IMG/VR virus record: IMGVR_UViG_3300032138_000002
Coordinates: 64,001 to 128,000 of that record
Origin: a virus
Lineage: Duplodnaviria > Caudoviricetes
DNA length: 64,000 nucleotides
Strand: one strand, 5' to 3'
In this document: one piece after another, positions 1 to 64,000 of the stretch
Layout of the letters: every line of letters starts with the position of its first letter
Position numbering within the stretch: position 1 is the first letter of the stretch
The notes under the pieces: generated by a model
The model's database searches: none
What the model was told of the DNA's origin: nothing
Seen by the model: only the letters and a program-made list of their open reading frames with translations
Program-made: the position numbers and the translations under genes

Positions 1-6
1 TCGATT

Positions 7-1971
7 TCAATTCTTTTTCTCCTCTAATTCCCTGATAAGTTTTTTCACTTCGAAGTTCGTCTTAAGAATATTCTTCTCCCCATCGTCATAACTAGTTTCA
101 TCACCTTCGGAAATCCCCTTAGTTAATTGGCTCACGTCGGTGGTGCCAGGGAAGAGGGTGTTAATGGTAGTCGGCGTCTTGCCCCCTAAACTACGCATAT
201 TTTTAAGTCTAGGTGCGGAGGTCGACCTTCTATCACCCCCTCGTTGGCTTGCTGGTGTGTAAGTCTTGCCGTGGGAAGACCTTGTGGAAGTCAGTTTCTT
301 GCCGTCGGGCCCGCGAACCACTATTTTGTCAGACCTGTTGCCAGGTGACGCCAGGAGTGGTGAATCTTCGTCGGGCTCTTCGGCATCAGGTTCGGGCGTT
401 TCGGCTCCGGGTGTCTCGGATTCGCCGCCTCCGCCCAAGTCGGCGCCAAGATCTGCGCCGAAGTCTCCACCAAGATCGCCGCCTAGATCAGCGCCTAAGC
501 CACCACCGCCAGTGGCGTCGACAGAAATTTCCGTTTCAGACTGAAGGAGCGCTTCAAACTTTCTATCATGGAACAGTTCTCTTTGATTTCGTAAAAATTC
601 CTCATGAGATACATTAAAAATGTTTTGGGCAATCCATCGTTTACTAAAATACCCTTCGGTTGCGGCAGAGGCTATAGTAAATTTTTGATTGAGGTGTTCT
701 AGTTCTTGCATCTCCGCGATTTTCGAAGGGTTGTTTAATTGTAGGGAAAAAGATAGCAAATCTTCATGTCGATAGCCCAAAGTGTATAAATGAATAATGC
801 CCATTTTTTCCAATTCGGCGACAACGGCGCGTTGTAGTCTTTGCACCGTGCGAGAGAAACGCACATCTTTTTGAGAGAGAGTTGTCTTATCTTCATCGCC
901 CCCTTCCCCTCTAAACAAATAAGATTGAGGAATTTTCAAGGCTGCAAAGAGCTTGTCTTTAAGATATTTGATGTCGTCAATATCTCCAGTGTAAGTTCCG
1001 CCGGGCAAAGTTTCAACCTTCGAACTGACTGTTCCGCGGACGGGTATGAAGTAGTCTTCTTCGATGCTCATCGGGTTATATCGTAGATCTACGCGGCCTG
1101 TATTGGAATCCACAACTTGATTTCTTTTCATCTGGGTCATGACTTTTTGCATATATTGTTCAACGTCATCGGGCTGCACCGCACCAACATCAATATAAAA
1201 TACTCGACGCTCGGGGGAGCGAACAATGCGATAAGCCATTACCGCATCTTCCAACAAATTAAGTTGTCGGAATATTCGTCGTGACGCTTCTAAAACAGAA
1301 GTTCCGTATGGGGTATATTTATTGTTGCCTAAAACACGAAAATGGGCGATCTGCCAATTCTCAAAAGTAAGGCCGCCTGAATTCCATTGAAATTGGACAT
1401 AGCTAGGGTTTGTCTTATCTAAGCCCTCTAAGCGCTCAATTTCACTGGCTGGTAGACTAATAACATTTGAGATGCCCTCTTTCTCATCTATATCCATATA
1501 AAGAAAGTGATCCCCAAATTTGCACATTGCGCGGCACCAGCCAAACAGATTAAACTCAATATTTAATATGTCGTCGTAAAGATGTACTAATATTGCTTTG
1601 AGTTCCTCATTGGGGCAATTAACGTTAAGAACTTTATTAAACGCGTTGGAAGTAGACATCTCATCCGCATAAATATCAATCGCAGACGCAATAATGGGCT
1701 CGTACTCCATTTGGTCAAAGTCGCCATATCTCTCAACACGATTTTGATTGGCAAGAATATTCGAAGTAAGATTCTCGAAAGGATCATATGACGCCTTTTT
1801 AAATTGCTGACCAGTAGCGGACTGGAAGTAATACTTATCTAGCTGTCGCCTCTTTTCTCTTCGGGGGGTTTGGCGCCTATAATTTGTAAGCGGCCCCGAA
1901 AAAATTCGCGTCAACCTTTTATATAAGGATGATTTAGGGTTTCTGTTAGTCTTTTCGCCTGGTCTTGCCAT
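7..1971 (-). CDS. Portal protein (T4 gp20-like)
   Basis: gp20-like motifs YGTSVLE, LLEDAVMAYRIVRSPERRVFYIDVG, EEDYFIP, LPGG, DIDDIKY; adjacent to terminase; low-complexity Gly/Asp/Pro C-terminal tail. Confidence 0.95.
   Translation of the reverse strand: MARPGEKTNRNPKSSLYKRLTRIFSGPLTNYRRQTPRREKRRQLDKYYFQSATGQQFKKASYDPFENLTSNILANQNRVERYGDFDQMEYEPIIASAIDIYADEMSTSNAFNKVLNVNCPNEELKAILVHLYDDILNIEFNLFGWCRAMCKFGDHFLYMDIDEKEGISNVISLPASEIERLEGLDKTNPSYVQFQWNSGGLTFENWQIAHFRVLGNNKYTPYGTSVLEASRRIFRQLNLLEDAVMAYRIVRSPERRVFYIDVGAVQPDDVEQYMQKVMTQMKRNQVVDSNTGRVDLRYNPMSIEEDYFIPVRGTVSSKVETLPGGTYTGDIDDIKYLKDKLFAALKIPQSYLFRGEGGDEDKTTLSQKDVRFSRTVQRLQRAVVAELEKMGIIHLYTLGYRHEDLLSFSLQLNNPSKIAEMQELEHLNQKFTIASAATEGYFSKRWIAQNIFNVSHEEFLRNQRELFHDRKFEALLQSETEISVDATGGGGLGADLGGDLGGDFGADLGADLGGGGESETPGAETPEPDAEEPDEDSPLLASPGNRSDKIVVRGPDGKKLTSTRSSHGKTYTPASQRGGDRRSTSAPRLKNMRSLGGKTPTTINTLFPGTTDVSQLTKGISEGDETSYDDGEKNILKTNFEVKKLIRELEEKKN
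434..505 (-). repeat. Degenerate 12-bp tandem repeat (about 6 units) encoding G(G/A)D(L/F) in the portal C-terminal tail
   Basis: Plus-strand units cccaagtcggcg/ccaagatctgcg/ccgaagtctcca/ccaagatcgccg/cctagatcagcg/cctaagccacca; protein LGADLGGDLGGDFGADLGADLG. Confidence 0.85.
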
Positions 1972-1974
1972 CGT

Positions 1975-3564
1975 TTATCCTTTGAGGACCCATATAAAGT
2001 CCTTTAATTTATCTACTTCTTGCCTAGCTTTTCGTATATCTTGAGTTGGATTTTTATATCCGTGCATTCCGGGGATTGCTGTCGATAATGTGCTTTCTGT
2101 TCTGAACATTGATTCTAACATAGCTTGCTGATATTTTAAATCTTTTTCTATTTCCACAAACACCGTGTCCCGAATCCAGCACCCTATGGCAAAAGACATA
2201 ATCAGATCGTCATGGTAACTTCGCATTGCTTGGGGGCGCCCATTGATCCATACAAAGGTTTTCAGTTCATTCCATAAACGAGAAGAATATGTGGTTACCA
2301 TCTTGTTCCGTACGAATTCTTCCATTTTGGCTATAATCATAGGGCGCGTCTTTAAAGAGGTCGTAAACCCTGCAATAGCGGAATTGTTATATTCTGCCTG
2401 GCTCTGCTCAATAAATTCATGAGTGGATTTGATAGAGTGATATATGTTTGGATACTCGTGCTCTTTGAGTTTTTCTAAAACAGAAAACCCTACCGTGTTA
2501 TTTTCGACGACGATCATACATTCGCCGTACTCTTTTCCTGCGTCAAAAAGGATATTAGAAAAAACGTCCGGGGTTACCTTTCCTTGATATTCTCCGACGA
2601 TCTCCATTGTGTTTAACTTAAAAACTTGGAAGACAGAATAATCTTTGCCATCTCCTCTTGCAACGTCTGCCGAAATTAAATATTTAGAGGCCGCATCATA
2701 GTTCTCCCAAATCCAAAAATTGCGGTCGAAGCCGGTTCGATACTTAGGCTTTTGAATCAATTTTTGAATACGTCCAATATCATCCGGATGAATAACTGTT
2801 TCGCCCGAAGTATTAAAATTGCACTTTAACTCTTGTGCGATTTGTCTCCGGGACATATTTTTTGTTTCTTTTTCAAACCATTCCATATCACGATCAGGGT
2901 GGGTGTCCCACATGAGAGTGGTTGGAAAAAAATCATTAGCCCCTTGGTCAGCTTCCGAAAACGTTTTATGAAACCAATTTCCCACTCCATTTGGGGTGGA
3001 CAAAGCAATACAGCGCCCACCAGTAGACAAAGTGGGGTAAAGACCGGTCCACAGAGCATCTAGACCTTCCACGTGGGCAGCCTCGTCAATTACTAAAAGC
3101 GACAGCGCTTCGGAACGACCGGCGTCCCCCGATGTGGTCGATGCTTTAATTTGAGAACCGTTGGAGAGTTCAAAACTATTTCTATTATCTATAGAAACAT
3201 TGGCAATCTGGATCCAGTCTGGTAAGTTTTTAACAATGGCTTTTACCTTTTTTACAAGGTTGGCGGCTGTGGTATACTTGGTTGCCATCACTAGAATATT
3301 TTTATCGCGGTGGAACATCATCAGCCAGGCGACATAAGCTGCTGTTATTGTTGATATCCCCAATTGTCGAGCTTTCAGAATAACATTAAAACGGTGAGCC
3401 TCATAGTTTTCGATTAGGTCTTCCTGATAATTATAAAGTTTAAAAGGAATGAGGCCTTGCATCGGGTGGGATATCTTGGCGTAACTATTTATAAAATACG
3501 AAGGATCCTTCCCGCATTTAATAATTTCTTTGGTAATCTGTTGTTTTGTTAACTGAAAAGACAT
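1975..3564 (-). CDS. terL: Terminase large subunit (T4 gp17-like)
   Basis: Walker A KARQLGIST, Walker B LVIDEAA, coupling motif STPNG, nuclease motifs ADVARG and HDD. Confidence 0.96.
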   Translation of the reverse strand: MSFQLTKQQITKEIIKCGKDPSYFINSYAKISHPMQGLIPFKLYNYQEDLIENYEAHRFNVILKARQLGISTITAAYVAWLMMFHRDKNILVMATKYTTAANLVKKVKAIVKNLPDWIQIANVSIDNRNSFELSNGSQIKASTTSGDAGRSEALSLLVIDEAAHVEGLDALWTGLYPTLSTGGRCIALSTPNGVGNWFHKTFSEADQGANDFFPTTLMWDTHPDRDMEWFEKETKNMSRRQIAQELKCNFNTSGETVIHPDDIGRIQKLIQKPKYRTGFDRNFWIWENYDAASKYLISADVARGDGKDYSVFQVFKLNTMEIVGEYQGKVTPDVFSNILFDAGKEYGECMIVVENNTVGFSVLEKLKEHEYPNIYHSIKSTHEFIEQSQAEYNNSAIAGFTTSLKTRPMIIAKMEEFVRNKMVTTYSSRLWNELKTFVWINGRPQAMRSYHDDLIMSFAIGCWIRDTVFVEIEKDLKYQQAMLESMFRTESTLSTAIPGMHGYKNPTQDIRKARQEVDKLKDFIWVLKG

Positions 3565-3582
3565 ACACTTTCTTATTCTCTT

Positions 3583-4110
3583 CTACACCAAGCGATCATT
3601 TTTGCCCAAAGACAGCCAATCTCTGATCGCCTGGTCCAGGCGATCTTTATCGGAAGAGGCGTTGACTTCTGCAACCCCGGTTAACCCACCAATAGTATAA
3701 TTTTGTTTCGCGACAACCCAAGTTCGAAAGGTGTTCAGGTGTTCTACTTGAATGTCCGCTTCGCCATCACGCGTTAAAGTTAACGCGTCTCCAGTAATCT
3801 TTTTATACTCTCTTTTAAGATAGTTTACAATATCGGCTAGGTGTTGATCGATGTCGCCCTCGAACTTGTTGACCTTATGTACGTCCTTAAGTTTTGATTC
3901 GGAATGGTAGGTGAGCATCAAGGTTTTACCTTGGACGCGCACGTTATACCCATCCATAATCCTATAGTCTAAATTAATGTTTCCTTTGTCCCTTTCCAGT
4001 CCGGCGTCTTTTGTTTCACCGTCGACTACTAAGTTGGGATCTTGAGAGCCATCGTAATTGAGTGCGGCGGCTTGTGAGATGCCTTTAATAACATCCATAA
4101 TGTGTGCCAT
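3583..4110 (-). CDS. Hypothetical phage protein (late gene upstream of terminase)
   Basis: 175-aa ORF with AGGAGA RBS and an upstream late-type motif; no recognisable family. Confidence 0.7.
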   Translation of the reverse strand: MAHIMDVIKGISQAAALNYDGSQDPNLVVDGETKDAGLERDKGNINLDYRIMDGYNVRVQGKTLMLTYHSESKLKDVHKVNKFEGDIDQHLADIVNYLKREYKKITGDALTLTRDGEADIQVEHLNTFRTWVVAKQNYTIGGLTGVAEVNASSDKDRLDQAIRDWLSLGKNDRLV

Positions 4111-4150
4111 GAGAATTCTCCTAAATAACGTTACTTTGTAAGTAGTTGTC

Positions 4151-4630
4151 TCAATCTAATTCAGTCTTAGATCTTATAAAATCAATAGTATAACACCGGG
4201 CGCGACCCAGTAAGCATAAAATTTCTTTTTTATTAAATCCCACAATTATGGTATTTTTAATAATAAAAAGTGGGACTGCGTTGAGTTCGCCCTTATACCC
4301 AATTTTTTTTGCCAAATCAAGAAGTTCTTGATATTGTTCGGGATTATTCATATTTTTCTCGATATACGAAATTCCGAGTTCATCGAGGAAGTGCTTAGCT
4401 ACTTTACAAAACGTGCACCACGAAGTTGAATACATAATTACACTCACCGATTTTTGGTCGGTCGTTACTAATATGGGTTTTTCTATTTGGTACAGGTCGA
4501 TCTCGCCCATTTCCTCTTCGGCCGCGGCCATATCATCAAGACCCTGCATTAGGACGGAACAAGATACGGGAACAATGATGAGGGCTAGAATTAAAACAAA
4601 CAGTCGCCAACTACTAAGAATTGTTTTCAT
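4151..4630 (-). CDS. Membrane-anchored glutaredoxin/NrdH-like protein
   Basis: N-terminal hydrophobic helix; YSTSWCTFC (CxxC), cis-Pro motif AVP and IIVGF typical of the Grx fold. Confidence 0.8.
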   Translation of the reverse strand: MKTILSSWRLFVLILALIIVPVSCSVLMQGLDDMAAAEEEMGEIDLYQIEKPILVTTDQKSVSVIMYSTSWCTFCKVAKHFLDELGISYIEKNMNNPEQYQELLDLAKKIGYKGELNAVPLFIIKNTIIVGFNKKEILCLLGRARCYTIDFIRSKTELD

Positions 4631-4784
4631 TTTTTCGTTTTTCCTCTATTTCTAAATCGAAGACCCTTTTAGTTACCTCTTCAAGGTGGGTGTAATCAAT
4701 ACTCTGGTACATCTCGCGAAGATTTGTTATTGCTTCTTTGAAGGTCAGTTTTTCTCTTTCTATATCAATACAAATTATGCACAT
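4614..4784 (-). CDS. Small 56-aa protein (MCIICIDIEREKLTFKEAITNLREM...), absent from the supplied ORF track
   Basis: Translated by hand; GGAGG RBS upstream, fills the intergenic gap, N-terminal CxxC. Confidence 0.7.
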   Translation of the reverse strand: MCIICIDIEREKLTFKEAITNLREMYQSIDYTHLEEVTKRVFDLEIEEKRKNENNS

Positions 4785-5081
4785 TTACTCGCCCTCCGAA
4801 TGAGATATACTGCTTGCCTCTTTGGAGAGACCTAACAAAATTCGAATTTCCTCTATAATATCCCCAAGATGCCCCACTTTATCAATAGATATATCTAAGA
4901 CACCAGTTCCATGCATGGCTTCTAACTTTTCTCCCAAACTTTTGTCTAGAGCGGCAACATAAGAGTCTAGCGCGGGGTCTTGGCGGGGTGCGCCAAAGTC
5001 CACATCTACAACATCACCTTCTAGCGCTAAAGCTATTTCTTCCTTAATAATTTCTTTTAATCTTTTTGGATCTAATTTCAT
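4785..5081 (-). CDS. Small acidic protein with LKEIIKEE N-terminal motif (putative internal head protein)
   Basis: ORF with GGAG RBS; motif shared with the neighbouring gene. Confidence 0.65.
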   Translation of the reverse strand: MKLDPKRLKEIIKEEIALALEGDVVDVDFGAPRQDPALDSYVAALDKSLGEKLEAMHGTGVLDISIDKVGHLGDIIEEIRILLGLSKEASSISHSEGE

Positions 5082-5452
5082 TCTTGATTTTCTCCTTGGT
5101 AACCCTTTTCGGCGGTGCGTTCAAGGACGTCCGCCAATTTCGGACCTTGATTAAGCATCTGCAGCCACGCTTGCTGTTGTACGTCTGTTAATTCTTGATA
5201 ATGAACGACTGCTGAAGCTAGGGTTTCTTTAAAAACCTGATTAACTGTAGCTTCATCTATCTCCGCCAACAAGTCCTCTTTGAGTTCTCCCATATTGCGG
5301 AGGGCTGTGGCTACGTAAGCTTTTGGTTTTTTAATTCCTGCTTTTTTAGCCTTTTTGACTTTCGCATCAAATGTAGGCGCATTCAAGATACCGGCTTTTT
5401 TACTTACCTCTTCTCGAATTATTCTTTTTAGATCTTCTATTTTTAACTTCAT
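5078..5452 (-). CDS. Small protein with LKRIIREE N-terminal motif (putative internal head protein); start re-called to 5452
   Basis: GGAG upstream of the ATG at 5452; N-terminus MKLKIEDLKRIIREE parallels the next gene. Confidence 0.65.
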   Translation of the reverse strand: MKLKIEDLKRIIREEVSKKAGILNAPTFDAKVKKAKKAGIKKPKAYVATALRNMGELKEDLLAEIDEATVNQVFKETLASAVVHYQELTDVQQQAWLQMLNQGPKLADVLERTAEKGYQGENQE

Positions 5453-5828
5453 CTTGTTCTGGTCTCCACCCTGTCTCCCACCGCGCTTCTCGGCCCTCGA
5501 CATATTCCATATAACATTTATAACAACATCCGTATCTATTATTATACACATCGTCCTTTAAAGAAAAAGAGTAGACATCACACACAAGGCATGTTCTTTC
5601 TACTCGTTTATTAAGTAGTCTTTTGTCAACAAGAATATCATTTTCTTTGACTTTTTGATTTTTGTCTTTGTGGTGGTCTTCGCGACTTTGTTGGTCACTA
5701 AGCTGTTCTAAATAATCTTTTTCTTTATCTTCATCCCAGTTCTTTCTAGGATGCTGGATTGTTTCCTCCCCGTATTTTTTAGATATCGCCTGTTCTACCT
5801 GGGCTATATATTTTTCATCTCGCTTCAT
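5400..5828 (-). CDS. Cys-rich (CxxC...CCxxC) hypothetical protein; start re-called to 5828
   Basis: CLVC and CCYKC motifs; the longer track start runs through a hairpin and a promoter. Confidence 0.7.
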   Translation of the reverse strand: MKRDEKYIAQVEQAISKKYGEETIQHPRKNWDEDKEKDYLEQLSDQQSREDHHKDKNQKVKENDILVDKRLLNKRVERTCLVCDVYSFSLKDDVYNNRYGCCYKCYMEYVEGREARWETGWRPEQDEVKNRRSKKNNSRRGK

Positions 5829-5835
5829 AAAAGTA

Positions 5836-5864
5836 ATTATAACATCTTTTTCTTTATTATTAAA
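5836..5864 (-). promoter_or_regulatory. Sigma70-type promoter TTTAAT-N17-TATAAT with extended -10 TG; probably gives a leaderless mRNA
   Basis: Sense strand TGTTATAAT ends 7 nt before the ATG at 5828; no SD. Confidence 0.6.
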
Positions 5865-5866
5865 GC

Positions 5867-5906
5867 AAGATGCCCCATCCAAGCCGAAACCTGAACGGGG
5901 CATCTT
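5867..5906 (-). terminator. Long hairpin with UUCG tetraloop downstream of the major tail fibre gene (terminator or processing stem)
   Basis: Sense AAGAUGCCCCGUUCAGGU-UUCG-GCUUGGAUGGGGCAUCUU forms 18 bp including G-U pairs. Confidence 0.75.
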
Positions 5907-5950
5907 TTTATCGGTTAGCCGGAACTAATCGACTTGTAATTAAATAGAAA

Positions 5951-8287
5951 TTACTTAGTGTTGTTCTCAACTTTGGCGGCCAATTCCTTGACAGCTTCTA
6001 CGAGAACAGCGGTAAGACGGGCATAGTCAAGACCGAAGTGATCGCCTTCGCCATTGCTGGCGCGGACAACCTCAGGAATAACCTGGTTTACTTCCTGCGC
6101 GATAAATCCGATATCGGACTTACCATCATTCTTCCAGTCGTAGCTTACGCCACGAAGGGACTTAACTGTATCAAGAGCGTTATCAAGCGAGTTGATATTA
6201 GTCTTGAGAGTCTCGTCGGAGTAAGTAATGTAGGAATGTGCTTTAACGGTACCATTGGTAGAATCGTTTGGAAGCACGAGGCCAGCAGCATTACCCCAAG
6301 TCATGGTTTTGAGCGAACCAGCCACTCTAACCTTGAAGTCTATTTTGGCATCTTCTTCTGTAGCCGTGACGTCAGTCTGAGTTACAAGAATCTTAGCGAG
6401 AAGATCCGAGGCACCACCAGAGTCATCAGCGTAGAAATCAATCTCGCCAACTTCATCGTTATCAGCAGGAGAAGCGCTGTTCTTGTTGAACTTAAGTGTA
6501 GCTGGATTTGCATCAGCGTTGGTGTTCTGAAGTTCAAGAACTGGCTTGTCGCTTGTGCCGCTATCAATCACAACGCTTGGCGAAGTAATTGCAACAGCGG
6601 TAGTTGCGTCAATGTCCAAAGTAGCTGTGGAGATCTCAACCTCGACGTCAGCGTCGATGTCAAGTTGTCCGTCAGCACTAGAGTTAACGAAAGTCGCAGT
6701 ATCCTGGAAGCAAAGCTTGTTGGTACTATTCAGAGTGAGGCCTGTGCCATCAGTATGAGTAAGAGTTGTGTCTTGGTCATTACCAAACTGGATAGTAGAA
6801 CTATCAGCAAGATAAAGGTCAGAGAACTCAAGAGCAGTGCTACCCAAAGTTCCGCCATCAGCGGCGTTTGGGAGAACGTTACCGTCAACCTTAACGTCAC
6901 CGCCGGCTGGATCGAGAACGATGTCAGCAGCAGCAACCATCTTAAAGTCAGTATCAACATCAAGGTAGTCAGCGGCGCTGTCTACTTCAAGGCGGATTGC
7001 TCGAAGGTTACCACCAGCAACGCTAAGAAGGTCGCCAGTTTGAGTCATGGTGACATCACCACTATCCCAGTTGATTACTCCACCTTCAGCAAGGAAGAGG
7101 TCGGAGAAGGCTGTGCCTGCTTGACCTAAGTAAGCGCCATCATCGGCGTCAGGCACCATTCCAGTTTGGAAAACTGCTTGGCCGGATACGTTCATAGCCG
7201 CGTTAACATCCAAAGTAGTACAATCAATGTTTACGTCCGTAGTGGCAGCGATGTCAAGATCTGCTCCCGAAGAGCCGTTGATGTACTGAGTAGCATCATT
7301 GAACTCGATTTTGTTGGTCGAAGCCATGAGAAGCGACGTTGCCGAAGCATCAAAGCGGGCGATTTCGCCAACTGGGTTACATTCAAAGAGAATGTCATCG
7401 CCACTTACTGAAGACGAAATGGACTGCCCGGAAGCATGAGCCATGTTAAACTTCATTTGCAAAGTGCCGCCATCCTTTAAAAGAACAGCACCACCGTCGG
7501 CGTCAAGGATAACCTTGTCCGAAGCGTCGAGGTTGATGTCAGCGGCGTCACCACCAACAAGGTCTAAGTCAGCAGCAAGGGAAGCCGAAACTACCATCTT
7601 GCTAGAAGATTGACTGATTGCACCAAATTGTACCCCATCATCTTTGAAAAGAACATCAGCGCCACCAGCATCAAGAATGATGTCGGTGCTGCAATCCAAG
7701 GTAAGATTACCTGTGGAAGTGATGGAAATGGGTGTAGCCGCGATTGTGAGACCGGTTGTGCCATCGTGAGTGAGTGTGGCGTCGCCACCATCACCTAAAG
7801 AAAGAACAGCAGAGTCGGAACTCAAGGTTACGTCGTCAGCGACGTCGAGGTCGCCAGCGCATACGACTTGACCACCACCACCAAGTGTGATGGTGTTGGT
7901 TGCTGTTGTGGTCGCAGCGAAAATGATTTTATTTTCATCTGCGTCACCGATGATGTTGCCACCAAGAGTGAGGTTACCTGCGATAGTAACATTGGTTGGA
8001 AGACCGAAAGTCATTGTGGTTCCCGCGAATGAGGTTTCAACCTCAAGCGAGGTACCAGCAAGAGTAAAGGTATCCGAACTCAAGTCAATATCGCCACTGC
8101 CGGAGTCACCAGCTACGGTAAGACTATTACCACCAGCTAAGTCGACAATACCGGTCGATTGAGAAATATATAGTTTTGGAACTGTAGCAGAACCCGACGC
8201 GAAAATGCGCGGATGTGTGTTACCCACACCACCCGAAACATTTGCGATGTTTTCGTACTCAGAAAAAACTTGATAAGTTGTAGACAT
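5951..8287 (-). CDS. Tail fibre protein with C-terminal peptidase S74 intramolecular chaperone
   Basis: YSDETLKTNI...IGFIAQEV..VIPEVV...LDYARLTAVLVEAVKEL; internal beta-rich repeats; AGGAGG RBS. Confidence 0.9.
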   Translation of the reverse strand: MSTTYQVFSEYENIANVSGGVGNTHPRIFASGSATVPKLYISQSTGIVDLAGGNSLTVAGDSGSGDIDLSSDTFTLAGTSLEVETSFAGTTMTFGLPTNVTIAGNLTLGGNIIGDADENKIIFAATTTATNTITLGGGGQVVCAGDLDVADDVTLSSDSAVLSLGDGGDATLTHDGTTGLTIAATPISITSTGNLTLDCSTDIILDAGGADVLFKDDGVQFGAISQSSSKMVVSASLAADLDLVGGDAADINLDASDKVILDADGGAVLLKDGGTLQMKFNMAHASGQSISSSVSGDDILFECNPVGEIARFDASATSLLMASTNKIEFNDATQYINGSSGADLDIAATTDVNIDCTTLDVNAAMNVSGQAVFQTGMVPDADDGAYLGQAGTAFSDLFLAEGGVINWDSGDVTMTQTGDLLSVAGGNLRAIRLEVDSAADYLDVDTDFKMVAAADIVLDPAGGDVKVDGNVLPNAADGGTLGSTALEFSDLYLADSSTIQFGNDQDTTLTHTDGTGLTLNSTNKLCFQDTATFVNSSADGQLDIDADVEVEISTATLDIDATTAVAITSPSVVIDSGTSDKPVLELQNTNADANPATLKFNKNSASPADNDEVGEIDFYADDSGGASDLLAKILVTQTDVTATEEDAKIDFKVRVAGSLKTMTWGNAAGLVLPNDSTNGTVKAHSYITYSDETLKTNINSLDNALDTVKSLRGVSYDWKNDGKSDIGFIAQEVNQVIPEVVRASNGEGDHFGLDYARLTAVLVEAVKELAAKVENNTK

Positions 8288-8323
8288 AAAAAACCCTCCT
8301 ATGTTTTGTTTTTTATATGTTTT

Positions 8324-8410
8324 GGCTAGAGATGTACCTCTGCACCCCTAATCACTTAGGAAGTAGTCGGCAAACCCTCGCCACTACTAAATAGAGCACT
8401 GCGCTCTATT
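8324..8410 (-). promoter_or_regulatory. Structured leader of the tail fibre gene: four tandem hairpins overlapping a late-promoter motif
   Basis: Sense hairpins AAUAGAGC/GCUCUAUU; AGUAGUGGCGA/UUGCC-G-ACUACU; CCUAA-GUGA-UUAGG (GNRA loop); AGAG/CUCU. Confidence 0.6.
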
Positions 8411-8433
8411 AAGAACAAAAAAACCATAGTTTT

Positions 8434-9249
8434 TTATTTTTTTAATTTATTAATTTCTCGCTGCAATAAATCTATTTGTTTTTGTTGATCTTTTATAGCT
8501 TCTATCAATATCGGCGTTAAGCGAGAATAATCAATTCCCAATAGCTCGCTCTGAGAGTCTACAATTTCTGGAAGAATTATCTGCATTTCCTGGGCGATAA
8601 GTCCCACCTCGGGAGACCCGCCCGTTTTTAAATTATAAGTTACACCCTGCATCGAGCGTACCTTTTCAATCGCACCATCAATGGGTTTAATATTAGTTTT
8701 AATTCGTTCATCTGAATAAGTAACATATGCCGAAGCCTTGATCTGGCCCGTCTGCGCGTTGTTCGGAAGAATAAGCCCATAGCTAGAATTTGGAGCTATC
8801 CCAATACCCACTGAACCTGCGAAATAACCTCCTTGAGAACCCGTCAATTGTGCCGTGATGGTCGTAGTGTCGGCTGCCGCGTTCCCCAAGGTCACGCTTC
8901 CAGAGACACCCAGAGTGCCGCCGACGCCAAGAGACCCCGTTGTGTCGATATAACCATTTCCGCTAGCTATCCAGCCGACATCATCCTCAAGGCCCGCTGC
9001 AGCTATAGTTATGGTGCCGGCACCATCGTCTGTTATCGTTATGTTCGAGCCGGTCGCAAGACTTTTAAATTGTAATTCTGTGCCAGACTTTTGATAAAAA
9101 ACGCCGTCGGCTCCAGGATCCCCTACGTTTGCGGCAGTGTTGACTTCACCACCACTAGACGCGTCCGAATACTGGATGATCTTTTTACGTAATTTCCCTT
9201 CGGTATAATCGGCAATGTTGCCGACACCGGGACGAAAAGATTTAGCCAT
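8434..9249 (-). CDS. Short tail fibre/spike with C-terminal peptidase S74 chaperone
   Basis: YSDERIKTNI...VGLIAQEM..ILPEIV...IDYSRLTPILIEAIKDQ. Confidence 0.88.
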   Translation of the reverse strand: MAKSFRPGVGNIADYTEGKLRKKIIQYSDASSGGEVNTAANVGDPGADGVFYQKSGTELQFKSLATGSNITITDDGAGTITIAAAGLEDDVGWIASGNGYIDTTGSLGVGGTLGVSGSVTLGNAAADTTTITAQLTGSQGGYFAGSVGIGIAPNSSYGLILPNNAQTGQIKASAYVTYSDERIKTNIKPIDGAIEKVRSMQGVTYNLKTGGSPEVGLIAQEMQIILPEIVDSQSELLGIDYSRLTPILIEAIKDQQKQIDLLQREINKLKK

Positions 9250-9263
9250 GACAATATAGTCTC

Positions 9264-9683
9264 CTACTTAAGAGCGTATGAGGCTCCTATAGTAATTAGT
9301 AGGCCGGTGCCAATGCCGCCTAGAAACCACCACGTAGTATTGTCTCTTTCTAATGCTAAGTCTTGTAAGCTCTCAATTTGACCATTCTTTATGGAGAGCA
9401 TGGAATCATATTTTTTGTTAGCTGCATCCAGATCAGCTTGCAAATTGTCGATCGTAAGGCCTAATTCGGCTCGCAGTCGCTCTTCTAGAATTTCTAAGTT
9501 CAAACTATGTTGAGCAATCAAAGCTTCTCTCTGCGCAATCGTCTCGGCAACTGCGGCAGCATTATATAATATCCCACTATATGGTGCTGTATCACCCTCA
9601 CTCAAAGGGGCAATCTGTGGGAGTTCTGCCATAGCCTGAAAAGGAAACAGCATTAATAAAAATATTGAAACTAGTTTAGTCAT
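9264..9683 (-). CDS. Exported coiled-coil protein with C-terminal TM helix (possible spanin-like partner)
   Basis: Signal peptide ending AMA, heptad-rich middle, terminal WWFLGGIGTGLLITIGA; lysis-gene context. Confidence 0.5.
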   Translation of the reverse strand: MTKLVSIFLLMLFPFQAMAELPQIAPLSEGDTAPYSGILYNAAAVAETIAQREALIAQHSLNLEILEERLRAELGLTIDNLQADLDAANKKYDSMLSIKNGQIESLQDLALERDNTTWWFLGGIGTGLLITIGASYALK

Positions 9684-9686
9684 TAT

Positions 9687-10103
9687 CTATATATTTTTTA
9701 AAATATCTTGTACTGCTTCTTGTGTTTGTGCTTTAAAAATCTTAAGGGCATCTTCTTTTTCAATTTTATGCTTTTTTAAAACTTTTATGAGATTTTTGAC
9801 AGCCTTTTGTCTTTTCGCGTCTTCGCGAGGAGCAGAACGACGCATATGATAGCCTCCCCAAGCATTAATAATTTGTAAATCTCTATTTCCAATCGTATAT
9901 TTACGTGTTTGAGTTGTCTGGACGGGAACTTCTCGTTCTGGAGTTTGAGCGGCTACATCCTGGGGTGCCATGGCGCCAAAGCCAGATAGTGTCCCCATTC
10001 CTAAAGCCAACTTCTGTTTCCAATTCAATTCATTAAGTTCCTCTGTAAGAAGCCCTTGTTCGAACTTTTTCCAATTCTCTAATATTAGTTTCATATCACT
10101 CAT
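9687..10103 (-). CDS. Protein with MKLILENW leader, LxE sites and an internal signal-peptide-like segment; start re-called to 10103
   Basis: MSDMKLILENWKKF...LLTEELNE followed by WKQKLALGMGTLSGFGAMAPQDVAAQ. Confidence 0.6.
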   Translation of the reverse strand: MSDMKLILENWKKFEQGLLTEELNELNWKQKLALGMGTLSGFGAMAPQDVAAQTPEREVPVQTTQTRKYTIGNRDLQIINAWGGYHMRRSAPREDAKRQKAVKNLIKVLKKHKIEKEDALKIFKAQTQEAVQDILKNI

Positions 10104-10515
10104 TAGGTTTCTCCCATATTTCAAATCCGAACTCTTCTTTAATTAGTTCGGCTAATTTATTTGGGTCATCCTTTGTTTCTTCAATAATTTCTTTAACCCG
10201 TTGTTTTTGTTGAGATGTAATTTTCTGGCTTTCCTCCTCCAGCTTCCTCTCTATAAGTTTCAAAGTGAGTTGATATTTTTTAAGATTATCCTCACGCTCT
10301 TTAATCGCTTGTGCGTGAGCCTCTTCTAGCGCGGAGACTTCTGCTTTGTGGGCGGCCCGGGCGTCTGCTAACATCTTTTTGGCGTTGCGGGTGTTTTTGC
10401 TAAAAATTGCATAAAGGAGAATGGTGTACACTAAAAGTGCAACAATCTTCCAATTATGTTTACACCACAACCACGCTTTAGCTAGGCCGGTTTTGAAAGC
10501 CAACCATGTCATCAC
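10096..10515 (-). CDS. Putative inner-membrane spanin (N-terminal TM plus coiled coil)
   Basis: TM IVALLVYTILLYAIF followed by a long charged helix; directly downstream of the holin-like gene. Confidence 0.55.
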   Translation of the reverse strand: MMTWLAFKTGLAKAWLWCKHNWKIVALLVYTILLYAIFSKNTRNAKKMLADARAAHKAEVSALEEAHAQAIKEREDNLKKYQLTLKLIERKLEEESQKITSQQKQRVKEIIEETKDDPNKLAELIKEEFGFEIWEKPNE

Positions 10516-10715
10516 CTGTTATCACCATGTTTCCAGCGACTGGCAATATCAGCCAAACCTTCAATGCCAATATAAGCTAGCGCAACGGCAACCCATTCGT
10601 CTGAACCTAATTTATCCATTGCCAAAAAAGCTGTTGCTGTCGCCCATACAACAAGCTTTCGTGAGGCCCAACGCTCCAGCCAGCGGTCCATGCGTGCTCT
10701 CGTTTTATCACTCAT
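10512..10715 (-). CDS. Putative holin (two TM segments)
   Basis: 67 aa; SRK followed by two short hydrophobic segments and a charged C-terminus; AGGAG RBS. Confidence 0.6.
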   Translation of the reverse strand: MSDKTRARMDRWLERWASRKLVVWATATAFLAMDKLGSDEWVAVALAYIGIEGLADIASRWKHGDNR

Positions 10716-10730
10716 GATTTTCTCCTTGAG

Positions 10731-10979
10731 TTAATGGGATAAATAGCTTCTATTCTCCAAAAAACACTCATATTCTTCACAAGCTTCATTTAATTTTTCA
10801 AAGGCTATAAGGCGCTCTCCATAGGAAGCTTGATCATCATTTACAACTTGTCTATATTCATCTATTTCCTCTTTTAGCCTTTTAAACTTACGGACTTGTT
10901 TCAGTAACTGGTCCAGCTTCTGCTCGTACTTTTCGCGCAAGATTTGGTATTTGTAATCGTTGAGTTGTGCTGTGGTCAT
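10731..10979 (-). CDS. Hypothetical coiled-coil protein
   Basis: ORF with GGAG RBS; no family recognised. Confidence 0.55.
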   Translation of the reverse strand: MTTAQLNDYKYQILREKYEQKLDQLLKQVRKFKRLKEEIDEYRQVVNDDQASYGERLIAFEKLNEACEEYECFLENRSYLSH

Positions 10980-10992
10980 ATATATTTTCTCC

Positions 10993-13900
10993 TTATTGGT
11001 TAATATATGCTAGGCCGTCGACTTTTTCAATTTCGATAGTGGTGTCGACGCAATCTTTGAGGGAATCAAGGTGAGAAATAAGAAAAACCGTTTTAAATTG
11101 GGTTTTGATCATATCAGTTAATATTCGGATGAACCCCTCCATGTTGTCTTCGTCAAGGGACGTCCCCGGTTCGTCCAAGATAAATAAATCTGGCTTGGGG
11201 AGATTTGATACACTAAGTAGCGCAAGCCTAATGGCCATAGCAGCAATTGTCTTTTCAGCACCGGAACCCAACTCGATGGGCCGGGGTTCGTACTTAGAGT
11301 GCTTAATATTGATCTCAAGTTTTTTATCATTAGTCTCAAAGAAGACCTCAAAATCAACAATGTTAGATAAAATCTTGGCAATCTCCTCATTAATGACCGG
11401 TAACTTGTTTTTAATGATATCATAGGGAATTCCATCTTTGGAGCGCATGCACTTCTCATAAAGGTCGTAGGCCGCATAGTCTAGACGTAGTATCGCAAGT
11501 TCTTGTCGCTGGTCTCCGAGATTTTGTAATCGCTGTTCAAGGGAGCCATGGTTCTTATGAAGTTGTAGAAGTTCTTCTTCGCATATACCGAGCAGTTGCT
11601 CTTTCTCTTTTATTTGTGCGCATGTTGTTTTTTTCTGACTTAAGAGTTTTTCCAGATTTTCAATAGCTTCGCGATTGTTTTCATATTCAAGCAATTCCAT
11701 ATTAAGTCTCTCAACAGCCAATTGATTTGTGATAATCATATTATTATTTTTTTCGACAATTAGTTGGAGGTCTGAAATTACACGTTGTGTCTTATTTTCT
11801 TTATCAGCGATCTCTTCGTAACGTTCAACATATTGTTGCACCTTGTCGGGCTGTAGAAACTGAATTTTAGTTTCGGTCTCCGTTGAATATGTGCCTATTC
11901 TCTTGATCGCCTCTTCAATAATGTTAACGGTATTCGCCGATTTGTGGGCGTCCTTAATAAACTTACAGTGAGAGTACTCGCTGCCGCATGGAACTTCATC
12001 TAACAACGTAGATTTCTTCTTAGCTGCTAATAAGTCTTTGTCTTTATGACGTTTTTCGTTGTAAAGGTTATCCAGTTCTTGACGGTGTTCTTTGATAATC
12101 TGTTGAGTTTGTACGAATTCATCAATATCAAATACTGATTTAAGCTTGCGGACTTTTTCCAAATAAGCCTGGTGATCTTTAACCTGAGTATCACTAGCGA
12201 GATTTGCGCGAATAAGTTCTTGCACTTCGCGCTGTTTCGCCTCTAAAGAATTTTTAACTTCTTCATAATTTATAATTTCTGCGGGGATGGAACTAATTTT
12301 ATTTTTTATTTCCGCGAGGATATTTTGTTTCTTGCTGATTGTGCGCTTTACAGATCCGCAATATTTCTTCTTTTCCTTAGTAACTTTTTCGCTCTCTGCG
12401 ATATCGGCTTTTATCTCTTCAACTTCACTATCAAACTCTTTCTCTTCCAAACGTTTGATCGCCGACCTAATATCGGTGCATTCCTCTTTGGCCAATTTAT
12501 ATTTTTTATCGAAAATTTCTAAATCCAAAAATTTAGCCAAGATCTCTTTGCGTTTTACAGACCCTTCTTTAATATAGGAAAGGGAATCAGTCTGAGATGC
12601 CATAGATGTCAGCAAGAAATCGTCGAAGGTCCCGAAAATCTTACGGATTTTCTTGTCCGTATCTTGCCGACTTAAACCGTTTAGTTCTTGTTCGTCCCCT
12701 GTCACACCATCCTTTCGGGAAAACCCTACGTTAGTTTTTGCTTCTTTCGTGGTTTTGCCGTGCAACGTTCTTAGATATTTTTCTGAGTTTCTATCGATAG
12801 AGTAGAGTTTATCCCCCACCCATATATTAACTCTGCCCTGACAGTATTCTTTATTCTGATTGATCACATCAAGATTTTTTCTGTTGTTCTTGGACGTTTT
12901 ATCAAACATCGTGTACAGAATACTGTCGACCACGCTCGATTTACCAGAATAGTTTTTTCCGAATATGCCAACGATGCCCTCAAGGTTCCGAAAGTTGATT
13001 TTGTTGCCTTCCCCGTAGTTAAAAAGATTATCCCACTCTATAGAATCAATCCTCCAGCTTGTATTGCGAATAACATCCTCTTCTTCCTCAACGACGGTGT
13101 TAAATCGCTTGTTCAAATCAAGAACTTTATCCAGAATTTCCTCCGAGGGGTCGTAATCCTTCAAGTATTCGCGAATGAACTTTTCTTGGACACCAATATC
13201 GCGAAGGTCTTCTTGAAGCAAATTACTTGTCAAATTTTCTACATTCCCTCTATTGCCAGTCGCCTTGTTCACAAAGGTTACCACCTCGGGCTTGAACTTC
13301 GTCTTGGCTACCTCCACAGCTTTTTTAAGAACATTTAAAGAGAGATTATTGCGCGATACAACACGCAGCCGGGCGTTCGGAGGCACCACAGCCTTTTTAG
13401 GGATTTTGCCCTTGGGGGTAAGTTCTACAGTAACGAAGGGTTTGGGATTGGGAACAGCAACATGTTCGCAAGTATAGTTGTCTTTATCTTGAATATCCCA
13501 AACCAGATATCCTTTATCATTAGTTTCTCCATGGTTTTGTTGGACTGTCGAACCACAATAACGCACTCGGCCGTCGTCGTCCAAGATCTGATTAGTCTTG
13601 TGAATATCCCCGAGAAACACATAATCGTAATTCTTAAAAATAGAGATATCATTTTCCCCGTATTCCATAACCCAATTTTGGTCCGTCTTGCAGCCGCTAA
13701 TTGAGCCATGGTGAAGTGCAATGTTTATTCGATCTAGATCAGCCGGTTCTTTCCAATTTTCTTCATCAAATACGGATAAGACATTTAAAGAAAAGATATC
13801 ATCGATGTGCGTCTCCCCGGATTGTTTTAAGAAATGAAGCTGCGGGTGGTTGAGCGCTTCTACAATGGGGGTGATGGCGTCTTGCCGGCTACTATTTTTT

Positions 13901-14151
13901 AAATTTCCGTCATGATTGCCGGGAATTACATACGTCGGGGCGATGTCTGCTAAATTCTTCAAAAACCATTGGGCCATGTCAAAATATTCAGGGCTTAATT
14001 GGGTCTTGGTATGGGCGAGGTCACCGCAATGGATAATGCAATCCACTTTTTCTTTCTTAAGATTTTCGAATATTTGTGTGAAGACCTTACGATATTCATG
14101 GTGGTACTTCAGATTCCGGATGTGGGTATCTGCAATGTGGGCGAACTTCAA
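10993..14151 (-). CDS. Fused SbcD/Mre11 nuclease and SbcC/Rad50 ATPase (gp47-gp46-like)
   Basis: Metallophosphoesterase motifs ADTH, GD, GNHD, GDIH; Walker A GKNYSGKSS, coiled coil, signature GSGAEK, Walker B LDEP, ISH. Confidence 0.93.
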   Translation of the reverse strand: MKFAHIADTHIRNLKYHHEYRKVFTQIFENLKKEKVDCIIHCGDLAHTKTQLSPEYFDMAQWFLKNLADIAPTYVIPGNHDGNLKNSSRQDAITPIVEALNHPQLHFLKQSGETHIDDIFSLNVLSVFDEENWKEPADLDRINIALHHGSISGCKTDQNWVMEYGENDISIFKNYDYVFLGDIHKTNQILDDDGRVRYCGSTVQQNHGETNDKGYLVWDIQDKDNYTCEHVAVPNPKPFVTVELTPKGKIPKKAVVPPNARLRVVSRNNLSLNVLKKAVEVAKTKFKPEVVTFVNKATGNRGNVENLTSNLLQEDLRDIGVQEKFIREYLKDYDPSEEILDKVLDLNKRFNTVVEEEEDVIRNTSWRIDSIEWDNLFNYGEGNKINFRNLEGIVGIFGKNYSGKSSVVDSILYTMFDKTSKNNRKNLDVINQNKEYCQGRVNIWVGDKLYSIDRNSEKYLRTLHGKTTKEAKTNVGFSRKDGVTGDEQELNGLSRQDTDKKIRKIFGTFDDFLLTSMASQTDSLSYIKEGSVKRKEILAKFLDLEIFDKKYKLAKEECTDIRSAIKRLEEKEFDSEVEEIKADIAESEKVTKEKKKYCGSVKRTISKKQNILAEIKNKISSIPAEIINYEEVKNSLEAKQREVQELIRANLASDTQVKDHQAYLEKVRKLKSVFDIDEFVQTQQIIKEHRQELDNLYNEKRHKDKDLLAAKKKSTLLDEVPCGSEYSHCKFIKDAHKSANTVNIIEEAIKRIGTYSTETETKIQFLQPDKVQQYVERYEEIADKENKTQRVISDLQLIVEKNNNMIITNQLAVERLNMELLEYENNREAIENLEKLLSQKKTTCAQIKEKEQLLGICEEELLQLHKNHGSLEQRLQNLGDQRQELAILRLDYAAYDLYEKCMRSKDGIPYDIIKNKLPVINEEIAKILSNIVDFEVFFETNDKKLEINIKHSKYEPRPIELGSGAEKTIAAMAIRLALLSVSNLPKPDLFILDEPGTSLDEDNMEGFIRILTDMIKTQFKTVFLISHLDSLKDCVDTTIEIEKVDGLAYINQ

Positions 14152-14159
14152 AATTTCTC

Positions 14160-15098
14160 CTAAATTTTTATTGAATCCAGCGCGTGGTCTATCATAAATG
14201 TATCAGGGCTCATGAAAATAGCGTTTTGTTTTCTCTCAGAGAATTCTTCTTTCGACATTTCTCCGATGTCCTGATACCCGGATGTATCGATTTTGTAAAC
14301 CTCTGCCCCGTAAGACAGAAGTTTATGGATAATATTAATAGATTTTTTCTTTGCATCCTCATCCAGAGCGACGAAAACTGACGCATCATTTTTAATGATT
14401 TCTTGAAATAGCAAGCTGTTAACTCGTAGTGTTGATCCCAGCATGGGAATTGAATTAGGGCCGGCGACGATCGCATCAAAGGCCCCTTCGACTAAAACGA
14501 CGTCTTTATTCCAATCCACAAAGAGATGGTTAAAAATAATGTCCCGGGAGGCCGAAGGGTTTAAATATTTTCTCCAGTCGTCAGTGAAGCTACGAGCGAT
14601 GAAGTAGTTCACGCGACCTTCCATATCAAAAGAAGGTACAATTATTCTCCCTTCGAACTGACCGCGAAGACAATAGCCTATTTTCCATTTTACTATATCT
14701 TCCTGTGTAATATTACGATTTTTAAGATAATTGAGGGCTCTCATAGACGAGAGTTCTTTGTTCCCTCCAGTTAGTGTAACAAATTCTTCCGGAAGAGTCA
14801 AGTAGTTTTTTATATTTTTTTTAACAATATCGTCAAAAAGCTTATCGAACTCTGTAATATCCTCTTTACCCGATAAGCGGTCCCAATCCTTAAGTTGGGC
14901 ATAACTACCAAATCTTTTGATGACGCGGCGGATTTTACGCCCATGTACATCACAGATCCAGCACTTGTATACATCACGCTCAGTATTTACTGACATCTTC
15001 CTTTTATGGTGACGGCAATAAGGACAATAATATAGACGTTCCTCGTTAGAAACAAAAGGTTTCCCGAGGATATCTTTTAAGATTTTATACTTTTCCAT
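14160..15098 (-). CDS. DNA primase (Zn finger plus TOPRIM)
   Basis: CPYC...CWIC zinc finger, YLKNRNI, GRIIVP, VEGAFD, LDED. Confidence 0.9.
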   Translation of the reverse strand: MEKYKILKDILGKPFVSNEERLYYCPYCRHHKRKMSVNTERDVYKCWICDVHGRKIRRVIKRFGSYAQLKDWDRLSGKEDITEFDKLFDDIVKKNIKNYLTLPEEFVTLTGGNKELSSMRALNYLKNRNITQEDIVKWKIGYCLRGQFEGRIIVPSFDMEGRVNYFIARSFTDDWRKYLNPSASRDIIFNHLFVDWNKDVVLVEGAFDAIVAGPNSIPMLGSTLRVNSLLFQEIIKNDASVFVALDEDAKKKSINIIHKLLSYGAEVYKIDTSGYQDIGEMSKEEFSERKQNAIFMSPDTFMIDHALDSIKI

Positions 15099-15607
15099 CC
15101 GGCCTTTGCAATAATATAAGCATCTGCTCTATCATAAGATCCTGGTTTAGGATTTCCGTGTCTCGTATATTCTATATTAAACTTATTTTCTTTGTCGAGT
15201 ACAAAATTCAAAACAACTTCTTTTGCCTTTTTTCCTTTTTCTACTTTTATACCACAAGATTTTCTCGCAGTTGGCGCAGAAATATAGTGGGGAGGTTTAA
15301 GATATTCCCCTTGACATATATATGATACAATACCATTAAATTTAGCTAATGTCAACAATGTTTTTGCTGATGAAAAGCCTGGTCTAAAAGACAAAAGAGG
15401 TTGTTCGATAAAAACCTCTGTAATATCATATCGTTTTACTTGATACAGCCAGTGTATCATGTTTTGTATTTCTTTCCCTTTTTCGTATAAAGTGGGGAAA
15501 TGGTTTTTGTTTCTTAGATCCCAGGCTTCGCAATAAACCAGTTCGCCGTCATCATTCAGAACCGTCGCTCCAACAATAGACGTAGATACATCTAAGCCCA
15601 AAATCAT
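15077..15607 (-). CDS. RuvC-like Holliday junction resolvase
   Basis: MILGLDVSTS, VFIEQP, DRADA: RNase H-fold catalytic pattern. Confidence 0.82.
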   Translation of the reverse strand: MILGLDVSTSIVGATVLNDDGELVYCEAWDLRNKNHFPTLYEKGKEIQNMIHWLYQVKRYDITEVFIEQPLLSFRPGFSSAKTLLTLAKFNGIVSYICQGEYLKPPHYISAPTARKSCGIKVEKGKKAKEVVLNFVLDKENKFNIEYTRHGNPKPGSYDRADAYIIAKAGWKSIKS

Positions 15608-15613
15608 AATATG

Positions 15614-15643
15614 ATTATATCAGATATCGATCTTTAATTTAAA
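15614..15643 (-). promoter_or_regulatory. Sigma70-type promoter TTTAAA-N18-TATAAT (TG extended) heading the resolvase-primase-SbcCD operon; probably leaderless
   Basis: Sense TGATATAAT-CATATT-ATG; no SD. Confidence 0.65.
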
Positions 15644-16957
15644 TGTAAAATCTCGAGTCGCCGTTTTTTTAATTGGGTTGGCCAATTTCGCAATTCCAAT
15701 CAAATTTTTATTTCTATCGTAAACACCCACTTTAGAAATGTAAGTGGTTTTTGCGAAGCTCCCGGTTCCATTGGGAAAAGAACTGCTCACGATATTCTTA
15801 ATTTCAAAGGTGGGGTCTTGGGTATACCCGGCTGAGCCACTCATAACGCCGTGCATAGAGCCCGAAAAGGAAGCGTTGGTATCTCCGGCTGCTGAAGCGG
15901 TGTTTGCGACCGTAAAGGTGGGGTTATTAGAGAAATTCAACTGCCCGCGGGGTGCATGTGCGAACATAGTCACAACGGGAGTATGGTTGGTGCCCTCGAA
16001 TTCCATGCTATAACTAGAAGAGGGTATATTAAGAGAACCTGAACCATCGTTGGGAATTCCGGTGCCCCAATAAGTCCACGTGGGGTTCGTGGCGGCGGTT
16101 GTAGCATTATAAGTTTCAGTATGGGGACTTAGAGCCCATGAACCAGTCAATAATACGATGCCTTCATTGTAAAGTACGACGCCTGCGACGCTCCCACTCT
16201 CGAAACCGGCGTAGGTTCCGCTTACCTCAATTAAATTACCGTTTTTATAGATATCTTTACATTGTGCTGCGAGTGTCCCACTCACATAAAATTTAATATC
16301 CATTGACCCCTTTTTAACTCCGGATCCACAAAAAATAGAAGGGATGTTAATAAAGTTTAGTTCTTGTGTTCCCTTATCCCACTGTGCAGTTCCATCGGAA
16401 ACATTTGCAGAAGCAGTATAAGCATATTGATCACTTAAATACGTATAATAATTTAATGTATTTTTCAAGGCATCAATGTGAGAACTGCTGACAGTCAGGA
16501 TTTGGGTCTTGTTTAGTTCGGGTAAAAAGACTTCTTTATTAGCCAAAATGAAGCGAGACTGATTCGTCCCAAAATATTGTCTAGCAATACTTGCTGAGAG
16601 CGGGTAACTGGAGGTCATCCTTGTGCCGTAGTCAGTTGTGTTATAAGACCCCGTAGTTATAGTGGAAAAGCCCATGCCTGAGGACCCCTTTACTATGAAG
16701 GGGCGGATTAAGGAAATATTGCCGGTGCCGGTTTCCCAATTATAAGTATCTAAATCTTCTGCTCTATCAACATTGAGTTCATACAAACTCACACTACCAA
16801 CAGGGTTTAACGTTACGTTAGTGGGGGTGATACTTCCGCTTTCATAAGGGGTGTTATTAAAAAAGACACTGCCACTATAAACCGTAAAGGAATTTCGTGG
16901 ATAAGTCTTAATTCTGTTTACTAAGACGTCATCTCTTCCAAACTTATAGTACGACAT
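15620..16957 (-). CDS. Virion/baseplate protein with tail-collar-like C-terminal motif
   Basis: C-terminus YISKVGVYDRNKNLIGIAKLANPIKK; paralog of 16973-17998; SGS/TGS rich. Confidence 0.7.
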   Translation of the reverse strand: MSYYKFGRDDVLVNRIKTYPRNSFTVYSGSVFFNNTPYESGSITPTNVTLNPVGSVSLYELNVDRAEDLDTYNWETGTGNISLIRPFIVKGSSGMGFSTITTGSYNTTDYGTRMTSSYPLSASIARQYFGTNQSRFILANKEVFLPELNKTQILTVSSSHIDALKNTLNYYTYLSDQYAYTASANVSDGTAQWDKGTQELNFINIPSIFCGSGVKKGSMDIKFYVSGTLAAQCKDIYKNGNLIEVSGTYAGFESGSVAGVVLYNEGIVLLTGSWALSPHTETYNATTAATNPTWTYWGTGIPNDGSGSLNIPSSSYSMEFEGTNHTPVVTMFAHAPRGQLNFSNNPTFTVANTASAAGDTNASFSGSMHGVMSGSAGYTQDPTFEIKNIVSSSFPNGTGSFAKTTYISKVGVYDRNKNLIGIAKLANPIKKTATRDFTFKLKIDI

Positions 16958-16972
16958 CGCATGACACCGCGG

Positions 16973-17998
16973 CTAATAATCCAACCTTACTCTTAACGTA
17001 AGCTCGGTTTCTGGGGATTTCTTTAATGGTTCAGATATTTTGGCTGTCGCTAATAGTTCGTTATCAGCAGAATAGAGGCCTACAGCCGTAATATAAGACT
17101 GTGGCTGATCTAGTGTCGATTCCTTGACACGGATTTTACTGGCTGAAAGATATGTGGGGTTTGAACTATAGTTAAATTCATTATGATTTGCTCGGCAAAA
17201 ATATACCGTCGAGTTTAACTCTGTAGTGTTGTTCCAATCATTGTTGTTCCAAATGTGTCGGAAAGCATCACAAGAGGCGCTAATAGCAGAGCCTGTCAAC
17301 ACGGCAACCAATCGCTCGGCGTCGGAGTTTGCGATACATTGAGCAAAAGAGGACGTGTGAAGAACCGCTATACCAGCTTGATAGAACAGAAGTCCGACGT
17401 TGCCCGAGAGTGAGCTAGACAGAATAGAATATTCACCAGCCGGAGAATCAGTATAAAAATCAGTAATGTTATTAGTAGTGGGGCAAGTGATTGTATCATT
17501 AGTTCCACTCATTGCTGATGGCCATTGGCGAGCGATATCCTTGTCTAGACTAAGTGTGAAGCTTCCTTTCTTAACTTCGTCTTTGCAGAGAAGTCTCGCA
17601 AAACTAACAAAGAAAACTTCTTTAAGTTTGCCACCACCAGGAATTTGAAATTCTTTAATGGCACCGGTCACGTCGTGGCCCATAAGTACTTGAGCCATTT
17701 GATTATAAATGTTAATCTTCTTGTCTTGCTGAGTTACATTAGAAGATGCACTCAAAGCCGAATTAGCTGAATATCCAAACGAGACATCAAATATATGATT
17801 TGCCGAAGAACTCAAATAAGGATAATCGTAGGTCGATTGGAACATGCCGTGAGAATAATTCTTTATGTTGGTCGTCGCAGTAGCGAGTTCACTATAAGTT
17901 CCGGAAACGATTGACCCCGTGAGAGGAATTGCTTCGTGCAACAAAGTCTTTGTTGCCGTAACGTCGTCGCTAGTTAATGGTTTGAAAGTAGTTGCCAT
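16973..17998 (-). CDS. Virion/baseplate protein with tail-collar-like C-terminal motif
   Basis: FNYSSNPTY and YITAVGLYSADNELLATAKISEPLKK; paralog of 15620-16957. Confidence 0.7.
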   Translation of the reverse strand: MATTFKPLTSDDVTATKTLLHEAIPLTGSIVSGTYSELATATTNIKNYSHGMFQSTYDYPYLSSSANHIFDVSFGYSANSALSASSNVTQQDKKINIYNQMAQVLMGHDVTGAIKEFQIPGGGKLKEVFFVSFARLLCKDEVKKGSFTLSLDKDIARQWPSAMSGTNDTITCPTTNNITDFYTDSPAGEYSILSSSLSGNVGLLFYQAGIAVLHTSSFAQCIANSDAERLVAVLTGSAISASCDAFRHIWNNNDWNNTTELNSTVYFCRANHNEFNYSSNPTYLSASKIRVKESTLDQPQSYITAVGLYSADNELLATAKISEPLKKSPETELTLRVRLDY

Positions 17999-18010
17999 GT
18001 TTTAATCACC

Positions 18011-18988
18011 TTATGAGTTTATCTTCAGGAATCTTACTGGGATGTCAATTCTATATCCCGTGGTTACACCTGTTACTTTAATCGTTGTATCAATATAATT
18101 CGTAATCGCTGTGTCACCGTTAACTCTTGTAAAGTTTGCGGTGGTCGAGACCGTTCCCATCTTTTCAAATAAAGTGTCACTGCGTTGGAGTTCTATAGTT
18201 GCTAAAAGTTTGAATTCCAACTTGGTTCCGCGGGGGCCGCGGATTGTTTCAGTGGCCTCGCTTGTGGTATCTGTGCTACTAATTCGAGAAACAAAGTTAC
18301 CATCGGAACCGAGCGAAACATAATAAGTTGCGATCTGGTCGTCGTCCACAAATGATTTGCGGGCGGGTGTTCCAGTCGTGGATACAACCGTTCCCAAACG
18401 ATCATCGATCTCCAGGAGATATTGTGTCTCTACCAAGTCTCTGTCAAGGGGGATTTTGGGATCAATGTCGGCGGTGTCCAAGCCCTGGTCCAATCGGATA
18501 TGTGATCCGACCCTAGGGTTAATTCCGTTCATCATCCCGTTACCACTTGTAAATAGGCCCGGGTTTGATGTCGCATCCTCTAAGCGAGAGGTTGTCTCGT
18601 CGGAAAGAATAATGAACTTTTCATTAGCTTGTGCTGTGCGCTCGTTACGCTGTGTGTCTTTCATTGTCTCGTTCAATTTAGTAATTGGCAGATACAACAA
18701 GTCAGTGCGGGGGATAGAAACAAGTTTAGATTTCAAAAAAGAAGTGTTATTTGTGAAAGCTTCCAATATAGGGGTTTGCAAAATCTCCAAATCATAATAA
18801 GCGGAGCCACTTGGGTGGGCGCCCTTTGAATTGTTTGAATTGCGGAAAAGTTCATAATTAATTTCGTCATCTCCCAGTGCAAATTTTGTAATGGCGAAAG
18901 TACCATCCCCCTTCGCTAAGCGAAAGCGGCCCGTGTCGGTTAAAACTGCATCCAGAATGATGTCTCCTGAGTTATCTAAAAATCCCAT
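18011..18988 (-). CDS. Virion/baseplate protein with tail-collar-like N-terminal motif
   Basis: LTDTGRFRLAKG...ITKFALGDDEINY; paralog of 26022-27020. Confidence 0.7.
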   Translation of the reverse strand: MGFLDNSGDIILDAVLTDTGRFRLAKGDGTFAITKFALGDDEINYELFRNSNNSKGAHPSGSAYYDLEILQTPILEAFTNNTSFLKSKLVSIPRTDLLYLPITKLNETMKDTQRNERTAQANEKFIILSDETTSRLEDATSNPGLFTSGNGMMNGINPRVGSHIRLDQGLDTADIDPKIPLDRDLVETQYLLEIDDRLGTVVSTTGTPARKSFVDDDQIATYYVSLGSDGNFVSRISSTDTTSEATETIRGPRGTKLEFKLLATIELQRSDTLFEKMGTVSTTANFTRVNGDTAITNYIDTTIKVTGVTTGYRIDIPVRFLKINS

Positions 18989-19012
18989 ATTTATTCTCCC
19001 GTGAATTCAAAA

Positions 19013-19036
19013 TAATTAGTTATTCCTTTTAAATAG
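19013..19036 (-). promoter_or_regulatory. Tandem putative late-promoter motifs (CTATTTA, CTAATTA)
   Basis: The same motif recurs in most intergenic gaps upstream of structural genes. Confidence 0.6.
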
Positions 19037-19066
19037 TCCATATTTTATAAAAAAACTAAAGGGTTA

Positions 19067-22000
19067 CTAACATGTCTCCGTTATTTGTGATTGTTGCGTA
19101 GTCTCAACATTTTTCAAAGTGCACGACAAGTTGATGTCTAATTTTTTACAACTGTTTTTTGACGTCAATCTTATCTTAAATTTCTTGCTGTTGTCAAAGA
19201 TACTTTCATCGGCCACCCCTAGTTTAATTTGTCCAGATTTTCCGCCAATAGTAATCTCCCCATTTTCGTTGGGTGTCACGCCAGAATCTTCCAAGTTCAA
19301 CATTACTTGTTGCAGAGCCGGCTTTATTAATAATAATTTTCTTGCAGGGATAGATGTCTTCGGTTGGAGTTTTTTAAAGTCATAAAGTTTCATATCGAGG
19401 TAAGTGATTCCATCCGTCGAAACTAATTGTACCTCATGAATTGCAGTAGGATTGGAGATATTTCCGTGGATATCGGCCATCCTAAAAATATAATAATATT
19501 TTGTGTTAGGTTTAAGAGTATCACGAAATCCATCAGATGTTATGTCTTCTAATAATATTTTTTTATAAAATTCTGCATTTCTGAAATCTCCATAACTCTC
19601 GGGAGGCACTTCGGTCCTGAATATTTCAAAAGCTGATGGGGGATCATCGGACACATATTGGATTTTGTCTGTGGCTTTAAGAGTAAGTTCATCGAAAATT
19701 GTTTTTTGATTTTCGTAATATTTTTGAATTACTGGACCGTCGCTCTCTAAAATAGCAATCGGCGTTTGATAAACAGGGCCGCCCACTGTAGAACGGAAAT
19801 TGATGAGCAATTTATTGTTGACACTCTTATAGGGGACCAATTCCACCTCGGGTGCCATCGGTGGTTTATTCCTAACAAGCATCTCCGTCGTATAATAAGG
19901 AAGTTCAAATATTTTCATGCATGGGTAAGAATCAGCAATAATTTTAAGGGAGGTGGTGATATCCCAATTTATGCCCCCTTCAGATGCGTTAGGCTGATCG
20001 GACTGGGCTACGGGGGACATGTTGTCGGTAGAAAAGCCAAAGGCGGATCCGCCTAACTGAGTTAATATTTTGTCGACTGCTTGTTCCATTTGAGCCGCGG
20101 TCCCACAGGTATACGTGTCACCAGTAAGACCATTTAATTCGAAACCTCTATAGTAATACTTGGTACCAAAAACCATCCGCTGAGCATATATATTATACGT
20201 ATACATTTTAGATTGCTTCACGCGAGTATCTATATAATGTAAAAACTCCATTTCAGAATCGACCGCGCAATAAAAGTTACCTTCGACTTCGCCCGTTTTT
20301 TTATCAATCTTCTCAATTCTATAACCTATGGTTTCGGAAGTCGCTTTCGAGGGTTTTTTTAAAATTTCCCCTAAAGTGCGCGTAGATGTCACAAATTTTT
20401 CAAAGACATCACTATAACGTGAGTTAGTATAAAGTTTCTGGATTTCCGATTTGGAAAACGTATCGCTTGCATTGTCTCCGAGATCCCCAGTTGCAACAAT
20501 AGGCAGGTTACGCGGATATTTACTTTGGTAAGCCGGGTTCGGACTCTCTCTTACCCCATAATAGTCTTCACCAAACAAAGACCCGTAAAGTAAAAATTTC
20601 ATGAAATCTAAACTATCATAGTCCAGAGCGTTTCCCGTTGCGGCCGCATATCCCGGAGAGCCGGGATTTAATATAATCAAGCTGTATTTATCCCAATCAT
20701 TCGAAATGAGGCCTTCTTCCTCTTCCGGAAAGCCTTCTAAATACGACGGATTAAAATTATGAGTAGGGACTTTGTACCCGGCAGCACGCTGGAGATATTT
20801 ATTGTAAACTTTTAACAACGCTAGTTGCAAGGAGCCGCCCATTTTGTTAGGGCCCCGTCCGAGAAAATCTGCAAAGGGGACCGGCGTGTGGTCGCCTGTG
20901 GCATTGTCCCCCATTCCATTAATGACCTTATATGGGGACGCCTTAGGATCTTCCAACTTTATAACAAGCGCGTTGTACATGGGGAAAAGGCTCTTCTTCT
21001 GTTTGGCGGTGCTTAAAATGTCTTTTATTCCCGAAGCGGGAGTTAACAACAAATCGCGAGTATTATATAAAGTAGCATTTAATGCCGCAGGGCCGAAACC
21101 TGGTTCATCAACATCCGTTAGATATTTGGAACTTAAAATACAAGCCCACCGTTCAAAATATTGCCCGAAATCTCTTTCTCTTGTTTCCCCGATAGCATTC
21201 CGATTAATTTTTTGTACGGACCCAGGAACGTTGGGCTTGCCAGTAAGAATGTCCGTAAACACTCCCTCGACATTTCCATTAAGGGTTAAGAAGTTGTGGT
21301 AGACGTCAGTCAACCATTCCCGACTCGGGTTTTGCTCATCAAAGTCAAAAACCCCATTTTGCATATTGAGTTGTCCAGTGGATGGGGATGGGGAGTATTC
21401 CTCTGCGATGGCGATATTGATGTCTGGTAATACCCTTTCTGGAACGATTGGTGAGTTGATGGCCTCCTCATAACTCTTAATAAATCCATTATATTGTGCC
21501 GTCTCTTCTATGGGAAGGGCCGATGCGCCAAATCCGTCTTTGGAAGAATTGGGCGTAGGGAAATTGGTAGTAAAGTCATAAAAAGGCTTATTAAGTTGTG
21601 GCAAGAGATTAAAATAAAGTTTCCGGAGAGGTTCCTTAAGTTGTTCTTTGAGTTCCTCTATATTGGGATTATCCGCAGATGTTGTGCGTTGGTTAATCAC
21701 ATAAATCTCTTCTCGGACTGCCAGTGAGTTTAAATTAAAAGAACCTGTTCCTACAGTATTCAGGTTGTCCTCGTAGATTTGCAAAGTTTTGTTAAACACT
21801 CCAAACTGTGCTAGCTCTGGACCCCAAGCGTGTTGGAGCCACTCAGCCTCCGCCTGTGCATAAACCTCATCATACTGTTCTTGAGTATTTTCCCACGTTC
21901 CTGCATCTTGCAGACTTACTATCTTTTGGAGGACTATTTTTTGTATATGACCGCCTGATAGGCCATTTTCGACGCCCGAACCGTAGACATCTGTAACAAT

Positions 22001-23419
22001 TGGGCTAAGCTTGGTGACGCCGGTTGGGAGCGGCAAGGACTGGTTAACACTATTGATACGTGTGTTTTTAGTAGTAAAATTACTATTAGGATTGTTTTGA
22101 AGCAGTTGTTCGCAATTGGCCATGCGCGTTTTTAAATTATAGAGGAGATCATCCCATGATTTATTTTTTTCGTATATTTTTTCCCCCGTTGACCAAGGCG
22201 TGTCTAATGGAGAGGGTAAGGTTGCAGGTCCCCCACCAGCTTTATATGCGGCCCATTCTTGATCAAAAGCTTCTGTTTTGACGATGGTTTCATTAGCGTG
22301 TGGTACCTCAGTATAATCTCCGGGTTGAACCGTAACGAATTCCATGTCGGGGTGCCAGTCTTTAGGAAATAAAAATCGTGTAGGGCACATAACAATACTA
22401 TCATCAGTAATTGCGCCGGGTGGGAGCGGGGTGCCTTGCAAATTGGGACCATTTAAAACCGCTATTTGGTACCAATCATATTCGTTGGGAGAAAAAACCA
22501 ACTTGTCTCCGGTGGTCAACACATAAGATGTTTTGTTTTCGAGCGATTGAAATTCAGGCGGTCTCGAAGTTGCGCGATATTGAAAGTCTGCGGCTAGATC
22601 CTCATCAATATCATTAACATAGTCGGTGTAGGCTATAGCATCATTTGAAGTCACACTCGACCAAAAAGCTCCAGTGAACATTCGAACGGGGTCAGATGGC
22701 AAATAAGCGCCGCCGGCGGCGCCCTTTACTTGCATAAGAAACTCTAGAAAATTTACGCCAGTCGGAGTTTCTTGTTTAAACCACTTTAAGAGATCTAGTC
22801 GACTATAAGTCCCATTCCAAAATACATCCTTACCAGGAGTGGCGGGAGCTTTTTCTGCCTCCGCGGTCACGTACTGAATATACATGTCTAGCATATCTTT
22901 ATCTAGGACTAGGGCCTTGCTGTTAGGTGCATCATAGGCGTTCTGAGTTAACACTGTTGTTTTATCTGCGGGAATGGGGTTCCCGGGAGCCCCTATTCCA
23001 CCTTCGCCGACAACCTTAGCGGAACCGCCGGGGCCACTGAGGTCTAAACCTGCCGGATTAGCTACATTTTTGCCCGGGCCGGGTGTTGTTTCTGGTACTT
23101 TAGGTACTTTGTTGGCTTCATTAAAAGCATCCTCTATAGCTTTTGCTGCTGCCGCGGCTGCAGCGGCAGCTTGCATTCCCTCTTCTTGTGCTTTGACTTT
23201 TTGGCTTTCGGCTTCCGAAACCGCTGTCGCTGTTGTAGTTCCGTCCGTTGTATTGGTTTTAGCCGGGGCGGCCGCACCAGAACCCAGGCCTGCCGCTTGA
23301 TTTCCTTTGGTGTCGCCGTTAAGGTCAAGGTTACCTCGTTTATTGCCACCGCGCGGCGCCGGTGTTTTAGGAAGCGGCTGCGGTGGAAATGGTGGAAATG
23401 TTGGTGGGAGATTAGCCAT
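19067..23419 (-). CDS. Large virion structural protein; Pro/Ala/Gly-rich N-terminus, FN3-like C-terminal region
   Basis: 1450 aa in the baseplate cluster; PPMAPEV...DTLKPNTKYYYIFR...GNISNPT pattern. Confidence 0.55.
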   Translation of the reverse strand: MANLPPTFPPFPPQPLPKTPAPRGGNKRGNLDLNGDTKGNQAAGLGSGAAAPAKTNTTDGTTTATAVSEAESQKVKAQEEGMQAAAAAAAAAKAIEDAFNEANKVPKVPETTPGPGKNVANPAGLDLSGPGGSAKVVGEGGIGAPGNPIPADKTTVLTQNAYDAPNSKALVLDKDMLDMYIQYVTAEAEKAPATPGKDVFWNGTYSRLDLLKWFKQETPTGVNFLEFLMQVKGAAGGAYLPSDPVRMFTGAFWSSVTSNDAIAYTDYVNDIDEDLAADFQYRATSRPPEFQSLENKTSYVLTTGDKLVFSPNEYDWYQIAVLNGPNLQGTPLPPGAITDDSIVMCPTRFLFPKDWHPDMEFVTVQPGDYTEVPHANETIVKTEAFDQEWAAYKAGGGPATLPSPLDTPWSTGEKIYEKNKSWDDLLYNLKTRMANCEQLLQNNPNSNFTTKNTRINSVNQSLPLPTGVTKLSPIVTDVYGSGVENGLSGGHIQKIVLQKIVSLQDAGTWENTQEQYDEVYAQAEAEWLQHAWGPELAQFGVFNKTLQIYEDNLNTVGTGSFNLNSLAVREEIYVINQRTTSADNPNIEELKEQLKEPLRKLYFNLLPQLNKPFYDFTTNFPTPNSSKDGFGASALPIEETAQYNGFIKSYEEAINSPIVPERVLPDINIAIAEEYSPSPSTGQLNMQNGVFDFDEQNPSREWLTDVYHNFLTLNGNVEGVFTDILTGKPNVPGSVQKINRNAIGETRERDFGQYFERWACILSSKYLTDVDEPGFGPAALNATLYNTRDLLLTPASGIKDILSTAKQKKSLFPMYNALVIKLEDPKASPYKVINGMGDNATGDHTPVPFADFLGRGPNKMGGSLQLALLKVYNKYLQRAAGYKVPTHNFNPSYLEGFPEEEEGLISNDWDKYSLIILNPGSPGYAAATGNALDYDSLDFMKFLLYGSLFGEDYYGVRESPNPAYQSKYPRNLPIVATGDLGDNASDTFSKSEIQKLYTNSRYSDVFEKFVTSTRTLGEILKKPSKATSETIGYRIEKIDKKTGEVEGNFYCAVDSEMEFLHYIDTRVKQSKMYTYNIYAQRMVFGTKYYYRGFELNGLTGDTYTCGTAAQMEQAVDKILTQLGGSAFGFSTDNMSPVAQSDQPNASEGGINWDITTSLKIIADSYPCMKIFELPYYTTEMLVRNKPPMAPEVELVPYKSVNNKLLINFRSTVGGPVYQTPIAILESDGPVIQKYYENQKTIFDELTLKATDKIQYVSDDPPSAFEIFRTEVPPESYGDFRNAEFYKKILLEDITSDGFRDTLKPNTKYYYIFRMADIHGNISNPTAIHEVQLVSTDGITYLDMKLYDFKKLQPKTSIPARKLLLIKPALQQVMLNLEDSGVTPNENGEITIGGKSGQIKLGVADESIFDNSKKFKIRLTSKNSCKKLDINLSCTLKNVETTQQSQITETC

Positions 23420-23421
23420 TA

Positions 23422-26028
23422 TTAATCCTCCACCGTAAATACGGTATCGATTTGCATGTTTTTATCAAAGGGGTCATCGAATATTCCTGCTTTTTTGTCT
23501 ACCAGCGGTCTCAAGCGGCAAAGGTCACCCGGAATTAATTCCATCGGAGAACTCACTTGTTTATAAATAGCCTTCTTTGCTTTTTGCAAATCTCCAGCGA
23601 CTGTTGCATATCGAACAAACTTTTCAATTACCACAGGCTTCATCTGTTCTGAGGCCTGTTTCCGGGGATTATAATTATCAAACAATTTTTGCAAAACTAT
23701 ATGTGGATTTTTACCTTTGTTTTTAGCCCGGCTCAATGCGGCATCCAATTGAAGTTGATCTCCATAATTTAAAGATCCTGTCATATCGGTGGTTTCGTCG
23801 AGAACCGAAACATATTCGTCGGCTTCTCGTTTAGAATCGTATTGATAAATATTATCAACAGTTATACTATTTTTGCTTCCCCACTCTATTAATTTTAACG
23901 TTGCCGTATTGTCGTTAGTTCCGATATTCTCGACGCTACGGATTTTTGTAGCAACCTTGCTGTCTTCTTTGATCAAGGCAATATCAATATTAAGCGACGG
24001 GGGAATCGGGTTTTCTCCCAGTTCTTGTTGTAAAGAGCCCGGGCCCAATGGGATAGCCTGCGGGAGCAGGAATGACCCGGGGATGGTAGTACTAGGGCCG
24101 CGGGTGCTTTGGGCCACTAGAGGTGGTGTCAAGGCCGTCAGAGTGCTAAGGCTTACCGTCGACGGGCCAACATTCTTTGTTGAAACGTCCATATATTTTC
24201 TTCCGAAATTTTTGGGGGCGTTAAGACTTATTTTGTCTTCTTTAAACCACTTTTCCCTAACAATTGTTCTGGAACCCCTAGAGCCCTCAACATTGGTCGC
24301 CACCAAGTCACCTTTAAGAAACTTTTTATTTTGGCCGGCATTGTTCTTGCCCAAAATCTGTCCGACCCGGGTTAACAATTGTCGATTAAATTCAATGAGT
24401 TTGCTCATATTGGCCGGCGTCGTGCAGGAAATGTTAAGCAGTTGAGACATTTTAGTCACATTGATTGGATTAGAAGAAAACATGTTCAAAACTTCTACAT
24501 GTGCTAACAGCGCGTTGGTGATTTTCTGTTGGTCTGACCGGTAGACCTCCTCGGCTGTGGAACTATATCTCCCCTGTTCCTTATTAAACATTCCTTTCTG
24601 TGTGGTTCGATCATAAAAAGAAGTAAACACATCATCGATCTCGTTTAATTGGCGATATTTTGGTTCTAAGACTGGAGCGAGAGGGTCTGTTACCTCTATT
24701 TTGAAAGAGTATGTATATGTGCCGGCAGTTTTAGTAGCCGCTTCATAATCGGTTCCGGAGAACATGCGAATTTTAGTTGTTTCAGTATTTCTTCGTGTTT
24801 CTTTTATTCCGCCAATCTGTTGCCGAACTCCGTTAACTCCTTCTGTTTCCATTATTTCTGTGTTTCGGCCTATTAAATCCGAAAATGTAGCCACCAGATG
24901 TGGTTCTTCATCAGGACTATTGCGAAAAATGCTTAATTGTTTTATTTGAAAGCCGCGCAATAGCTGCTCCTGCGTCGTATCAAAGTGTTGTAGAGTTGCG
25001 CCGCGGCTTATTTGAGAAAGCAGCGTTTCCATATCCAATGAAAAGACAAAATTTACTTGTTTTTCCAAGTCTCTCGTTAATTGAAAATCTATAAATATTG
25101 GGGCGTTTTTAGCGTGGAGTGTGTGATTATCTGTGCGCACCTCATCAGATTGGTACCACGCAGGTTTCCCGATATTATTTTGCGCGGCTGTGCGGGGAGT
25201 TTTAGCCTGTGAGGCCGCCTTAGGGGTCATCCATAAAGGTTGAATTGGTGGCATATAATACAACATATCCAACACACGTAGGTCTTGTACTAAAGGGTCC
25301 ATAACGGCCAGGCCCCCTTGAATCACACTTTTATAAGCAGGGAAGCCGGCCGAAACCTTGTTCATCGTCGGAGAAGAGGACATGTCCAAAAACGGAACTA
25401 CAATGAACATCATAAAGCTTGTGGAGGCCGGGGCGGTAAATAACGTAGAGGCCGTAAATGGGAGATCAATAACAATTTTCCCGTTAGTTGTGTTAGTCCG
25501 CCGTTGGAGGCGCGCGAGTTTTTGTTTTAAAACAGAGGAATCAACGCTAATAATTTCATGTTCATACCCGGTAGATTTCCCATTTTGGCGCGGACCTACG
25601 GCGCCAATGGTTGTAGCCGTTGTGGCTGTAGTTACGCTAGTGGGTGTGATCAGTTGATCTAAACTTCTGTAATGATTTAAAATATATTGGGCCGAGTGAG
25701 GTGACGAACTTTTAGGAAGGGCCCGATAAAGTTTTTCGTCTGTTATCTTCAGGACCAAATAATTCATGCTCTCGGCAATACCTTTTTTGTATAACCAACC
25801 AGTTGTTACCTTCTCTTTATTATTCCTACCAATAACCATTTCGCTAAAAAAGCTGACGCGGGCTTTAATATCATTAGCCCCTTTGCCTGCAATGGTAACC
25901 ATTATATCTTTAACATTAGGTATGCTAGTTTCGCGATTTCCGGTGCGTGATAAATCAGTTCTACGCAAACCTTCGGGAGGAATAATTCGATTCACACGGT
26001 TTCTGTCGTTCGGTGGTGTCATCAGCAA
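23422..26028 (-). CDS. Hypothetical virion structural protein (868 aa)
   Basis: Long ORF tightly packed within the structural cluster; no family recognised. Confidence 0.55.
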   Translation of the reverse strand: MLMTPPNDRNRVNRIIPPEGLRRTDLSRTGNRETSIPNVKDIMVTIAGKGANDIKARVSFFSEMVIGRNNKEKVTTGWLYKKGIAESMNYLVLKITDEKLYRALPKSSSPHSAQYILNHYRSLDQLITPTSVTTATTATTIGAVGPRQNGKSTGYEHEIISVDSSVLKQKLARLQRRTNTTNGKIVIDLPFTASTLFTAPASTSFMMFIVVPFLDMSSSPTMNKVSAGFPAYKSVIQGGLAVMDPLVQDLRVLDMLYYMPPIQPLWMTPKAASQAKTPRTAAQNNIGKPAWYQSDEVRTDNHTLHAKNAPIFIDFQLTRDLEKQVNFVFSLDMETLLSQISRGATLQHFDTTQEQLLRGFQIKQLSIFRNSPDEEPHLVATFSDLIGRNTEIMETEGVNGVRQQIGGIKETRRNTETTKIRMFSGTDYEAATKTAGTYTYSFKIEVTDPLAPVLEPKYRQLNEIDDVFTSFYDRTTQKGMFNKEQGRYSSTAEEVYRSDQQKITNALLAHVEVLNMFSSNPINVTKMSQLLNISCTTPANMSKLIEFNRQLLTRVGQILGKNNAGQNKKFLKGDLVATNVEGSRGSRTIVREKWFKEDKISLNAPKNFGRKYMDVSTKNVGPSTVSLSTLTALTPPLVAQSTRGPSTTIPGSFLLPQAIPLGPGSLQQELGENPIPPSLNIDIALIKEDSKVATKIRSVENIGTNDNTATLKLIEWGSKNSITVDNIYQYDSKREADEYVSVLDETTDMTGSLNYGDQLQLDAALSRAKNKGKNPHIVLQKLFDNYNPRKQASEQMKPVVIEKFVRYATVAGDLQKAKKAIYKQVSSPMELIPGDLCRLRPLVDKKAGIFDDPFDKNMQIDTVFTVED

Positions 26029-27020
26029 ACGTCTCCGGGATCTTCAGGATCAATGTCATAAATATCTTTAGGTGATGTATCCCCTGATAAATCCTGTTGT
26101 GTATCATCGCAAGCGATGATTTTGTCCGAGAGAGCATTTTGTTTTTTACTAAACTCATGTTTCTCGGGAAGTTGACACAAAATTGTATTAGGAACTTGTT
26201 CATCGGTCATAATATCAAAATAATATTCCACAGTGTCGGGATTGTCGGTATCTAATTCTCCAGAAAAATAGAGTTGTTTTAAAACCGTCTTACTGTTTTG
26301 AGTTTCTTCTACAAAAACTTCAATATCAAAATTTTCTGTCAAGAAATCTGTGTTCTTTTCTAAAATAGATAAAATGAGGCCGTCATCTTTAATTTGAATG
26401 GTGCCTCCGTCATCGAACTCCAAAGTCTCCTCAAGATCACCTAAAAGTGGATCCCAATCATCATCGTTAGGAAATGTCTGTTTGTTGGCGAGTGGGTTTT
26501 CAATGAGATTTCCCTGAGCATTATATTGTGTAACATAAGTTTCGAAAGCAATTGTAGAGTTAAGTTGTGGAATATTTAAATTTCTGCCGCCTGCACCGGT
26601 AATATAATTTTCAGAAGTATTCAATTCCCCGAACAAATATTGTACGTCCCACGCTGGTGCAAAGTTGCCTGATAATGCGCAGTTTCCTAGCGGCACCCCC
26701 AGAGCGTATTCCTTCTCACTTAAGTTTTGTGTCTTAATTTGCATATTCATACCGGCAGTATTATTAAAGTCGCTGTCGCGGAGGTTTTCCTCGATGCCTC
26801 TAAAAACATGTTGAGTATGTAATCGGGGAGTTTTAGTTTTAATTCGCGTCTCCGCCCCATTCTGGGATTCCGTAATCCCGCCGGCGTTCCCATCATATAA
26901 AATGTCATCATCAAAAAATGCATAATAAACCGGTTGCATTTTTCCTTGGGCCAACAGGCGCTTGCCAAATTGGGTAAGCTGAATATCGAGGACATCTTCT
27001 TGAGGGTTAAAAAATTTCAT
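26022..27020 (-). CDS. Virion/baseplate protein with tail-collar-like N-terminal motif
   Basis: LTQFGKRLLAQG...YYAFFDDDILY matches the N-terminus of 18011-18988. Confidence 0.65.
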   Translation of the reverse strand: MKFFNPQEDVLDIQLTQFGKRLLAQGKMQPVYYAFFDDDILYDGNAGGITESQNGAETRIKTKTPRLHTQHVFRGIEENLRDSDFNNTAGMNMQIKTQNLSEKEYALGVPLGNCALSGNFAPAWDVQYLFGELNTSENYITGAGGRNLNIPQLNSTIAFETYVTQYNAQGNLIENPLANKQTFPNDDDWDPLLGDLEETLEFDDGGTIQIKDDGLILSILEKNTDFLTENFDIEVFVEETQNSKTVLKQLYFSGELDTDNPDTVEYYFDIMTDEQVPNTILCQLPEKHEFSKKQNALSDKIIACDDTQQDLSGDTSPKDIYDIDPEDPGDVC

Positions 27021-27033
27021 AGTCTTTCAATAA

Positions 27034-30000
27034 TTACTCGGAATTATCCTTTTTTGTGAACTCTATTTCGGTATCAACCTTGGCTAGTTCCACCAATGAG
27101 AAGAAGTCATAAGGCCAGTTATAACTGTAATTTGGAGTTTTCTTTTCTCCGCCAACTTCGAATTGGAAAGCAAAACGGTCATCGTCGGTAGAATCTGCTG
27201 TCGCTGCATAGTAGTTAGAAGCGGCTCGGCGTTTAACCTTAAATATCATCCACTGAGTTTCCGCGGGGGGCGCTTTGCCTCCGAAGAACTCATTAGAAGT
27301 CATCTCGTGGGATATCGAAACTGATTGTTTTTCTGCTGTCTTGGCGATTTTGGGCATTAGATTTTGCCAAATATCAGAGAGATCCTCACGGTCCAAATCA
27401 TGTGTAAATTCAAACATATACATTGCAAATGGGGAAATTTTAGTATCTGTCAAGAAATCTAAATGTGGGGGGATCACATATTTTTCCATCGTTTCGACCA
27501 TATGAACAATGGAATCGCCCGGGATACGATTAGTTGTTTCTAATCTTTCAATTTCCCGTTTATTAGCAATACCTCGAACATACTTGATTTGTGATTTCAA
27601 AAGAGGAAAGAATTTTCTTTTTCCTTTCTTTTGCACAAAAGGAATAGCAACAACACATTCTCCAATCTCTTTTTTGCTCGCGAGTTCCCCAACTCGTTTT
27701 TTTGTACCTTCAAATCCGCACACGTCTAGAAGAGACCCCGTATTTGTACTTTCTAGCGTGTTGACCTTATCCGGAAAACTTTCTTTAATGCCTAAGAAAA
27801 TGCCTGCGGATCCGCTTGGAACATAACCGTATTGTCCCCAAATAGTGGTGGCTTGGCTTCCTGACGAGTATGGAGTTTCTCCGGTTTCTGCTATATATTG
27901 TGATAGGTTATTGTTGGCCGATTGAGTGAAATTTAGAGTTGGGCATTCGAATTTTGGACTGATTGTCCACACATCGTATGAAGAATCCGACGCATCTTCG
28001 GCTGTGGATGCCACAAACTCATCGCCGGAGGTTTCGCCGGCCTCGTATGTAACTTTTTTGACACTCGTTTTGCCAAATAAATTTACTGAAGATGTCAACC
28101 TCATTTGTGACAGACCCGCGGTGTGGCCGTTGTCGGTAGCTCGTCGCAACCACTCCGTATCGTCATTAGCACTAGATGTAAATATAGTTTCTATTTTGCA
28201 CCCTGCTAATATCTCGTCTAAAGTAAAAAATTTAGTTTCATTTTCTAGGAGAGCCTCATGTTGGTGTGGGGTAAAGGCCACGCGTGCTACCGCAGAACCA
28301 TAAAAATAAGGGGGAGTAAAGGGGGCAAAAGCAGGGTCGGTGACATTTATAGATTCTGCATAATATCCTGGAGGTTTAAGTGGGTGAGACACTTCGCTGG
28401 AACTCACAAACTGGCATGGGGGGCCAAAAAATGTCCCACGATAGTTTCTGCTGCCCGTTACATAAGTGCGCATATCATCCGAACCAGTAGTTTCCAAAAC
28501 AACAATATCGGTTAGCCCCTCGCTCATTACAAAATCCGAACTCTTACGTAGCTCTACATCCATATAATAAGTGGATCCCGATTGCATACTTTTAAAAGTT
28601 CTTTCAGGTTTAGAGGTGAGGTTTACAAACCTTGAATTATTTAAGAAAAATTGTGGAATTTCGGCTAAAAAGTTATTCATCGCCAGGGGATAGTTAAGCT
28701 TATTTTCTCCGTTCCAGTCAAAAAAGGAGTTATCTGTGGTTGGCCCGTATAGCGATGCAGTGGGTCTGTGTGGATATTGCATGTATATCGCGCTGGAGCC
28801 ATCTGATGCCGAGGGTGGTAGATAACGACTTGGGTCTACCAAAGCTTCGAATGGAAGTCGATAATTGAATAAACCGCCCGCTCCAGACAAATATCCTAGT
28901 CCGGTGGAGGCGTTGGCGTCATCAACATTCGGGCCTAAAGTTCCAGAACCCAGTGATCCGGTTACGGTAGGCCAATCTACTGCAATACCACTCTTTATTG
29001 AGTTGTACAGGATGCCCGGAGCGAAAAATGGTTGCATTAAAGATATAAGACGTTCTGCGTCGTAAGATCCCGTTTTAGTCAATGATGATCCCGATATGTT
29101 CTCCCCAAACGACCGAGAGAGTTCACTGCCCAATTGTACGCTGCGGAGAACCGGATAAAAACCATTATAGGGCAATAATTTTTTAACCCCTTCGCACGTC
29201 AAAGTAATTTTATTAACTTTGTTATTTTCTTCTTTGAATTCTCCAAAATGTTTCATAAAGTCTGTATTACTATAAATTTGGAAAAAGTTTTCATTATAAC
29301 TAGATGTCGGAGTGTCTGCGCTGGCTGATACCGCGGTTCCGTTAAGCGTTAGAAATCGATTATTAAAAGAAAAACCATTATCAATATAGTGATCCATATG
29401 TTCTGATATGCGGAATTCTGGTACCACACTATAGTTTTTACCGAATGTCCGGATGTCCGATGCGTAGTCCTCATAGGTATCGTGCCATGGCGCATTGTCA
29501 GACATCACATCAGCATTCCAAAACCCGCCGCTGGGGATAGTGGAGGAAACACTAGGGTTGGTGATACCTTGTTTGAGAAAAAGCCCGGGGTATTTTATAG
29601 TGTTGAACGCTGGGTCACCACGGAGCGCGCCGGCGCTGGAAGAGTATAATATTGCCCAATTATTAAAGTAAATATACGATTGAGAGGCCGTCAGGGGACC
29701 TTGCCAGCCGCCGTCCGCATATTGCCCCGAAGCTCCATAAGTATAGGGAAAGCTACTTGTGGCTGTAGCTCTCAACCATTGTCGCCACATAGAGTTATAT
29801 AATTCACCATTTGGATATTGCCGTAAAATATACGGGAAACTACCGGTTCCGGTGAACCATTGGTTTGAATCCAAAGGCCATGCAGATAGGCCGAGCTTCC
29901 ACATAGCCATTCTGTCATTCTTGGGTACATCCCCCGAGAGAAAATAGTTAAGCGAGGCTGAACCCACATACTGAGACAGTGTGGTGCCCATAGAGTTTTT

Positions 30001-33000
30001 AGCCATATTATTATTACGTACACGATAGGAAGGCGCGTTTGGAAAGAGCGGTGCGAGAAGGGGGAGATCGGTGACCCCACGAGACCGCCAAAAAGTATTC
30101 TGCGTTCCCAGAGTTCTATTAAAAGCTGCCGAACCACTTTCCTCTACGAATTCTAGACGGCCTCGAACTTTGGCTAAGTATGTGTTTTCTTCACGAGGGT
30201 AAACTGTTTCTCTATAAGTAAAGCTATTAAGAGTAACGTCTGTATTGTTTGCCACGCGATCTACAATGACATCATGTACTTGTTCCTGATTAGTTGGAAC
30301 TCCTAAGCGTAAATCCATTTCCGCATTAGTCATGAAGTCCAAATTGTTGCCGTAAGTATCTCGCAACTCTACGATATTATTCATATTATCTTGAAGTTGG
30401 TGTGTCATTGGCTTAAACTTAGACGAAGCAGGAGGTACAGTGAACTTTTTGATGTCTCTAGCATACTTTAAAGTATTTTCTTTTAACTCTCCGGCATAAT
30501 AACTTCCCTGCGGCCGAGGGCCTGATGGGAGTGGGCGAGTAACAAGTATATCAATAGTGTTATTCTTTCTTTGCTCTCGGACAATTGGATTATCATGACC
30601 GCGAATCTGTTTCCACGTAGGCCACCCATAAGGACCTTGGCGATGGTGAATAAGACCGTTAAGGAGTTTGGATCCCGAAATAGCTGTATACGAAGGATTA
30701 GAAGAGAGGGAATAAAGAAGTCCGCCTCTATAATTAAAGTCCGTTGACGAAGCAATGTTTTGAGAGGGGTAACCCCTCGTATTTGTACTCGAAGTAATGG
30801 GCTCATAGATGTTGGAGTTAAGTCCTACGAAATCATTGGCTAAAAAGCCTGTTAAGCCGGAGTTAACATCTGGCCCATACACACGCCCGGGAGTAAAAAG
30901 GGCGCTTCCGAGAGAACTTGCGGTGAGGAATTTAATGGGACTAGACCATCCTGCAATTCCGGCTGCACCAGAAACCGTTCCGTCATAATATCGACTATTA
31001 GATGTGTACCCTACTAATGGGTGGGTACCTACGTTTGCCCCACTGATTGAAGAAGTGATCCAGGCATATTGTAATTCGCTTCGGGGGATGGACACATTCA
31101 TAAATAAATTATCATACACAGATGCCGTCACATAACGATTAGGATTAAATTCACTCAGCACATCCATGGCAGCGTTGCCAAATTTCATGATACGGTGTGT
31201 GTTACGGTTGACTTGCTGCCAAGAAGCTGTAGTATCGTAGTTGTCAGCTTGGATTGAGCCAAATTCGCTATCGATACCAAATTTGCCACAGTGTCGTGCT
31301 GTCAACACATTCAGGCCGTCATCGCGAGTATGAATTTCCGTATGAACATCGATGGCCATTTTATTATTGTCGTTGGCGCCGTCGGATCCAGAACTAGCAA
31401 TTACAGTCTGATTCTTATAAGGTAACGCATTATAAACTGAATATTCTTCGGACGGTGTGTTCATATACCCTCGCGAACTAATTTCAAAGCCGCCGGGTGA
31501 GGCACAGCGATTAACGATAATCGACTCTGTTTTAGGTCGCGAGGGTAATTCGAAGTTAAGGTTTCCTGTCAAGAACGCAACTTCCGGCGTTTGAGAGGCT
31601 AAGTCTTCGGAATTATGAACAAACCATCGGTTATTTGCCGTACGGCTATTGGAGGATACCACGTCGGTGTTGCGAGAGAAGTTTCCAATTACAGTGGTTT
31701 TTTGTTGGGCAGACCCCGTAGCTGTCTTAAGATTTTTAATAACAACCGGGCGTTTCGTGCCAAGATTAATATCAGATCTTGCAAGATCCAGATTAAGTGT
31801 TCCGGATTTTGTTTTACGGGGCTCATAAATACTGACATCTGCGCCAATGCCGCCGGCTAACGTTGCCGGGGAAGCGCCTGTGCCGCCGGCAACAAAAGTT
31901 CCGACAACATCTGTGAACGTAATATCATTTCCCGCGGCGCCCGGAGCGGTCGCGGTCACCTTGAATTTATTCGTAGTGCTGCCTGCTTCGGCAGTGATCC
32001 CAGCAACACCATTGGTTGCGTCACCTGATCCTGCTCCATACGCAACAGAGTTTGATGGAGATGGAGTGCCGCCGCCAATAGCGATGATTATGCGGGCGCG
32101 GATGGCTGCAGCGGTTCCCGCTGAGCTAAATTCTACTTGGTTTGCGGTACCGGCAGATGGTGTTCCAGCCACCATTTTGATAGTTATGTCGGTTCCGGCG
32201 CCTCCAACTGCAGATGGAACATTAACTGTGAATTTGTCATTGTCGCTGGAGCCAGCCAGGCTCAAAACGTCGTCGCGGGAAGCTGCCACGGATGCGCTCA
32301 AAAAACTTGCAGGCCCGGATATTCTAAATCTTTCAGGACGAGAGTAGTTATTTTGGCTTCCGGAGGCGACAGGTTGTTTGCGATTTAAGAACCCTCCCTC
32401 GTTTTGTCGAGCGAATGGGCCTTGGAGGGGTGTTTCAATAGTGGCGGCGACGTCTTGTTGAATGTTGGTAAAAATTAGTCCCTGACTACTGCTATAAAGC
32501 GATGGGAAACTATTTGGCATCCGACTTCGTTTACTTCCCCACAGCCGGCTGTCGACAGATGGGAACACCTGCACCTTTGGAATAAGATTAATCGGAGTCC
32601 AACCGGGTGTTTCTTCGTCTGGTTCGGGGGTTGAATCGGGCTCTTGGTAATCAATCAAATTAATAGAATTGACTGAAAGGGTGGCATCCCTAACTGATGG
32701 GGCCTCTAGCGTCTGCTCCTTTTTTAAATTGGTCGCGCCGGCGTGGAGTACCACGTCTTTGTTCAGGGCAGACAGGCCGCCTCGTTTAGACAATAAGTTT
32801 TCCGCTTCTTGATTAGAGCTTTTCTTGGGAATATTAGATGAATGTCTTCCTCCCATGGGGTTAAACATCACTCGTCGAAGGGCTTCGCGGGTTTCGTCGA
32901 CTGAAGTATTACCTGAACTAATAGCTGAGATCTTTGTGGGGTCCGCTGCTGTCTTCCACCAAACTGGGTTGGTGTTTTGACTGCCTTCTGTTGGGGACGC

Positions 33001-36000
33001 TTCTACAGTGGCGTGGTTCTCTCCCCAAGCAGTGCCATTATTCGAGGCCTCGCTTATGTTGTCAGGCTGTTTTGTTTCGAGTTTGGCCGCGGAACCCTTA
33101 CCTCCGATATAGTAATCCAACATGGGGTATTTATTCCAGTATTTGTTCCTTTCTAGAACATGGCTCTCGACAATAGTGCGCAGACCAGAGGATTTTCCGG
33201 CGGAAGCGGGAAAAAGTTGTTCCACCATATATCCGATCGCATTATCGATCCAGCGATAATAGCTGAGATATTTATCAATGTCCGGGTCGTTATCAATCTT
33301 TTCGAAGAAAAGCTGTCTTAGCTTCCCAAGAGTTTTATAATCTTGACGGTAGCGGTTTACCCCATGACCAATCAGGCTATTAAAATCTTTTAGCGTCGCA
33401 AAGAAATTAATCATTTCTTCGGAAATAGCCCTATACATACTTTTTTCTAGAGAAAATTGATAGGTCGTCGGGCGAGTTTCCCGAGTAAATTCAATGTCGT
33501 CGCGCTCTAAAATTGTCACCATATCTGAGCTATCAATCTCTTCTGGAAGGGATTGTTTAGCATTAGAAATATATTGATTTCCCACCACATTTGAGTTCGA
33601 TGTGGCGAAGAAGCCTCCCCGGCCAGTTTGGTTGTAGCCAAGAACGTTTCCGAGCCAGCGATATCGTTTGGTCATCGGAATGGAGCCAGATGAAAAATCC
33701 TCGATTTGGAAACGCCCTGAAGCGTTGGAACTCGTTACCGTACTAAAGTCCCAGTTTAAAAGCAGTGTCGCGCTCTTGGGGACATATTGATTATTACCCT
33801 GAAAGACGGGAGCAATAGGCACAGCCGACGATGAATTTTCAAACAAATAAGCACTTTCATAGGGATAAAAGCGTCCAAAGTTAGTAATGTCAGACGCATG
33901 CGCATCAATTTCATCGTTTTGAACATAGTCAAACCAAGCTCGGGTAGACCCTATCTTAAGGTCGGTATGATTTAGGAGGGAGCCCGTAAAGTCGGTACGA
34001 TACGCGCCGGTATAGAGACGCTTAGGATTTTTTAAAAATTCGTCTCCATAACTCTCTGCTACTGATGCAGTTAAATAAAAGCTATTTGTTTTTACATAAC
34101 CGTCGTATGATACTCCATAAAATTCATATTTGTAACCATTAGCATCTTCGCTGCCATCGACTGTATCTCTGTAAGGGTACGACTTAGGTACAACACGTAC
34201 AGCGATATTCCATTTTTGATTCTCATACTGATCCTTGAAATAAGAGCTTGTCAGGGTAGTGAGGCCGGGCATCGCGGCATTAGACGCAGATAAGATAAAT
34301 TTTACATTTTGAGAATTTTCTTTTTCTCTTGCAACATACACCTGGAAATTGGCGTAGTCAGTGGTCGCGTAACCTGTAGGCCACCGTGTTTCGGTGCCGT
34401 CGGATGTATCACCAACTTGATGAATTCCAAAAACCGAAGAAGACAGGTAGGGATAAAGCGCGTTAGCTGAGGAACCAGAATAATAAATCGACAGTTGATT
34501 TGGGAGAAGGAACTCGCACTCATAAGTTTGAGCCATTCCATTTTCCAAAAATGTTTCCGCGGGATATTGAGAGGCTGAGATGAAGCCTGTAGTCGTCGCA
34601 GACGATAATTTATATTGGTACATGGTTGCGCCCCAATTATCTTGGGTGCTAAAATCTACAAATTTCTTTTTCTTGGTACGTAAATTAACATTCTTATCAA
34701 ATTCGTGAGTATTGTTGTGAGTATAAACGTTCAACTTTACAATTTCTTCATCGATTCCGAAACAACGAATAAGATTACGAATTGACTTTTCAGTTCCTTT
34801 AGCCTTATAAATGTCTGTGAGGTTGTTATAAATGTTTTTATAAATCAGATTTTTAACATTAGACAACTTATCCGAAAAACGAATGAAATCATTTTGATTC
34901 ATAAATTGTTCTAATACTGATGCGTCTGCGAACATCTCTGTGGTCAGGAACCCTTTGCCTTGCAAAACCTTCTCATTATATGGGAATGCCTTTTGTTGAC
35001 TTCCGCTTATACTTGCGCTAACATATGTTTTATCTTGTAAACGTGGGAGATATTTAATTTGTGCAGATACGTCATCAAAATAATTTGCCATAATCTGAGT
35101 TAATTTGAGGAGGTTTTTCCCAGTTTCATCATCTTCTGAAATAATCCACTCGGGCAGCGAATTATAAAGGGAGGCGGCATTTTCAAAGTCATAAACCTGT
35201 CCCTCTCCCGTCTTGGCCGTTATAAGATTACCCACCTCGGGATGGGCACGATACATAATAGGGTCTTTAAATTCTGTTATCGAGGCAGAAGATTCTACAA
35301 TCGCGGATCCCGTATTCCTGGCTGTGGCTGTATAGCCAGTCCAAGTTCCGTTCGAAACACGGCCAGAAAAGTCCAATACAATGGAATCTAAACTGGTTGC
35401 TCCGGTGATACCCTCATTAAATTTAAAATATACTCCGAGATCTGTGTTGGCTAAATCGACATTTGTACCTGCGCCGATGGCGCCATTGTAATTGAGGCCC
35501 ACTTGTTTAGCATCCCTGCTCGACTTCCAGAATCTAAGTTCGTCTAGGGAGCCTGAGAGCTTACCATAGCCTCTCATAAGCTCCATGTCCTCTCCAACGG
35601 CTGTGTTGTAGGTCCCGCCTTCTGTACCCGAAGGAGAGGCCACTAAGGCCCCTACATTCGCCACCATGGCCCCACTCACATAATCAATAGTGGAGCCGGT
35701 GAAGAGTGACTGATTATAACGGCCGTCGACATAAAGAGAAACTTCTACGGCCTTCATATCCGGCTGGAGGCCGCCGCCGCTGGCCTGCGTCGTATCCACC
35801 GGTGGGAAAGTTTGTAAACTGCCGAGTGAGCCGGTATTTTTAATAGTAACGGCGTAGTGCTGCCATGTGTTATCGGCCATACTAGTGGTAGTAATACTTC
35901 CAATTGGTACTCGCCAGAACCCATTGGTACCTGACATGCACGTGACATACAACGGGCTGCTATTCGTATTTCCTGAAACTTCAACTCGGAGGCGCCCATA

Positions 36001-36699
36001 ATTTACACTGGACGAGATGCTGCTGGTTGTAAAACAATCAAAAATGGTTTCAAACCCGCCACCATTAATACTTGATAAGAACTCTGACTTCTTCAACCAA
36101 AATTCGACAGTATTTCCTGTAGCGCCGTTTATTTCTAGATTCGAGCCCCGCTTATCACTGAGATTAAAAAAGTTGGCGCCCTTTCGTGTTGAAGTTCTGT
36201 CTTGTATCTCGATAAAACTATTGCGAACAGCGTTATTGTCTGCATCCGCATTGGGACCGCCTTTTACTAAAATATATTCTAAATCGGAGGATTTATCGTA
36301 ATCTCCAATAGTTGCAGCTTTGGTCCCCCAGCCGTCGCCCTCATTGTCCGGTGAAAATATAGCGTATCCAGTAGTTCGAGGATATAACTCATTGAAAATA
36401 TAGAGATCTAAGTAAGAAGAAGAATTGAGCCATGCCTGCTTTTCATATAAAGATCCGTCATACGGATAATCCTCGTACACTCTCCGAATAGAAGCTTCGT
36501 AGTATTCTTCAGCCGAACCAAATTTAACAAAGTTCGCCGGAGAAGAATAATCAATAGGGGGAACATACCGGTGTTGAGCCTGCGCAACTGCATAAGCATT
36601 TCTATCCGACTCTGCGTTGTCTCCAATTTCTTTGGTAGATTTCGCAACAAATATTTTTTTTTGGCCTTGGCCTTTAAATAAGTCTTTTAGATCGCTCAT
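27034..36699 (-). CDS. Giant baseplate wedge protein (gp7/P2 gpI-like core) with LamG/concanavalin-like domains, 3221 aa
   Basis: IYKAKGTEKSIRNLIRCFG (gpI/gp7-type motif); LamG pattern TVEFW...WQHYAVT...LYVDG...GSLDELRFW...YFKFNEG; located after gp25 and gp6. Confidence 0.75.
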   Translation of the reverse strand: MSDLKDLFKGQGQKKIFVAKSTKEIGDNAESDRNAYAVAQAQHRYVPPIDYSSPANFVKFGSAEEYYEASIRRVYEDYPYDGSLYEKQAWLNSSSYLDLYIFNELYPRTTGYAIFSPDNEGDGWGTKAATIGDYDKSSDLEYILVKGGPNADADNNAVRNSFIEIQDRTSTRKGANFFNLSDKRGSNLEINGATGNTVEFWLKKSEFLSSINGGGFETIFDCFTTSSISSSVNYGRLRVEVSGNTNSSPLYVTCMSGTNGFWRVPIGSITTTSMADNTWQHYAVTIKNTGSLGSLQTFPPVDTTQASGGGLQPDMKAVEVSLYVDGRYNQSLFTGSTIDYVSGAMVANVGALVASPSGTEGGTYNTAVGEDMELMRGYGKLSGSLDELRFWKSSRDAKQVGLNYNGAIGAGTNVDLANTDLGVYFKFNEGITGATSLDSIVLDFSGRVSNGTWTGYTATARNTGSAIVESSASITEFKDPIMYRAHPEVGNLITAKTGEGQVYDFENAASLYNSLPEWIISEDDETGKNLLKLTQIMANYFDDVSAQIKYLPRLQDKTYVSASISGSQQKAFPYNEKVLQGKGFLTTEMFADASVLEQFMNQNDFIRFSDKLSNVKNLIYKNIYNNLTDIYKAKGTEKSIRNLIRCFGIDEEIVKLNVYTHNNTHEFDKNVNLRTKKKKFVDFSTQDNWGATMYQYKLSSATTTGFISASQYPAETFLENGMAQTYECEFLLPNQLSIYYSGSSANALYPYLSSSVFGIHQVGDTSDGTETRWPTGYATTDYANFQVYVAREKENSQNVKFILSASNAAMPGLTTLTSSYFKDQYENQKWNIAVRVVPKSYPYRDTVDGSEDANGYKYEFYGVSYDGYVKTNSFYLTASVAESYGDEFLKNPKRLYTGAYRTDFTGSLLNHTDLKIGSTRAWFDYVQNDEIDAHASDITNFGRFYPYESAYLFENSSSAVPIAPVFQGNNQYVPKSATLLLNWDFSTVTSSNASGRFQIEDFSSGSIPMTKRYRWLGNVLGYNQTGRGGFFATSNSNVVGNQYISNAKQSLPEEIDSSDMVTILERDDIEFTRETRPTTYQFSLEKSMYRAISEEMINFFATLKDFNSLIGHGVNRYRQDYKTLGKLRQLFFEKIDNDPDIDKYLSYYRWIDNAIGYMVEQLFPASAGKSSGLRTIVESHVLERNKYWNKYPMLDYYIGGKGSAAKLETKQPDNISEASNNGTAWGENHATVEASPTEGSQNTNPVWWKTAADPTKISAISSGNTSVDETREALRRVMFNPMGGRHSSNIPKKSSNQEAENLLSKRGGLSALNKDVVLHAGATNLKKEQTLEAPSVRDATLSVNSINLIDYQEPDSTPEPDEETPGWTPINLIPKVQVFPSVDSRLWGSKRSRMPNSFPSLYSSSQGLIFTNIQQDVAATIETPLQGPFARQNEGGFLNRKQPVASGSQNNYSRPERFRISGPASFLSASVAASRDDVLSLAGSSDNDKFTVNVPSAVGGAGTDITIKMVAGTPSAGTANQVEFSSAGTAAAIRARIIIAIGGGTPSPSNSVAYGAGSGDATNGVAGITAEAGSTTNKFKVTATAPGAAGNDITFTDVVGTFVAGGTGASPATLAGGIGADVSIYEPRKTKSGTLNLDLARSDINLGTKRPVVIKNLKTATGSAQQKTTVIGNFSRNTDVVSSNSRTANNRWFVHNSEDLASQTPEVAFLTGNLNFELPSRPKTESIIVNRCASPGGFEISSRGYMNTPSEEYSVYNALPYKNQTVIASSGSDGANDNNKMAIDVHTEIHTRDDGLNVLTARHCGKFGIDSEFGSIQADNYDTTASWQQVNRNTHRIMKFGNAAMDVLSEFNPNRYVTASVYDNLFMNVSIPRSELQYAWITSSISGANVGTHPLVGYTSNSRYYDGTVSGAAGIAGWSSPIKFLTASSLGSALFTPGRVYGPDVNSGLTGFLANDFVGLNSNIYEPITSSTNTRGYPSQNIASSTDFNYRGGLLYSLSSNPSYTAISGSKLLNGLIHHRQGPYGWPTWKQIRGHDNPIVREQRKNNTIDILVTRPLPSGPRPQGSYYAGELKENTLKYARDIKKFTVPPASSKFKPMTHQLQDNMNNIVELRDTYGNNLDFMTNAEMDLRLGVPTNQEQVHDVIVDRVANNTDVTLNSFTYRETVYPREENTYLAKVRGRLEFVEESGSAAFNRTLGTQNTFWRSRGVTDLPLLAPLFPNAPSYRVRNNNMAKNSMGTTLSQYVGSASLNYFLSGDVPKNDRMAMWKLGLSAWPLDSNQWFTGTGSFPYILRQYPNGELYNSMWRQWLRATATSSFPYTYGASGQYADGGWQGPLTASQSYIYFNNWAILYSSSAGALRGDPAFNTIKYPGLFLKQGITNPSVSSTIPSGGFWNADVMSDNAPWHDTYEDYASDIRTFGKNYSVVPEFRISEHMDHYIDNGFSFNNRFLTLNGTAVSASADTPTSSYNENFFQIYSNTDFMKHFGEFKEENNKVNKITLTCEGVKKLLPYNGFYPVLRSVQLGSELSRSFGENISGSSLTKTGSYDAERLISLMQPFFAPGILYNSIKSGIAVDWPTVTGSLGSGTLGPNVDDANASTGLGYLSGAGGLFNYRLPFEALVDPSRYLPPSASDGSSAIYMQYPHRPTASLYGPTTDNSFFDWNGENKLNYPLAMNNFLAEIPQFFLNNSRFVNLTSKPERTFKSMQSGSTYYMDVELRKSSDFVMSEGLTDIVVLETTGSDDMRTYVTGSRNYRGTFFGPPCQFVSSSEVSHPLKPPGYYAESINVTDPAFAPFTPPYFYGSAVARVAFTPHQHEALLENETKFFTLDEILAGCKIETIFTSSANDDTEWLRRATDNGHTAGLSQMRLTSSVNLFGKTSVKKVTYEAGETSGDEFVASTAEDASDSSYDVWTISPKFECPTLNFTQSANNNLSQYIAETGETPYSSGSQATTIWGQYGYVPSGSAGIFLGIKESFPDKVNTLESTNTGSLLDVCGFEGTKKRVGELASKKEIGECVVAIPFVQKKGKRKFFPLLKSQIKYVRGIANKREIERLETTNRIPGDSIVHMVETMEKYVIPPHLDFLTDTKISPFAMYMFEFTHDLDREDLSDIWQNLMPKIAKTAEKQSVSISHEMTSNEFFGGKAPPAETQWMIFKVKRRAASNYYAATADSTDDDRFAFQFEVGGEKKTPNYSYNWPYDFFSLVELAKVDTEIEFTKKDNSE

Positions 36700-38333
36700 G
36701 ATTTTTCTTCAACTCTGAATTTGAATATCTCTGGCTGTTCCAGATAACCTTCTCCTGTATAGTATGCAAACTTAATGCCGTACGCATAGTCTCGTTCTAA
36801 GAGTGATATGTCAAAATCAAAATAGTTGCCAGAAACATCAAAGGATAACCTGGTATAATCAGATTTAGATCCTGTAGCGCCTGGTGCGCTTCCTGTTCCA
36901 AACACCACTGCGTCGGTATTGTCTGCTAATCTATAAACTCTATAATAGGCATTATCAATAATCGTATTTTGTACGTCTGCCGTGGCTTTTGTGTAAATAT
37001 TTTTTGTGTCGCCTATTTCCCGGATAAATACTCGGAACCGGGGCTTTTCTGTTTTGCCATATAAATCTTTTAAATTAGTAATTTTAGTGGTATAAGTTGG
37101 CGTTGAATAAATGGGGGAAGTACTAAGAGTGGTGGGAACGAAGCTTCCTGTGCTGAACTGAGCTATAACGTTCGAACCGGCTGCATTGTTTGTGTCCTCA
37201 CTTCCCGTAAACCATACATCATATATGCGCGTTAATGGCGTAGACGCGCCTGTAAGAGCGACAGAGGCCGAATATATCCCCGTAGATACATAACCCCCTG
37301 TAACGGCGAAAACGTTAGTGCTTCGTACGTGTTGGCCGTCCGCTACACTTTCTAAAGCATCACCCGTAGGGGCTGTGTTGTCAAGGTTTCCAGAGAAAAA
37401 AGAAACATAGATTTCACCGGTGTAATCCGTAGCGATGTTGGGGATATCAGTGAGTTGTCCCCGGACATAGTTGTACAGGTAGAGAGTATTCAAGTTTTCT
37501 AAAGCGGTAGAAAGAGAACTGCTATAAAAGAAATTTCCCCTGTCATCTTTTTCGGTGTTGTCGTAACGAGCCTCAACACAAGGGCGTTTGAAAAAAAACT
37601 CACTCCCGCGGGCAAAGAATTTTTTAGTATAATAGGATTCCTTAGATCCTGTGGTATTAAGCACGAGGGCTGTCGACGTACCGGCGGAAGAATAAGCTTC
37701 TTGAGACCCTGTTAATTTTACCATAACACCGTAGTTGGGAATGCCCCCTCCTGAAGCTCCCTTTATCCATTGTTCAACCAATTCGGAGATATCCACTTCC
37801 ATACTCTCAGTACCATCTGGAAACGTCACAGTATAAGTCGTCGCGGGGCTTTGTTGACCGTAAAAGTCTCCCCCTACATTGTCCCAGCTAAGGAGACCTG
37901 CTGATGATGTAGCTCGGCGGAGCCAATTGGAACCCGAACCGTCATAGGTGGAATCCGAATATTCATCATTATCTAGGCCGTTTCCCTCTTCCCACTCTTG
38001 ACGCATAGGCGCTACTACCAATTGGATGTTTTTAGGCACCGTAAAGGCATGTGCGGCATTGAAAAGGCGAAGATAGAAAGAAACATTTCCCGATGCAGGA
38101 AGAGTGCCCGCGGTTCGATCGGAACTAATATCTGAAATAGGAAATCGTACCATGGAGCGTGCTAGCTCCTGGGAATATCCATAGGTGCTGCCAGAATTTT
38201 GTCCGTAAATCGAAAATACTTCCATAATATCCGATTCGCCTGTATTGGAGCCGGTTCCGCGGGTGGTTAAATTAGCCTTAAACGCATTTGTGATGGTATT
38301 ATCGGCATCGGCAGTATATCTTTTTATAGGCAT
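36696..38333 (-). CDS. Baseplate-associated protein with DNRLRE-like beta-sandwich domain
   Basis: ADADNTI, RSMVRF, YLRLF, WEEGNG, DISELVEQW, NYGVMVK pattern; between gp6 and the gp7-like gene. Confidence 0.6.
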   Translation of the reverse strand: MPIKRYTADADNTITNAFKANLTTRGTGSNTGESDIMEVFSIYGQNSGSTYGYSQELARSMVRFPISDISSDRTAGTLPASGNVSFYLRLFNAAHAFTVPKNIQLVVAPMRQEWEEGNGLDNDEYSDSTYDGSGSNWLRRATSSAGLLSWDNVGGDFYGQQSPATTYTVTFPDGTESMEVDISELVEQWIKGASGGGIPNYGVMVKLTGSQEAYSSAGTSTALVLNTTGSKESYYTKKFFARGSEFFFKRPCVEARYDNTEKDDRGNFFYSSSLSTALENLNTLYLYNYVRGQLTDIPNIATDYTGEIYVSFFSGNLDNTAPTGDALESVADGQHVRSTNVFAVTGGYVSTGIYSASVALTGASTPLTRIYDVWFTGSEDTNNAAGSNVIAQFSTGSFVPTTLSTSPIYSTPTYTTKITNLKDLYGKTEKPRFRVFIREIGDTKNIYTKATADVQNTIIDNAYYRVYRLADNTDAVVFGTGSAPGATGSKSDYTRLSFDVSGNYFDFDISLLERDYAYGIKFAYYTGEGYLEQPEIFKFRVEEKS

Positions 38334-40123
38334 TATTTAATAACCCCTATAATGTCCTCTTGCGTGTCTTTTAGTTCAAGCACAAAACTGTCCGGTACCA
38401 AAAGCATCTGGCCATCATACGATGTATTGGCTTCAACATCAAAGAATATATCCGAATACCCCGTACCCGTTTTCTGGAAGATTGTGACGTCTAAAGTATC
38501 AACAACTCCGTCTGTAGAGTTCAGGGTCCGATATATCTGTGCTATTGATAAGGCCTCACCTACATTCATTTTGGTATTGAATAGTTGAGCCACTCGTCTT
38601 TTTAGGTCCAACATCAAATCAATGGAATTCACGTTTCTCTGTGCTATTACCGAAAATCTCACACCTATATTAATTACATTTGCATCGAGTATATCTATTG
38701 TATCGTTTAGCATCTTGTAATCATTTATCCAAACTTTCAAATTATTTTTAACCGTGGGGGTGCTCTGCACCAAATTGCCATTATACTCGGAAACAACATA
38801 AATGTTTAAGTTTCTCTTAAAAGAATCTTTGTCTTGCGCGATGGAGCATCTCTTAACTGCACCAAATTTAGGGGGCATGCTGTAAATCATACTTATATAA
38901 TCTTGTGTGGTAACGGCCCTGTTTTGTGCAGCAAAATAATTTTTAGCCAATAATTTAAGTTCTGTTGTATTCGGAGTGTCGATGTCTCCTACAATACGCC
39001 GTTCATTGTCAACCTGGAGGCTTGTTCTTACGTCGGACACTTTAGAGGATACAAGAGACGCCTCATCGGAAAACTGCATTTCATAGCCTCCCATTTGTAC
39101 AAGTGTTCCGACGCCGGCGTTAACATCATTGCTGGTGTTTGCTCTGTAAGAGATATATAGGGTGGTGTTCGAGGGACCTACACCAAATTTATCATTAGCC
39201 ACCAATTTTCCAGGATCAAGAGACATGGCGGTGGTATAGTCTTTAGCGTGGCGTTTTAAAACAACCGCAGAGGGGTCCGCTACGGCATTATTAGTTACAT
39301 CCAGATCCGATCCATGGCCGAATTGTAGGGTCGTTGAGCTACGATTATAAGCGGTCGAAAACCGACGCGTTACAATGTGGGGGGTAAGAATATAGGGTAC
39401 CCTGTTGCTATCACTGCCTCTATTTTTTACATTACGATATATTACGTTCTGAGCTAAAGACGGCACCTCATAATATATATTTCCATTACTATCGGCTACT
39501 GATAATATTTCCGTCAAGAATGGATCAGGGATAGTCACTGAGCGGAATTTGCGAAAGCCGCCTATATTGGCTGTGTGGACGCGTCGGGTCCCAGATATAA
39601 CTTCGGCGTCGATTTTAATGGCGTAGTGCGTTGGTACGCCCGTAGTTGCATTTGTGGTCGCGACAACAACCTCTGCGTCTGCTCTAGTAAAATCTACATC
39701 ATCTATTAAAGTATATGGGTTTCCCCCGGTTGAAGTCACGATGGCTCCGCGTTTGAGGAGAGGAAGATAATCACTATCCACACCAATCCCATTAGCGTTG
39801 GCGGGTACTAAGACATAAAAGGAAACCGTGCCGGTGGCCGTTGCAGTCGGCTTATAATTATAACCAAGCTGCTTCGCGAGACGAACAATATTTTGATATT
39901 CCGTAGCTGTATCTAGAAAAGATTCGTTGGCCTGATAATCCAGGTAAAACGAGAGTACGTCGCCGACATAGGCCACGGCATCGAACATTAACGATCCAAA
40001 GGATGCTTTGGAAAAATCTTTATACTGATCTGGATAATAACGCTTTGTGTGTTCTACCAAATCGCTTTTAATATCGTTAAAGGTCCTGCTCGTGTATTTA
40101 ATTGGAATGTCTTGGTCTGCCAT
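38333..40123 (-). CDS. Baseplate wedge subunit (T4 gp6 / baseplate J-like)
   Basis: YTSRTFNDIK, DVLSFYLDYQANESFLDTA, LGY, QFG.G, QNRAVTTQDY. Confidence 0.92.
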   Translation of the reverse strand: MADQDIPIKYTSRTFNDIKSDLVEHTKRYYPDQYKDFSKASFGSLMFDAVAYVGDVLSFYLDYQANESFLDTATEYQNIVRLAKQLGYNYKPTATATGTVSFYVLVPANANGIGVDSDYLPLLKRGAIVTSTGGNPYTLIDDVDFTRADAEVVVATTNATTGVPTHYAIKIDAEVISGTRRVHTANIGGFRKFRSVTIPDPFLTEILSVADSNGNIYYEVPSLAQNVIYRNVKNRGSDSNRVPYILTPHIVTRRFSTAYNRSSTTLQFGHGSDLDVTNNAVADPSAVVLKRHAKDYTTAMSLDPGKLVANDKFGVGPSNTTLYISYRANTSNDVNAGVGTLVQMGGYEMQFSDEASLVSSKVSDVRTSLQVDNERRIVGDIDTPNTTELKLLAKNYFAAQNRAVTTQDYISMIYSMPPKFGAVKRCSIAQDKDSFKRNLNIYVVSEYNGNLVQSTPTVKNNLKVWINDYKMLNDTIDILDANVINIGVRFSVIAQRNVNSIDLMLDLKRRVAQLFNTKMNVGEALSIAQIYRTLNSTDGVVDTLDVTIFQKTGTGYSDIFFDVEANTSYDGQMLLVPDSFVLELKDTQEDIIGVIK

Positions 40124-40150
40124 AGCTTAAAGCCCCTTAAATGTCAAAAA

Positions 40151-40157
40151 TAATTAG
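40151..40157 (-). promoter_or_regulatory. Putative late-promoter motif CTAATTA upstream of the gp6-like gene
   Basis: Recurrent intergenic motif. Confidence 0.55.
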
Positions 40158-40159
40158 TG

Positions 40160-40567
40160 TTATTTCACAATTATGTCAAGAACATCCGACTCATTTAAAT
40201 TGGCGATGCGGTAGACAACACGGACAACCAGAACATTGGGAGAGATCTGTTCATATGCCGATACTAGATTGCCCGTTGTCGTTCTGGTAAAAACTCCTAC
40301 AGAAATTAGTTCAACATAAGGCAAATAAATGGCGACCTGTGAGTTGATTCTACCCTGAATTGCCCCTTCGGTGGCTAGCGTCCCATTCTCAAATAAGAAG
40401 TTTCTTAACCCAACTCCAAATCCGGTTTCCATGATCTTCTCCCCGGGACTAGTCAAAATTAAATTTTTAAAATTTTGTTTAACATTGTCTTTTATATTCT
40501 GAATTGCGGTGTACGCGCCATTGGTTTCGTCCATGGTGAGGGGCAGTTGTGGTTGGATATTGGGCAT
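40160..40567 (-). CDS. Baseplate wedge protein gp25-like (GPW/gp25)
   Basis: QNFKNLILTSPGEKIM..GFGVGLRNFLFE...YLPYVEL. Confidence 0.9.
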   Translation of the reverse strand: MPNIQPQLPLTMDETNGAYTAIQNIKDNVKQNFKNLILTSPGEKIMETGFGVGLRNFLFENGTLATEGAIQGRINSQVAIYLPYVELISVGVFTRTTTGNLVSAYEQISPNVLVVRVVYRIANLNESDVLDIIVK

Positions 40568-43500
40568 TTATGTTTGTTCTCCTAATTTGATAATTTCTTT
40601 TTTTAGCTGATCTAAAAATGGGATAATTGCATTATTATATTCCGCGTTGTCGGATGATTGCATCGCCAACGTGTGTAATAAATATGTTGTATACAAAGAA
40701 TATATATCTTTTATAGGCAATATCTCATTAAACAAGGTGTCCCACGCGGTTCCCTCTTGTAATAGACATGCCAACTCTTTCCAAATTGTGTTGCCATAAA
40801 GATAGACTGGTGCGTGTGTGAAGGGTGATGGGATCTCATATTGGCCCGTCGGGTCCGGGCTTTCGGCGCCACCGCCCGATTTGGTATCTGCAACTTGGCC
40901 CGCGTAATCTCCGGAACCATATATCACGCTGCGGCGGGGGTCTATTCCGGATCCGGGGAGGTGGGGGATCCCCGCCACTGAATGTGGTAAAAGTTTAACA
41001 AATTCTCTTAAAGTGGCTGTTGCTGGATCAATGGCCGTCTCATTAAAAACATCTAATTCTGGGCTAGCTAGCGACTTGGCAGCTTCCGCAATTCGAAGTG
41101 TTAGGGGGATTTTTTGATAGGGGAAATGTTCGCCAATGTTTTGTAAACCAATAAGTGGTTCCTCTGTGCCCGCGGTTGAGGATGCGATAATAAATCGGAG
41201 GGGCATCCAAAGACGATCAAATAATATTTCATCCGGAGTACTGGCCGCTATTGCAGCTACAGGGTCCGAATTAAAAGCGATCGGAAGAAGATCGGGTGTT
41301 GCAGCGATGCCCGTGAGCGTCTGTTCCTCTTCGCCCTCCACTGTCCCACTAAACGTGTCCCAATAGGCAGCATCGTTGCCAAATAAACCCACTATACTGT
41401 CCCTCAAAAGATAGTTGAGGCGCACTCCCAGCTTGAGGTTGGGTAACAAATTAGATACAGTAATTGTATCGGAAGTACCGTCAGATGACGGATCCCGAAG
41501 GGAAATCTTTTTGTATACTCGTATTATGCGAATCGTCTTAGTTGTGGCGGTGACATACTGGTCGTCGTCTTCACTATCTTTATACTGGATACCGTTGATG
41601 AGCCCAGCCTTCTTAATAACTTGCCCTTCGTTGCCGAGTTCTGTTCCCTTCGAAGCAACGCCAAATTGGATCGGGACGCGCAGCGTTTGTTCTCTTTCTA
41701 CTATTGTGCCGGTATCTTGATCGAAAACCTTTGCAAGGTGATAAGCCTGTTCTGTGAAAATTGGTTCGGATACAGCTTTGTTAGTTTTCTCATTTAAGTT
41801 TAAGAACAGGTCTTTTAATTCTTTTATATTTTTAGGCAACGAAAACTTTCGGGTGGTCCCGCTGGGCAAATAGTTCCATGTCCCTATGTTGGTCCCGGGG
41901 GCGGACGCTTCTTTGGTGTTCTGTGCGGTAGTTTTTGATGTGAGGTCTAGCTGGGGTCCATACCACACATTGAGTTCTTCTCGACTAGTATAATATGTGT
42001 CTTCCCGCTGGCCGCTCAAAGGAAAGGTTACTGTCTCAGGGGCAGTTCCAGTATACCACGTGATTTCAGATGTTTTATAGGATGAAGGTGTCGAACCGCC
42101 ATAACCCACCTTATTCAAGAATGGGGCCGTGGCGAGGGCCCATGGAAAATATTTCTTCTTTGCCGCGGAATAAAAATTGCGAGTATCCCACGGGACCGCA
42201 CACCCGAGATATCGACCGCCGGCGCCGACCGACGTAGGGTTTCGCGCAGCCGCATTGGTATCTGGTTTCCGCTCAGCGTCGACTTCGTTATCTTCTAAAC
42301 CGGTCCAGGAACGTGTCCACCGGGCGTCTCTTAAGGGAACAGTCTCAAAAATATGGTTTTGTTCAATCGGGTTGAGTTGTGGGGTGATAAGACGTGTGCG
42401 GAGAATCCAATCCACATCATTTGAATTTAAAGTGCCGGCAGGGCCCCCTATAAAATTTTTCACGGATGGGCCATATGGCATATTAGAAATGCGACCACTA
42501 TAGTACCCAAACACTTTTGCGCTGTTTACCATGGTAGAAACCATGTCCCAGACAGGGGAATACCAAACGCCGGAGGCCGGGAGCCCATTTGTAACTTCCC
42601 AAGAATTATCTTCGTCAGGCGCGACGTACCAACCCAGTGGAATCATTAATTCTTTTTTATAATTATTTTCAAAATAAGATGCATCCCCCCCTATTATTTT
42701 TAATAGGTCTATTGTTTCTTCGGTAGAGAAAGTAATGGGGCGGCTAGAACTGTCGCTTTCAAATATAGCATCGCCGTCGGGGTGTTGTTGCAAATACGGG
42801 AATCTCTCTTTGATCTCCCCCCGCTTTTCTTCCCAGGAATCAAATATAGAAATATTCCCCAATGATGATGCTGCGGCTTGAGACGCGCCTTTCACATTAA
42901 TAGCGTCGAATTGAACAAAATTTTCAAAGAAAAAGCCGCCTCGTACTGGAATTTGTTCCTTTTTCCATTCCTCCAAGCTCAAATCATCGTCTGGAGTTTC
43001 TGTCGCCTCTAATACAGCTTTAGTTTGCCACACTAATGTATCTAAATCCGCGGGGATGATGGCGTCGGGCTTCGAGGCCCCTGTGGCTCCATATTTAGGA
43101 TTGGAGAACTGGGGAACACTATCTGTCCCTAAAAGACGAGTGTCGGCCCACATATTTTTATTTAAGACAGGGAAGCCGTAGTGATTATTTTGAGCCGATA
43201 CATCGAGCGGAAAGTTAGGGCCAAACGAAGCCTCCGGGTCGCAAGATGGCGCGTCTCCTGATGCAATTAACCCCGTTATGGTATCGTCCATGGGAGCCAG
43301 CGCATTATATTTAATATTATTCACGTCTAAACTTTCGTTATAACGCAGAAGTTTAATTTTTTGTAAATGTGCGTAAATTTCGGCGGTGAACTCTGTATTC
43401 TGGTTAGCTGCTGTGTTTAGCTGAGCGAGTACCTCCGGGTTGTTTAACAAATCAGAAGCTTGCGGATATGCGGCAAGGTAGCCAAGCAGATTAAACAATG

Positions 43501-46500
43501 CGGGGACCGTTTCCATTCTTTCTATTAGAACGAGAAATGATTCAAGTAACGCATCATTATTTTTAAGGGCCGGTGATTCGCTTAAATCACCTTTTTTGAA
43601 ATTAGATCTCGCTATCGTTTTAAAAAGTTGTTTGACTTCTTCAATTTTAAAAAAATCGTATTCCGATGATTGCAATTTTAACAACGTCGCCGGAAGATTG
43701 GACGGGCTAAATGTTGCTTCACCACCTTGCTCTCGACCAATCATTAGTCTACCCACTAGACTATTACACATTTCGTTCCAAAGGGTGGCCGGCCCAAGAG
43801 GATCATCCGAATAAGCATTTCCGGCAGAGGATACATCGCCGAGGAGTACATCCTGAGGAGCTAAGGATTGTTGGGAAACCACCTCGGCCAATTTCTGACC
43901 AGAAGCTTCAGTGCCCCATGCAGTGCTTTTGGGGGTCCATATAAGTGGGGGGGCAAAATTTAAGTTTTTTATTGTATTAACAGTGGATAACAAATAATCT
44001 CTAATTGTTCCAATCATTGTGTAGGCTTCTTCTACTGTTAATTCGAGAGGGGCGTCACTGAAACTTCCTAATAATGAATTTAGCTCTTGGATTGCCGATG
44101 ACAGTGTGTTTTGCACCATTGTTAATAGACCACTGGGAAGGTTATGTGCCTCTATCTGTGTCTCTACCATAATTAGCGTCCCGCGGGCGTGACTTAGATT
44201 ATCAAGCGATGCTTGAATAACCTCGGAAAAGTTTCCTTCTGCCTTGTAAGGAAGGGTTGGATCCCCAAAAACCACAGGGTGTATTTGTGCTTGGGACAAA
44301 CTTTGAAGAGGGCCTGGTGTCACTCCTGCGGGACCATGTTCAATTAGGTTCGCGGCAGGCTCTAAGAGTAGATTATCGTCTCCGGAAAATACATCGGCAG
44401 CGGCGCCGCCCTTTTTCCAGAAACCACTTATTTTGGTCGTTTCATAAGGAAGGGTAAATGTAAAAAGTTCGAAAAAAGTAGCAAAGTTAGACCCCAAATC
44501 TGCGGCAGGATCCTGTGTCCTTTTTATTAGTGCTGCCGCGATATCTGCCATCACATCGTCATAAAGATCTTCTTTTACTCCATCAAAATAATTATTGGCT
44601 ATTTTTTGACGGGCTGTTTTATGAACAGCCGAATCTACTAGTATATTCTTCAAGTCTTGTTCGGGATTAGCATCCGTATTATTCACGCCATTTATCATAT
44701 CCATTAGCGATTTCCCCACCTCTTTTTTTAACAATTGGTCGGCAGCTAACTGATCCGCAATATCGCCCGGGCTTAATCCTATGGCGGCTAATGTTCTCGT
44801 GTGTTCGGCATATTTGCCGTCCCCGTCGTTGCATATATCGTATCCGCTCAAGCTCTCAGTAATATTATATATTTCCTCTATTTGTTCACAGATAGATAAA
44901 TCAGCTAGATCACCTATACTTTTATAAAAATATATTAAAGATTTCCGAATAGTGAACTTTTGATTAATAATTTCATACCCATGATCTTCATTAAAATAAT
45001 ATACGCGATCGATGAGACTATTGGAGGGGGTGCCACCCAACAATCGGCAAATATCTAAAGGAGTTAACACCAAAAATAATTGTGTAATGTATTTTACAAA
45101 ATCAATATCGACGTCGAGGTGATCATCCATGTTGGGGGGAAACTTCAAAGCTTCGGGAGAAAGGGAACCGGCGGTGGGGAGGCGCCCTGTTCTAGAAGCC
45201 TGAGGCGGACATAAACTGTTCAGCCGTTCAATGAGTTCATTGATTCTCTGAATTACTAGTCTTTCTACCAATCCATCGATATAATTTTGCATCCGGTCTT
45301 GCATCGTTTGCAATCGTTGGGCCGGGCTCACCCCATCCACCCCTAGGGCTTTTTGTGCAAATCCCAACGCATCGTAAATATTGATATTAATATTGATTTT
45401 ACCGGGACAATGTTTTTTGGCAGGGAGTTCGTCATCTATCCTATTGTATAAGTTGGTGACGGCGGACGTCCCAGTCTGTGATAGCATTTCATACATTTCT
45501 TTAATATTGGCTACCAGTATGGCGGCGCCGCCTACAATAACCATACAAATTACTGTTTTAGTGTCTTTAGTAAGCGCATTGACGACGCCTTCAATGTCTC
45601 TAGGCTCTAAAAGTTCTACCTCTTTATCTTTAAGTGTCTTTTGTTTTGTAGAGTGAATCGGGGATGTTTTAGATACTATTTTAAAATCAGATACTAAACT
45701 TTTCCATGTTTTAGCGCCCACCACTCCATCTTTTTTTAGGGAGGACCCTCCTTGGTATGATTTAACCATTCGCTTAGTTTTTGGGCCAAAGATGCCGTCT
45801 ATTTTTAAAGGGCGCATTCCTTCAACCTCTATGGGCTTTATATCATTAGGGGAACCGGGGACGGGTTCGGTAATGTAGTCGGGACCAAATATCATTAAAT
45901 TAAGCAATGTTTGTAATAGTTCTACTAACTTACCTTCATTTCCGCTTCTTAGTGTTTTTAAATTTTCACTCTCGGGAAGGGTCATCTGGGGAGCTTCCTC
46001 GGCCGCTAAAGCATCTGCTGCCGCGGTGGCAACGTCGCCGACTGTCGTATCGAAGAACCCTTCGAGATCTCGATAGGCCTCTAATATTTCAGGGTCGTTG
46101 TTGACACCAGAAATAATACCATTAGTTGCGGCGCGCTTCATTTCTCCGAGAAGCTGCTGGTATATCGCCTCTCCGTCGAAAATGGTTTCGCCCGTTGCCG
46201 GGTTGACTTGATGAATGTTGCGTATTTGCTCTAAATAATAAACAGCTTTTTCCGGATCTCCGAAAATAGCCGTTAATGTTGTGTCACAAAACATGTCAAT
46301 AATATCTTCAATTGTAAAAGTGATATTCATACATGCCAGGGCGCGTTCGGCAAGCTCCCTGATGGTTACTTTAGACAATATTTTTCTTTGTGCTTCCAAC
46401 AGGGACGTAATTTTAGTCCCCTGATGTGACATATCGATCATAAAATTATCTCGGATATCAGTAACTTGAGTATCTAAAATTGTATTATGTTGACGACGAT

Positions 46501-48298
46501 TAGTACTATTGTTCAGTTGAACCTGCTCTCCGCGGACCTGTTCAGCGGTTTGGGGGACCGGGGGTTCCTCCTTAATTTCTTCAATGGCGTTTGCGATGGG
46601 GGCTATGTTAGCTTTTTTGCGGCGGCCGTCGAGATAACGATCGCCATCCGGATCGAAATACTTTAAAGTAGTATCAGATAACTGAATATATTTACGCACA
46701 AATTCAGATAAAGGCAATGGGCCCGAACTATCTATAGAACTTTCATCCGTGGAAACTTCTATTTTCTCAATAGAGACACAATCCCCATCACCTGAAGAAT
46801 CGAACTTAGCCAAATTTATAAGGAAATTCACCGCCCTTTCGTCGGAAAGGGATGAAAAAAAGAGGGGCCCTATCTGTCCGGTATTATTGTTAATCTTGTC
46901 TAGCGCAGAGGGAGAGTTATTTAAATTAAGGGGGGCGCTTTTATAATAACTTTTAATATATTTATCTATTTTAGCCTGTCCGAGTGTGTTACCTTCGGGA
47001 TCGACTTCGGCTCCTAAAATATCTGAGTCAAAATCATTTGGTGAATTAAGGTACTCGAACTTATCAATAACATTACGCGTGAACATGAGGCCATATGTGG
47101 CCACATTTGACTTAAATTCTTTCTCTAGCTCAACAAAAAGATCGCCGATCTTTTTCTTTTCGTTGGTCACTTTTGACCCCACCGCCACAGTCGTCTTGCC
47201 ATCGCTTACGGTGGCAGCTACCGGTGGCTCTGTCTCCACCGCCTCAACTTCTGTAAACGTTAATGGTGCGGATACCTTTATTTGACTATTCACTGTCCAT
47301 CTCGCCGAGATAAGATCGATAATTTCTTGGCCTGTTTTTTCAATATTTTTAAGTATTTTCGCCAATTTACGTGTTTTACGTACCACATACATTACTTTTA
47401 ATTCATTTCGGTTAATGAACATATAAAAAGGGCTATTCAGAGAAATTTTGTTCACCTTGAGATATTCCTGCACATCATTCTGTAATCGCTCTAGAGTGAA
47501 TATCTCCCCAGCCCACGTAACATCGCCGAAATTATCAAAATATACCCACTCATTATTTTGAGGCCTTTTGTCAAGATCTTGATAATATTCAAGTCTTTCT
47601 ATAAAACCACCCAACTGAGAGGTAAAATCAGTGTAATCATCAAAAGAAAGGATATAGAGGGGGTCAACGATATCTTTGAAAGTCTCGTGTTCTTCCTGTT
47701 CAGAAAACCGTTGATTGTCTATTTTTAATGCGAGTGCTCCCAAATTTAAAGTACTATCTTCCCATGGGCGCGGGGCACGAATGAGATTTTTAAATCGTTT
47801 GCCATCATAAGTAATTTTAATTCGTATAAAACCGGTAGCCACTTCCTCGGAGGTGAATTCTGTCTCACCACCCATCATCATATCAATTATTACCGGTTCC
47901 ACTACGGGTTCAGATTCTGTTATTTTGTTATCAACCCAATCGACTTCGGCAAAGGGGCCCTGGTCTAATGCAGCGCTTGCGGCGGTGGATCCTTGGGTTT
48001 CATAAAGTATCTGCGGGCCCAGTTCAAATATCCCGGAAATATCTTTACCGTATTTAAAAGCGATCATCATCAGGCCCAGCATTTTGTAATGATCGGCGCG
48101 CGGGGCATTGACTGTCGCGGGGGCGTTGGACATATAGGCGCCCTGATTTATCGTTATATTAGGTTTCTCAACATAGAGATAGTTCCCCACATCTTGTGTG
48201 GCCCCGGAGGGTAGTTTGAGACGAAAAATAATATTATAATCCCCATTTCCATCAATATAGGGTTCGTTAACGGGTATATTTGTCCAGTCTTCTGCCAT
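40568..48298 (-). CDS. 2576-aa virion protein containing a peptidoglycan-binding (PG_binding_1-like) domain
   Basis: TLRSGNEGKLVELLQTLL...IDGIFGPKT...YQ....LKKDGVVGAKTW at about 45690-45960; located between spike and gp25. Confidence 0.65.
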   Translation of the reverse strand: MAEDWTNIPVNEPYIDGNGDYNIIFRLKLPSGATQDVGNYLYVEKPNITINQGAYMSNAPATVNAPRADHYKMLGLMMIAFKYGKDISGIFELGPQILYETQGSTAASAALDQGPFAEVDWVDNKITESEPVVEPVIIDMMMGGETEFTSEEVATGFIRIKITYDGKRFKNLIRAPRPWEDSTLNLGALALKIDNQRFSEQEEHETFKDIVDPLYILSFDDYTDFTSQLGGFIERLEYYQDLDKRPQNNEWVYFDNFGDVTWAGEIFTLERLQNDVQEYLKVNKISLNSPFYMFINRNELKVMYVVRKTRKLAKILKNIEKTGQEIIDLISARWTVNSQIKVSAPLTFTEVEAVETEPPVAATVSDGKTTVAVGSKVTNEKKKIGDLFVELEKEFKSNVATYGLMFTRNVIDKFEYLNSPNDFDSDILGAEVDPEGNTLGQAKIDKYIKSYYKSAPLNLNNSPSALDKINNNTGQIGPLFFSSLSDERAVNFLINLAKFDSSGDGDCVSIEKIEVSTDESSIDSSGPLPLSEFVRKYIQLSDTTLKYFDPDGDRYLDGRRKKANIAPIANAIEEIKEEPPVPQTAEQVRGEQVQLNNSTNRRQHNTILDTQVTDIRDNFMIDMSHQGTKITSLLEAQRKILSKVTIRELAERALACMNITFTIEDIIDMFCDTTLTAIFGDPEKAVYYLEQIRNIHQVNPATGETIFDGEAIYQQLLGEMKRAATNGIISGVNNDPEILEAYRDLEGFFDTTVGDVATAAADALAAEEAPQMTLPESENLKTLRSGNEGKLVELLQTLLNLMIFGPDYITEPVPGSPNDIKPIEVEGMRPLKIDGIFGPKTKRMVKSYQGGSSLKKDGVVGAKTWKSLVSDFKIVSKTSPIHSTKQKTLKDKEVELLEPRDIEGVVNALTKDTKTVICMVIVGGAAILVANIKEMYEMLSQTGTSAVTNLYNRIDDELPAKKHCPGKINININIYDALGFAQKALGVDGVSPAQRLQTMQDRMQNYIDGLVERLVIQRINELIERLNSLCPPQASRTGRLPTAGSLSPEALKFPPNMDDHLDVDIDFVKYITQLFLVLTPLDICRLLGGTPSNSLIDRVYYFNEDHGYEIINQKFTIRKSLIYFYKSIGDLADLSICEQIEEIYNITESLSGYDICNDGDGKYAEHTRTLAAIGLSPGDIADQLAADQLLKKEVGKSLMDMINGVNNTDANPEQDLKNILVDSAVHKTARQKIANNYFDGVKEDLYDDVMADIAAALIKRTQDPAADLGSNFATFFELFTFTLPYETTKISGFWKKGGAAADVFSGDDNLLLEPAANLIEHGPAGVTPGPLQSLSQAQIHPVVFGDPTLPYKAEGNFSEVIQASLDNLSHARGTLIMVETQIEAHNLPSGLLTMVQNTLSSAIQELNSLLGSFSDAPLELTVEEAYTMIGTIRDYLLSTVNTIKNLNFAPPLIWTPKSTAWGTEASGQKLAEVVSQQSLAPQDVLLGDVSSAGNAYSDDPLGPATLWNEMCNSLVGRLMIGREQGGEATFSPSNLPATLLKLQSSEYDFFKIEEVKQLFKTIARSNFKKGDLSESPALKNNDALLESFLVLIERMETVPALFNLLGYLAAYPQASDLLNNPEVLAQLNTAANQNTEFTAEIYAHLQKIKLLRYNESLDVNNIKYNALAPMDDTITGLIASGDAPSCDPEASFGPNFPLDVSAQNNHYGFPVLNKNMWADTRLLGTDSVPQFSNPKYGATGASKPDAIIPADLDTLVWQTKAVLEATETPDDDLSLEEWKKEQIPVRGGFFFENFVQFDAINVKGASQAAASSLGNISIFDSWEEKRGEIKERFPYLQQHPDGDAIFESDSSSRPITFSTEETIDLLKIIGGDASYFENNYKKELMIPLGWYVAPDEDNSWEVTNGLPASGVWYSPVWDMVSTMVNSAKVFGYYSGRISNMPYGPSVKNFIGGPAGTLNSNDVDWILRTRLITPQLNPIEQNHIFETVPLRDARWTRSWTGLEDNEVDAERKPDTNAAARNPTSVGAGGRYLGCAVPWDTRNFYSAAKKKYFPWALATAPFLNKVGYGGSTPSSYKTSEITWYTGTAPETVTFPLSGQREDTYYTSREELNVWYGPQLDLTSKTTAQNTKEASAPGTNIGTWNYLPSGTTRKFSLPKNIKELKDLFLNLNEKTNKAVSEPIFTEQAYHLAKVFDQDTGTIVEREQTLRVPIQFGVASKGTELGNEGQVIKKAGLINGIQYKDSEDDDQYVTATTKTIRIIRVYKKISLRDPSSDGTSDTITVSNLLPNLKLGVRLNYLLRDSIVGLFGNDAAYWDTFSGTVEGEEEQTLTGIAATPDLLPIAFNSDPVAAIAASTPDEILFDRLWMPLRFIIASSTAGTEEPLIGLQNIGEHFPYQKIPLTLRIAEAAKSLASPELDVFNETAIDPATATLREFVKLLPHSVAGIPHLPGSGIDPRRSVIYGSGDYAGQVADTKSGGGAESPDPTGQYEIPSPFTHAPVYLYGNTIWKELACLLQEGTAWDTLFNEILPIKDIYSLYTTYLLHTLAMQSSDNAEYNNAIIPFLDQLKKEIIKLGEQT

Positions 48299-48300
48299 AA

Positions 48301-49377
48301 TTAATTAGTTAATACTCCATCACTGCAAATATACTTTGCGCCGGGGGAGTTTTTAACGGGCTTGTCTGTTGGCGGTTTAAGGAATGTATTGGCAATCTCT
48401 ATGGTTTTTTTAGCGCTCTTATCAGCTAAATCTGCCTGCTGATTTGAAATTTTACCGTTTGTGGTCCCAATGCCGCGTGATGCTTTTTTTACATCGCTTT
48501 TTTTGGATGGCATCGTTACTTGAAGTCCTAGGGACGCTGCGATAGCTCCTCCGGCGTTGGGGGGGTGGGTATGACCGCTAATATCTTTGAGTGCTGATGA
48601 TATCTTGGAAAGTGCCTTTGTGTTTTCCTTATTAATTTCCCCTTGATACTCTAAGAAATTATACATTTCATTTCGTATAATACCGATGTAATCTAAAATT
48701 CCATTAAGGCAATCTACAAGGTTTTGTCCTTTTACCACGGGTTGCATATTAATTCCCTCCGTAGGGTGCGTCATAGCAATTAAATTTATTAGCCCTCTAG
48801 AGAACTTTTGGGCCCCTTTGGAATTTACTGTGTCAGTTCCTGCTACAATTTTTATGCTCGATCGAGCACAAACCCTTGTGGAATCGGCGTTTAAGGCGAT
48901 GGCAGATTTACTTTTTATGTCACCGATCGATCCGGGTGGAAGGCTCAAGTATTCGTCGACGTTACCCTTTTGAGTAATTAATATTTTTGCAGCATCCGAC
49001 TTAAAATTGGTTTGGTAATAACGATCGTTTCGTGGATCAGCGCTCATTGGACCGGCAACTAAGTGAATGGCGCCGGCTCCTGTTTGGTCCCAGAGACCCC
49101 CTTTACCGTCCATATCTTTACCGAGAATTACAAAAGCCCCATACTCCCCTTCCAGATAATTGCCTTTAGGGGCTTTTCTAATAATGGGTTGAGGGTCTAT
49201 GTCCGGACCCATCAGTTCTTGTTGCTCTGGTGCGAGCCCGTCATATTTACCCGCGTTTATTATAAGACCCTTGTTATCAATCGATTTTGTTTGGGTTTTA
49301 GCAGGCGTTTTTGTCAAGGATGCCTCAACTTCCCTCTGTAGTTCTTCTCGTGTGAATATTTGATTATTTGTCGTCAT
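48301..49377 (-). CDS. Baseplate spike (gp5 C-terminal/gpV-like)
   Basis: Beta-rich region, PVVKGQNL, and HTH metal-binding tip motif SGHTHP; position downstream of the gp5 OB-fold-like gene. Confidence 0.65.
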   Translation of the reverse strand: MTTNNQIFTREELQREVEASLTKTPAKTQTKSIDNKGLIINAGKYDGLAPEQQELMGPDIDPQPIIRKAPKGNYLEGEYGAFVILGKDMDGKGGLWDQTGAGAIHLVAGPMSADPRNDRYYQTNFKSDAAKILITQKGNVDEYLSLPPGSIGDIKSKSAIALNADSTRVCARSSIKIVAGTDTVNSKGAQKFSRGLINLIAMTHPTEGINMQPVVKGQNLVDCLNGILDYIGIIRNEMYNFLEYQGEINKENTKALSKISSALKDISGHTHPPNAGGAIAASLGLQVTMPSKKSDVKKASRGIGTTNGKISNQQADLADKSAKKTIEIANTFLKPPTDKPVKNSPGAKYICSDGVLTN

Positions 49378-49417
49378 TTCATAGCCTATTAGTGTAATTA
49401 CTTCCTCGTAATCATTA

Positions 49418-51442
49418 TTAAACTAAAGGTACCACTGTGTTAAAAGCTGGCTCGGGTTCGGGCTTACCGTTCCTCTTGTAAACTCCCGGATTTAGCGTGC
49501 GCTGCCCCAGTAACTCTTTACCCGCTCTAATAAATGCGTTATTTTGGCCCGCCCAACCATAGCGTAAGTCACTTATATAACATCTTCCGTTGACATTGCC
49601 GTATTGACGTCCGACATAGCTAAGCCAGTCACTGTTACCAGTGGACAGAAGGGCTCCAACGCTGGCATAAAAAGCGTCGTGAGGACTGGCTCCCTTATAG
49701 CGGCTGTAGCCATAATAAGTATAAAAAGAGCCGTCTTGGTGGTGGCCGCCGTAAGCATGATTGGTCATTCCTTGATCCAACTCTGAGCCTTTCCCCAGCG
49801 AGTTAGCCTGCCAAAATGCCATAGTCACCTTTGACATTTTACTCTTTTTGACAATGGGAACACGCCACCATGGAAAGCATTTTTTAGCCCACTTGGATTC
49901 ATCGGGCTCCCACCCATAGTCAACGCCGTACAGAATATCACCACCCAGTGGAATTCCTGGGCCGGTGCCAAGTTCTTGATATGGGAACCGCAAGGGCACC
50001 TTCATATACGATGCATTTTCAGCATATGCGCTGCCGTTGTTAGCAATGTCTTGACAAAGTATCCACGATGTTTCAAGCTGAGCCAACGTTGGAAGCTGGT
50101 AAAAAGAGTTTCTTCCCAGGGTTAGGGCAATTTGTTTATTTAATTTAAAAGTAGAATCAGCACTTGCCGCATTGGCCACAGGCTTACCAAGCCCTAAAAT
50201 ATAGTAACCGCCGGCTTCACAAACCTTTGCCATCGAAAAACTGCCGCCGGTAGAGGCTCCGTAAAACTCAATCCCCGGGGCGGCCTGGGAAATCCAGTTA
50301 CAATTAGCAATAAGCTCATCAAATGGCGCGCAATGGGTGATCTTGCCGTCTGTTGTGGCCCACATGTGTACTCCTGGGACCTTACCGGCCGCGGAAGCTT
50401 CAGCCTTTGTCTTTCCCGCATCTAAAGCTGCGTAGTATCTGTCAGTTCTTTTTGTAAACGATTGAGGGCCTTTAAACGGGAATTTGTCGATTTGGTCGGC
50501 GCGCCTTGCCGCAACCGCTGTTTCGTGTATACAAAACATTGTTACACCCCTCTTCATATATTTAATATGGTGGGGATATCGACCCTTAAAACGAACAGCC
50601 AAGGGGTCATATCCAGCTTTTTCTTTGCACGTCAGCCAGTTTATGATTTGTAGCCGAGGATCATAAGTTCCGGCCAACTTACTTTGAAAAGGGCCATTCG
50701 GATCATTGGGGTCTGCGCCACCTTGCGTTACGCTATATTTAGCTGGTCCTTTTTGGTACATTCCTGGAAGAGGGAAGGCTTGAGCGTCTGTAAAAGCTGG
50801 AATATTTCCGGGGCCCGAATGATTGGCTACATTCTGAGACGTCGATCCCAGTGGCCCGGGTGTTCCATTGTTGTATTGCTGCTGTGTATTCTGGGGTTTG
50901 TAGGGGGTGGGGGTCCTACCTATGCACGACTGTTCTCGACTGTTTGCTTTTCCCAGAAGCTCGGGGCCGGTTTGGGTAGTGTAATCATTATACGCCACGC
51001 GTACAACATCATAAGGTTTTATTTCCTCAGTTAACCCAGCGGGGTTGTTTCTATTGATAAATATATCGTGCTTTACAATAGCATTAATATCGCGGGTGGA
51101 CATGTCGACAAACGTTTTTTCGAATGTCCAGTGAAAGAAATCTTTCATGGGAGGCGATGCTGGGCCCGGGATTACAGTTGGTGCTTCAGACTGGTGAAAG
51201 CCCGGGATGCGGGCCATGACCTGTGTGTATCCCTCGGTGTCTTTTCGTGTCGCCAGAACTATGGCAAGAAGATAAGGGGGCGTTAGCTGTGGGCCACTTT
51301 TATTTATAAAATGCGACCGCATCTCAGAATCTAGATCGGCCGTGCTCCCGTGGGTCGAAACATAGGGAGAAGGGCGGCGCGAATAAATAATAGGATTAAG
51401 AGCGGATGCCGCAGGATCCTCATAGTGTACTAATAAAGACAT
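49418..51442 (-). CDS. Baseplate hub gp5-like protein: N-terminal OB-fold-like region plus N-acetylmuramoyl-L-alanine amidase-like domain
   Basis: ARIP...DVVRV in the N-terminal part; FCIHET, VH....DGKI, GIEF, PTLAQL, NH.....HQD follows the Amidase_2 pattern. Confidence 0.6.
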   Translation of the reverse strand: MSLLVHYEDPAASALNPIIYSRRPSPYVSTHGSTADLDSEMRSHFINKSGPQLTPPYLLAIVLATRKDTEGYTQVMARIPGFHQSEAPTVIPGPASPPMKDFFHWTFEKTFVDMSTRDINAIVKHDIFINRNNPAGLTEEIKPYDVVRVAYNDYTTQTGPELLGKANSREQSCIGRTPTPYKPQNTQQQYNNGTPGPLGSTSQNVANHSGPGNIPAFTDAQAFPLPGMYQKGPAKYSVTQGGADPNDPNGPFQSKLAGTYDPRLQIINWLTCKEKAGYDPLAVRFKGRYPHHIKYMKRGVTMFCIHETAVAARRADQIDKFPFKGPQSFTKRTDRYYAALDAGKTKAEASAAGKVPGVHMWATTDGKITHCAPFDELIANCNWISQAAPGIEFYGASTGGSFSMAKVCEAGGYYILGLGKPVANAASADSTFKLNKQIALTLGRNSFYQLPTLAQLETSWILCQDIANNGSAYAENASYMKVPLRFPYQELGTGPGIPLGGDILYGVDYGWEPDESKWAKKCFPWWRVPIVKKSKMSKVTMAFWQANSLGKGSELDQGMTNHAYGGHHQDGSFYTYYGYSRYKGASPHDAFYASVGALLSTGNSDWLSYVGRQYGNVNGRCYISDLRYGWAGQNNAFIRAGKELLGQRTLNPGVYKRNGKPEPEPAFNTVVPLV

Positions 51443-51445
51443 TCA

Positions 51446-51730
51446 CTATTTTTCTCCTTGGATCAGATCGTACAATTCCTGTTTATCATTGTCGGTGAGA
51501 CCCACTTCTTTGCTTTCCTTTTTTTGGATCAACGCCGCTATTTTAACCAATTGTTCGTTGGATCGCTGGAGTGTTTCCACATATTTAGCGGCTATAGCTC
51601 CGACCTTTTCATGATTGGCGCTATCAACAGCCAAAAGATTCATAACATCTCTGAGAAGTGCTTGCGTTACTTCTCTATCATCAGTAATGTTCTGAATGGC
51701 CTCTTGGAGGTAGTGTTCTATATTTTTCAT
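51446..51730 (-). CDS. Hypothetical helical phage protein (94 aa)
   Basis: ORF with GAGG RBS and an upstream late motif. Confidence 0.65.
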   Translation of the reverse strand: MKNIEHYLQEAIQNITDDREVTQALLRDVMNLLAVDSANHEKVGAIAAKYVETLQRSNEQLVKIAALIQKKESKEVGLTDNDKQELYDLIQGEK

Positions 51731-51751
51731 TTTTCACCTCTATATCTTCAA

Positions 51752-51758
51752 TAATTAG
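51752..51758 (-). promoter_or_regulatory. Putative late-promoter motif CTAATTA at the head of the baseplate module
   Basis: Recurrent intergenic motif directly after the sigma gene. Confidence 0.55.
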
Positions 51759-51764
51759 AGGCAT

Positions 51765-52448
51765 TTATATTTTTCCATCATTCCAATCAGAACGAAAGTT
51801 CCTATATTTTATTCGTAGTTTATTCAAACTATTAACCACCTGCTTGGTGTTTAGCCCCGTTAGTTCTCTTAAATACAGATAGACTGCTTTTTTGTTAAAT
51901 ATTTCAATGTCATCCGAACTATTAAATAAAACGTCTATTGCTTTGAGAACCTTGCGTTCATTTTCTTTTAATTTAAGTTGGTGCCAGGTCGACATTTCTT
52001 CTTTGAAAAGTAACCAGAATTCTTGATGTTCTCTCTCGGACACGTAACCTTCATCATTTGATAAATATCGCTGCTCTAGTCCACTGTTAATATCATCAAA
52101 ATTTAACTCCCGGCGCGTTTTTGTAGCGTTTTTTTTGACCTTGTGAATAAACCAATTTTTTGTGATAACACTAAAATAAGAAAATGCCTTTGACCCCTTA
52201 TCGGGATCGTATTTGTCTAAGATCGTCGTAAGCCAGAGTTTACATTCTTCCATTAAAAACTCAATATTTGGAAGATTGGAGAACTTATAAGTATAAACAA
52301 TCTTGTTTACTAGCTCGTGAAAAGCCGGTTGTATCAACCTAATATAAAGCTCCTGTTTTTCATCGCGGTCATCGGACAAGGCATATTGAACGACGGCGTT
52401 CTCATGTTCTTTGGTAAAATAATGTCTACTCTTCCTCTTCTGGGCCAT
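51765..52448 (-). CDS. Phage RNA polymerase sigma factor (probable late sigma, gp55 analogue)
   Basis: Region 2-like LDKYDPDKGSKAFSYFSVITKNWF; C-terminal helix-turn-helix-like LYLRELTGLNTKQV. Confidence 0.8.
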   Translation of the reverse strand: MAQKRKSRHYFTKEHENAVVQYALSDDRDEKQELYIRLIQPAFHELVNKIVYTYKFSNLPNIEFLMEECKLWLTTILDKYDPDKGSKAFSYFSVITKNWFIHKVKKNATKTRRELNFDDINSGLEQRYLSNDEGYVSEREHQEFWLLFKEEMSTWHQLKLKENERKVLKAIDVLFNSSDDIEIFNKKAVYLYLRELTGLNTKQVVNSLNKLRIKYRNFRSDWNDGKI

Positions 52449-52722
52449 CTTCTTCCTCTTCAGTTACAGCTAGGGCTCTTTCGTACCCCTTTACGCGTTC
52501 AGTGAACTCTTTTGAGTGTTTTATAAGACTTTGAAGAGTGGAATCTCCATAAAAAGTTTCCATCGCGTGGATACTTTCAAGGTGACTGCCAAAGCCAGTC
52601 AGATCATCCAGTAAATCCTCCATATGTTCGAGCACATAAAAATAGTCTCTTAATACGTTTCTTAAGTACCATATAAAAAATATATTCAAGAGAACTGAGA
52701 ATGCTAATAGTGTTGTGATCAT
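52426..52722 (-). CDS. Small membrane-anchored protein
   Basis: N-terminal TM (ITTLLAFSVLLNIFFIWYL), acidic tail. Confidence 0.65.
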   Translation of the reverse strand: MITTLLAFSVLLNIFFIWYLRNVLRDYFYVLEHMEDLLDDLTGFGSHLESIHAMETFYGDSTLQSLIKHSKEFTERVKGYERALAVTEEEEDGPEEEE

Positions 52723-52976
52723 GGGTGATATTCTTCGGTTTTGAGCTTTTTCTTCTCTTCGGCTACCTCTTTTTTGGTAGCTTCTATATGTTGCTTAACC
52801 AAATCTCCAACTTTTTTCTTGTTTGTCCGTTTAGGGGTTTTTGGAATAGGGGTGTAAACCTTTTTTAAAGTATTGATCTCTCCACATTCCTGACACTTTT
52901 CAAGGCGCTCATCCATGGCATGAACCACCATAAACTCTTTTTCGCACCCTGCGCATCGGTAATGATAACGAGGCAT
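52719..52976 (-). CDS. FmdB-family zinc-ribbon protein; start re-called to 52976
   Basis: MPRYHYRCAGC...CQECG; TAATG coupling to the upstream gene. Confidence 0.8.
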   Translation of the reverse strand: MPRYHYRCAGCEKEFMVVHAMDERLEKCQECGEINTLKKVYTPIPKTPKRTNKKKVGDLVKQHIEATKKEVAEEKKKLKTEEYHP

Positions 52977-53275
52977 TAAATTTCGTCGGGATCCAACGTG
53001 CTGCACTCCACTTCTCCATCATCATCATCTTCTGTGATAGTTTTTGTGGCAGTAGCTAATGCATCTGCGTCTTCGTGGGAAACCTTCACCAAAGGTGGGT
53101 TAAGAACCACTAAGGTTCCATCAGTGTTTGGGGTTAGACGTAAGCCCTTCAAAGTGGGAACAATATCGCTTTGTTCGAGCAACGATTTTTGTAGTGCCAT
53201 CATTACAGTTCCAACTGCTTGGTCTGATAGCAAAAATTCTGTCAAATTGGTTGTAGTGTCGGTTGTAGTTGTCAT
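52976..53275 (-). CDS. Hypothetical protein
   Basis: ORF coupled to the downstream gene; start at 53275 or 53290. Confidence 0.6.
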   Translation of the reverse strand: MTTTTDTTTNLTEFLLSDQAVGTVMMALQKSLLEQSDIVPTLKGLRLTPNTDGTLVVLNPPLVKVSHEDADALATATKTITEDDDDGEVECSTLDPDEI

Positions 53276-53283
53276 TTTCTTAT

Positions 53284-54249
53284 TCACCATTTAAAGTTTT
53301 GTTTATAATATTGGATTAACGTGGGCAATTCGTTATCGAAATCCTTTTGATTGTTCCAGCCGAGGGCTCTCAGTTTTTCATCGTTGAGCGCGTACCGAAC
53401 ATCTTGTCCTTCTCTAACATATGATAAATCCACATATTCTTCCCAATTATACTTGTTCTCGAAGAAAGTGTTAATGATTTTTTTTACGGTGTCGCGGTTG
53501 GCTTGTTGAAGATTGCCCGCCACATTATATATTTCATTTATCGAACCTTTTTCGATAATTGTCATGACTGCTTCGGCGGTGTCGTCAGCATGCAGCCAGT
53601 TTCTTACTGGTTCGCCTGCGTTATGAAGCCTTATCTTTTTGTTCCTTTGTAGTAGTTTTACTGCAACGGGAATCAACTTTTCTGGATATTGGCCAATTCC
53701 ATAATTGTTGGTGGGGCGGAGTATATTATACTGAAGTCCATATGTTCTTGCCCAGGCTAAGATAAGCATGTCTGCGGCGGCCTTTGAAGCAGCGTAAGGG
53801 TTGCTTGGGTTTAAGAGGGCGGTTTCGGTAAAGGCTCCGTGTTCAATGTCTCCATAGACTTCATCTGTGCTAAAATGAAAGAACACCGGTGGGTTGGCAA
53901 TATTGTTAGGCTTATTTCTTATTAAGTCTAGTAAATTGCGAACTCCATCCACGTTTGTGTGTAAAAAGTCAGTACTATCAATTATACTATTACCTACGTG
54001 AGATTCTGCAGCGATATTAATCACATAGTCACAATCAGGTAAAAATGATAGTTCGCAAATATCTTCGTTGATAAAAGTGAAGTTCTCTTCTGTCGGAGTA
54101 TTAAATTCGCGGAAATCATAAAGAAAATCCTCGTTGGCTGCATAGGTTAAAGAATCAACCCCATAAACCTTCCACCCTCTTTCAAGACACTTGCGGGTAA
54201 CATAGTGGCCAATAAGCCCTAAACAGCCTGTAATCGTCACTAACTTCAT
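53284..54249 (-). CDS. rmlB: dTDP-glucose 4,6-dehydratase-like NDP-sugar dehydratase
   Basis: TGCLGLIG, DSLTYA, AAESHV, STDEVYG, YAASK, NNYG..QYPEKLIP, RNWLH. Confidence 0.9.
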   Translation of the reverse strand: MKLVTITGCLGLIGHYVTRKCLERGWKVYGVDSLTYAANEDFLYDFREFNTPTEENFTFINEDICELSFLPDCDYVINIAAESHVGNSIIDSTDFLHTNVDGVRNLLDLIRNKPNNIANPPVFFHFSTDEVYGDIEHGAFTETALLNPSNPYAASKAAADMLILAWARTYGLQYNILRPTNNYGIGQYPEKLIPVAVKLLQRNKKIRLHNAGEPVRNWLHADDTAEAVMTIIEKGSINEIYNVAGNLQQANRDTVKKIINTFFENKYNWEEYVDLSYVREGQDVRYALNDEKLRALGWNNQKDFDNELPTLIQYYKQNFKW

Positions 54250-54689
54250 CTTATTAACTCTTCCTTATAGTAAGCGGCTCTGTCGCTGCATATGCCCGCA
54301 CAGTGCCTTAATTCCTCAGTTATTTCAGGAGGGGGTTTTACAGCTATCGAATTTTTAACCAAGGTTTGACCTGGGTATGTCCAAATATAACCCCTGTTAG
54401 TTAAAGCAAAATTATCAGTCTGATGCCAAAAACAATGGACGTCCAACCTCAGCAATCTTTCAAGGGCGTTTAAATTTTTGGCGTGACACCAGAAGTTTTT
54501 ATTAAAAAGGAAGTTGGTTGGGATATATTGATCAGAACCATCATGTCCCAAATAAAAGCTCCCCTCTTTCCACCACACATCTATTTCTACTTCAAACCCC
54601 TTATAAACTGCGTCTAAAATATAGTTGGGAGTATTTTCAAAAGCAGGCTGTGGGCCTATGATGTTGCCTCTATGGGCTATTATTTTCAT
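54246..54689 (-). CDS. GDPD/PI-PLC-like phosphodiesterase-fold protein; start re-called to 54689
   Basis: MKIIAHRGN, ENT, VEIDVW, LGHD, GICSD; ATGA overlap with the upstream gene. Confidence 0.75.
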   Translation of the reverse strand: MKIIAHRGNIIGPQPAFENTPNYILDAVYKGFEVEIDVWWKEGSFYLGHDGSDQYIPTNFLFNKNFWCHAKNLNALERLLRLDVHCFWHQTDNFALTNRGYIWTYPGQTLVKNSIAVKPPPEITEELRHCAGICSDRAAYYKEELIR

Positions 54690-55429
54690 CCAATATTCCT
54701 GAGAATAAAATTCTCCATCATTATAACACATTCTGGGAGGGGTTGTTTAGCTGTGTTTATGGTTAAATCTGGGGTTTGGGGTTCTTCAAAGGGGTCTGAA
54801 ATGCCAGTAAAATTATAGATCTTATCGGGGTGACCATCAGGTAGGAGCGCCTTAGCATATAACCCCTTTATATCTCTTTTCTTTACCGTCTCTAAATCGC
54901 ATTTTATGTATATTGTTTTAACGCTAGAATCTTTTTTCTGGTTTTCTATTCTTATCTCTTCATAGGGGTTGATAGCAGCGATGATTGATATTATGCTGTT
55001 TCTGGCTAATATTTTGCTCACAAAACTTAAACGCCTAATATTGTTGTTTCTGTCTTCTTTGGAAAAACCCAAGTCTTTGCACAGGTTTTCGCGATACTCG
55101 TCGCCGTCAATTACCTCTACCAAATAACCTTTTTTTCTCAGTCTCTGCGCTGTGTGCTGCGCTAGTGTGCTCTTGCCGGCACCAGATAAGCCCGTCATAT
55201 GAAGTGAAATGCCTTTGGTTCGACCCCAACGAATGACAGCCCAAAATCGTTCATGATAAATATAGGCAAACAAAGTGACAATTTGGTGGAGCACACTAAT
55301 GCTGACAGACGTGGCTGCTGAACTGGTAATAAAATATGAACAACATAATAGGCTCAAAAAGCCTAACAGTCTCCACGACAAAGATTTAACTATACTGCGT
55401 CGTCGGGTATCAATCATCCAGATATCCAT
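54686..55429 (-). CDS. cysC: DUF2061 membrane domain fused to adenylyl-sulfate (APS) kinase
   Basis: RSIVKSLSWR...YHERFW (DUF2061 pattern); TGLSGAGKSTLA, DGDEYR, LGFSKEDR, RDIKGLY, FTGISDPFEEP. Confidence 0.88.
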   Translation of the reverse strand: MDIWMIDTRRRSIVKSLSWRLLGFLSLLCCSYFITSSAATSVSISVLHQIVTLFAYIYHERFWAVIRWGRTKGISLHMTGLSGAGKSTLAQHTAQRLRKKGYLVEVIDGDEYRENLCKDLGFSKEDRNNNIRRLSFVSKILARNSIISIIAAINPYEEIRIENQKKDSSVKTIYIKCDLETVKKRDIKGLYAKALLPDGHPDKIYNFTGISDPFEEPQTPDLTINTAKQPLPECVIMMENFILRNIG

Positions 55430-56237
55430 AGTGACGGAGCCATGGGCCGCACTCTGTCTCTATAAAAGCTATTTGTTCGTCGGTCAAAGTTTCTTTGTAT
55501 CCCCCCACTTTGCCGTTATTTGATGTAATGTGTTCTTTTAACATTAACGTGGCCGAATATCGGGGGTCACTCCAATCACCAGAAGTCAACAAATTGTCCG
55601 TATCATCTTTAATGCCTTCCGCTTTCATGATAATCGACTTAAGTACCTCTTCTTTCATGGTATCGATCTCGGGAAAAAAGTTTCTCATCAAAGTTTTGAG
55701 TGTTTCAAGGGGGTCAACCTTATAATCCTCATAACACCATTCATAGCGTTTAACATATTTGTTTATATCAGGAATTGCTTCGTTATCGACATATTGCTGG
55801 ACCTTGGAAAAATCCTTTTGCTTTGATGCGGCATACCACATCAGGTGTTCTTTCACTATGTTTTCGAACTCCTCTTGTGATAATTCTACGTTTCCATGGT
55901 GTTCCCTTCTTTTACGCAACGCCGAGGCCGCAGTATCGCGGATATCACGACGTACGGTAATTAAAAAATCACACACGATATCTCCCGTATGTTCCTTTGC
56001 TATGAGTATATCCACGGGAGCAGGGGGTTCTTTTGTGTGATATTCACAATAATCCTGACTGAGGGCTACGGCGACGTTAAGTTGGCAGGTTTCGCAGAAA
56101 ATTCGCATAAGATTGAGAAGCAGAGTGCTTCCAGATTGCGGCATTCCCCCTATACACACAATCGGTGGCCGTTTTTTTTGCCATGTCTTTTTCCGCATTC
56201 GTGTCCAGATGTTATCGTCTTTCCAGGACAAGTCCAT
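55410..56237 (-). CDS. PAPS-dependent sulfotransferase-family protein
   Basis: 5'-PSB-like GMPQSGSTLL, 3'-PB-like RDIRDTAAS, YED, GKVGGYKETLTDEQIAFIE; next to APS kinase. Confidence 0.75.
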   Translation of the reverse strand: MDLSWKDDNIWTRMRKKTWQKKRPPIVCIGGMPQSGSTLLLNLMRIFCETCQLNVAVALSQDYCEYHTKEPPAPVDILIAKEHTGDIVCDFLITVRRDIRDTAASALRKRREHHGNVELSQEEFENIVKEHLMWYAASKQKDFSKVQQYVDNEAIPDINKYVKRYEWCYEDYKVDPLETLKTLMRNFFPEIDTMKEEVLKSIIMKAEGIKDDTDNLLTSGDWSDPRYSATLMLKEHITSNNGKVGGYKETLTDEQIAFIETECGPWLRHYGYLDD

Positions 56238-56950
56238 TATTGGTTCTCCAAAAAATATTTGAGGTCTTCAGGAGTACCTAGGCCCCACATTTTGTTAACA
56301 TAAAATGGAATTAAAGTTTTTCCGTCTTCTAGCATTTCGTTATAAACCGGGGCAATATAATATTCCCCATTTACTCTCACGTTTTTTTCTATCATTTGGT
56401 GAGCATATTTAACGAACTCTGAGCCTCGTCGATACCAATATATACCACATGTGGCGATATTGGAAATAGGCCTTTTCTCAGCCACCTCTGTAACAAAACC
56501 GCGAGAATTTGTCTTTACAAAGGACCATTTTGGGTGTACGGCATTGAACGTGAAGACCATCGAATCTACATCAGTTAAGTTCTTCAAAGTTTTAAAATTC
56601 TCGGCCTCGTACTCAATAAATTGATCAGAATTGGCGATTAATAAGTCCTCGTCGTCGTTAATAAGATCTTGAGCTAATAGGGCAGTGCAAGCCGCTCCTT
56701 CAGTTAACTCTTTTACCTCCACATGAGAACAGCGGCCATTTGTTATACGTTCCAGAGTATCTAAGAGACCGGCATACTTTTTTACGTGATCGTGCCTTAC
56801 TAAAAATATATATTCACAATCAAAATCTAGATTTTCTACCACCGTTTGGATCATGGGTCTTCCACGAACATCAATCAATGGTTTGGGAAAAGTATATCCC
56901 TCTTTGGTGAATCTACTGCCTTCACCCGCCATGGGTATTAAAACTTTCAT
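56237..56950 (-). CDS. Sugar-phosphate nucleotidyltransferase
   Basis: LIPMAGEGSRF...PKPLI, TEGAACT, ANSDQ, VAEK, LGTPED. Confidence 0.88.
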   Translation of the reverse strand: MKVLIPMAGEGSRFTKEGYTFPKPLIDVRGRPMIQTVVENLDFDCEYIFLVRHDHVKKYAGLLDTLERITNGRCSHVEVKELTEGAACTALLAQDLINDDEDLLIANSDQFIEYEAENFKTLKNLTDVDSMVFTFNAVHPKWSFVKTNSRGFVTEVAEKRPISNIATCGIYWYRRGSEFVKYAHQMIEKNVRVNGEYYIAPVYNEMLEDGKTLIPFYVNKMWGLGTPEDLKYFLENQ

Positions 56951-57566
56951 CTATAAATCTTTTAACCCCCTTTTTAATTACTTCGGTGGCATTGGTGACT
57001 TTCATTACACTACACCCGGATGCACGTGCAGCTTTTTCCCCTTTGGGGGAATCTTCTATTATCATAGCATTTTTAGGGACACAATTAAAGTGTTTTAATA
57101 CCTGAATATAACCTTCGGGGTCTGGTTTTGCATTAATCACATCTTCATTAGTTAAAAAGTACTCAAGATGCTCTAAAATACCAGCTTCAGTCAATACAAG
57201 TGAGGCCGTTTCTCGAATACTATTAGTAAAACACGCAATTCGGGCGTTATTGGATTTAAGCCATTGTATTAATTCAACTTTTTCCGGTCTTTCTTCGGAT
57301 TGTGCTCTGATTATCTCTAGAGTGCGCTCTTGCTTAAAATCAAATATGTCTTGAACATTATCTTTTTCAATTTTATTGGCCTCCACCAGCATTTTTAATT
57401 TTATCTTAGTGGGGAGGCCGTTGTATATTTTATAATGTTCCTCTAGGGGAATCTCATAGTTACAAACATGTTTTAATGCAGCATTGAATGCTTCTAAATG
57501 CCATCCGCAAGCATCTACCAACACCCCGTCCATATCAAAAATAACTAGTTCTGGAAACCTAGACAT
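56922..57566 (-). CDS. HAD-family phosphatase (beta-PGM-like); start re-called to 57566
   Basis: FDMDGVLVD, FTNS, KPDPEGY, IEDS; GAGGT RBS. Confidence 0.88.
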   Translation of the reverse strand: MSRFPELVIFDMDGVLVDACGWHLEAFNAALKHVCNYEIPLEEHYKIYNGLPTKIKLKMLVEANKIEKDNVQDIFDFKQERTLEIIRAQSEERPEKVELIQWLKSNNARIACFTNSIRETASLVLTEAGILEHLEYFLTNEDVINAKPDPEGYIQVLKHFNCVPKNAMIIEDSPKGEKAARASGCSVMKVTNATEVIKKGVKRFIDESFNTHGG

Positions 57567-58281
57567 TTGTACCTCTAGCCGCTGGGTCAATATTGTATTC
57601 ATCCAGGAGACTTTTAAGTTTTTTAGGATAACACTGAAAATCCCATTTACCTTTTACGACCGCGGTGGCAAAATAAGGATAAACATGACTATCCCAGTGA
57701 AAGTCTCCTCGCATTTGTTCGCCTTCCATAAAAGTCATCGCGCACTTAAATGCATGTTTTGCACAAACAATATTACTGTTGGCTTCGAATTTCCATATAT
57801 TCTCACCGGGAGTTTCCTCATAGATACGCATTAAATTTTCTTTTTTACACAATGTGGGTTGAATTGCGAATTGTAAATCCGGAGGGCAATAAAAAACATT
57901 CTCGTGAAGCATGGTGGGAGTTAAGGTTTCATATGGTCTGTACGTTGCCCGTACAAATTTAATAAAATCAAGTTGTTGTTCTTTTATCAAGCTACAACAT
58001 TTCTCTATTATTTGATTATTCGGCTCCCCATATAAAAACATATCCTCATGGTGAAATACAATTATGTCTTCTTCGACTTGCTGAATACCTTGCAAAACGC
58101 GTTGTTGATAGGGCAGTGCATCGTCATACCGCAACAAAACCCAGTCGGAATTTAAATCCGGCGTGCTTTGGTCAGCAATTAGATATTTCTTTACTTCCGG
58201 CAAAAACTTGTCCATTTGAGCGAACATGGGTTTCCAGATATCTGAATAATCTGAATGGGAATAGAAAACGGCGGCGTACAC
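57559..58281 (-). CDS. Putative glycosyltransferase-like protein; GTG start re-called to 58281
   Basis: Sugar-cluster context; HHEDMFL acidic motif, QPTL.KK, WKFE, AVVKGKW; AGGA RBS before the GTG. Confidence 0.45.
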   Translation of the reverse strand: MYAAVFYSHSDYSDIWKPMFAQMDKFLPEVKKYLIADQSTPDLNSDWVLLRYDDALPYQQRVLQGIQQVEEDIIVFHHEDMFLYGEPNNQIIEKCCSLIKEQQLDFIKFVRATYRPYETLTPTMLHENVFYCPPDLQFAIQPTLCKKENLMRIYEETPGENIWKFEANSNIVCAKHAFKCAMTFMEGEQMRGDFHWDSHVYPYFATAVVKGKWDFQCYPKKLKSLLDEYNIDPAARGTNV

Positions 58282-58289
58282 TAGTATTC

Positions 58290-59090
58290 CTACAACAATG
58301 CCATGAAGTCTGCGTGGGCGGTGGCGCCACACTCATCCATTTGTTTAAAGAAATCAACGGATAAGCTTCGATTCACATCGTCGATAAAAGGCGAGAACTT
58401 ATCATGAGTTAATTCCTTTTTTTCGAACGTTAAAAGATGATCTATCTTTGTTTCTAGCACTTTGTCCCACACGCGTGTTCCGATTGTTGGGATTGTTCCC
58501 AGTTCACACACATCCCGTAGACCTTTCACCGTACGCATTGAGCCGGCAATAATTTCTGCGCAGTCTGATTTACGCTTTTGAGCAAAAGCTACGTGTGCGG
58601 CAGCGTCCACTCCCTGCTCTTCCATCCGGCCGGGAATCAAACTAACATAACGGACATTATAAGTGAAACATGATAAGGCAGTTGAACAGTCGGCGACGCC
58701 GGTGACGTTTGTTTCCATAAAATTATTCAATTGGTCTACAACCTCAAGCACTCCGTGAAATGGGGGTATTTTTAGGCCTAGGCGTGTGGTGCCGTCTGTA
58801 AACTGACATATATACTCGGCCCATTTAACAATGTCATGAGGACACATCTCCGAATTTGGCGCTTGTACATATACGACGCCTTTGTTGTCGCCTCGTATTT
58901 TGGTTACAAGCGCACATAACTTCGGGAGATGTTCCGTCCATTGTTCTAGGCGATCCATATTTACCTTTTTAAATGCATTTGGATTTGTGGTGATCCCGCG
59001 CACGTGAGTACTATCGACGGTATTTTTAAGGCGCCCCCAGACATTTTCGATATATTCTATATCGGCAGTATCAAAAAAGAAATCAAACAT
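58290..59090 (-). CDS. Divergent transaldolase / fructose-6-phosphate aldolase family enzyme
   Basis: FFDTAD, GITTNP, Schiff-base LKIP, NVT, YVS...GR, IAGSMR. Confidence 0.8.
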   Translation of the reverse strand: MFDFFFDTADIEYIENVWGRLKNTVDSTHVRGITTNPNAFKKVNMDRLEQWTEHLPKLCALVTKIRGDNKGVVYVQAPNSEMCPHDIVKWAEYICQFTDGTTRLGLKIPPFHGVLEVVDQLNNFMETNVTGVADCSTALSCFTYNVRYVSLIPGRMEEQGVDAAAHVAFAQKRKSDCAEIIAGSMRTVKGLRDVCELGTIPTIGTRVWDKVLETKIDHLLTFEKKELTHDKFSPFIDDVNRSLSVDFFKQMDECGATAHADFMALL

Positions 59091-59448
59091 TTTTTTCCTC
59101 CTCGGCTTTTAATAATGTTTTTTTAACAGTGTCCCAATCAGTGAATTTTATTCCCTTATCATCTATAAAATAATCTACATGGGGTTTTCCAAACAATAAC
59201 TCATCATAAGGGATGCAGTATTTGTCTAGCCAATCTAAAACAAGCTTCCCTTGATTTGCAATAATTCTTCCCACGTTGTTTTCACAAGTTCTCATGTTTC
59301 GAGCAGTAAAAATGACAATATAATATCCACGTTGTTTTAAAAATTCTAATGTTTCTACAGCGTTAGGCAAAGGTTTTACATCACGGTAACTCTGGTCTGC
59401 GGCTTTGGTCTCGCATATTGTCCCGTCTAAATCAACGCATATCTTCAT
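59083..59448 (-). CDS. Small HAD phosphatase (capsule biosynthesis phosphatase type)
   Basis: VDLDGTI, FTAR, YDELLFGKP, YFIDDK. Confidence 0.88.
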   Translation of the reverse strand: MKICVDLDGTICETKAADQSYRDVKPLPNAVETLEFLKQRGYYIVIFTARNMRTCENNVGRIIANQGKLVLDWLDKYCIPYDELLFGKPHVDYFIDDKGIKFTDWDTVKKTLLKAEEEKNV

Positions 59449-60403
59449 AATCTAACGCCTCGTTTAAAAGTTTGATACCAGTAGTATACATCACCGTTTG
59501 CCGGGGCAAGCTATCATAATGTCGCGAGCACATACCAATGTATATCAATCCTTGAATTAACTTAGCTCTATTATCTCTGAATCTGTCGAATTTATTAAAC
59601 ACTTTTTTAATTTTTTCTTTATTATCATTTGCAAAGGTAACCTGAAAGTGGTTTAAGTCTTTATTCTCTTCTAACTCAAATTCATCAAAAATAATATATT
59701 CATATCCCCCTTCGAAAGAATGAACAAGTTTAGCTATATCATAGAGTGGATCACCAAACACACCGTCCTCACCAAAATGCCCGCGAGGGTCTACGAATTT
59801 TAACAAATGGGTCTGAGTTTTTGCATTTACCCCACAAAGAATATTCGAAAAACAAAAATCTCCATGAATAACCGAAAGTTGACGCAAAGGCGTTAAATAA
59901 TGTCGAATAAGTTCCTGTAGCTGATTCCATAAACAGTGGAAGTTCGCATAGGAGCGTCCGTCGATAATAAGTTTTTGATGGGTGGCTATGACTGCAAATT
60001 TAGGGTTTTCTAGTAATTCTTTATAATAACGTTCCGTTTTGCCAATGTACATTGCTTCTGCGTACGCTGTGAAATCGTCGTTTTTATGGGTTGTTACAAA
60101 AGAATCTAAAGCGTCGTTAATACCCGATGCAACATTTTCCCAAAAGGCTTGATCGAAATCCTCGTATACCATATAATCACCCAGATTATTATAAGCGTAG
60201 TACTCTAATTCCATCGAATGCTCCCCATCTTCATGTGAAGATTTGCGAAATCTAGGGAAAAAGATAGAGTGCGGTGTCGTCTCTATATCTTTATAATAAT
60301 TTATTTCATCAAAGAGGCGTGTTTCGCGGCTTCGTTTCGTTATGGTTCCTAACGATGAGTCAATCGAAAACGAATTATAGGCTCTCGTTATATGCTGCTT
60401 CAT
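59432..60403 (-). CDS. Aminoglycoside-phosphotransferase-fold sugar kinase (capsular polysaccharide type); start re-called to 60403
   Basis: IHGDFCFSNIL, DPRG.FG, GDPLYDIAKL.HS; GAGGA RBS. Confidence 0.8.
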   Translation of the reverse strand: MKQHITRAYNSFSIDSSLGTITKRSRETRLFDEINYYKDIETTPHSIFFPRFRKSSHEDGEHSMELEYYAYNNLGDYMVYEDFDQAFWENVASGINDALDSFVTTHKNDDFTAYAEAMYIGKTERYYKELLENPKFAVIATHQKLIIDGRSYANFHCLWNQLQELIRHYLTPLRQLSVIHGDFCFSNILCGVNAKTQTHLLKFVDPRGHFGEDGVFGDPLYDIAKLVHSFEGGYEYIIFDEFELEENKDLNHFQVTFANDNKEKIKKVFNKFDRFRDNRAKLIQGLIYIGMCSRHYDSLPRQTVMYTTGIKLLNEALDYEDMR

Positions 60404-61775
60404 AGACTTCCTCGATGGACAAGATCGATAAGCCATTATTCACCGCAAATTTGTTAAGATCGCCGCCTTTTGTCATCGTCCCATCGTCATTCATAATTTC
60501 ACAAATAATAGCAGCCGGTTTAAGACCCGCTAGTTTCATTAATTCTACAGAGCCTTCCGTGTGCCCTCTGCGCTCCTTCAGGAGGCCGTCACGTGCCCTC
60601 AGGGGGAACAGGTGGCCTGGGCGTGTAAGGTCGTCAGGCTTTGACGTGGGGTCCAGCAATACTTGAAGAGTAACCAGCCGATCGTACACTGACATGCCCG
60701 TAGTTGTGCCGTGCTTTGGGGCACCATCAACCGATACGGTAAACGGAGTTTCGTTAGCATCCGTATTATTCTCAACCATGGGTGGAATTTCCAAACGCTT
60801 AAGATCGGCGTCCGTCATGGGCACACACATCAACCCCTTCGCTTTATTCATGGTAAAAACAAGGTTTTCGACGGATGCGCGTTCGGCAGCGATCACAATA
60901 TCCCCCTCATTTTCGCGATCATATTCATCCACCAAAATAATTGGTTTCCCTTGTCTAAGTTCTTCGAGGGCGTTTTGCATTTTTCTGCTTTTAATCATTT
61001 CATTTTCCTTTGTAGCTGATTTGGCAATAAAAATGTCTACTTTGCTAGACATTTTTTTAATTTCTAACCATGTTTCAAATTCGGCGAGGCTTTCTGGAGT
61101 GTCCATCGATCTCATTTCTAGAATATTGTAATCGAAGATATTCTTACCGGCTGCAATTGCTTCATTAAAAACTGGTGAAATATAAAATTCGTTATTAACA
61201 CGAATATTTTTGGTGATCATGGAATTGGCAAATTCTATAAAATCGGATCCGTGGCGCCAATAAAAGGCGCCCGCCAAGGCTGTTGTAGAAATAACTTCCT
61301 TTTCAGCTACTCGATTTACGCGGCCACCATCACCAACCTCGGCATAACTCCATGATTTATTTCCGCTCTTATCATTAAAAGTAAAAATCATTCCGTCGAT
61401 GTCTGGATTGTTGATTGTTGTAGTAAATGTTTCCGTTTCCCAGAGGAAATAGTTATCACAATTGACAATCATTAGCTCTTCGTCGTTGTCGATATGGCGC
61501 GCCGCTAACAATGCTGTACAAGCTTGGCCGTCGGTTATACCATCTGCTACCACAAGTCGGCAATCGGGGACAATTTGTTTCAGTGTTTGATCGATATGAT
61601 ATTTATCGATATGTTCTTTCTGTACAATAAAAATATATTGCCCCTCTATGTTTAAACTCTCCACAACGCGTTGTATCATTGGTTCGCCGGCGATGTCGAT
61701 TAGGGGCTTAGGTAAACTATACCCCACTTCTTTAAAACGCTTTCCGGCGCCTGCCATTGGTATTAATATATTCAC
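60375..61775 (-). CDS. ribB: Nucleotidyltransferase fused to 3,4-dihydroxy-2-butanone-4-phosphate synthase (RibB); GTG start re-called to 61775
   Basis: N-terminal LIPMAGAGKRF...PKPLI; C-terminal RENEGD, GLMCVP, FTVSVD, TTGMS..DR, RPGHLFPL, RRGHTEGS, ICEI. Confidence 0.9.
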   Translation of the reverse strand: MNILIPMAGAGKRFKEVGYSLPKPLIDIAGEPMIQRVVESLNIEGQYIFIVQKEHIDKYHIDQTLKQIVPDCRLVVADGITDGQACTALLAARHIDNDEELMIVNCDNYFLWETETFTTTINNPDIDGMIFTFNDKSGNKSWSYAEVGDGGRVNRVAEKEVISTTALAGAFYWRHGSDFIEFANSMITKNIRVNNEFYISPVFNEAIAAGKNIFDYNILEMRSMDTPESLAEFETWLEIKKMSSKVDIFIAKSATKENEMIKSRKMQNALEELRQGKPIILVDEYDRENEGDIVIAAERASVENLVFTMNKAKGLMCVPMTDADLKRLEIPPMVENNTDANETPFTVSVDGAPKHGTTTGMSVYDRLVTLQVLLDPTSKPDDLTRPGHLFPLRARDGLLKERRGHTEGSVELMKLAGLKPAAIICEIMNDDGTMTKGGDLNKFAVNNGLSILSIEEVYEAAYNESL

Positions 61776-61777
61776 TT

Positions 61778-62659
61778 TTATTCCCACTCCGTTTGAAGGG
61801 CTATAGCACTGTCCCATAACTCATTTTTTATTAGAAACCATTTCATCAGCAAAATACCATTGACAGCCAAATAATAAGGATACTTATGTAAATTTTTACT
61901 GCGTTCCTCCGGAGGTTTTGTTTTTTCGTTGCTCCGAAAATCATTCATTTTAGATTCGGGCCAGCCTGATGTCACTGTCTCCCTATATTCACTTCTCAAT
62001 TGCAAATAGTCTAACAACACTTTTTCATAAAGGCTGCAAAAAATATCCATGTTTTTGGAATTAGAATAGAACCACATATCCGCGGGCCCTTCATTGAAAA
62101 GATCCCAATCAGCTTGATATAAATAATTCATATCCAACGTCGGGTCAAAGTTGATACATTGACACGGAAAAGGATTTTGTTTTCCTGGGCCGCTCGTGGC
62201 GCGATTGATGCGACCTAAGTCGAAGCGTGCCTTAATAACACAGTCATATTTAAACCCTTGTTCTTTTTCATATTCTCGCTTAAGAACAAGCGACTGAGAA
62301 AGAGAATAATATTGACTTAACAACCTCTCTGGGCCCACGTACCCAGTACCAGAAGTCGACGTCATTGTCCAATTTCCCAAAAAATTATAGGGATCGATAT
62401 CTTCTCGACTTACCTCGTGTTCTTGAGCAATGGGTACAAAGTCAATTTGGGGCTCTATAATGTGTTTTCTAGGCTTATATAAATCAACTAGTTTCTCCTC
62501 TAGATGGGGCTCCCAATTGTGAAAGAACACATCAATTTCGCAATCCTCCGAGCCATGGCTAAGAATATGTTTCTTAATATATTCAAACCCATCCATGCCC
62601 CGGGAGGAACTATCTTTCAGGGAATCGAAATAACCCGATAAACAGAGAGCGATTTTCAT
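61778..62659 (-). CDS. Putative glycosyltransferase-like protein (MKIALCLSG type)
   Basis: KIALCLSG, DVFFHNW, SQYYS, YDCVIKARFD, ADMWFY; sugar-cluster context. Confidence 0.5.
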   Translation of the reverse strand: MKIALCLSGYFDSLKDSSSRGMDGFEYIKKHILSHGSEDCEIDVFFHNWEPHLEEKLVDLYKPRKHIIEPQIDFVPIAQEHEVSREDIDPYNFLGNWTMTSTSGTGYVGPERLLSQYYSLSQSLVLKREYEKEQGFKYDCVIKARFDLGRINRATSGPGKQNPFPCQCINFDPTLDMNYLYQADWDLFNEGPADMWFYSNSKNMDIFCSLYEKVLLDYLQLRSEYRETVTSGWPESKMNDFRSNEKTKPPEERSKNLHKYPYYLAVNGILLMKWFLIKNELWDSAIALQTEWE

Positions 62660-62685
62660 TGGTAAATGCCTTTTAGATAATAATC

Positions 62686-62713
62686 ATTATACCACAATTT
62701 GATTTTTTTTAAA
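62686..62713 (-). promoter_or_regulatory. Sigma70-type promoter TTTAAA-N16-TATAAT (TG extended) driving the sugar cluster
   Basis: Sense TGTGGTATAAT in the AT-rich gap upstream of 62659. Confidence 0.65.
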
Positions 62714-62725
62714 TACATTAATATT

Positions 62726-63736
62726 TTAAGTTTCATCTCGATCTATAGTGGTATCGGCGGGGGGTTTGACGGCCCGCACATAATAGGCAGGTCGGGTAGT
62801 AAATAAATCCGTTCCCATAGTTACGGTAATATCTTTAAAGCCGGCAATATAAAAATCTCTCAACAAATAGCGTGGATCTTCCACTCGGCAATTCATAGGA
62901 GCCTGTCCGTATTCTTTTTGCTGGCGCAAGCCCCATGTGCCCGTATAGCCGTTGCTTATTTCCATATCTATAAAATGGTGGGACACGATCCCCCCTGGCT
63001 TTAACACACGAAAGCTTTCTTCGATCAAAGACATCCGATTATAATAATCGGGAATGTGAATAAAGACTGCGGAAGACATGACAAAATCGTATTCTTCGGA
63101 CAGTGCCGGTTTTAAGTCCCAGCCACTGGTTTCAAAGCTTTGTGATTTGCCGGCGCCATGGATATCTTCGGCATATTTTTTACTATATATAATATTTTGT
63201 TCAGAGATGTCGCAGCCATCCACTCTTTCAAACTCAGCTATATCGAGCAAATTTTTAAGATTACGTCCGCAGCCACAGCCAACATCTAAAGCTTTTTTTC
63301 CCTTCCAACTGGGCGCATCAGAATATACATCCCCCAATAACACCGTCCAATATTCTCTATCCTCATCCCGTTCCTTGTGATTTCCGACTGTCATTCCAGT
63401 GTGCTCGGCCTCAAAAAAACCTTTTTGGTAGGCGGTGTAGGTTTCTATATTGGGGGCGCCGGTTGTTTCTATCCAATCGAGGGCGAAGTATTCACCCACC
63501 GTTACCCCCTCGTCGACCAAATCTTGGCGGAAGACATCTAAACTGCTTTGATAAGAAGCACCAAACACCTCGCTGAATATCCATATAACGCCGGGGCGGA
63601 GGGATAATCTCTGGGAGCGCATTTCCATGCGGATGTCTTTGTAATTTGTATATATTGTAGTATCCGGCTTCCCAAAGTTTTTTTCATCATTGCAATAGAT
63701 TTCATAACCCTTCATTACGTCTGGAAGATGGTTCAT
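62726..63736 (-). CDS. Class I SAM-dependent methyltransferase with an unknown N-terminal extension
   Basis: ALDVGCGCGRN, GCDIS, YDFVMS...FIH, RVLKPGG. Confidence 0.85.
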   Translation of the reverse strand: MNHLPDVMKGYEIYCNDEKNFGKPDTTIYTNYKDIRMEMRSQRLSLRPGVIWIFSEVFGASYQSSLDVFRQDLVDEGVTVGEYFALDWIETTGAPNIETYTAYQKGFFEAEHTGMTVGNHKERDEDREYWTVLLGDVYSDAPSWKGKKALDVGCGCGRNLKNLLDIAEFERVDGCDISEQNIIYSKKYAEDIHGAGKSQSFETSGWDLKPALSEEYDFVMSSAVFIHIPDYYNRMSLIEESFRVLKPGGIVSHHFIDMEISNGYTGTWGLRQQKEYGQAPMNCRVEDPRYLLRDFYIAGFKDITVTMGTDLFTTRPAYYVRAVKPPADTTIDRDET

Positions 63737-64000
63737 TATCTCACCTTTTTCCTGGTTAAAAACAAGTCGAACTCTCTTAAATCTCGATAGGGTGGATCCT
63801 CGGGAAGATCGTCCACAGTTTCAGGATAATTTTGCATTAACATAAGGCCTCGGGCTGCTTGTTCCGGAGTCATATACATATTCCAGCCTTCTTCTTCAAT
63901 CATATCCTCATGATAGGGGACTTCTGATCTTCCTTCATATCTGGCTTTGCGAAAATATTCTACGGCTTTTATGTCGTCAGTCAAGATCATTCCTCCTTTG
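63736..64000 (-). CDS. DegT/DnrJ/EryC1/StrS aminotransferase, C-terminal part (truncated by the window edge)
   Basis: KGGMILTDD...RYEGR...GWNMYMTPEQAARG; frame is open to the window end. Confidence 0.75.
   Translation of the reverse strand, partial: KGGMILTDDIKAVEYFRKARYEGRSEVPYHEDMIEEEGWNMYMTPEQAARGLMLMQNYPETVDDLPEDPPYRDLREFDLFLTRKKVR

Follow-up and report, generated by a model that had tools for sequence, protein, structure and literature searches.

The marine phage genome studied here (Caudoviricetes; IMG/VR record IMGVR_UViG_3300032138_000002, 159,483 bp) carries a gene in which a 3,4-dihydroxy-2-butanone 4-phosphate synthase (RibB) domain is fused to a sugar-1-phosphate nucleotidyltransferase (NTase) domain. 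The gene belongs to a fixed cassette composed of RibB, an APH-fold kinase, a small HAD phosphatase, a transaldolase/FSA-type aldolase and an NTase. RibB turns ribulose 5-phosphate (Ru5P) into L-3,4-dihydroxy-2-butanone 4-phosphate (DHBP) and formate, and to our knowledge DHBP is known solely as a riboflavin precursor. Based on the sequences of the cassette and its relatives, we propose that RibB has been repurposed, and that the cassette enzymes probably lead from Ru5P through DHBP and a new sugar phosphate to an NDP-sugar. Positions given below refer to the window, i.e., the whole stretch of 64,000 nucleotides that was analyzed (64,001 to 128,000 of the record), and all features given with coordinates lie on its minus strand.

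An NTase and a RibB domain in a single reading frame

The fusion gene (60375..61775) occupies a single open frame that extends, in the ORF listing, over 480 aa (60375-61817) up to an ATG at 61817. The start preferred by the first-pass annotation, a GTG at 61775, is preceded by a GGAG ribosome site, sits 3 nt past the TAA of the upstream gene, and yields a protein of 466 aa, the length of most fusion homologues (445-475 aa among those with both Pfam domains). Pfam places NTP_transferase (PF00483, E 3e-8) at residues 22-199 of the ORF and DHBP_synthase (PF00926, E 2e-72, 243 bits) at residues 282-473, in the same, stop-free frame, and the RibB domain is thus fused behind a sugar NTase as the annotation had claimed. 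The NTase domain (61068..61775; ORF residues 15-250; PF00483/PF12804) is followed by a linker of about 28 residues (60984..61067), which matches no family and is variable in the alignment, and by the RibB domain (60399..60983; ORF residues 279-473). A search for this architecture, also called for by the annotation, recovered the same fusion in an isolate, Synechococcus phage S-SKS1 (SWZG_00042; 40% identity, 97% coverage), as well as in ∼60 metagenomic protein clusters, which rules out an assembly artefact as its source.

The RibB domain scores 218.4 bits with TIGR00506, above the NCBIfam equivalog cut-off of 177.45. Its PF00926 match spans positions 2-190 of the 191 of the profile, and it aligns end to end with RibB of Vibrio cholerae (∼50% identity) and over its full length with the E. 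coli RibB structure. Its motifs had been described as intact, and in a residue-by-residue alignment with the V. cholerae enzyme RENEGD, PGH.FPLRA, RGHTE and CE..N.DG are indeed all kept. The catalytic columns are invariant in 13 fusions (43-75% identity) and are common to 33 housekeeping RibBs; the residues known for Ru5P and metal binding are all unchanged in the cassette RibBs. Because the catalytic residues are intact, we infer that the domain is a true DHBP synthase acting on Ru5P. Its fold, motifs and scores are the same as those of the RibB and RibBA of riboflavin synthesis, and the reaction is presumably the same, but the partner differs, as RibBA is joined to GTP cyclohydrolase II and the cassette RibB to an NTase. 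In a tree with an outgroup from one phylum only, the RibBs of the cassette separate from the 33 housekeeping RibBs as a single clade (SH-aLRT 100) with a long stem (0.81), and they have in common a GGV-to-GLL change beside the RGHTE motif.

A conserved cassette without riboflavin partners

The kinase, phosphatase and aldolase-family neighbours reported earlier do exist, and are placed by Pfam and NCBIfam at 59432-60403, 59083-59448 and 58290-59090, respectively, with the ATG of the kinase (60403) overlapping the 3' end of the fusion gene. Each of the 22 loci that the fusion protein retrieved as query has all five functions. With the aldolase alone as query, RibB and the kinase were found just upstream of it at every evaluable locus, viral (49 of 49) or metagenomic (45 of 45), i.e., in all 94 loci long enough to display the genes upstream of the aldolase; at a few viral loci there is no NTase or no HAD gene within 7 kb. 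The cassette occurs in more than 130 loci (one metagenome scan gave 233 aldolase relatives), and is common in marine viral contigs. Fusions take the forms NTase∼RibB, NTase∼HAD and RibB∼NTase∼kinase, in addition to NTase and RibB as split neighbours. One bacterial genome was found with the cassette, a Planctomycetota MAG in which a RibB∼NTase∼kinase protein of 817 aa is followed by an NTase, a HAD phosphatase and the aldolase, and which has a normal ribBA besides the cassette RibB. Three other Planctomycetota genomes carry a second RibB, with no cassette genes in its vicinity. RibB has been joined independently to an NTase and to an NTase plus kinase.

The absence of ribA, ribD, ribE and ribH, noted earlier for the window, holds over the whole 159,483-bp record, where Pfam searches gave no RibA, RibH, RibE or RibD_C (PF00925, PF00885, PF00677, PF01872). 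Nor do the homologues sit with a riboflavin pathway, as no RibA-like gene was found in 74 cassette loci (1.0 Mb). Neither replicon nor locus thus holds the ribA, ribD, ribH and ribE that would mark such a pathway. With these partners absent, the cassette invariant and RibB fused to an NTase, we rejected a role as riboflavin auxiliary gene as the main explanation. The same observations, together with the separate RibB clade and the coexistence with ribBA, favor the earlier proposal that RibB serves an NDP-activated glycan unit and not riboflavin.

A kinase and a phosphatase related to phage AfhE and AfhF

The kinase is an APH/protein-kinase-like small-molecule kinase of the AfhE C-terminal-domain family, with invariant HGDxCFSN and IDPRG motifs. 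A sequence search of solved structures gave only kinase matches at chance level, and a fold search was therefore needed; the model (pLDDT 88) matches APH, methylthioribose kinase, maltose kinase and NahK, and also choline and ethanolamine kinases. The kinase aligns with RB69 gp52 over 264 columns (hhalign 98.5%, E 2.4e-15) and has a tblastn match in phage HY126 (E 1e-8). The HAD phosphatase, small and cap-less, belongs to the AfhF / EcbF-BcbF family (TIGR01689, E 2e-24), is 30% identical to RB69 gp51 over 118 residues (E 6e-12), and is matched in 342 phage records. In phage HY126, AfhE is reported to be an Araf5P kinase/UDP-Araf pyrophosphorylase and AfhF an Araf1,5P2 phosphatase, UDP-arabinofuranose being made from Ru5P through an isomerase, and the route runs from the sugar-5-P over the 1,5-bisphosphate and the 1-phosphate to the NDP-sugar, with the NTase acting last (PMC13326640). 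The AfhE/AfhF-type genes of RB69 adjoin an arabinose-5-phosphate isomerase, likewise Ru5P-using. With this UDP-D-arabinofuranose module (HY126 AfhE/AfhF; RB69 gp55, gp53:52, gp51) the cassette shares the start from Ru5P and a homologous kinase and phosphatase, but RibB and a transaldolase-type aldolase take the place held there by the isomerase. The NTase of AfhE is joined N-terminally to the kinase, whereas in the cassette fusion the NTase, from another clade, is joined to RibB. Where the AfhE/AfhF module serves DNA modification, it goes with a ThyA-like 5-hydroxycytosine synthase, but the phage genome (estimated 90% complete) has no PF00303 match.

Given this homology, the cassette could combine two unrelated jobs: kinase, phosphatase and NTase would make NDP-arabinofuranose from host arabinose 5-phosphate, as in RB69 and HY126, and RibB and the aldolase would be auxiliary genes (flavin supply, pentose-phosphate pathway) that merely travel along. 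Transaldolase is a frequent cyanophage auxiliary gene, the cassette gene of S-SKS1 is listed as 'tal', and some phages use flavin-dependent enzymes (PMC13326640). We nevertheless consider such a combination highly unlikely: RibB shares one polypeptide with the NTase in phages, and with NTase∼kinase in the bacterium, which retains the cassette RibB in spite of its own ribBA, the co-occurrence is 100% in the 94 evaluable loci with no RibA-like gene in the 1.0 Mb of cassette loci, and canonical phage TalC resembles the aldolase only remotely (E 8e-5) and differs from it in the catalytic residues.

The NTase domain and possible fates of DHBP

The nearest solved structures to the NTase domain are 4evw and the heptose-1-P guanylyltransferase HddC (5xhw). 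The motif G-x-G-x-R (G23, G25, R27), K37, Q98, D121 and E172-K173 are kept across the 13 fusions, and correspond to what is expected of a sugar-1-phosphate NTase: G-x-G-x-R with its Lys, a base-contacting Gln, an Mg-binding Asp and the E-K pair of the sugar-phosphate site. Scores with the IspD/TarI-type cytidylyltransferase families stay below the cut-offs (PF01128, 19.5 bits versus 27; TIGR00453, 16 versus 181), as does that with CTP_transf_3. In the NTase tree, the RibB-fused NTase falls in a different clade from the NTase embedded in unfused cassettes.

The first-pass annotation had proposed two fates for DHBP, direct conversion to an NDP-C4 unit or hand-over to the adjacent aldolase. In the first case, DHBP itself would be the substrate of the NTase, as in IspD, TarI and LicC, to give an NDP-(3-hydroxy-2-oxobutyl) donor from which the phospho-C4 substituent would be transferred, and kinase, phosphatase and aldolase would serve another sugar. 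RibB and the NTase are fused, as enzymes of consecutive steps often are, the NTase domain has weak IspD and NTP_transf_3 matches, and an APH-fold kinase with a LicC-like NTase is a common pair for the activation of small alcohols, in line with the choline/ethanolamine kinase fold matches. An NTase acting on a small phosphate ester derived from Ru5P would also parallel CDP-ribitol in CDP-polyol synthesis (TarI/TarJ, IspD), but the core cassette is without a reductase, its NTase is by score not of the IspD type, and kinase, phosphatase and aldolase come in addition. Besides these sub-threshold IspD and CTP_transf_3 scores, sugar-1-phosphate NTases, HddC among them, are the nearest solved structures, several cassettes hold one NTase for all five functions, and in unfused cassettes it is the kinase, not the NTase, that comes after RibB. 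Kinase, HAD phosphatase and aldolase, invariant like RibB, would moreover be left unexplained. Direct activation therefore seems unlikely to us. Of the two fates, the hand-over to the aldolase fits better, because it gives a task to aldolase, kinase and phosphatase, whose presence is as constant as that of RibB.

A divergent aldolase and the absence of an isomerase

The aldolase (PF00923, E 1.5e-9) is the sole TAL-family gene of the phage genome, and its profile matches the small transaldolases 1vpx, 3r8r and 3s0c. D7, T34/T35/N36, the Schiff-base K107, N128/T130, R155 and S184/R186 do not vary among 11 aldolase sequences and align with these three structures. The aldolase shares with FSA and small TalC-type transaldolases the class I TIM barrel, the Schiff-base Lys, the Asp, the Thr/Asn, and the binders of the C1-hydroxyl (N128/S150) and of the phosphate (R155/S184/R186), but the usual catalytic set is replaced by Q76, I152, Y74 and D134. 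Gln76 stands for the catalytic Glu, as in FSA, but Ile152 lies at the Phe/Tyr position of relatives (the FSA tyrosine), which leaves neither the Glu of the transaldolase proton relay nor the Gln + Tyr of FSA; Tyr74 and Asp134 are invariant instead. By these residues, we assign the cassette aldolase to a separate subfamily of the transaldolase/FSA family.

Searches of the phage genome and of 156 cassette loci gave no SIS isomerase, locus L203 excepted; a 13-bit SIS match within the HAD2 gene of the phage was judged spurious. L203 is a contig of 4.2 kb with an aldolase of the same subfamily, a SIS isomerase and a GHMP kinase, and no RibB, so the aldolase reaction may not depend on DHBP. Yet RibB could lie outside so short a contig: the close relatives of L203 are on shorter contigs, and the nearest relatives on long contigs (L207, L208) carry RibB, and we treat it as ambiguous rather than as a RibB-free variant. 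Locus L206 has a GHMP kinase alongside the RibB cassette.

These loci bear on a further explanation, in which RibB would have changed its function and would rearrange or isomerise the ketose phosphate made by the aldolase, replacing GmhA, LmbN or an arabinose-5-phosphate isomerase, with Ru5P not used. RibB does occupy the isomerase position of the RB69/HY126 module and of the lincomycin scheme, the long stem of its clade and the shared GGV-to-GLL change are compatible with an altered enzyme, and L203 couples the same aldolase subfamily to a SIS isomerase. The unchanged Ru5P and metal residues, the equivalog score and the identity to V. cholerae RibB nonetheless point to the original reaction. 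GGV-to-GLL enlarges the side chains and therefore makes no room for a longer sugar, L203 is short, and L206 pairs the GHMP kinase with a RibB cassette. We thus find a changed RibB improbable.

A proposed route from Ru5P to an NDP-sugar

In the route that we favor, the RibB domain would convert Ru5P into DHBP and formate, and DHBP would not be spent on riboflavin. Structurally, DHBP is the methyl-ketone analogue of glyceraldehyde 3-phosphate, and the remodelled aldolase would most likely condense it with a dihydroxyacetone unit, which is the weakest step of the scheme. This would yield a seven-carbon keto-sugar phosphate, C-methyl-branched or otherwise unusual, that can close to a furanose. Homology and gene order suggest that the AfhE-like kinase would phosphorylate its anomeric hydroxyl, that the AfhF-like HAD phosphatase would take off the distal phosphate, and that the RibB-fused NTase domain would form the NDP-sugar. 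This order would be that of the bisphosphate route of phage UDP-arabinofuranose, GDP-heptose and lincomycin octose. In the latter (LmbR/LmbN/LmbP/LmbK/LmbO), a transaldolase builds the skeleton as a sugar phosphate, followed by a kinase, a HAD phosphatase and an NTase (PMC4351081), a precedent for the same four activities in the cassette; HddC of the GDP-heptose route (GmhA/HddA/GmhB/HddC) is among the solved relatives of the cassette NTase. Both routes use a GHMP kinase, whereas that of the cassette has the APH fold, and a SIS isomerase, which the cassette lacks, and they have no counterpart of RibB. Glycosyltransferases of the cluster would use the NDP-sugar, the acceptor being a glycan on the virion or a cell-surface molecule or, less likely, phage DNA; we infer both the identity of the NDP-sugar and its target (glycan or DNA) from sequence.

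The pathway had been thought undescribed. This stands for the use of RibB, as no description of RibB in a sugar-nucleotide route was found in the literature searched, but not for the activation half, which is homologous to AfhE/AfhF (PMC13326640). Tentatively, and with less confidence than in the repurposing itself, we suggest that in marine phages, and rarely in bacteria, RibB may be the entry to a new class of nucleotide sugars, with DHBP as ketone acceptor and a C-methyl-branched keto-sugar as product, which might end up on virions, on host envelopes or on phage DNA. Several points speak against the main reading: a ketone acceptor for aldol addition is unusual in the transaldolase family, the clade of the fused NTase differs, and some loci are without an NTase or HAD gene. 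Since the product would be a ketose and an isomerase is absent, activation would fall on a ketose anomeric centre, for which we know of little precedent.

If the proposal is true, a RibB lineage in a nucleotide-sugar route would constitute an extra branch point of central metabolism, probably towards a new sugar. DHBP would have a new fate, the transaldolase family a natural ketone-accepting enzyme, and the ocean virome a new sugar. As marine viral contigs commonly carry the cassette, its product could be a widespread determinant of phage-host recognition, immune/defence evasion or DNA protection. The AfhE/AfhF activation module would be reused with varied front-end enzymes, all drawing on Ru5P, which builds up in cyanobacteria during infection. 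The cassette is carried by a cultured phage, S-SKS1, so that the hypothesis is open to direct test.

Gene cluster around the cassette

The surrounding cluster extends over ∼19 kb, and its genes resemble glycan tailoring, not DNA modification. The upstream neighbour of the cassette (61778..62659) encodes a DUF7796-like protein whose homologues are cassette neighbours at about two thirds of the loci (PF25072 in 7 of 10 members). It is a possible GT-A-like transferase, but since its model is poor (pLDDT 62, low confidence) and the GT-A matches are weak (E > 0.03), we take this role as a lead only. Further tailoring genes upstream are a class I methyltransferase (62726-63736) and a DegT-like ORF, of which the start lies in the window (within 62726..64000), and past the window lie an FkbM methyltransferase, a GNAT, a UDP-GlcNAc 2-epimerase and three glycosyltransferases (locus L003, genome 115000-134999). 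On the downstream side, a second activation module (56237..58332) consists of a 257-aa protein of no assigned family, a beta-phosphoglucomutase-family HAD (56922-57602) and a second NTase (56237-56950). It is followed by co-oriented tailoring genes (53284..56237) for a sulfotransferase-like protein (55410-56237), an APS kinase (54686-55429) and an NDP-sugar epimerase/dehydratase (53284-54249). psbA was not found in the phage genome and the cassette is its only tie to S-SKS1, which makes a cyanophage host no more than a possibility. In the closest relatives the same trio of 257-aa protein, HAD and NTase follows the cassette, and in cyanomyoviruses its HAD and NTase are fused (HAD∼NTase, e.g., S-CAM9 gp067).

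A nucleotidyltransferase-RibB fusion on the phage genome

The virus record holding the window comprises 159,483 bp (estimated 90% complete), and among the window's genes, all on the minus strand, are those for a portal protein, a large terminase and tail fibres, together with several giant structural ORFs. A single open frame of 480 amino acids (60375-61817, minus strand) joins an N-terminal nucleotidyltransferase (NTase) half (Pfam NTP_transferase) to a complete RibB domain (DHBP_synthase, residues 282-473, E 2e-72). The start codon is likely the GTG at 61775, which is preceded by GGAG, lies 3 nt past the upstream gene's stop codon and yields 466 aa, the modal length of the homologues; this agrees with the first-pass annotation, which had placed an in-frame fusion at 60375-61775. 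The intact RibB motifs described there are also borne out, as this half scores above the NCBIfam equivalog cut-off and aligns end to end with solved RibB structures from Vibrio cholerae and E. coli, keeping all motifs. The NTase signature (G-x-G-x-R, Lys, Gln, Asp, Glu-Lys) persists across 13 fusions with identities as low as 43%; among solved structures, this half comes closest to 4evw and to HddC, a heptose-1-phosphate guanylyltransferase. An assembly or sequencing artefact, the alternative raised initially, is excluded by recurrence of the fusion in the cultured Synechococcus phage S-SKS1 (40% identity, 97% coverage) and of both Pfam domains together in about 60 marine metagenomic protein clusters.

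A dedicated RibB lineage in a conserved cassette

Downstream of the fusion gene, all inspected loci encode an APH-like kinase (∼320 aa), a HAD phosphatase (∼120 aa) and a transaldolase-family protein (∼270 aa), found in the window at 59432-60403, 59083-59448 and 58290-59090. Conversely, with the aldolase family alone as query against viral and metagenome loci, RibB and the kinase were recovered in 49 of 49 viral loci with enough upstream sequence (50 in total), and RibB in all 45 metagenome loci with at least 2.8 kb upstream (of 80), 24 of these 45 having the NTase-fused form. Besides the arrangement NTase-RibB fusion, kinase, HAD, aldolase, we found unfused NTase and RibB genes side by side before the same three, the order RibB, kinase, NTase, HAD, aldolase, and a variant of the latter with NTase fused to HAD. 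In one locus (L160, 1-1086), an IS605 OrfB/TnpB-type (Cas12f-like) gene lies directly upstream of HAD and aldolase, the usual site of RibB and kinase, and a transposon may have interrupted this cassette. Another cassette contig (L208) encodes GIY-YIG homing endonucleases and, a few genes downstream of the cassette (13048-14238), a RuBisCO large-subunit-like protein of 396 aa, a family that also acts on ribulose-phosphate-type substrates.

In a phylogenetic tree, the cassette RibBs, comprising fused and unfused viral forms and a Planctomycetota copy, group in one fully supported clade separate from 33 housekeeping RibBs, the sole consistent sequence difference being GGV to GLL beside the RGHTE motif. 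No other riboflavin genes were found in the phage genome, nor GTP cyclohydrolase II in 1.0 Mb of cassette loci; the homologues thus lack neighbouring rib pathways, as the repurposing proposed in the first-pass annotation had anticipated. The Planctomycetota genome encodes an 817-aa RibB-NTase-kinase fusion, shared with only one other protein cluster, followed by NTase, HAD and aldolase, and has an ordinary ribBA at a separate site. Upstream of the triple fusion (L030, 1044-5494) lie a split transketolase, a methyltransferase, a Zn-dependent dehydrogenase, an RmlD-like reductase and a second APH-like kinase; this bacterial version of the cassette includes extra carbon-skeleton enzymes.

A putative route to an NDP-sugar

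Most likely, RibB would turn ribulose 5-phosphate (Ru5P) into DHBP, the aldolase would join DHBP to a C3 unit, the kinase would phosphorylate the anomeric position, the HAD would strip the distal phosphate and the RibB-fused NTase would form an NDP-sugar; homology points to the first and the last three steps, and the aldolase step is one that we infer. The lincomycin octose route, with transaldolase LmbR, isomerase LmbN, kinase LmbP, phosphatase LmbK and guanylyltransferase LmbO, is a natural precedent for such a scheme (PMC4351081). The kinase/phosphatase/NTase activation logic is already known; we found no description in the accessible literature of RibB recruitment, a dedicated RibB lineage, RibB fusions or a RibB-linked aldolase subfamily, and there is a real chance that the product is a new sugar.

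The kinase carries HGDxCFSN and IDPRG motifs, and in a confident structural model (pLDDT 88) its fold matches that of small-molecule kinases, among them methylthioribose kinase, maltose kinase and NahK, which phosphorylate anomeric hydroxyls. Among ESM Atlas proteins, its neighbours by structure are bacterial NTase-kinase fusions in polysaccharide loci. In Bacteroidota and Gammaproteobacteria, such fusions are followed by a small HAD and a second NTase, without RibB or aldolase, and these sets match the characterised Afh system of phage HY126. There, AfhE (NTase and kinase) both phosphorylates arabinofuranose 5-phosphate and produces UDP-arabinofuranose, the HAD enzyme AfhF takes the 5-phosphate off the 1,5-bisphosphate, and an isomerase provides the AfhE substrate from Ru5P (PMC13326640). 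The kinase family matches HY126 (tblastn) and RB69 gp52 (98.5% hhalign probability), and the small HAD shares 30% identity with RB69 gp51, indicating direct homology of both to the Afh/RB69 proteins. Whereas the RB69 order is isomerase, NTase-kinase fusion, HAD, the window cassette has RibB, likewise Ru5P-consuming, and the aldolase in the isomerase's place. Many phage records, those of S-SKS1 and RB69 included (L001 11383-11739; L209 3980-4366), label the small HAD 'phosphoheptose isomerase', which appears to be a propagated misannotation, since its family (TIGR01689, HAD-IIIA) is a phosphatase family.

The aldolase, the sole transaldolase-family gene of the phage genome and remote from the usual cyanophage TalC, retains the Schiff-base lysine, the Asn/Ser pair that binds the C1 hydroxyl of a dihydroxyacetone unit, and the phosphate-binding Arg/Ser/Arg residues. 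Its proton relay is altered, with Gln replacing the transaldolase Glu as in FSA; Ile occupies the position of Phe (transaldolases) or Tyr (FSA), and Tyr74 and Asp134 are invariant. These features argue for a dihydroxyacetone-type donor, a phosphorylated acceptor and a changed way of handling the acceptor's carbonyl. On structural reasoning, DHBP is a plausible acceptor, because it corresponds to glyceraldehyde 3-phosphate with a methyl replacing the aldehyde hydrogen, at equal carbonyl-phosphate distance; condensation would give a C-methyl-branched keto-hexose 6-phosphate in furanose form, similar to the arabinofuranose 5-phosphate on which AfhE acts.

Several points weaken this scheme: a ketone acceptor is unusual in the transaldolase family; neither the phage genome nor any of 156 cassette loci other than L203 has a SIS isomerase, and without an isomerase the ketose itself would need activation; the RibB-fused NTase belongs to another clade than that embedded in unfused cassettes; and a few loci have no detectable NTase or HAD nearby. 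L203, a 4.2-kb contig with the same aldolase subfamily, the SIS isomerase and a GHMP kinase, and no RibB, is ambiguous.

Genomic surroundings and probable fate of the sugar

The cassette lies within a co-oriented cluster of about 19 kb encoding methyltransferases, a DegT-like ORF, GNAT, UDP-GlcNAc 2-epimerase, three glycosyltransferases, SDR, APS kinase and a sulfotransferase-like protein; a DUF7796-like neighbour weakly resembles GT-A. From its gene content, the cluster looks like one for a glycan on a virion or cell-surface acceptor. The sugar might instead be placed onto DNA, the purpose that the homologous Afh module serves, against which stands that no ThyA-like hydroxylase was found in the phage genome. 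Possible acceptors of the glycan are three giant ORFs of the structural region, all on the minus strand (19067-23419, 1450 aa; 27034-36699, 3221 aa; 40568-48298, 2576 aa), as candidate fibre or decoration proteins; their adjoining ORFs had no PHROG match.

The APS kinase, which has a DUF2061 segment at its N-terminus, adjoins the sulfotransferase-like protein (54686-56237), a pair that suggests phage-made PAPS and a sulfated glycan. In a Cyclobacteriaceae locus (L042), a sulfotransferase lies directly upstream of an NTase-kinase module. A second activation module (56237-58332) comprises a 257-aa protein, a HAD of the beta-phosphoglucomutase family and another NTase; this HAD and NTase are fused in cyanomyoviruses (S-CAM9 gp067, about 50 protein clusters), mostly without the RibB cassette. 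The DegT/DnrJ/EryC1-type aminotransferase ORF (206 aa; window 63736-64000 and 12737-13357 of L003, genome 115000-134999) aligns with no more than the first third of its family profile and may be truncated or split. Further along the genome (136569-137249; L004 1570-2250), a 226-aa ORF with a sub-threshold ATLF metalloprotease-type match (24 bits, cut-off 27) probably encodes a small zinc-protease-like protein unrelated to the RibB finding.
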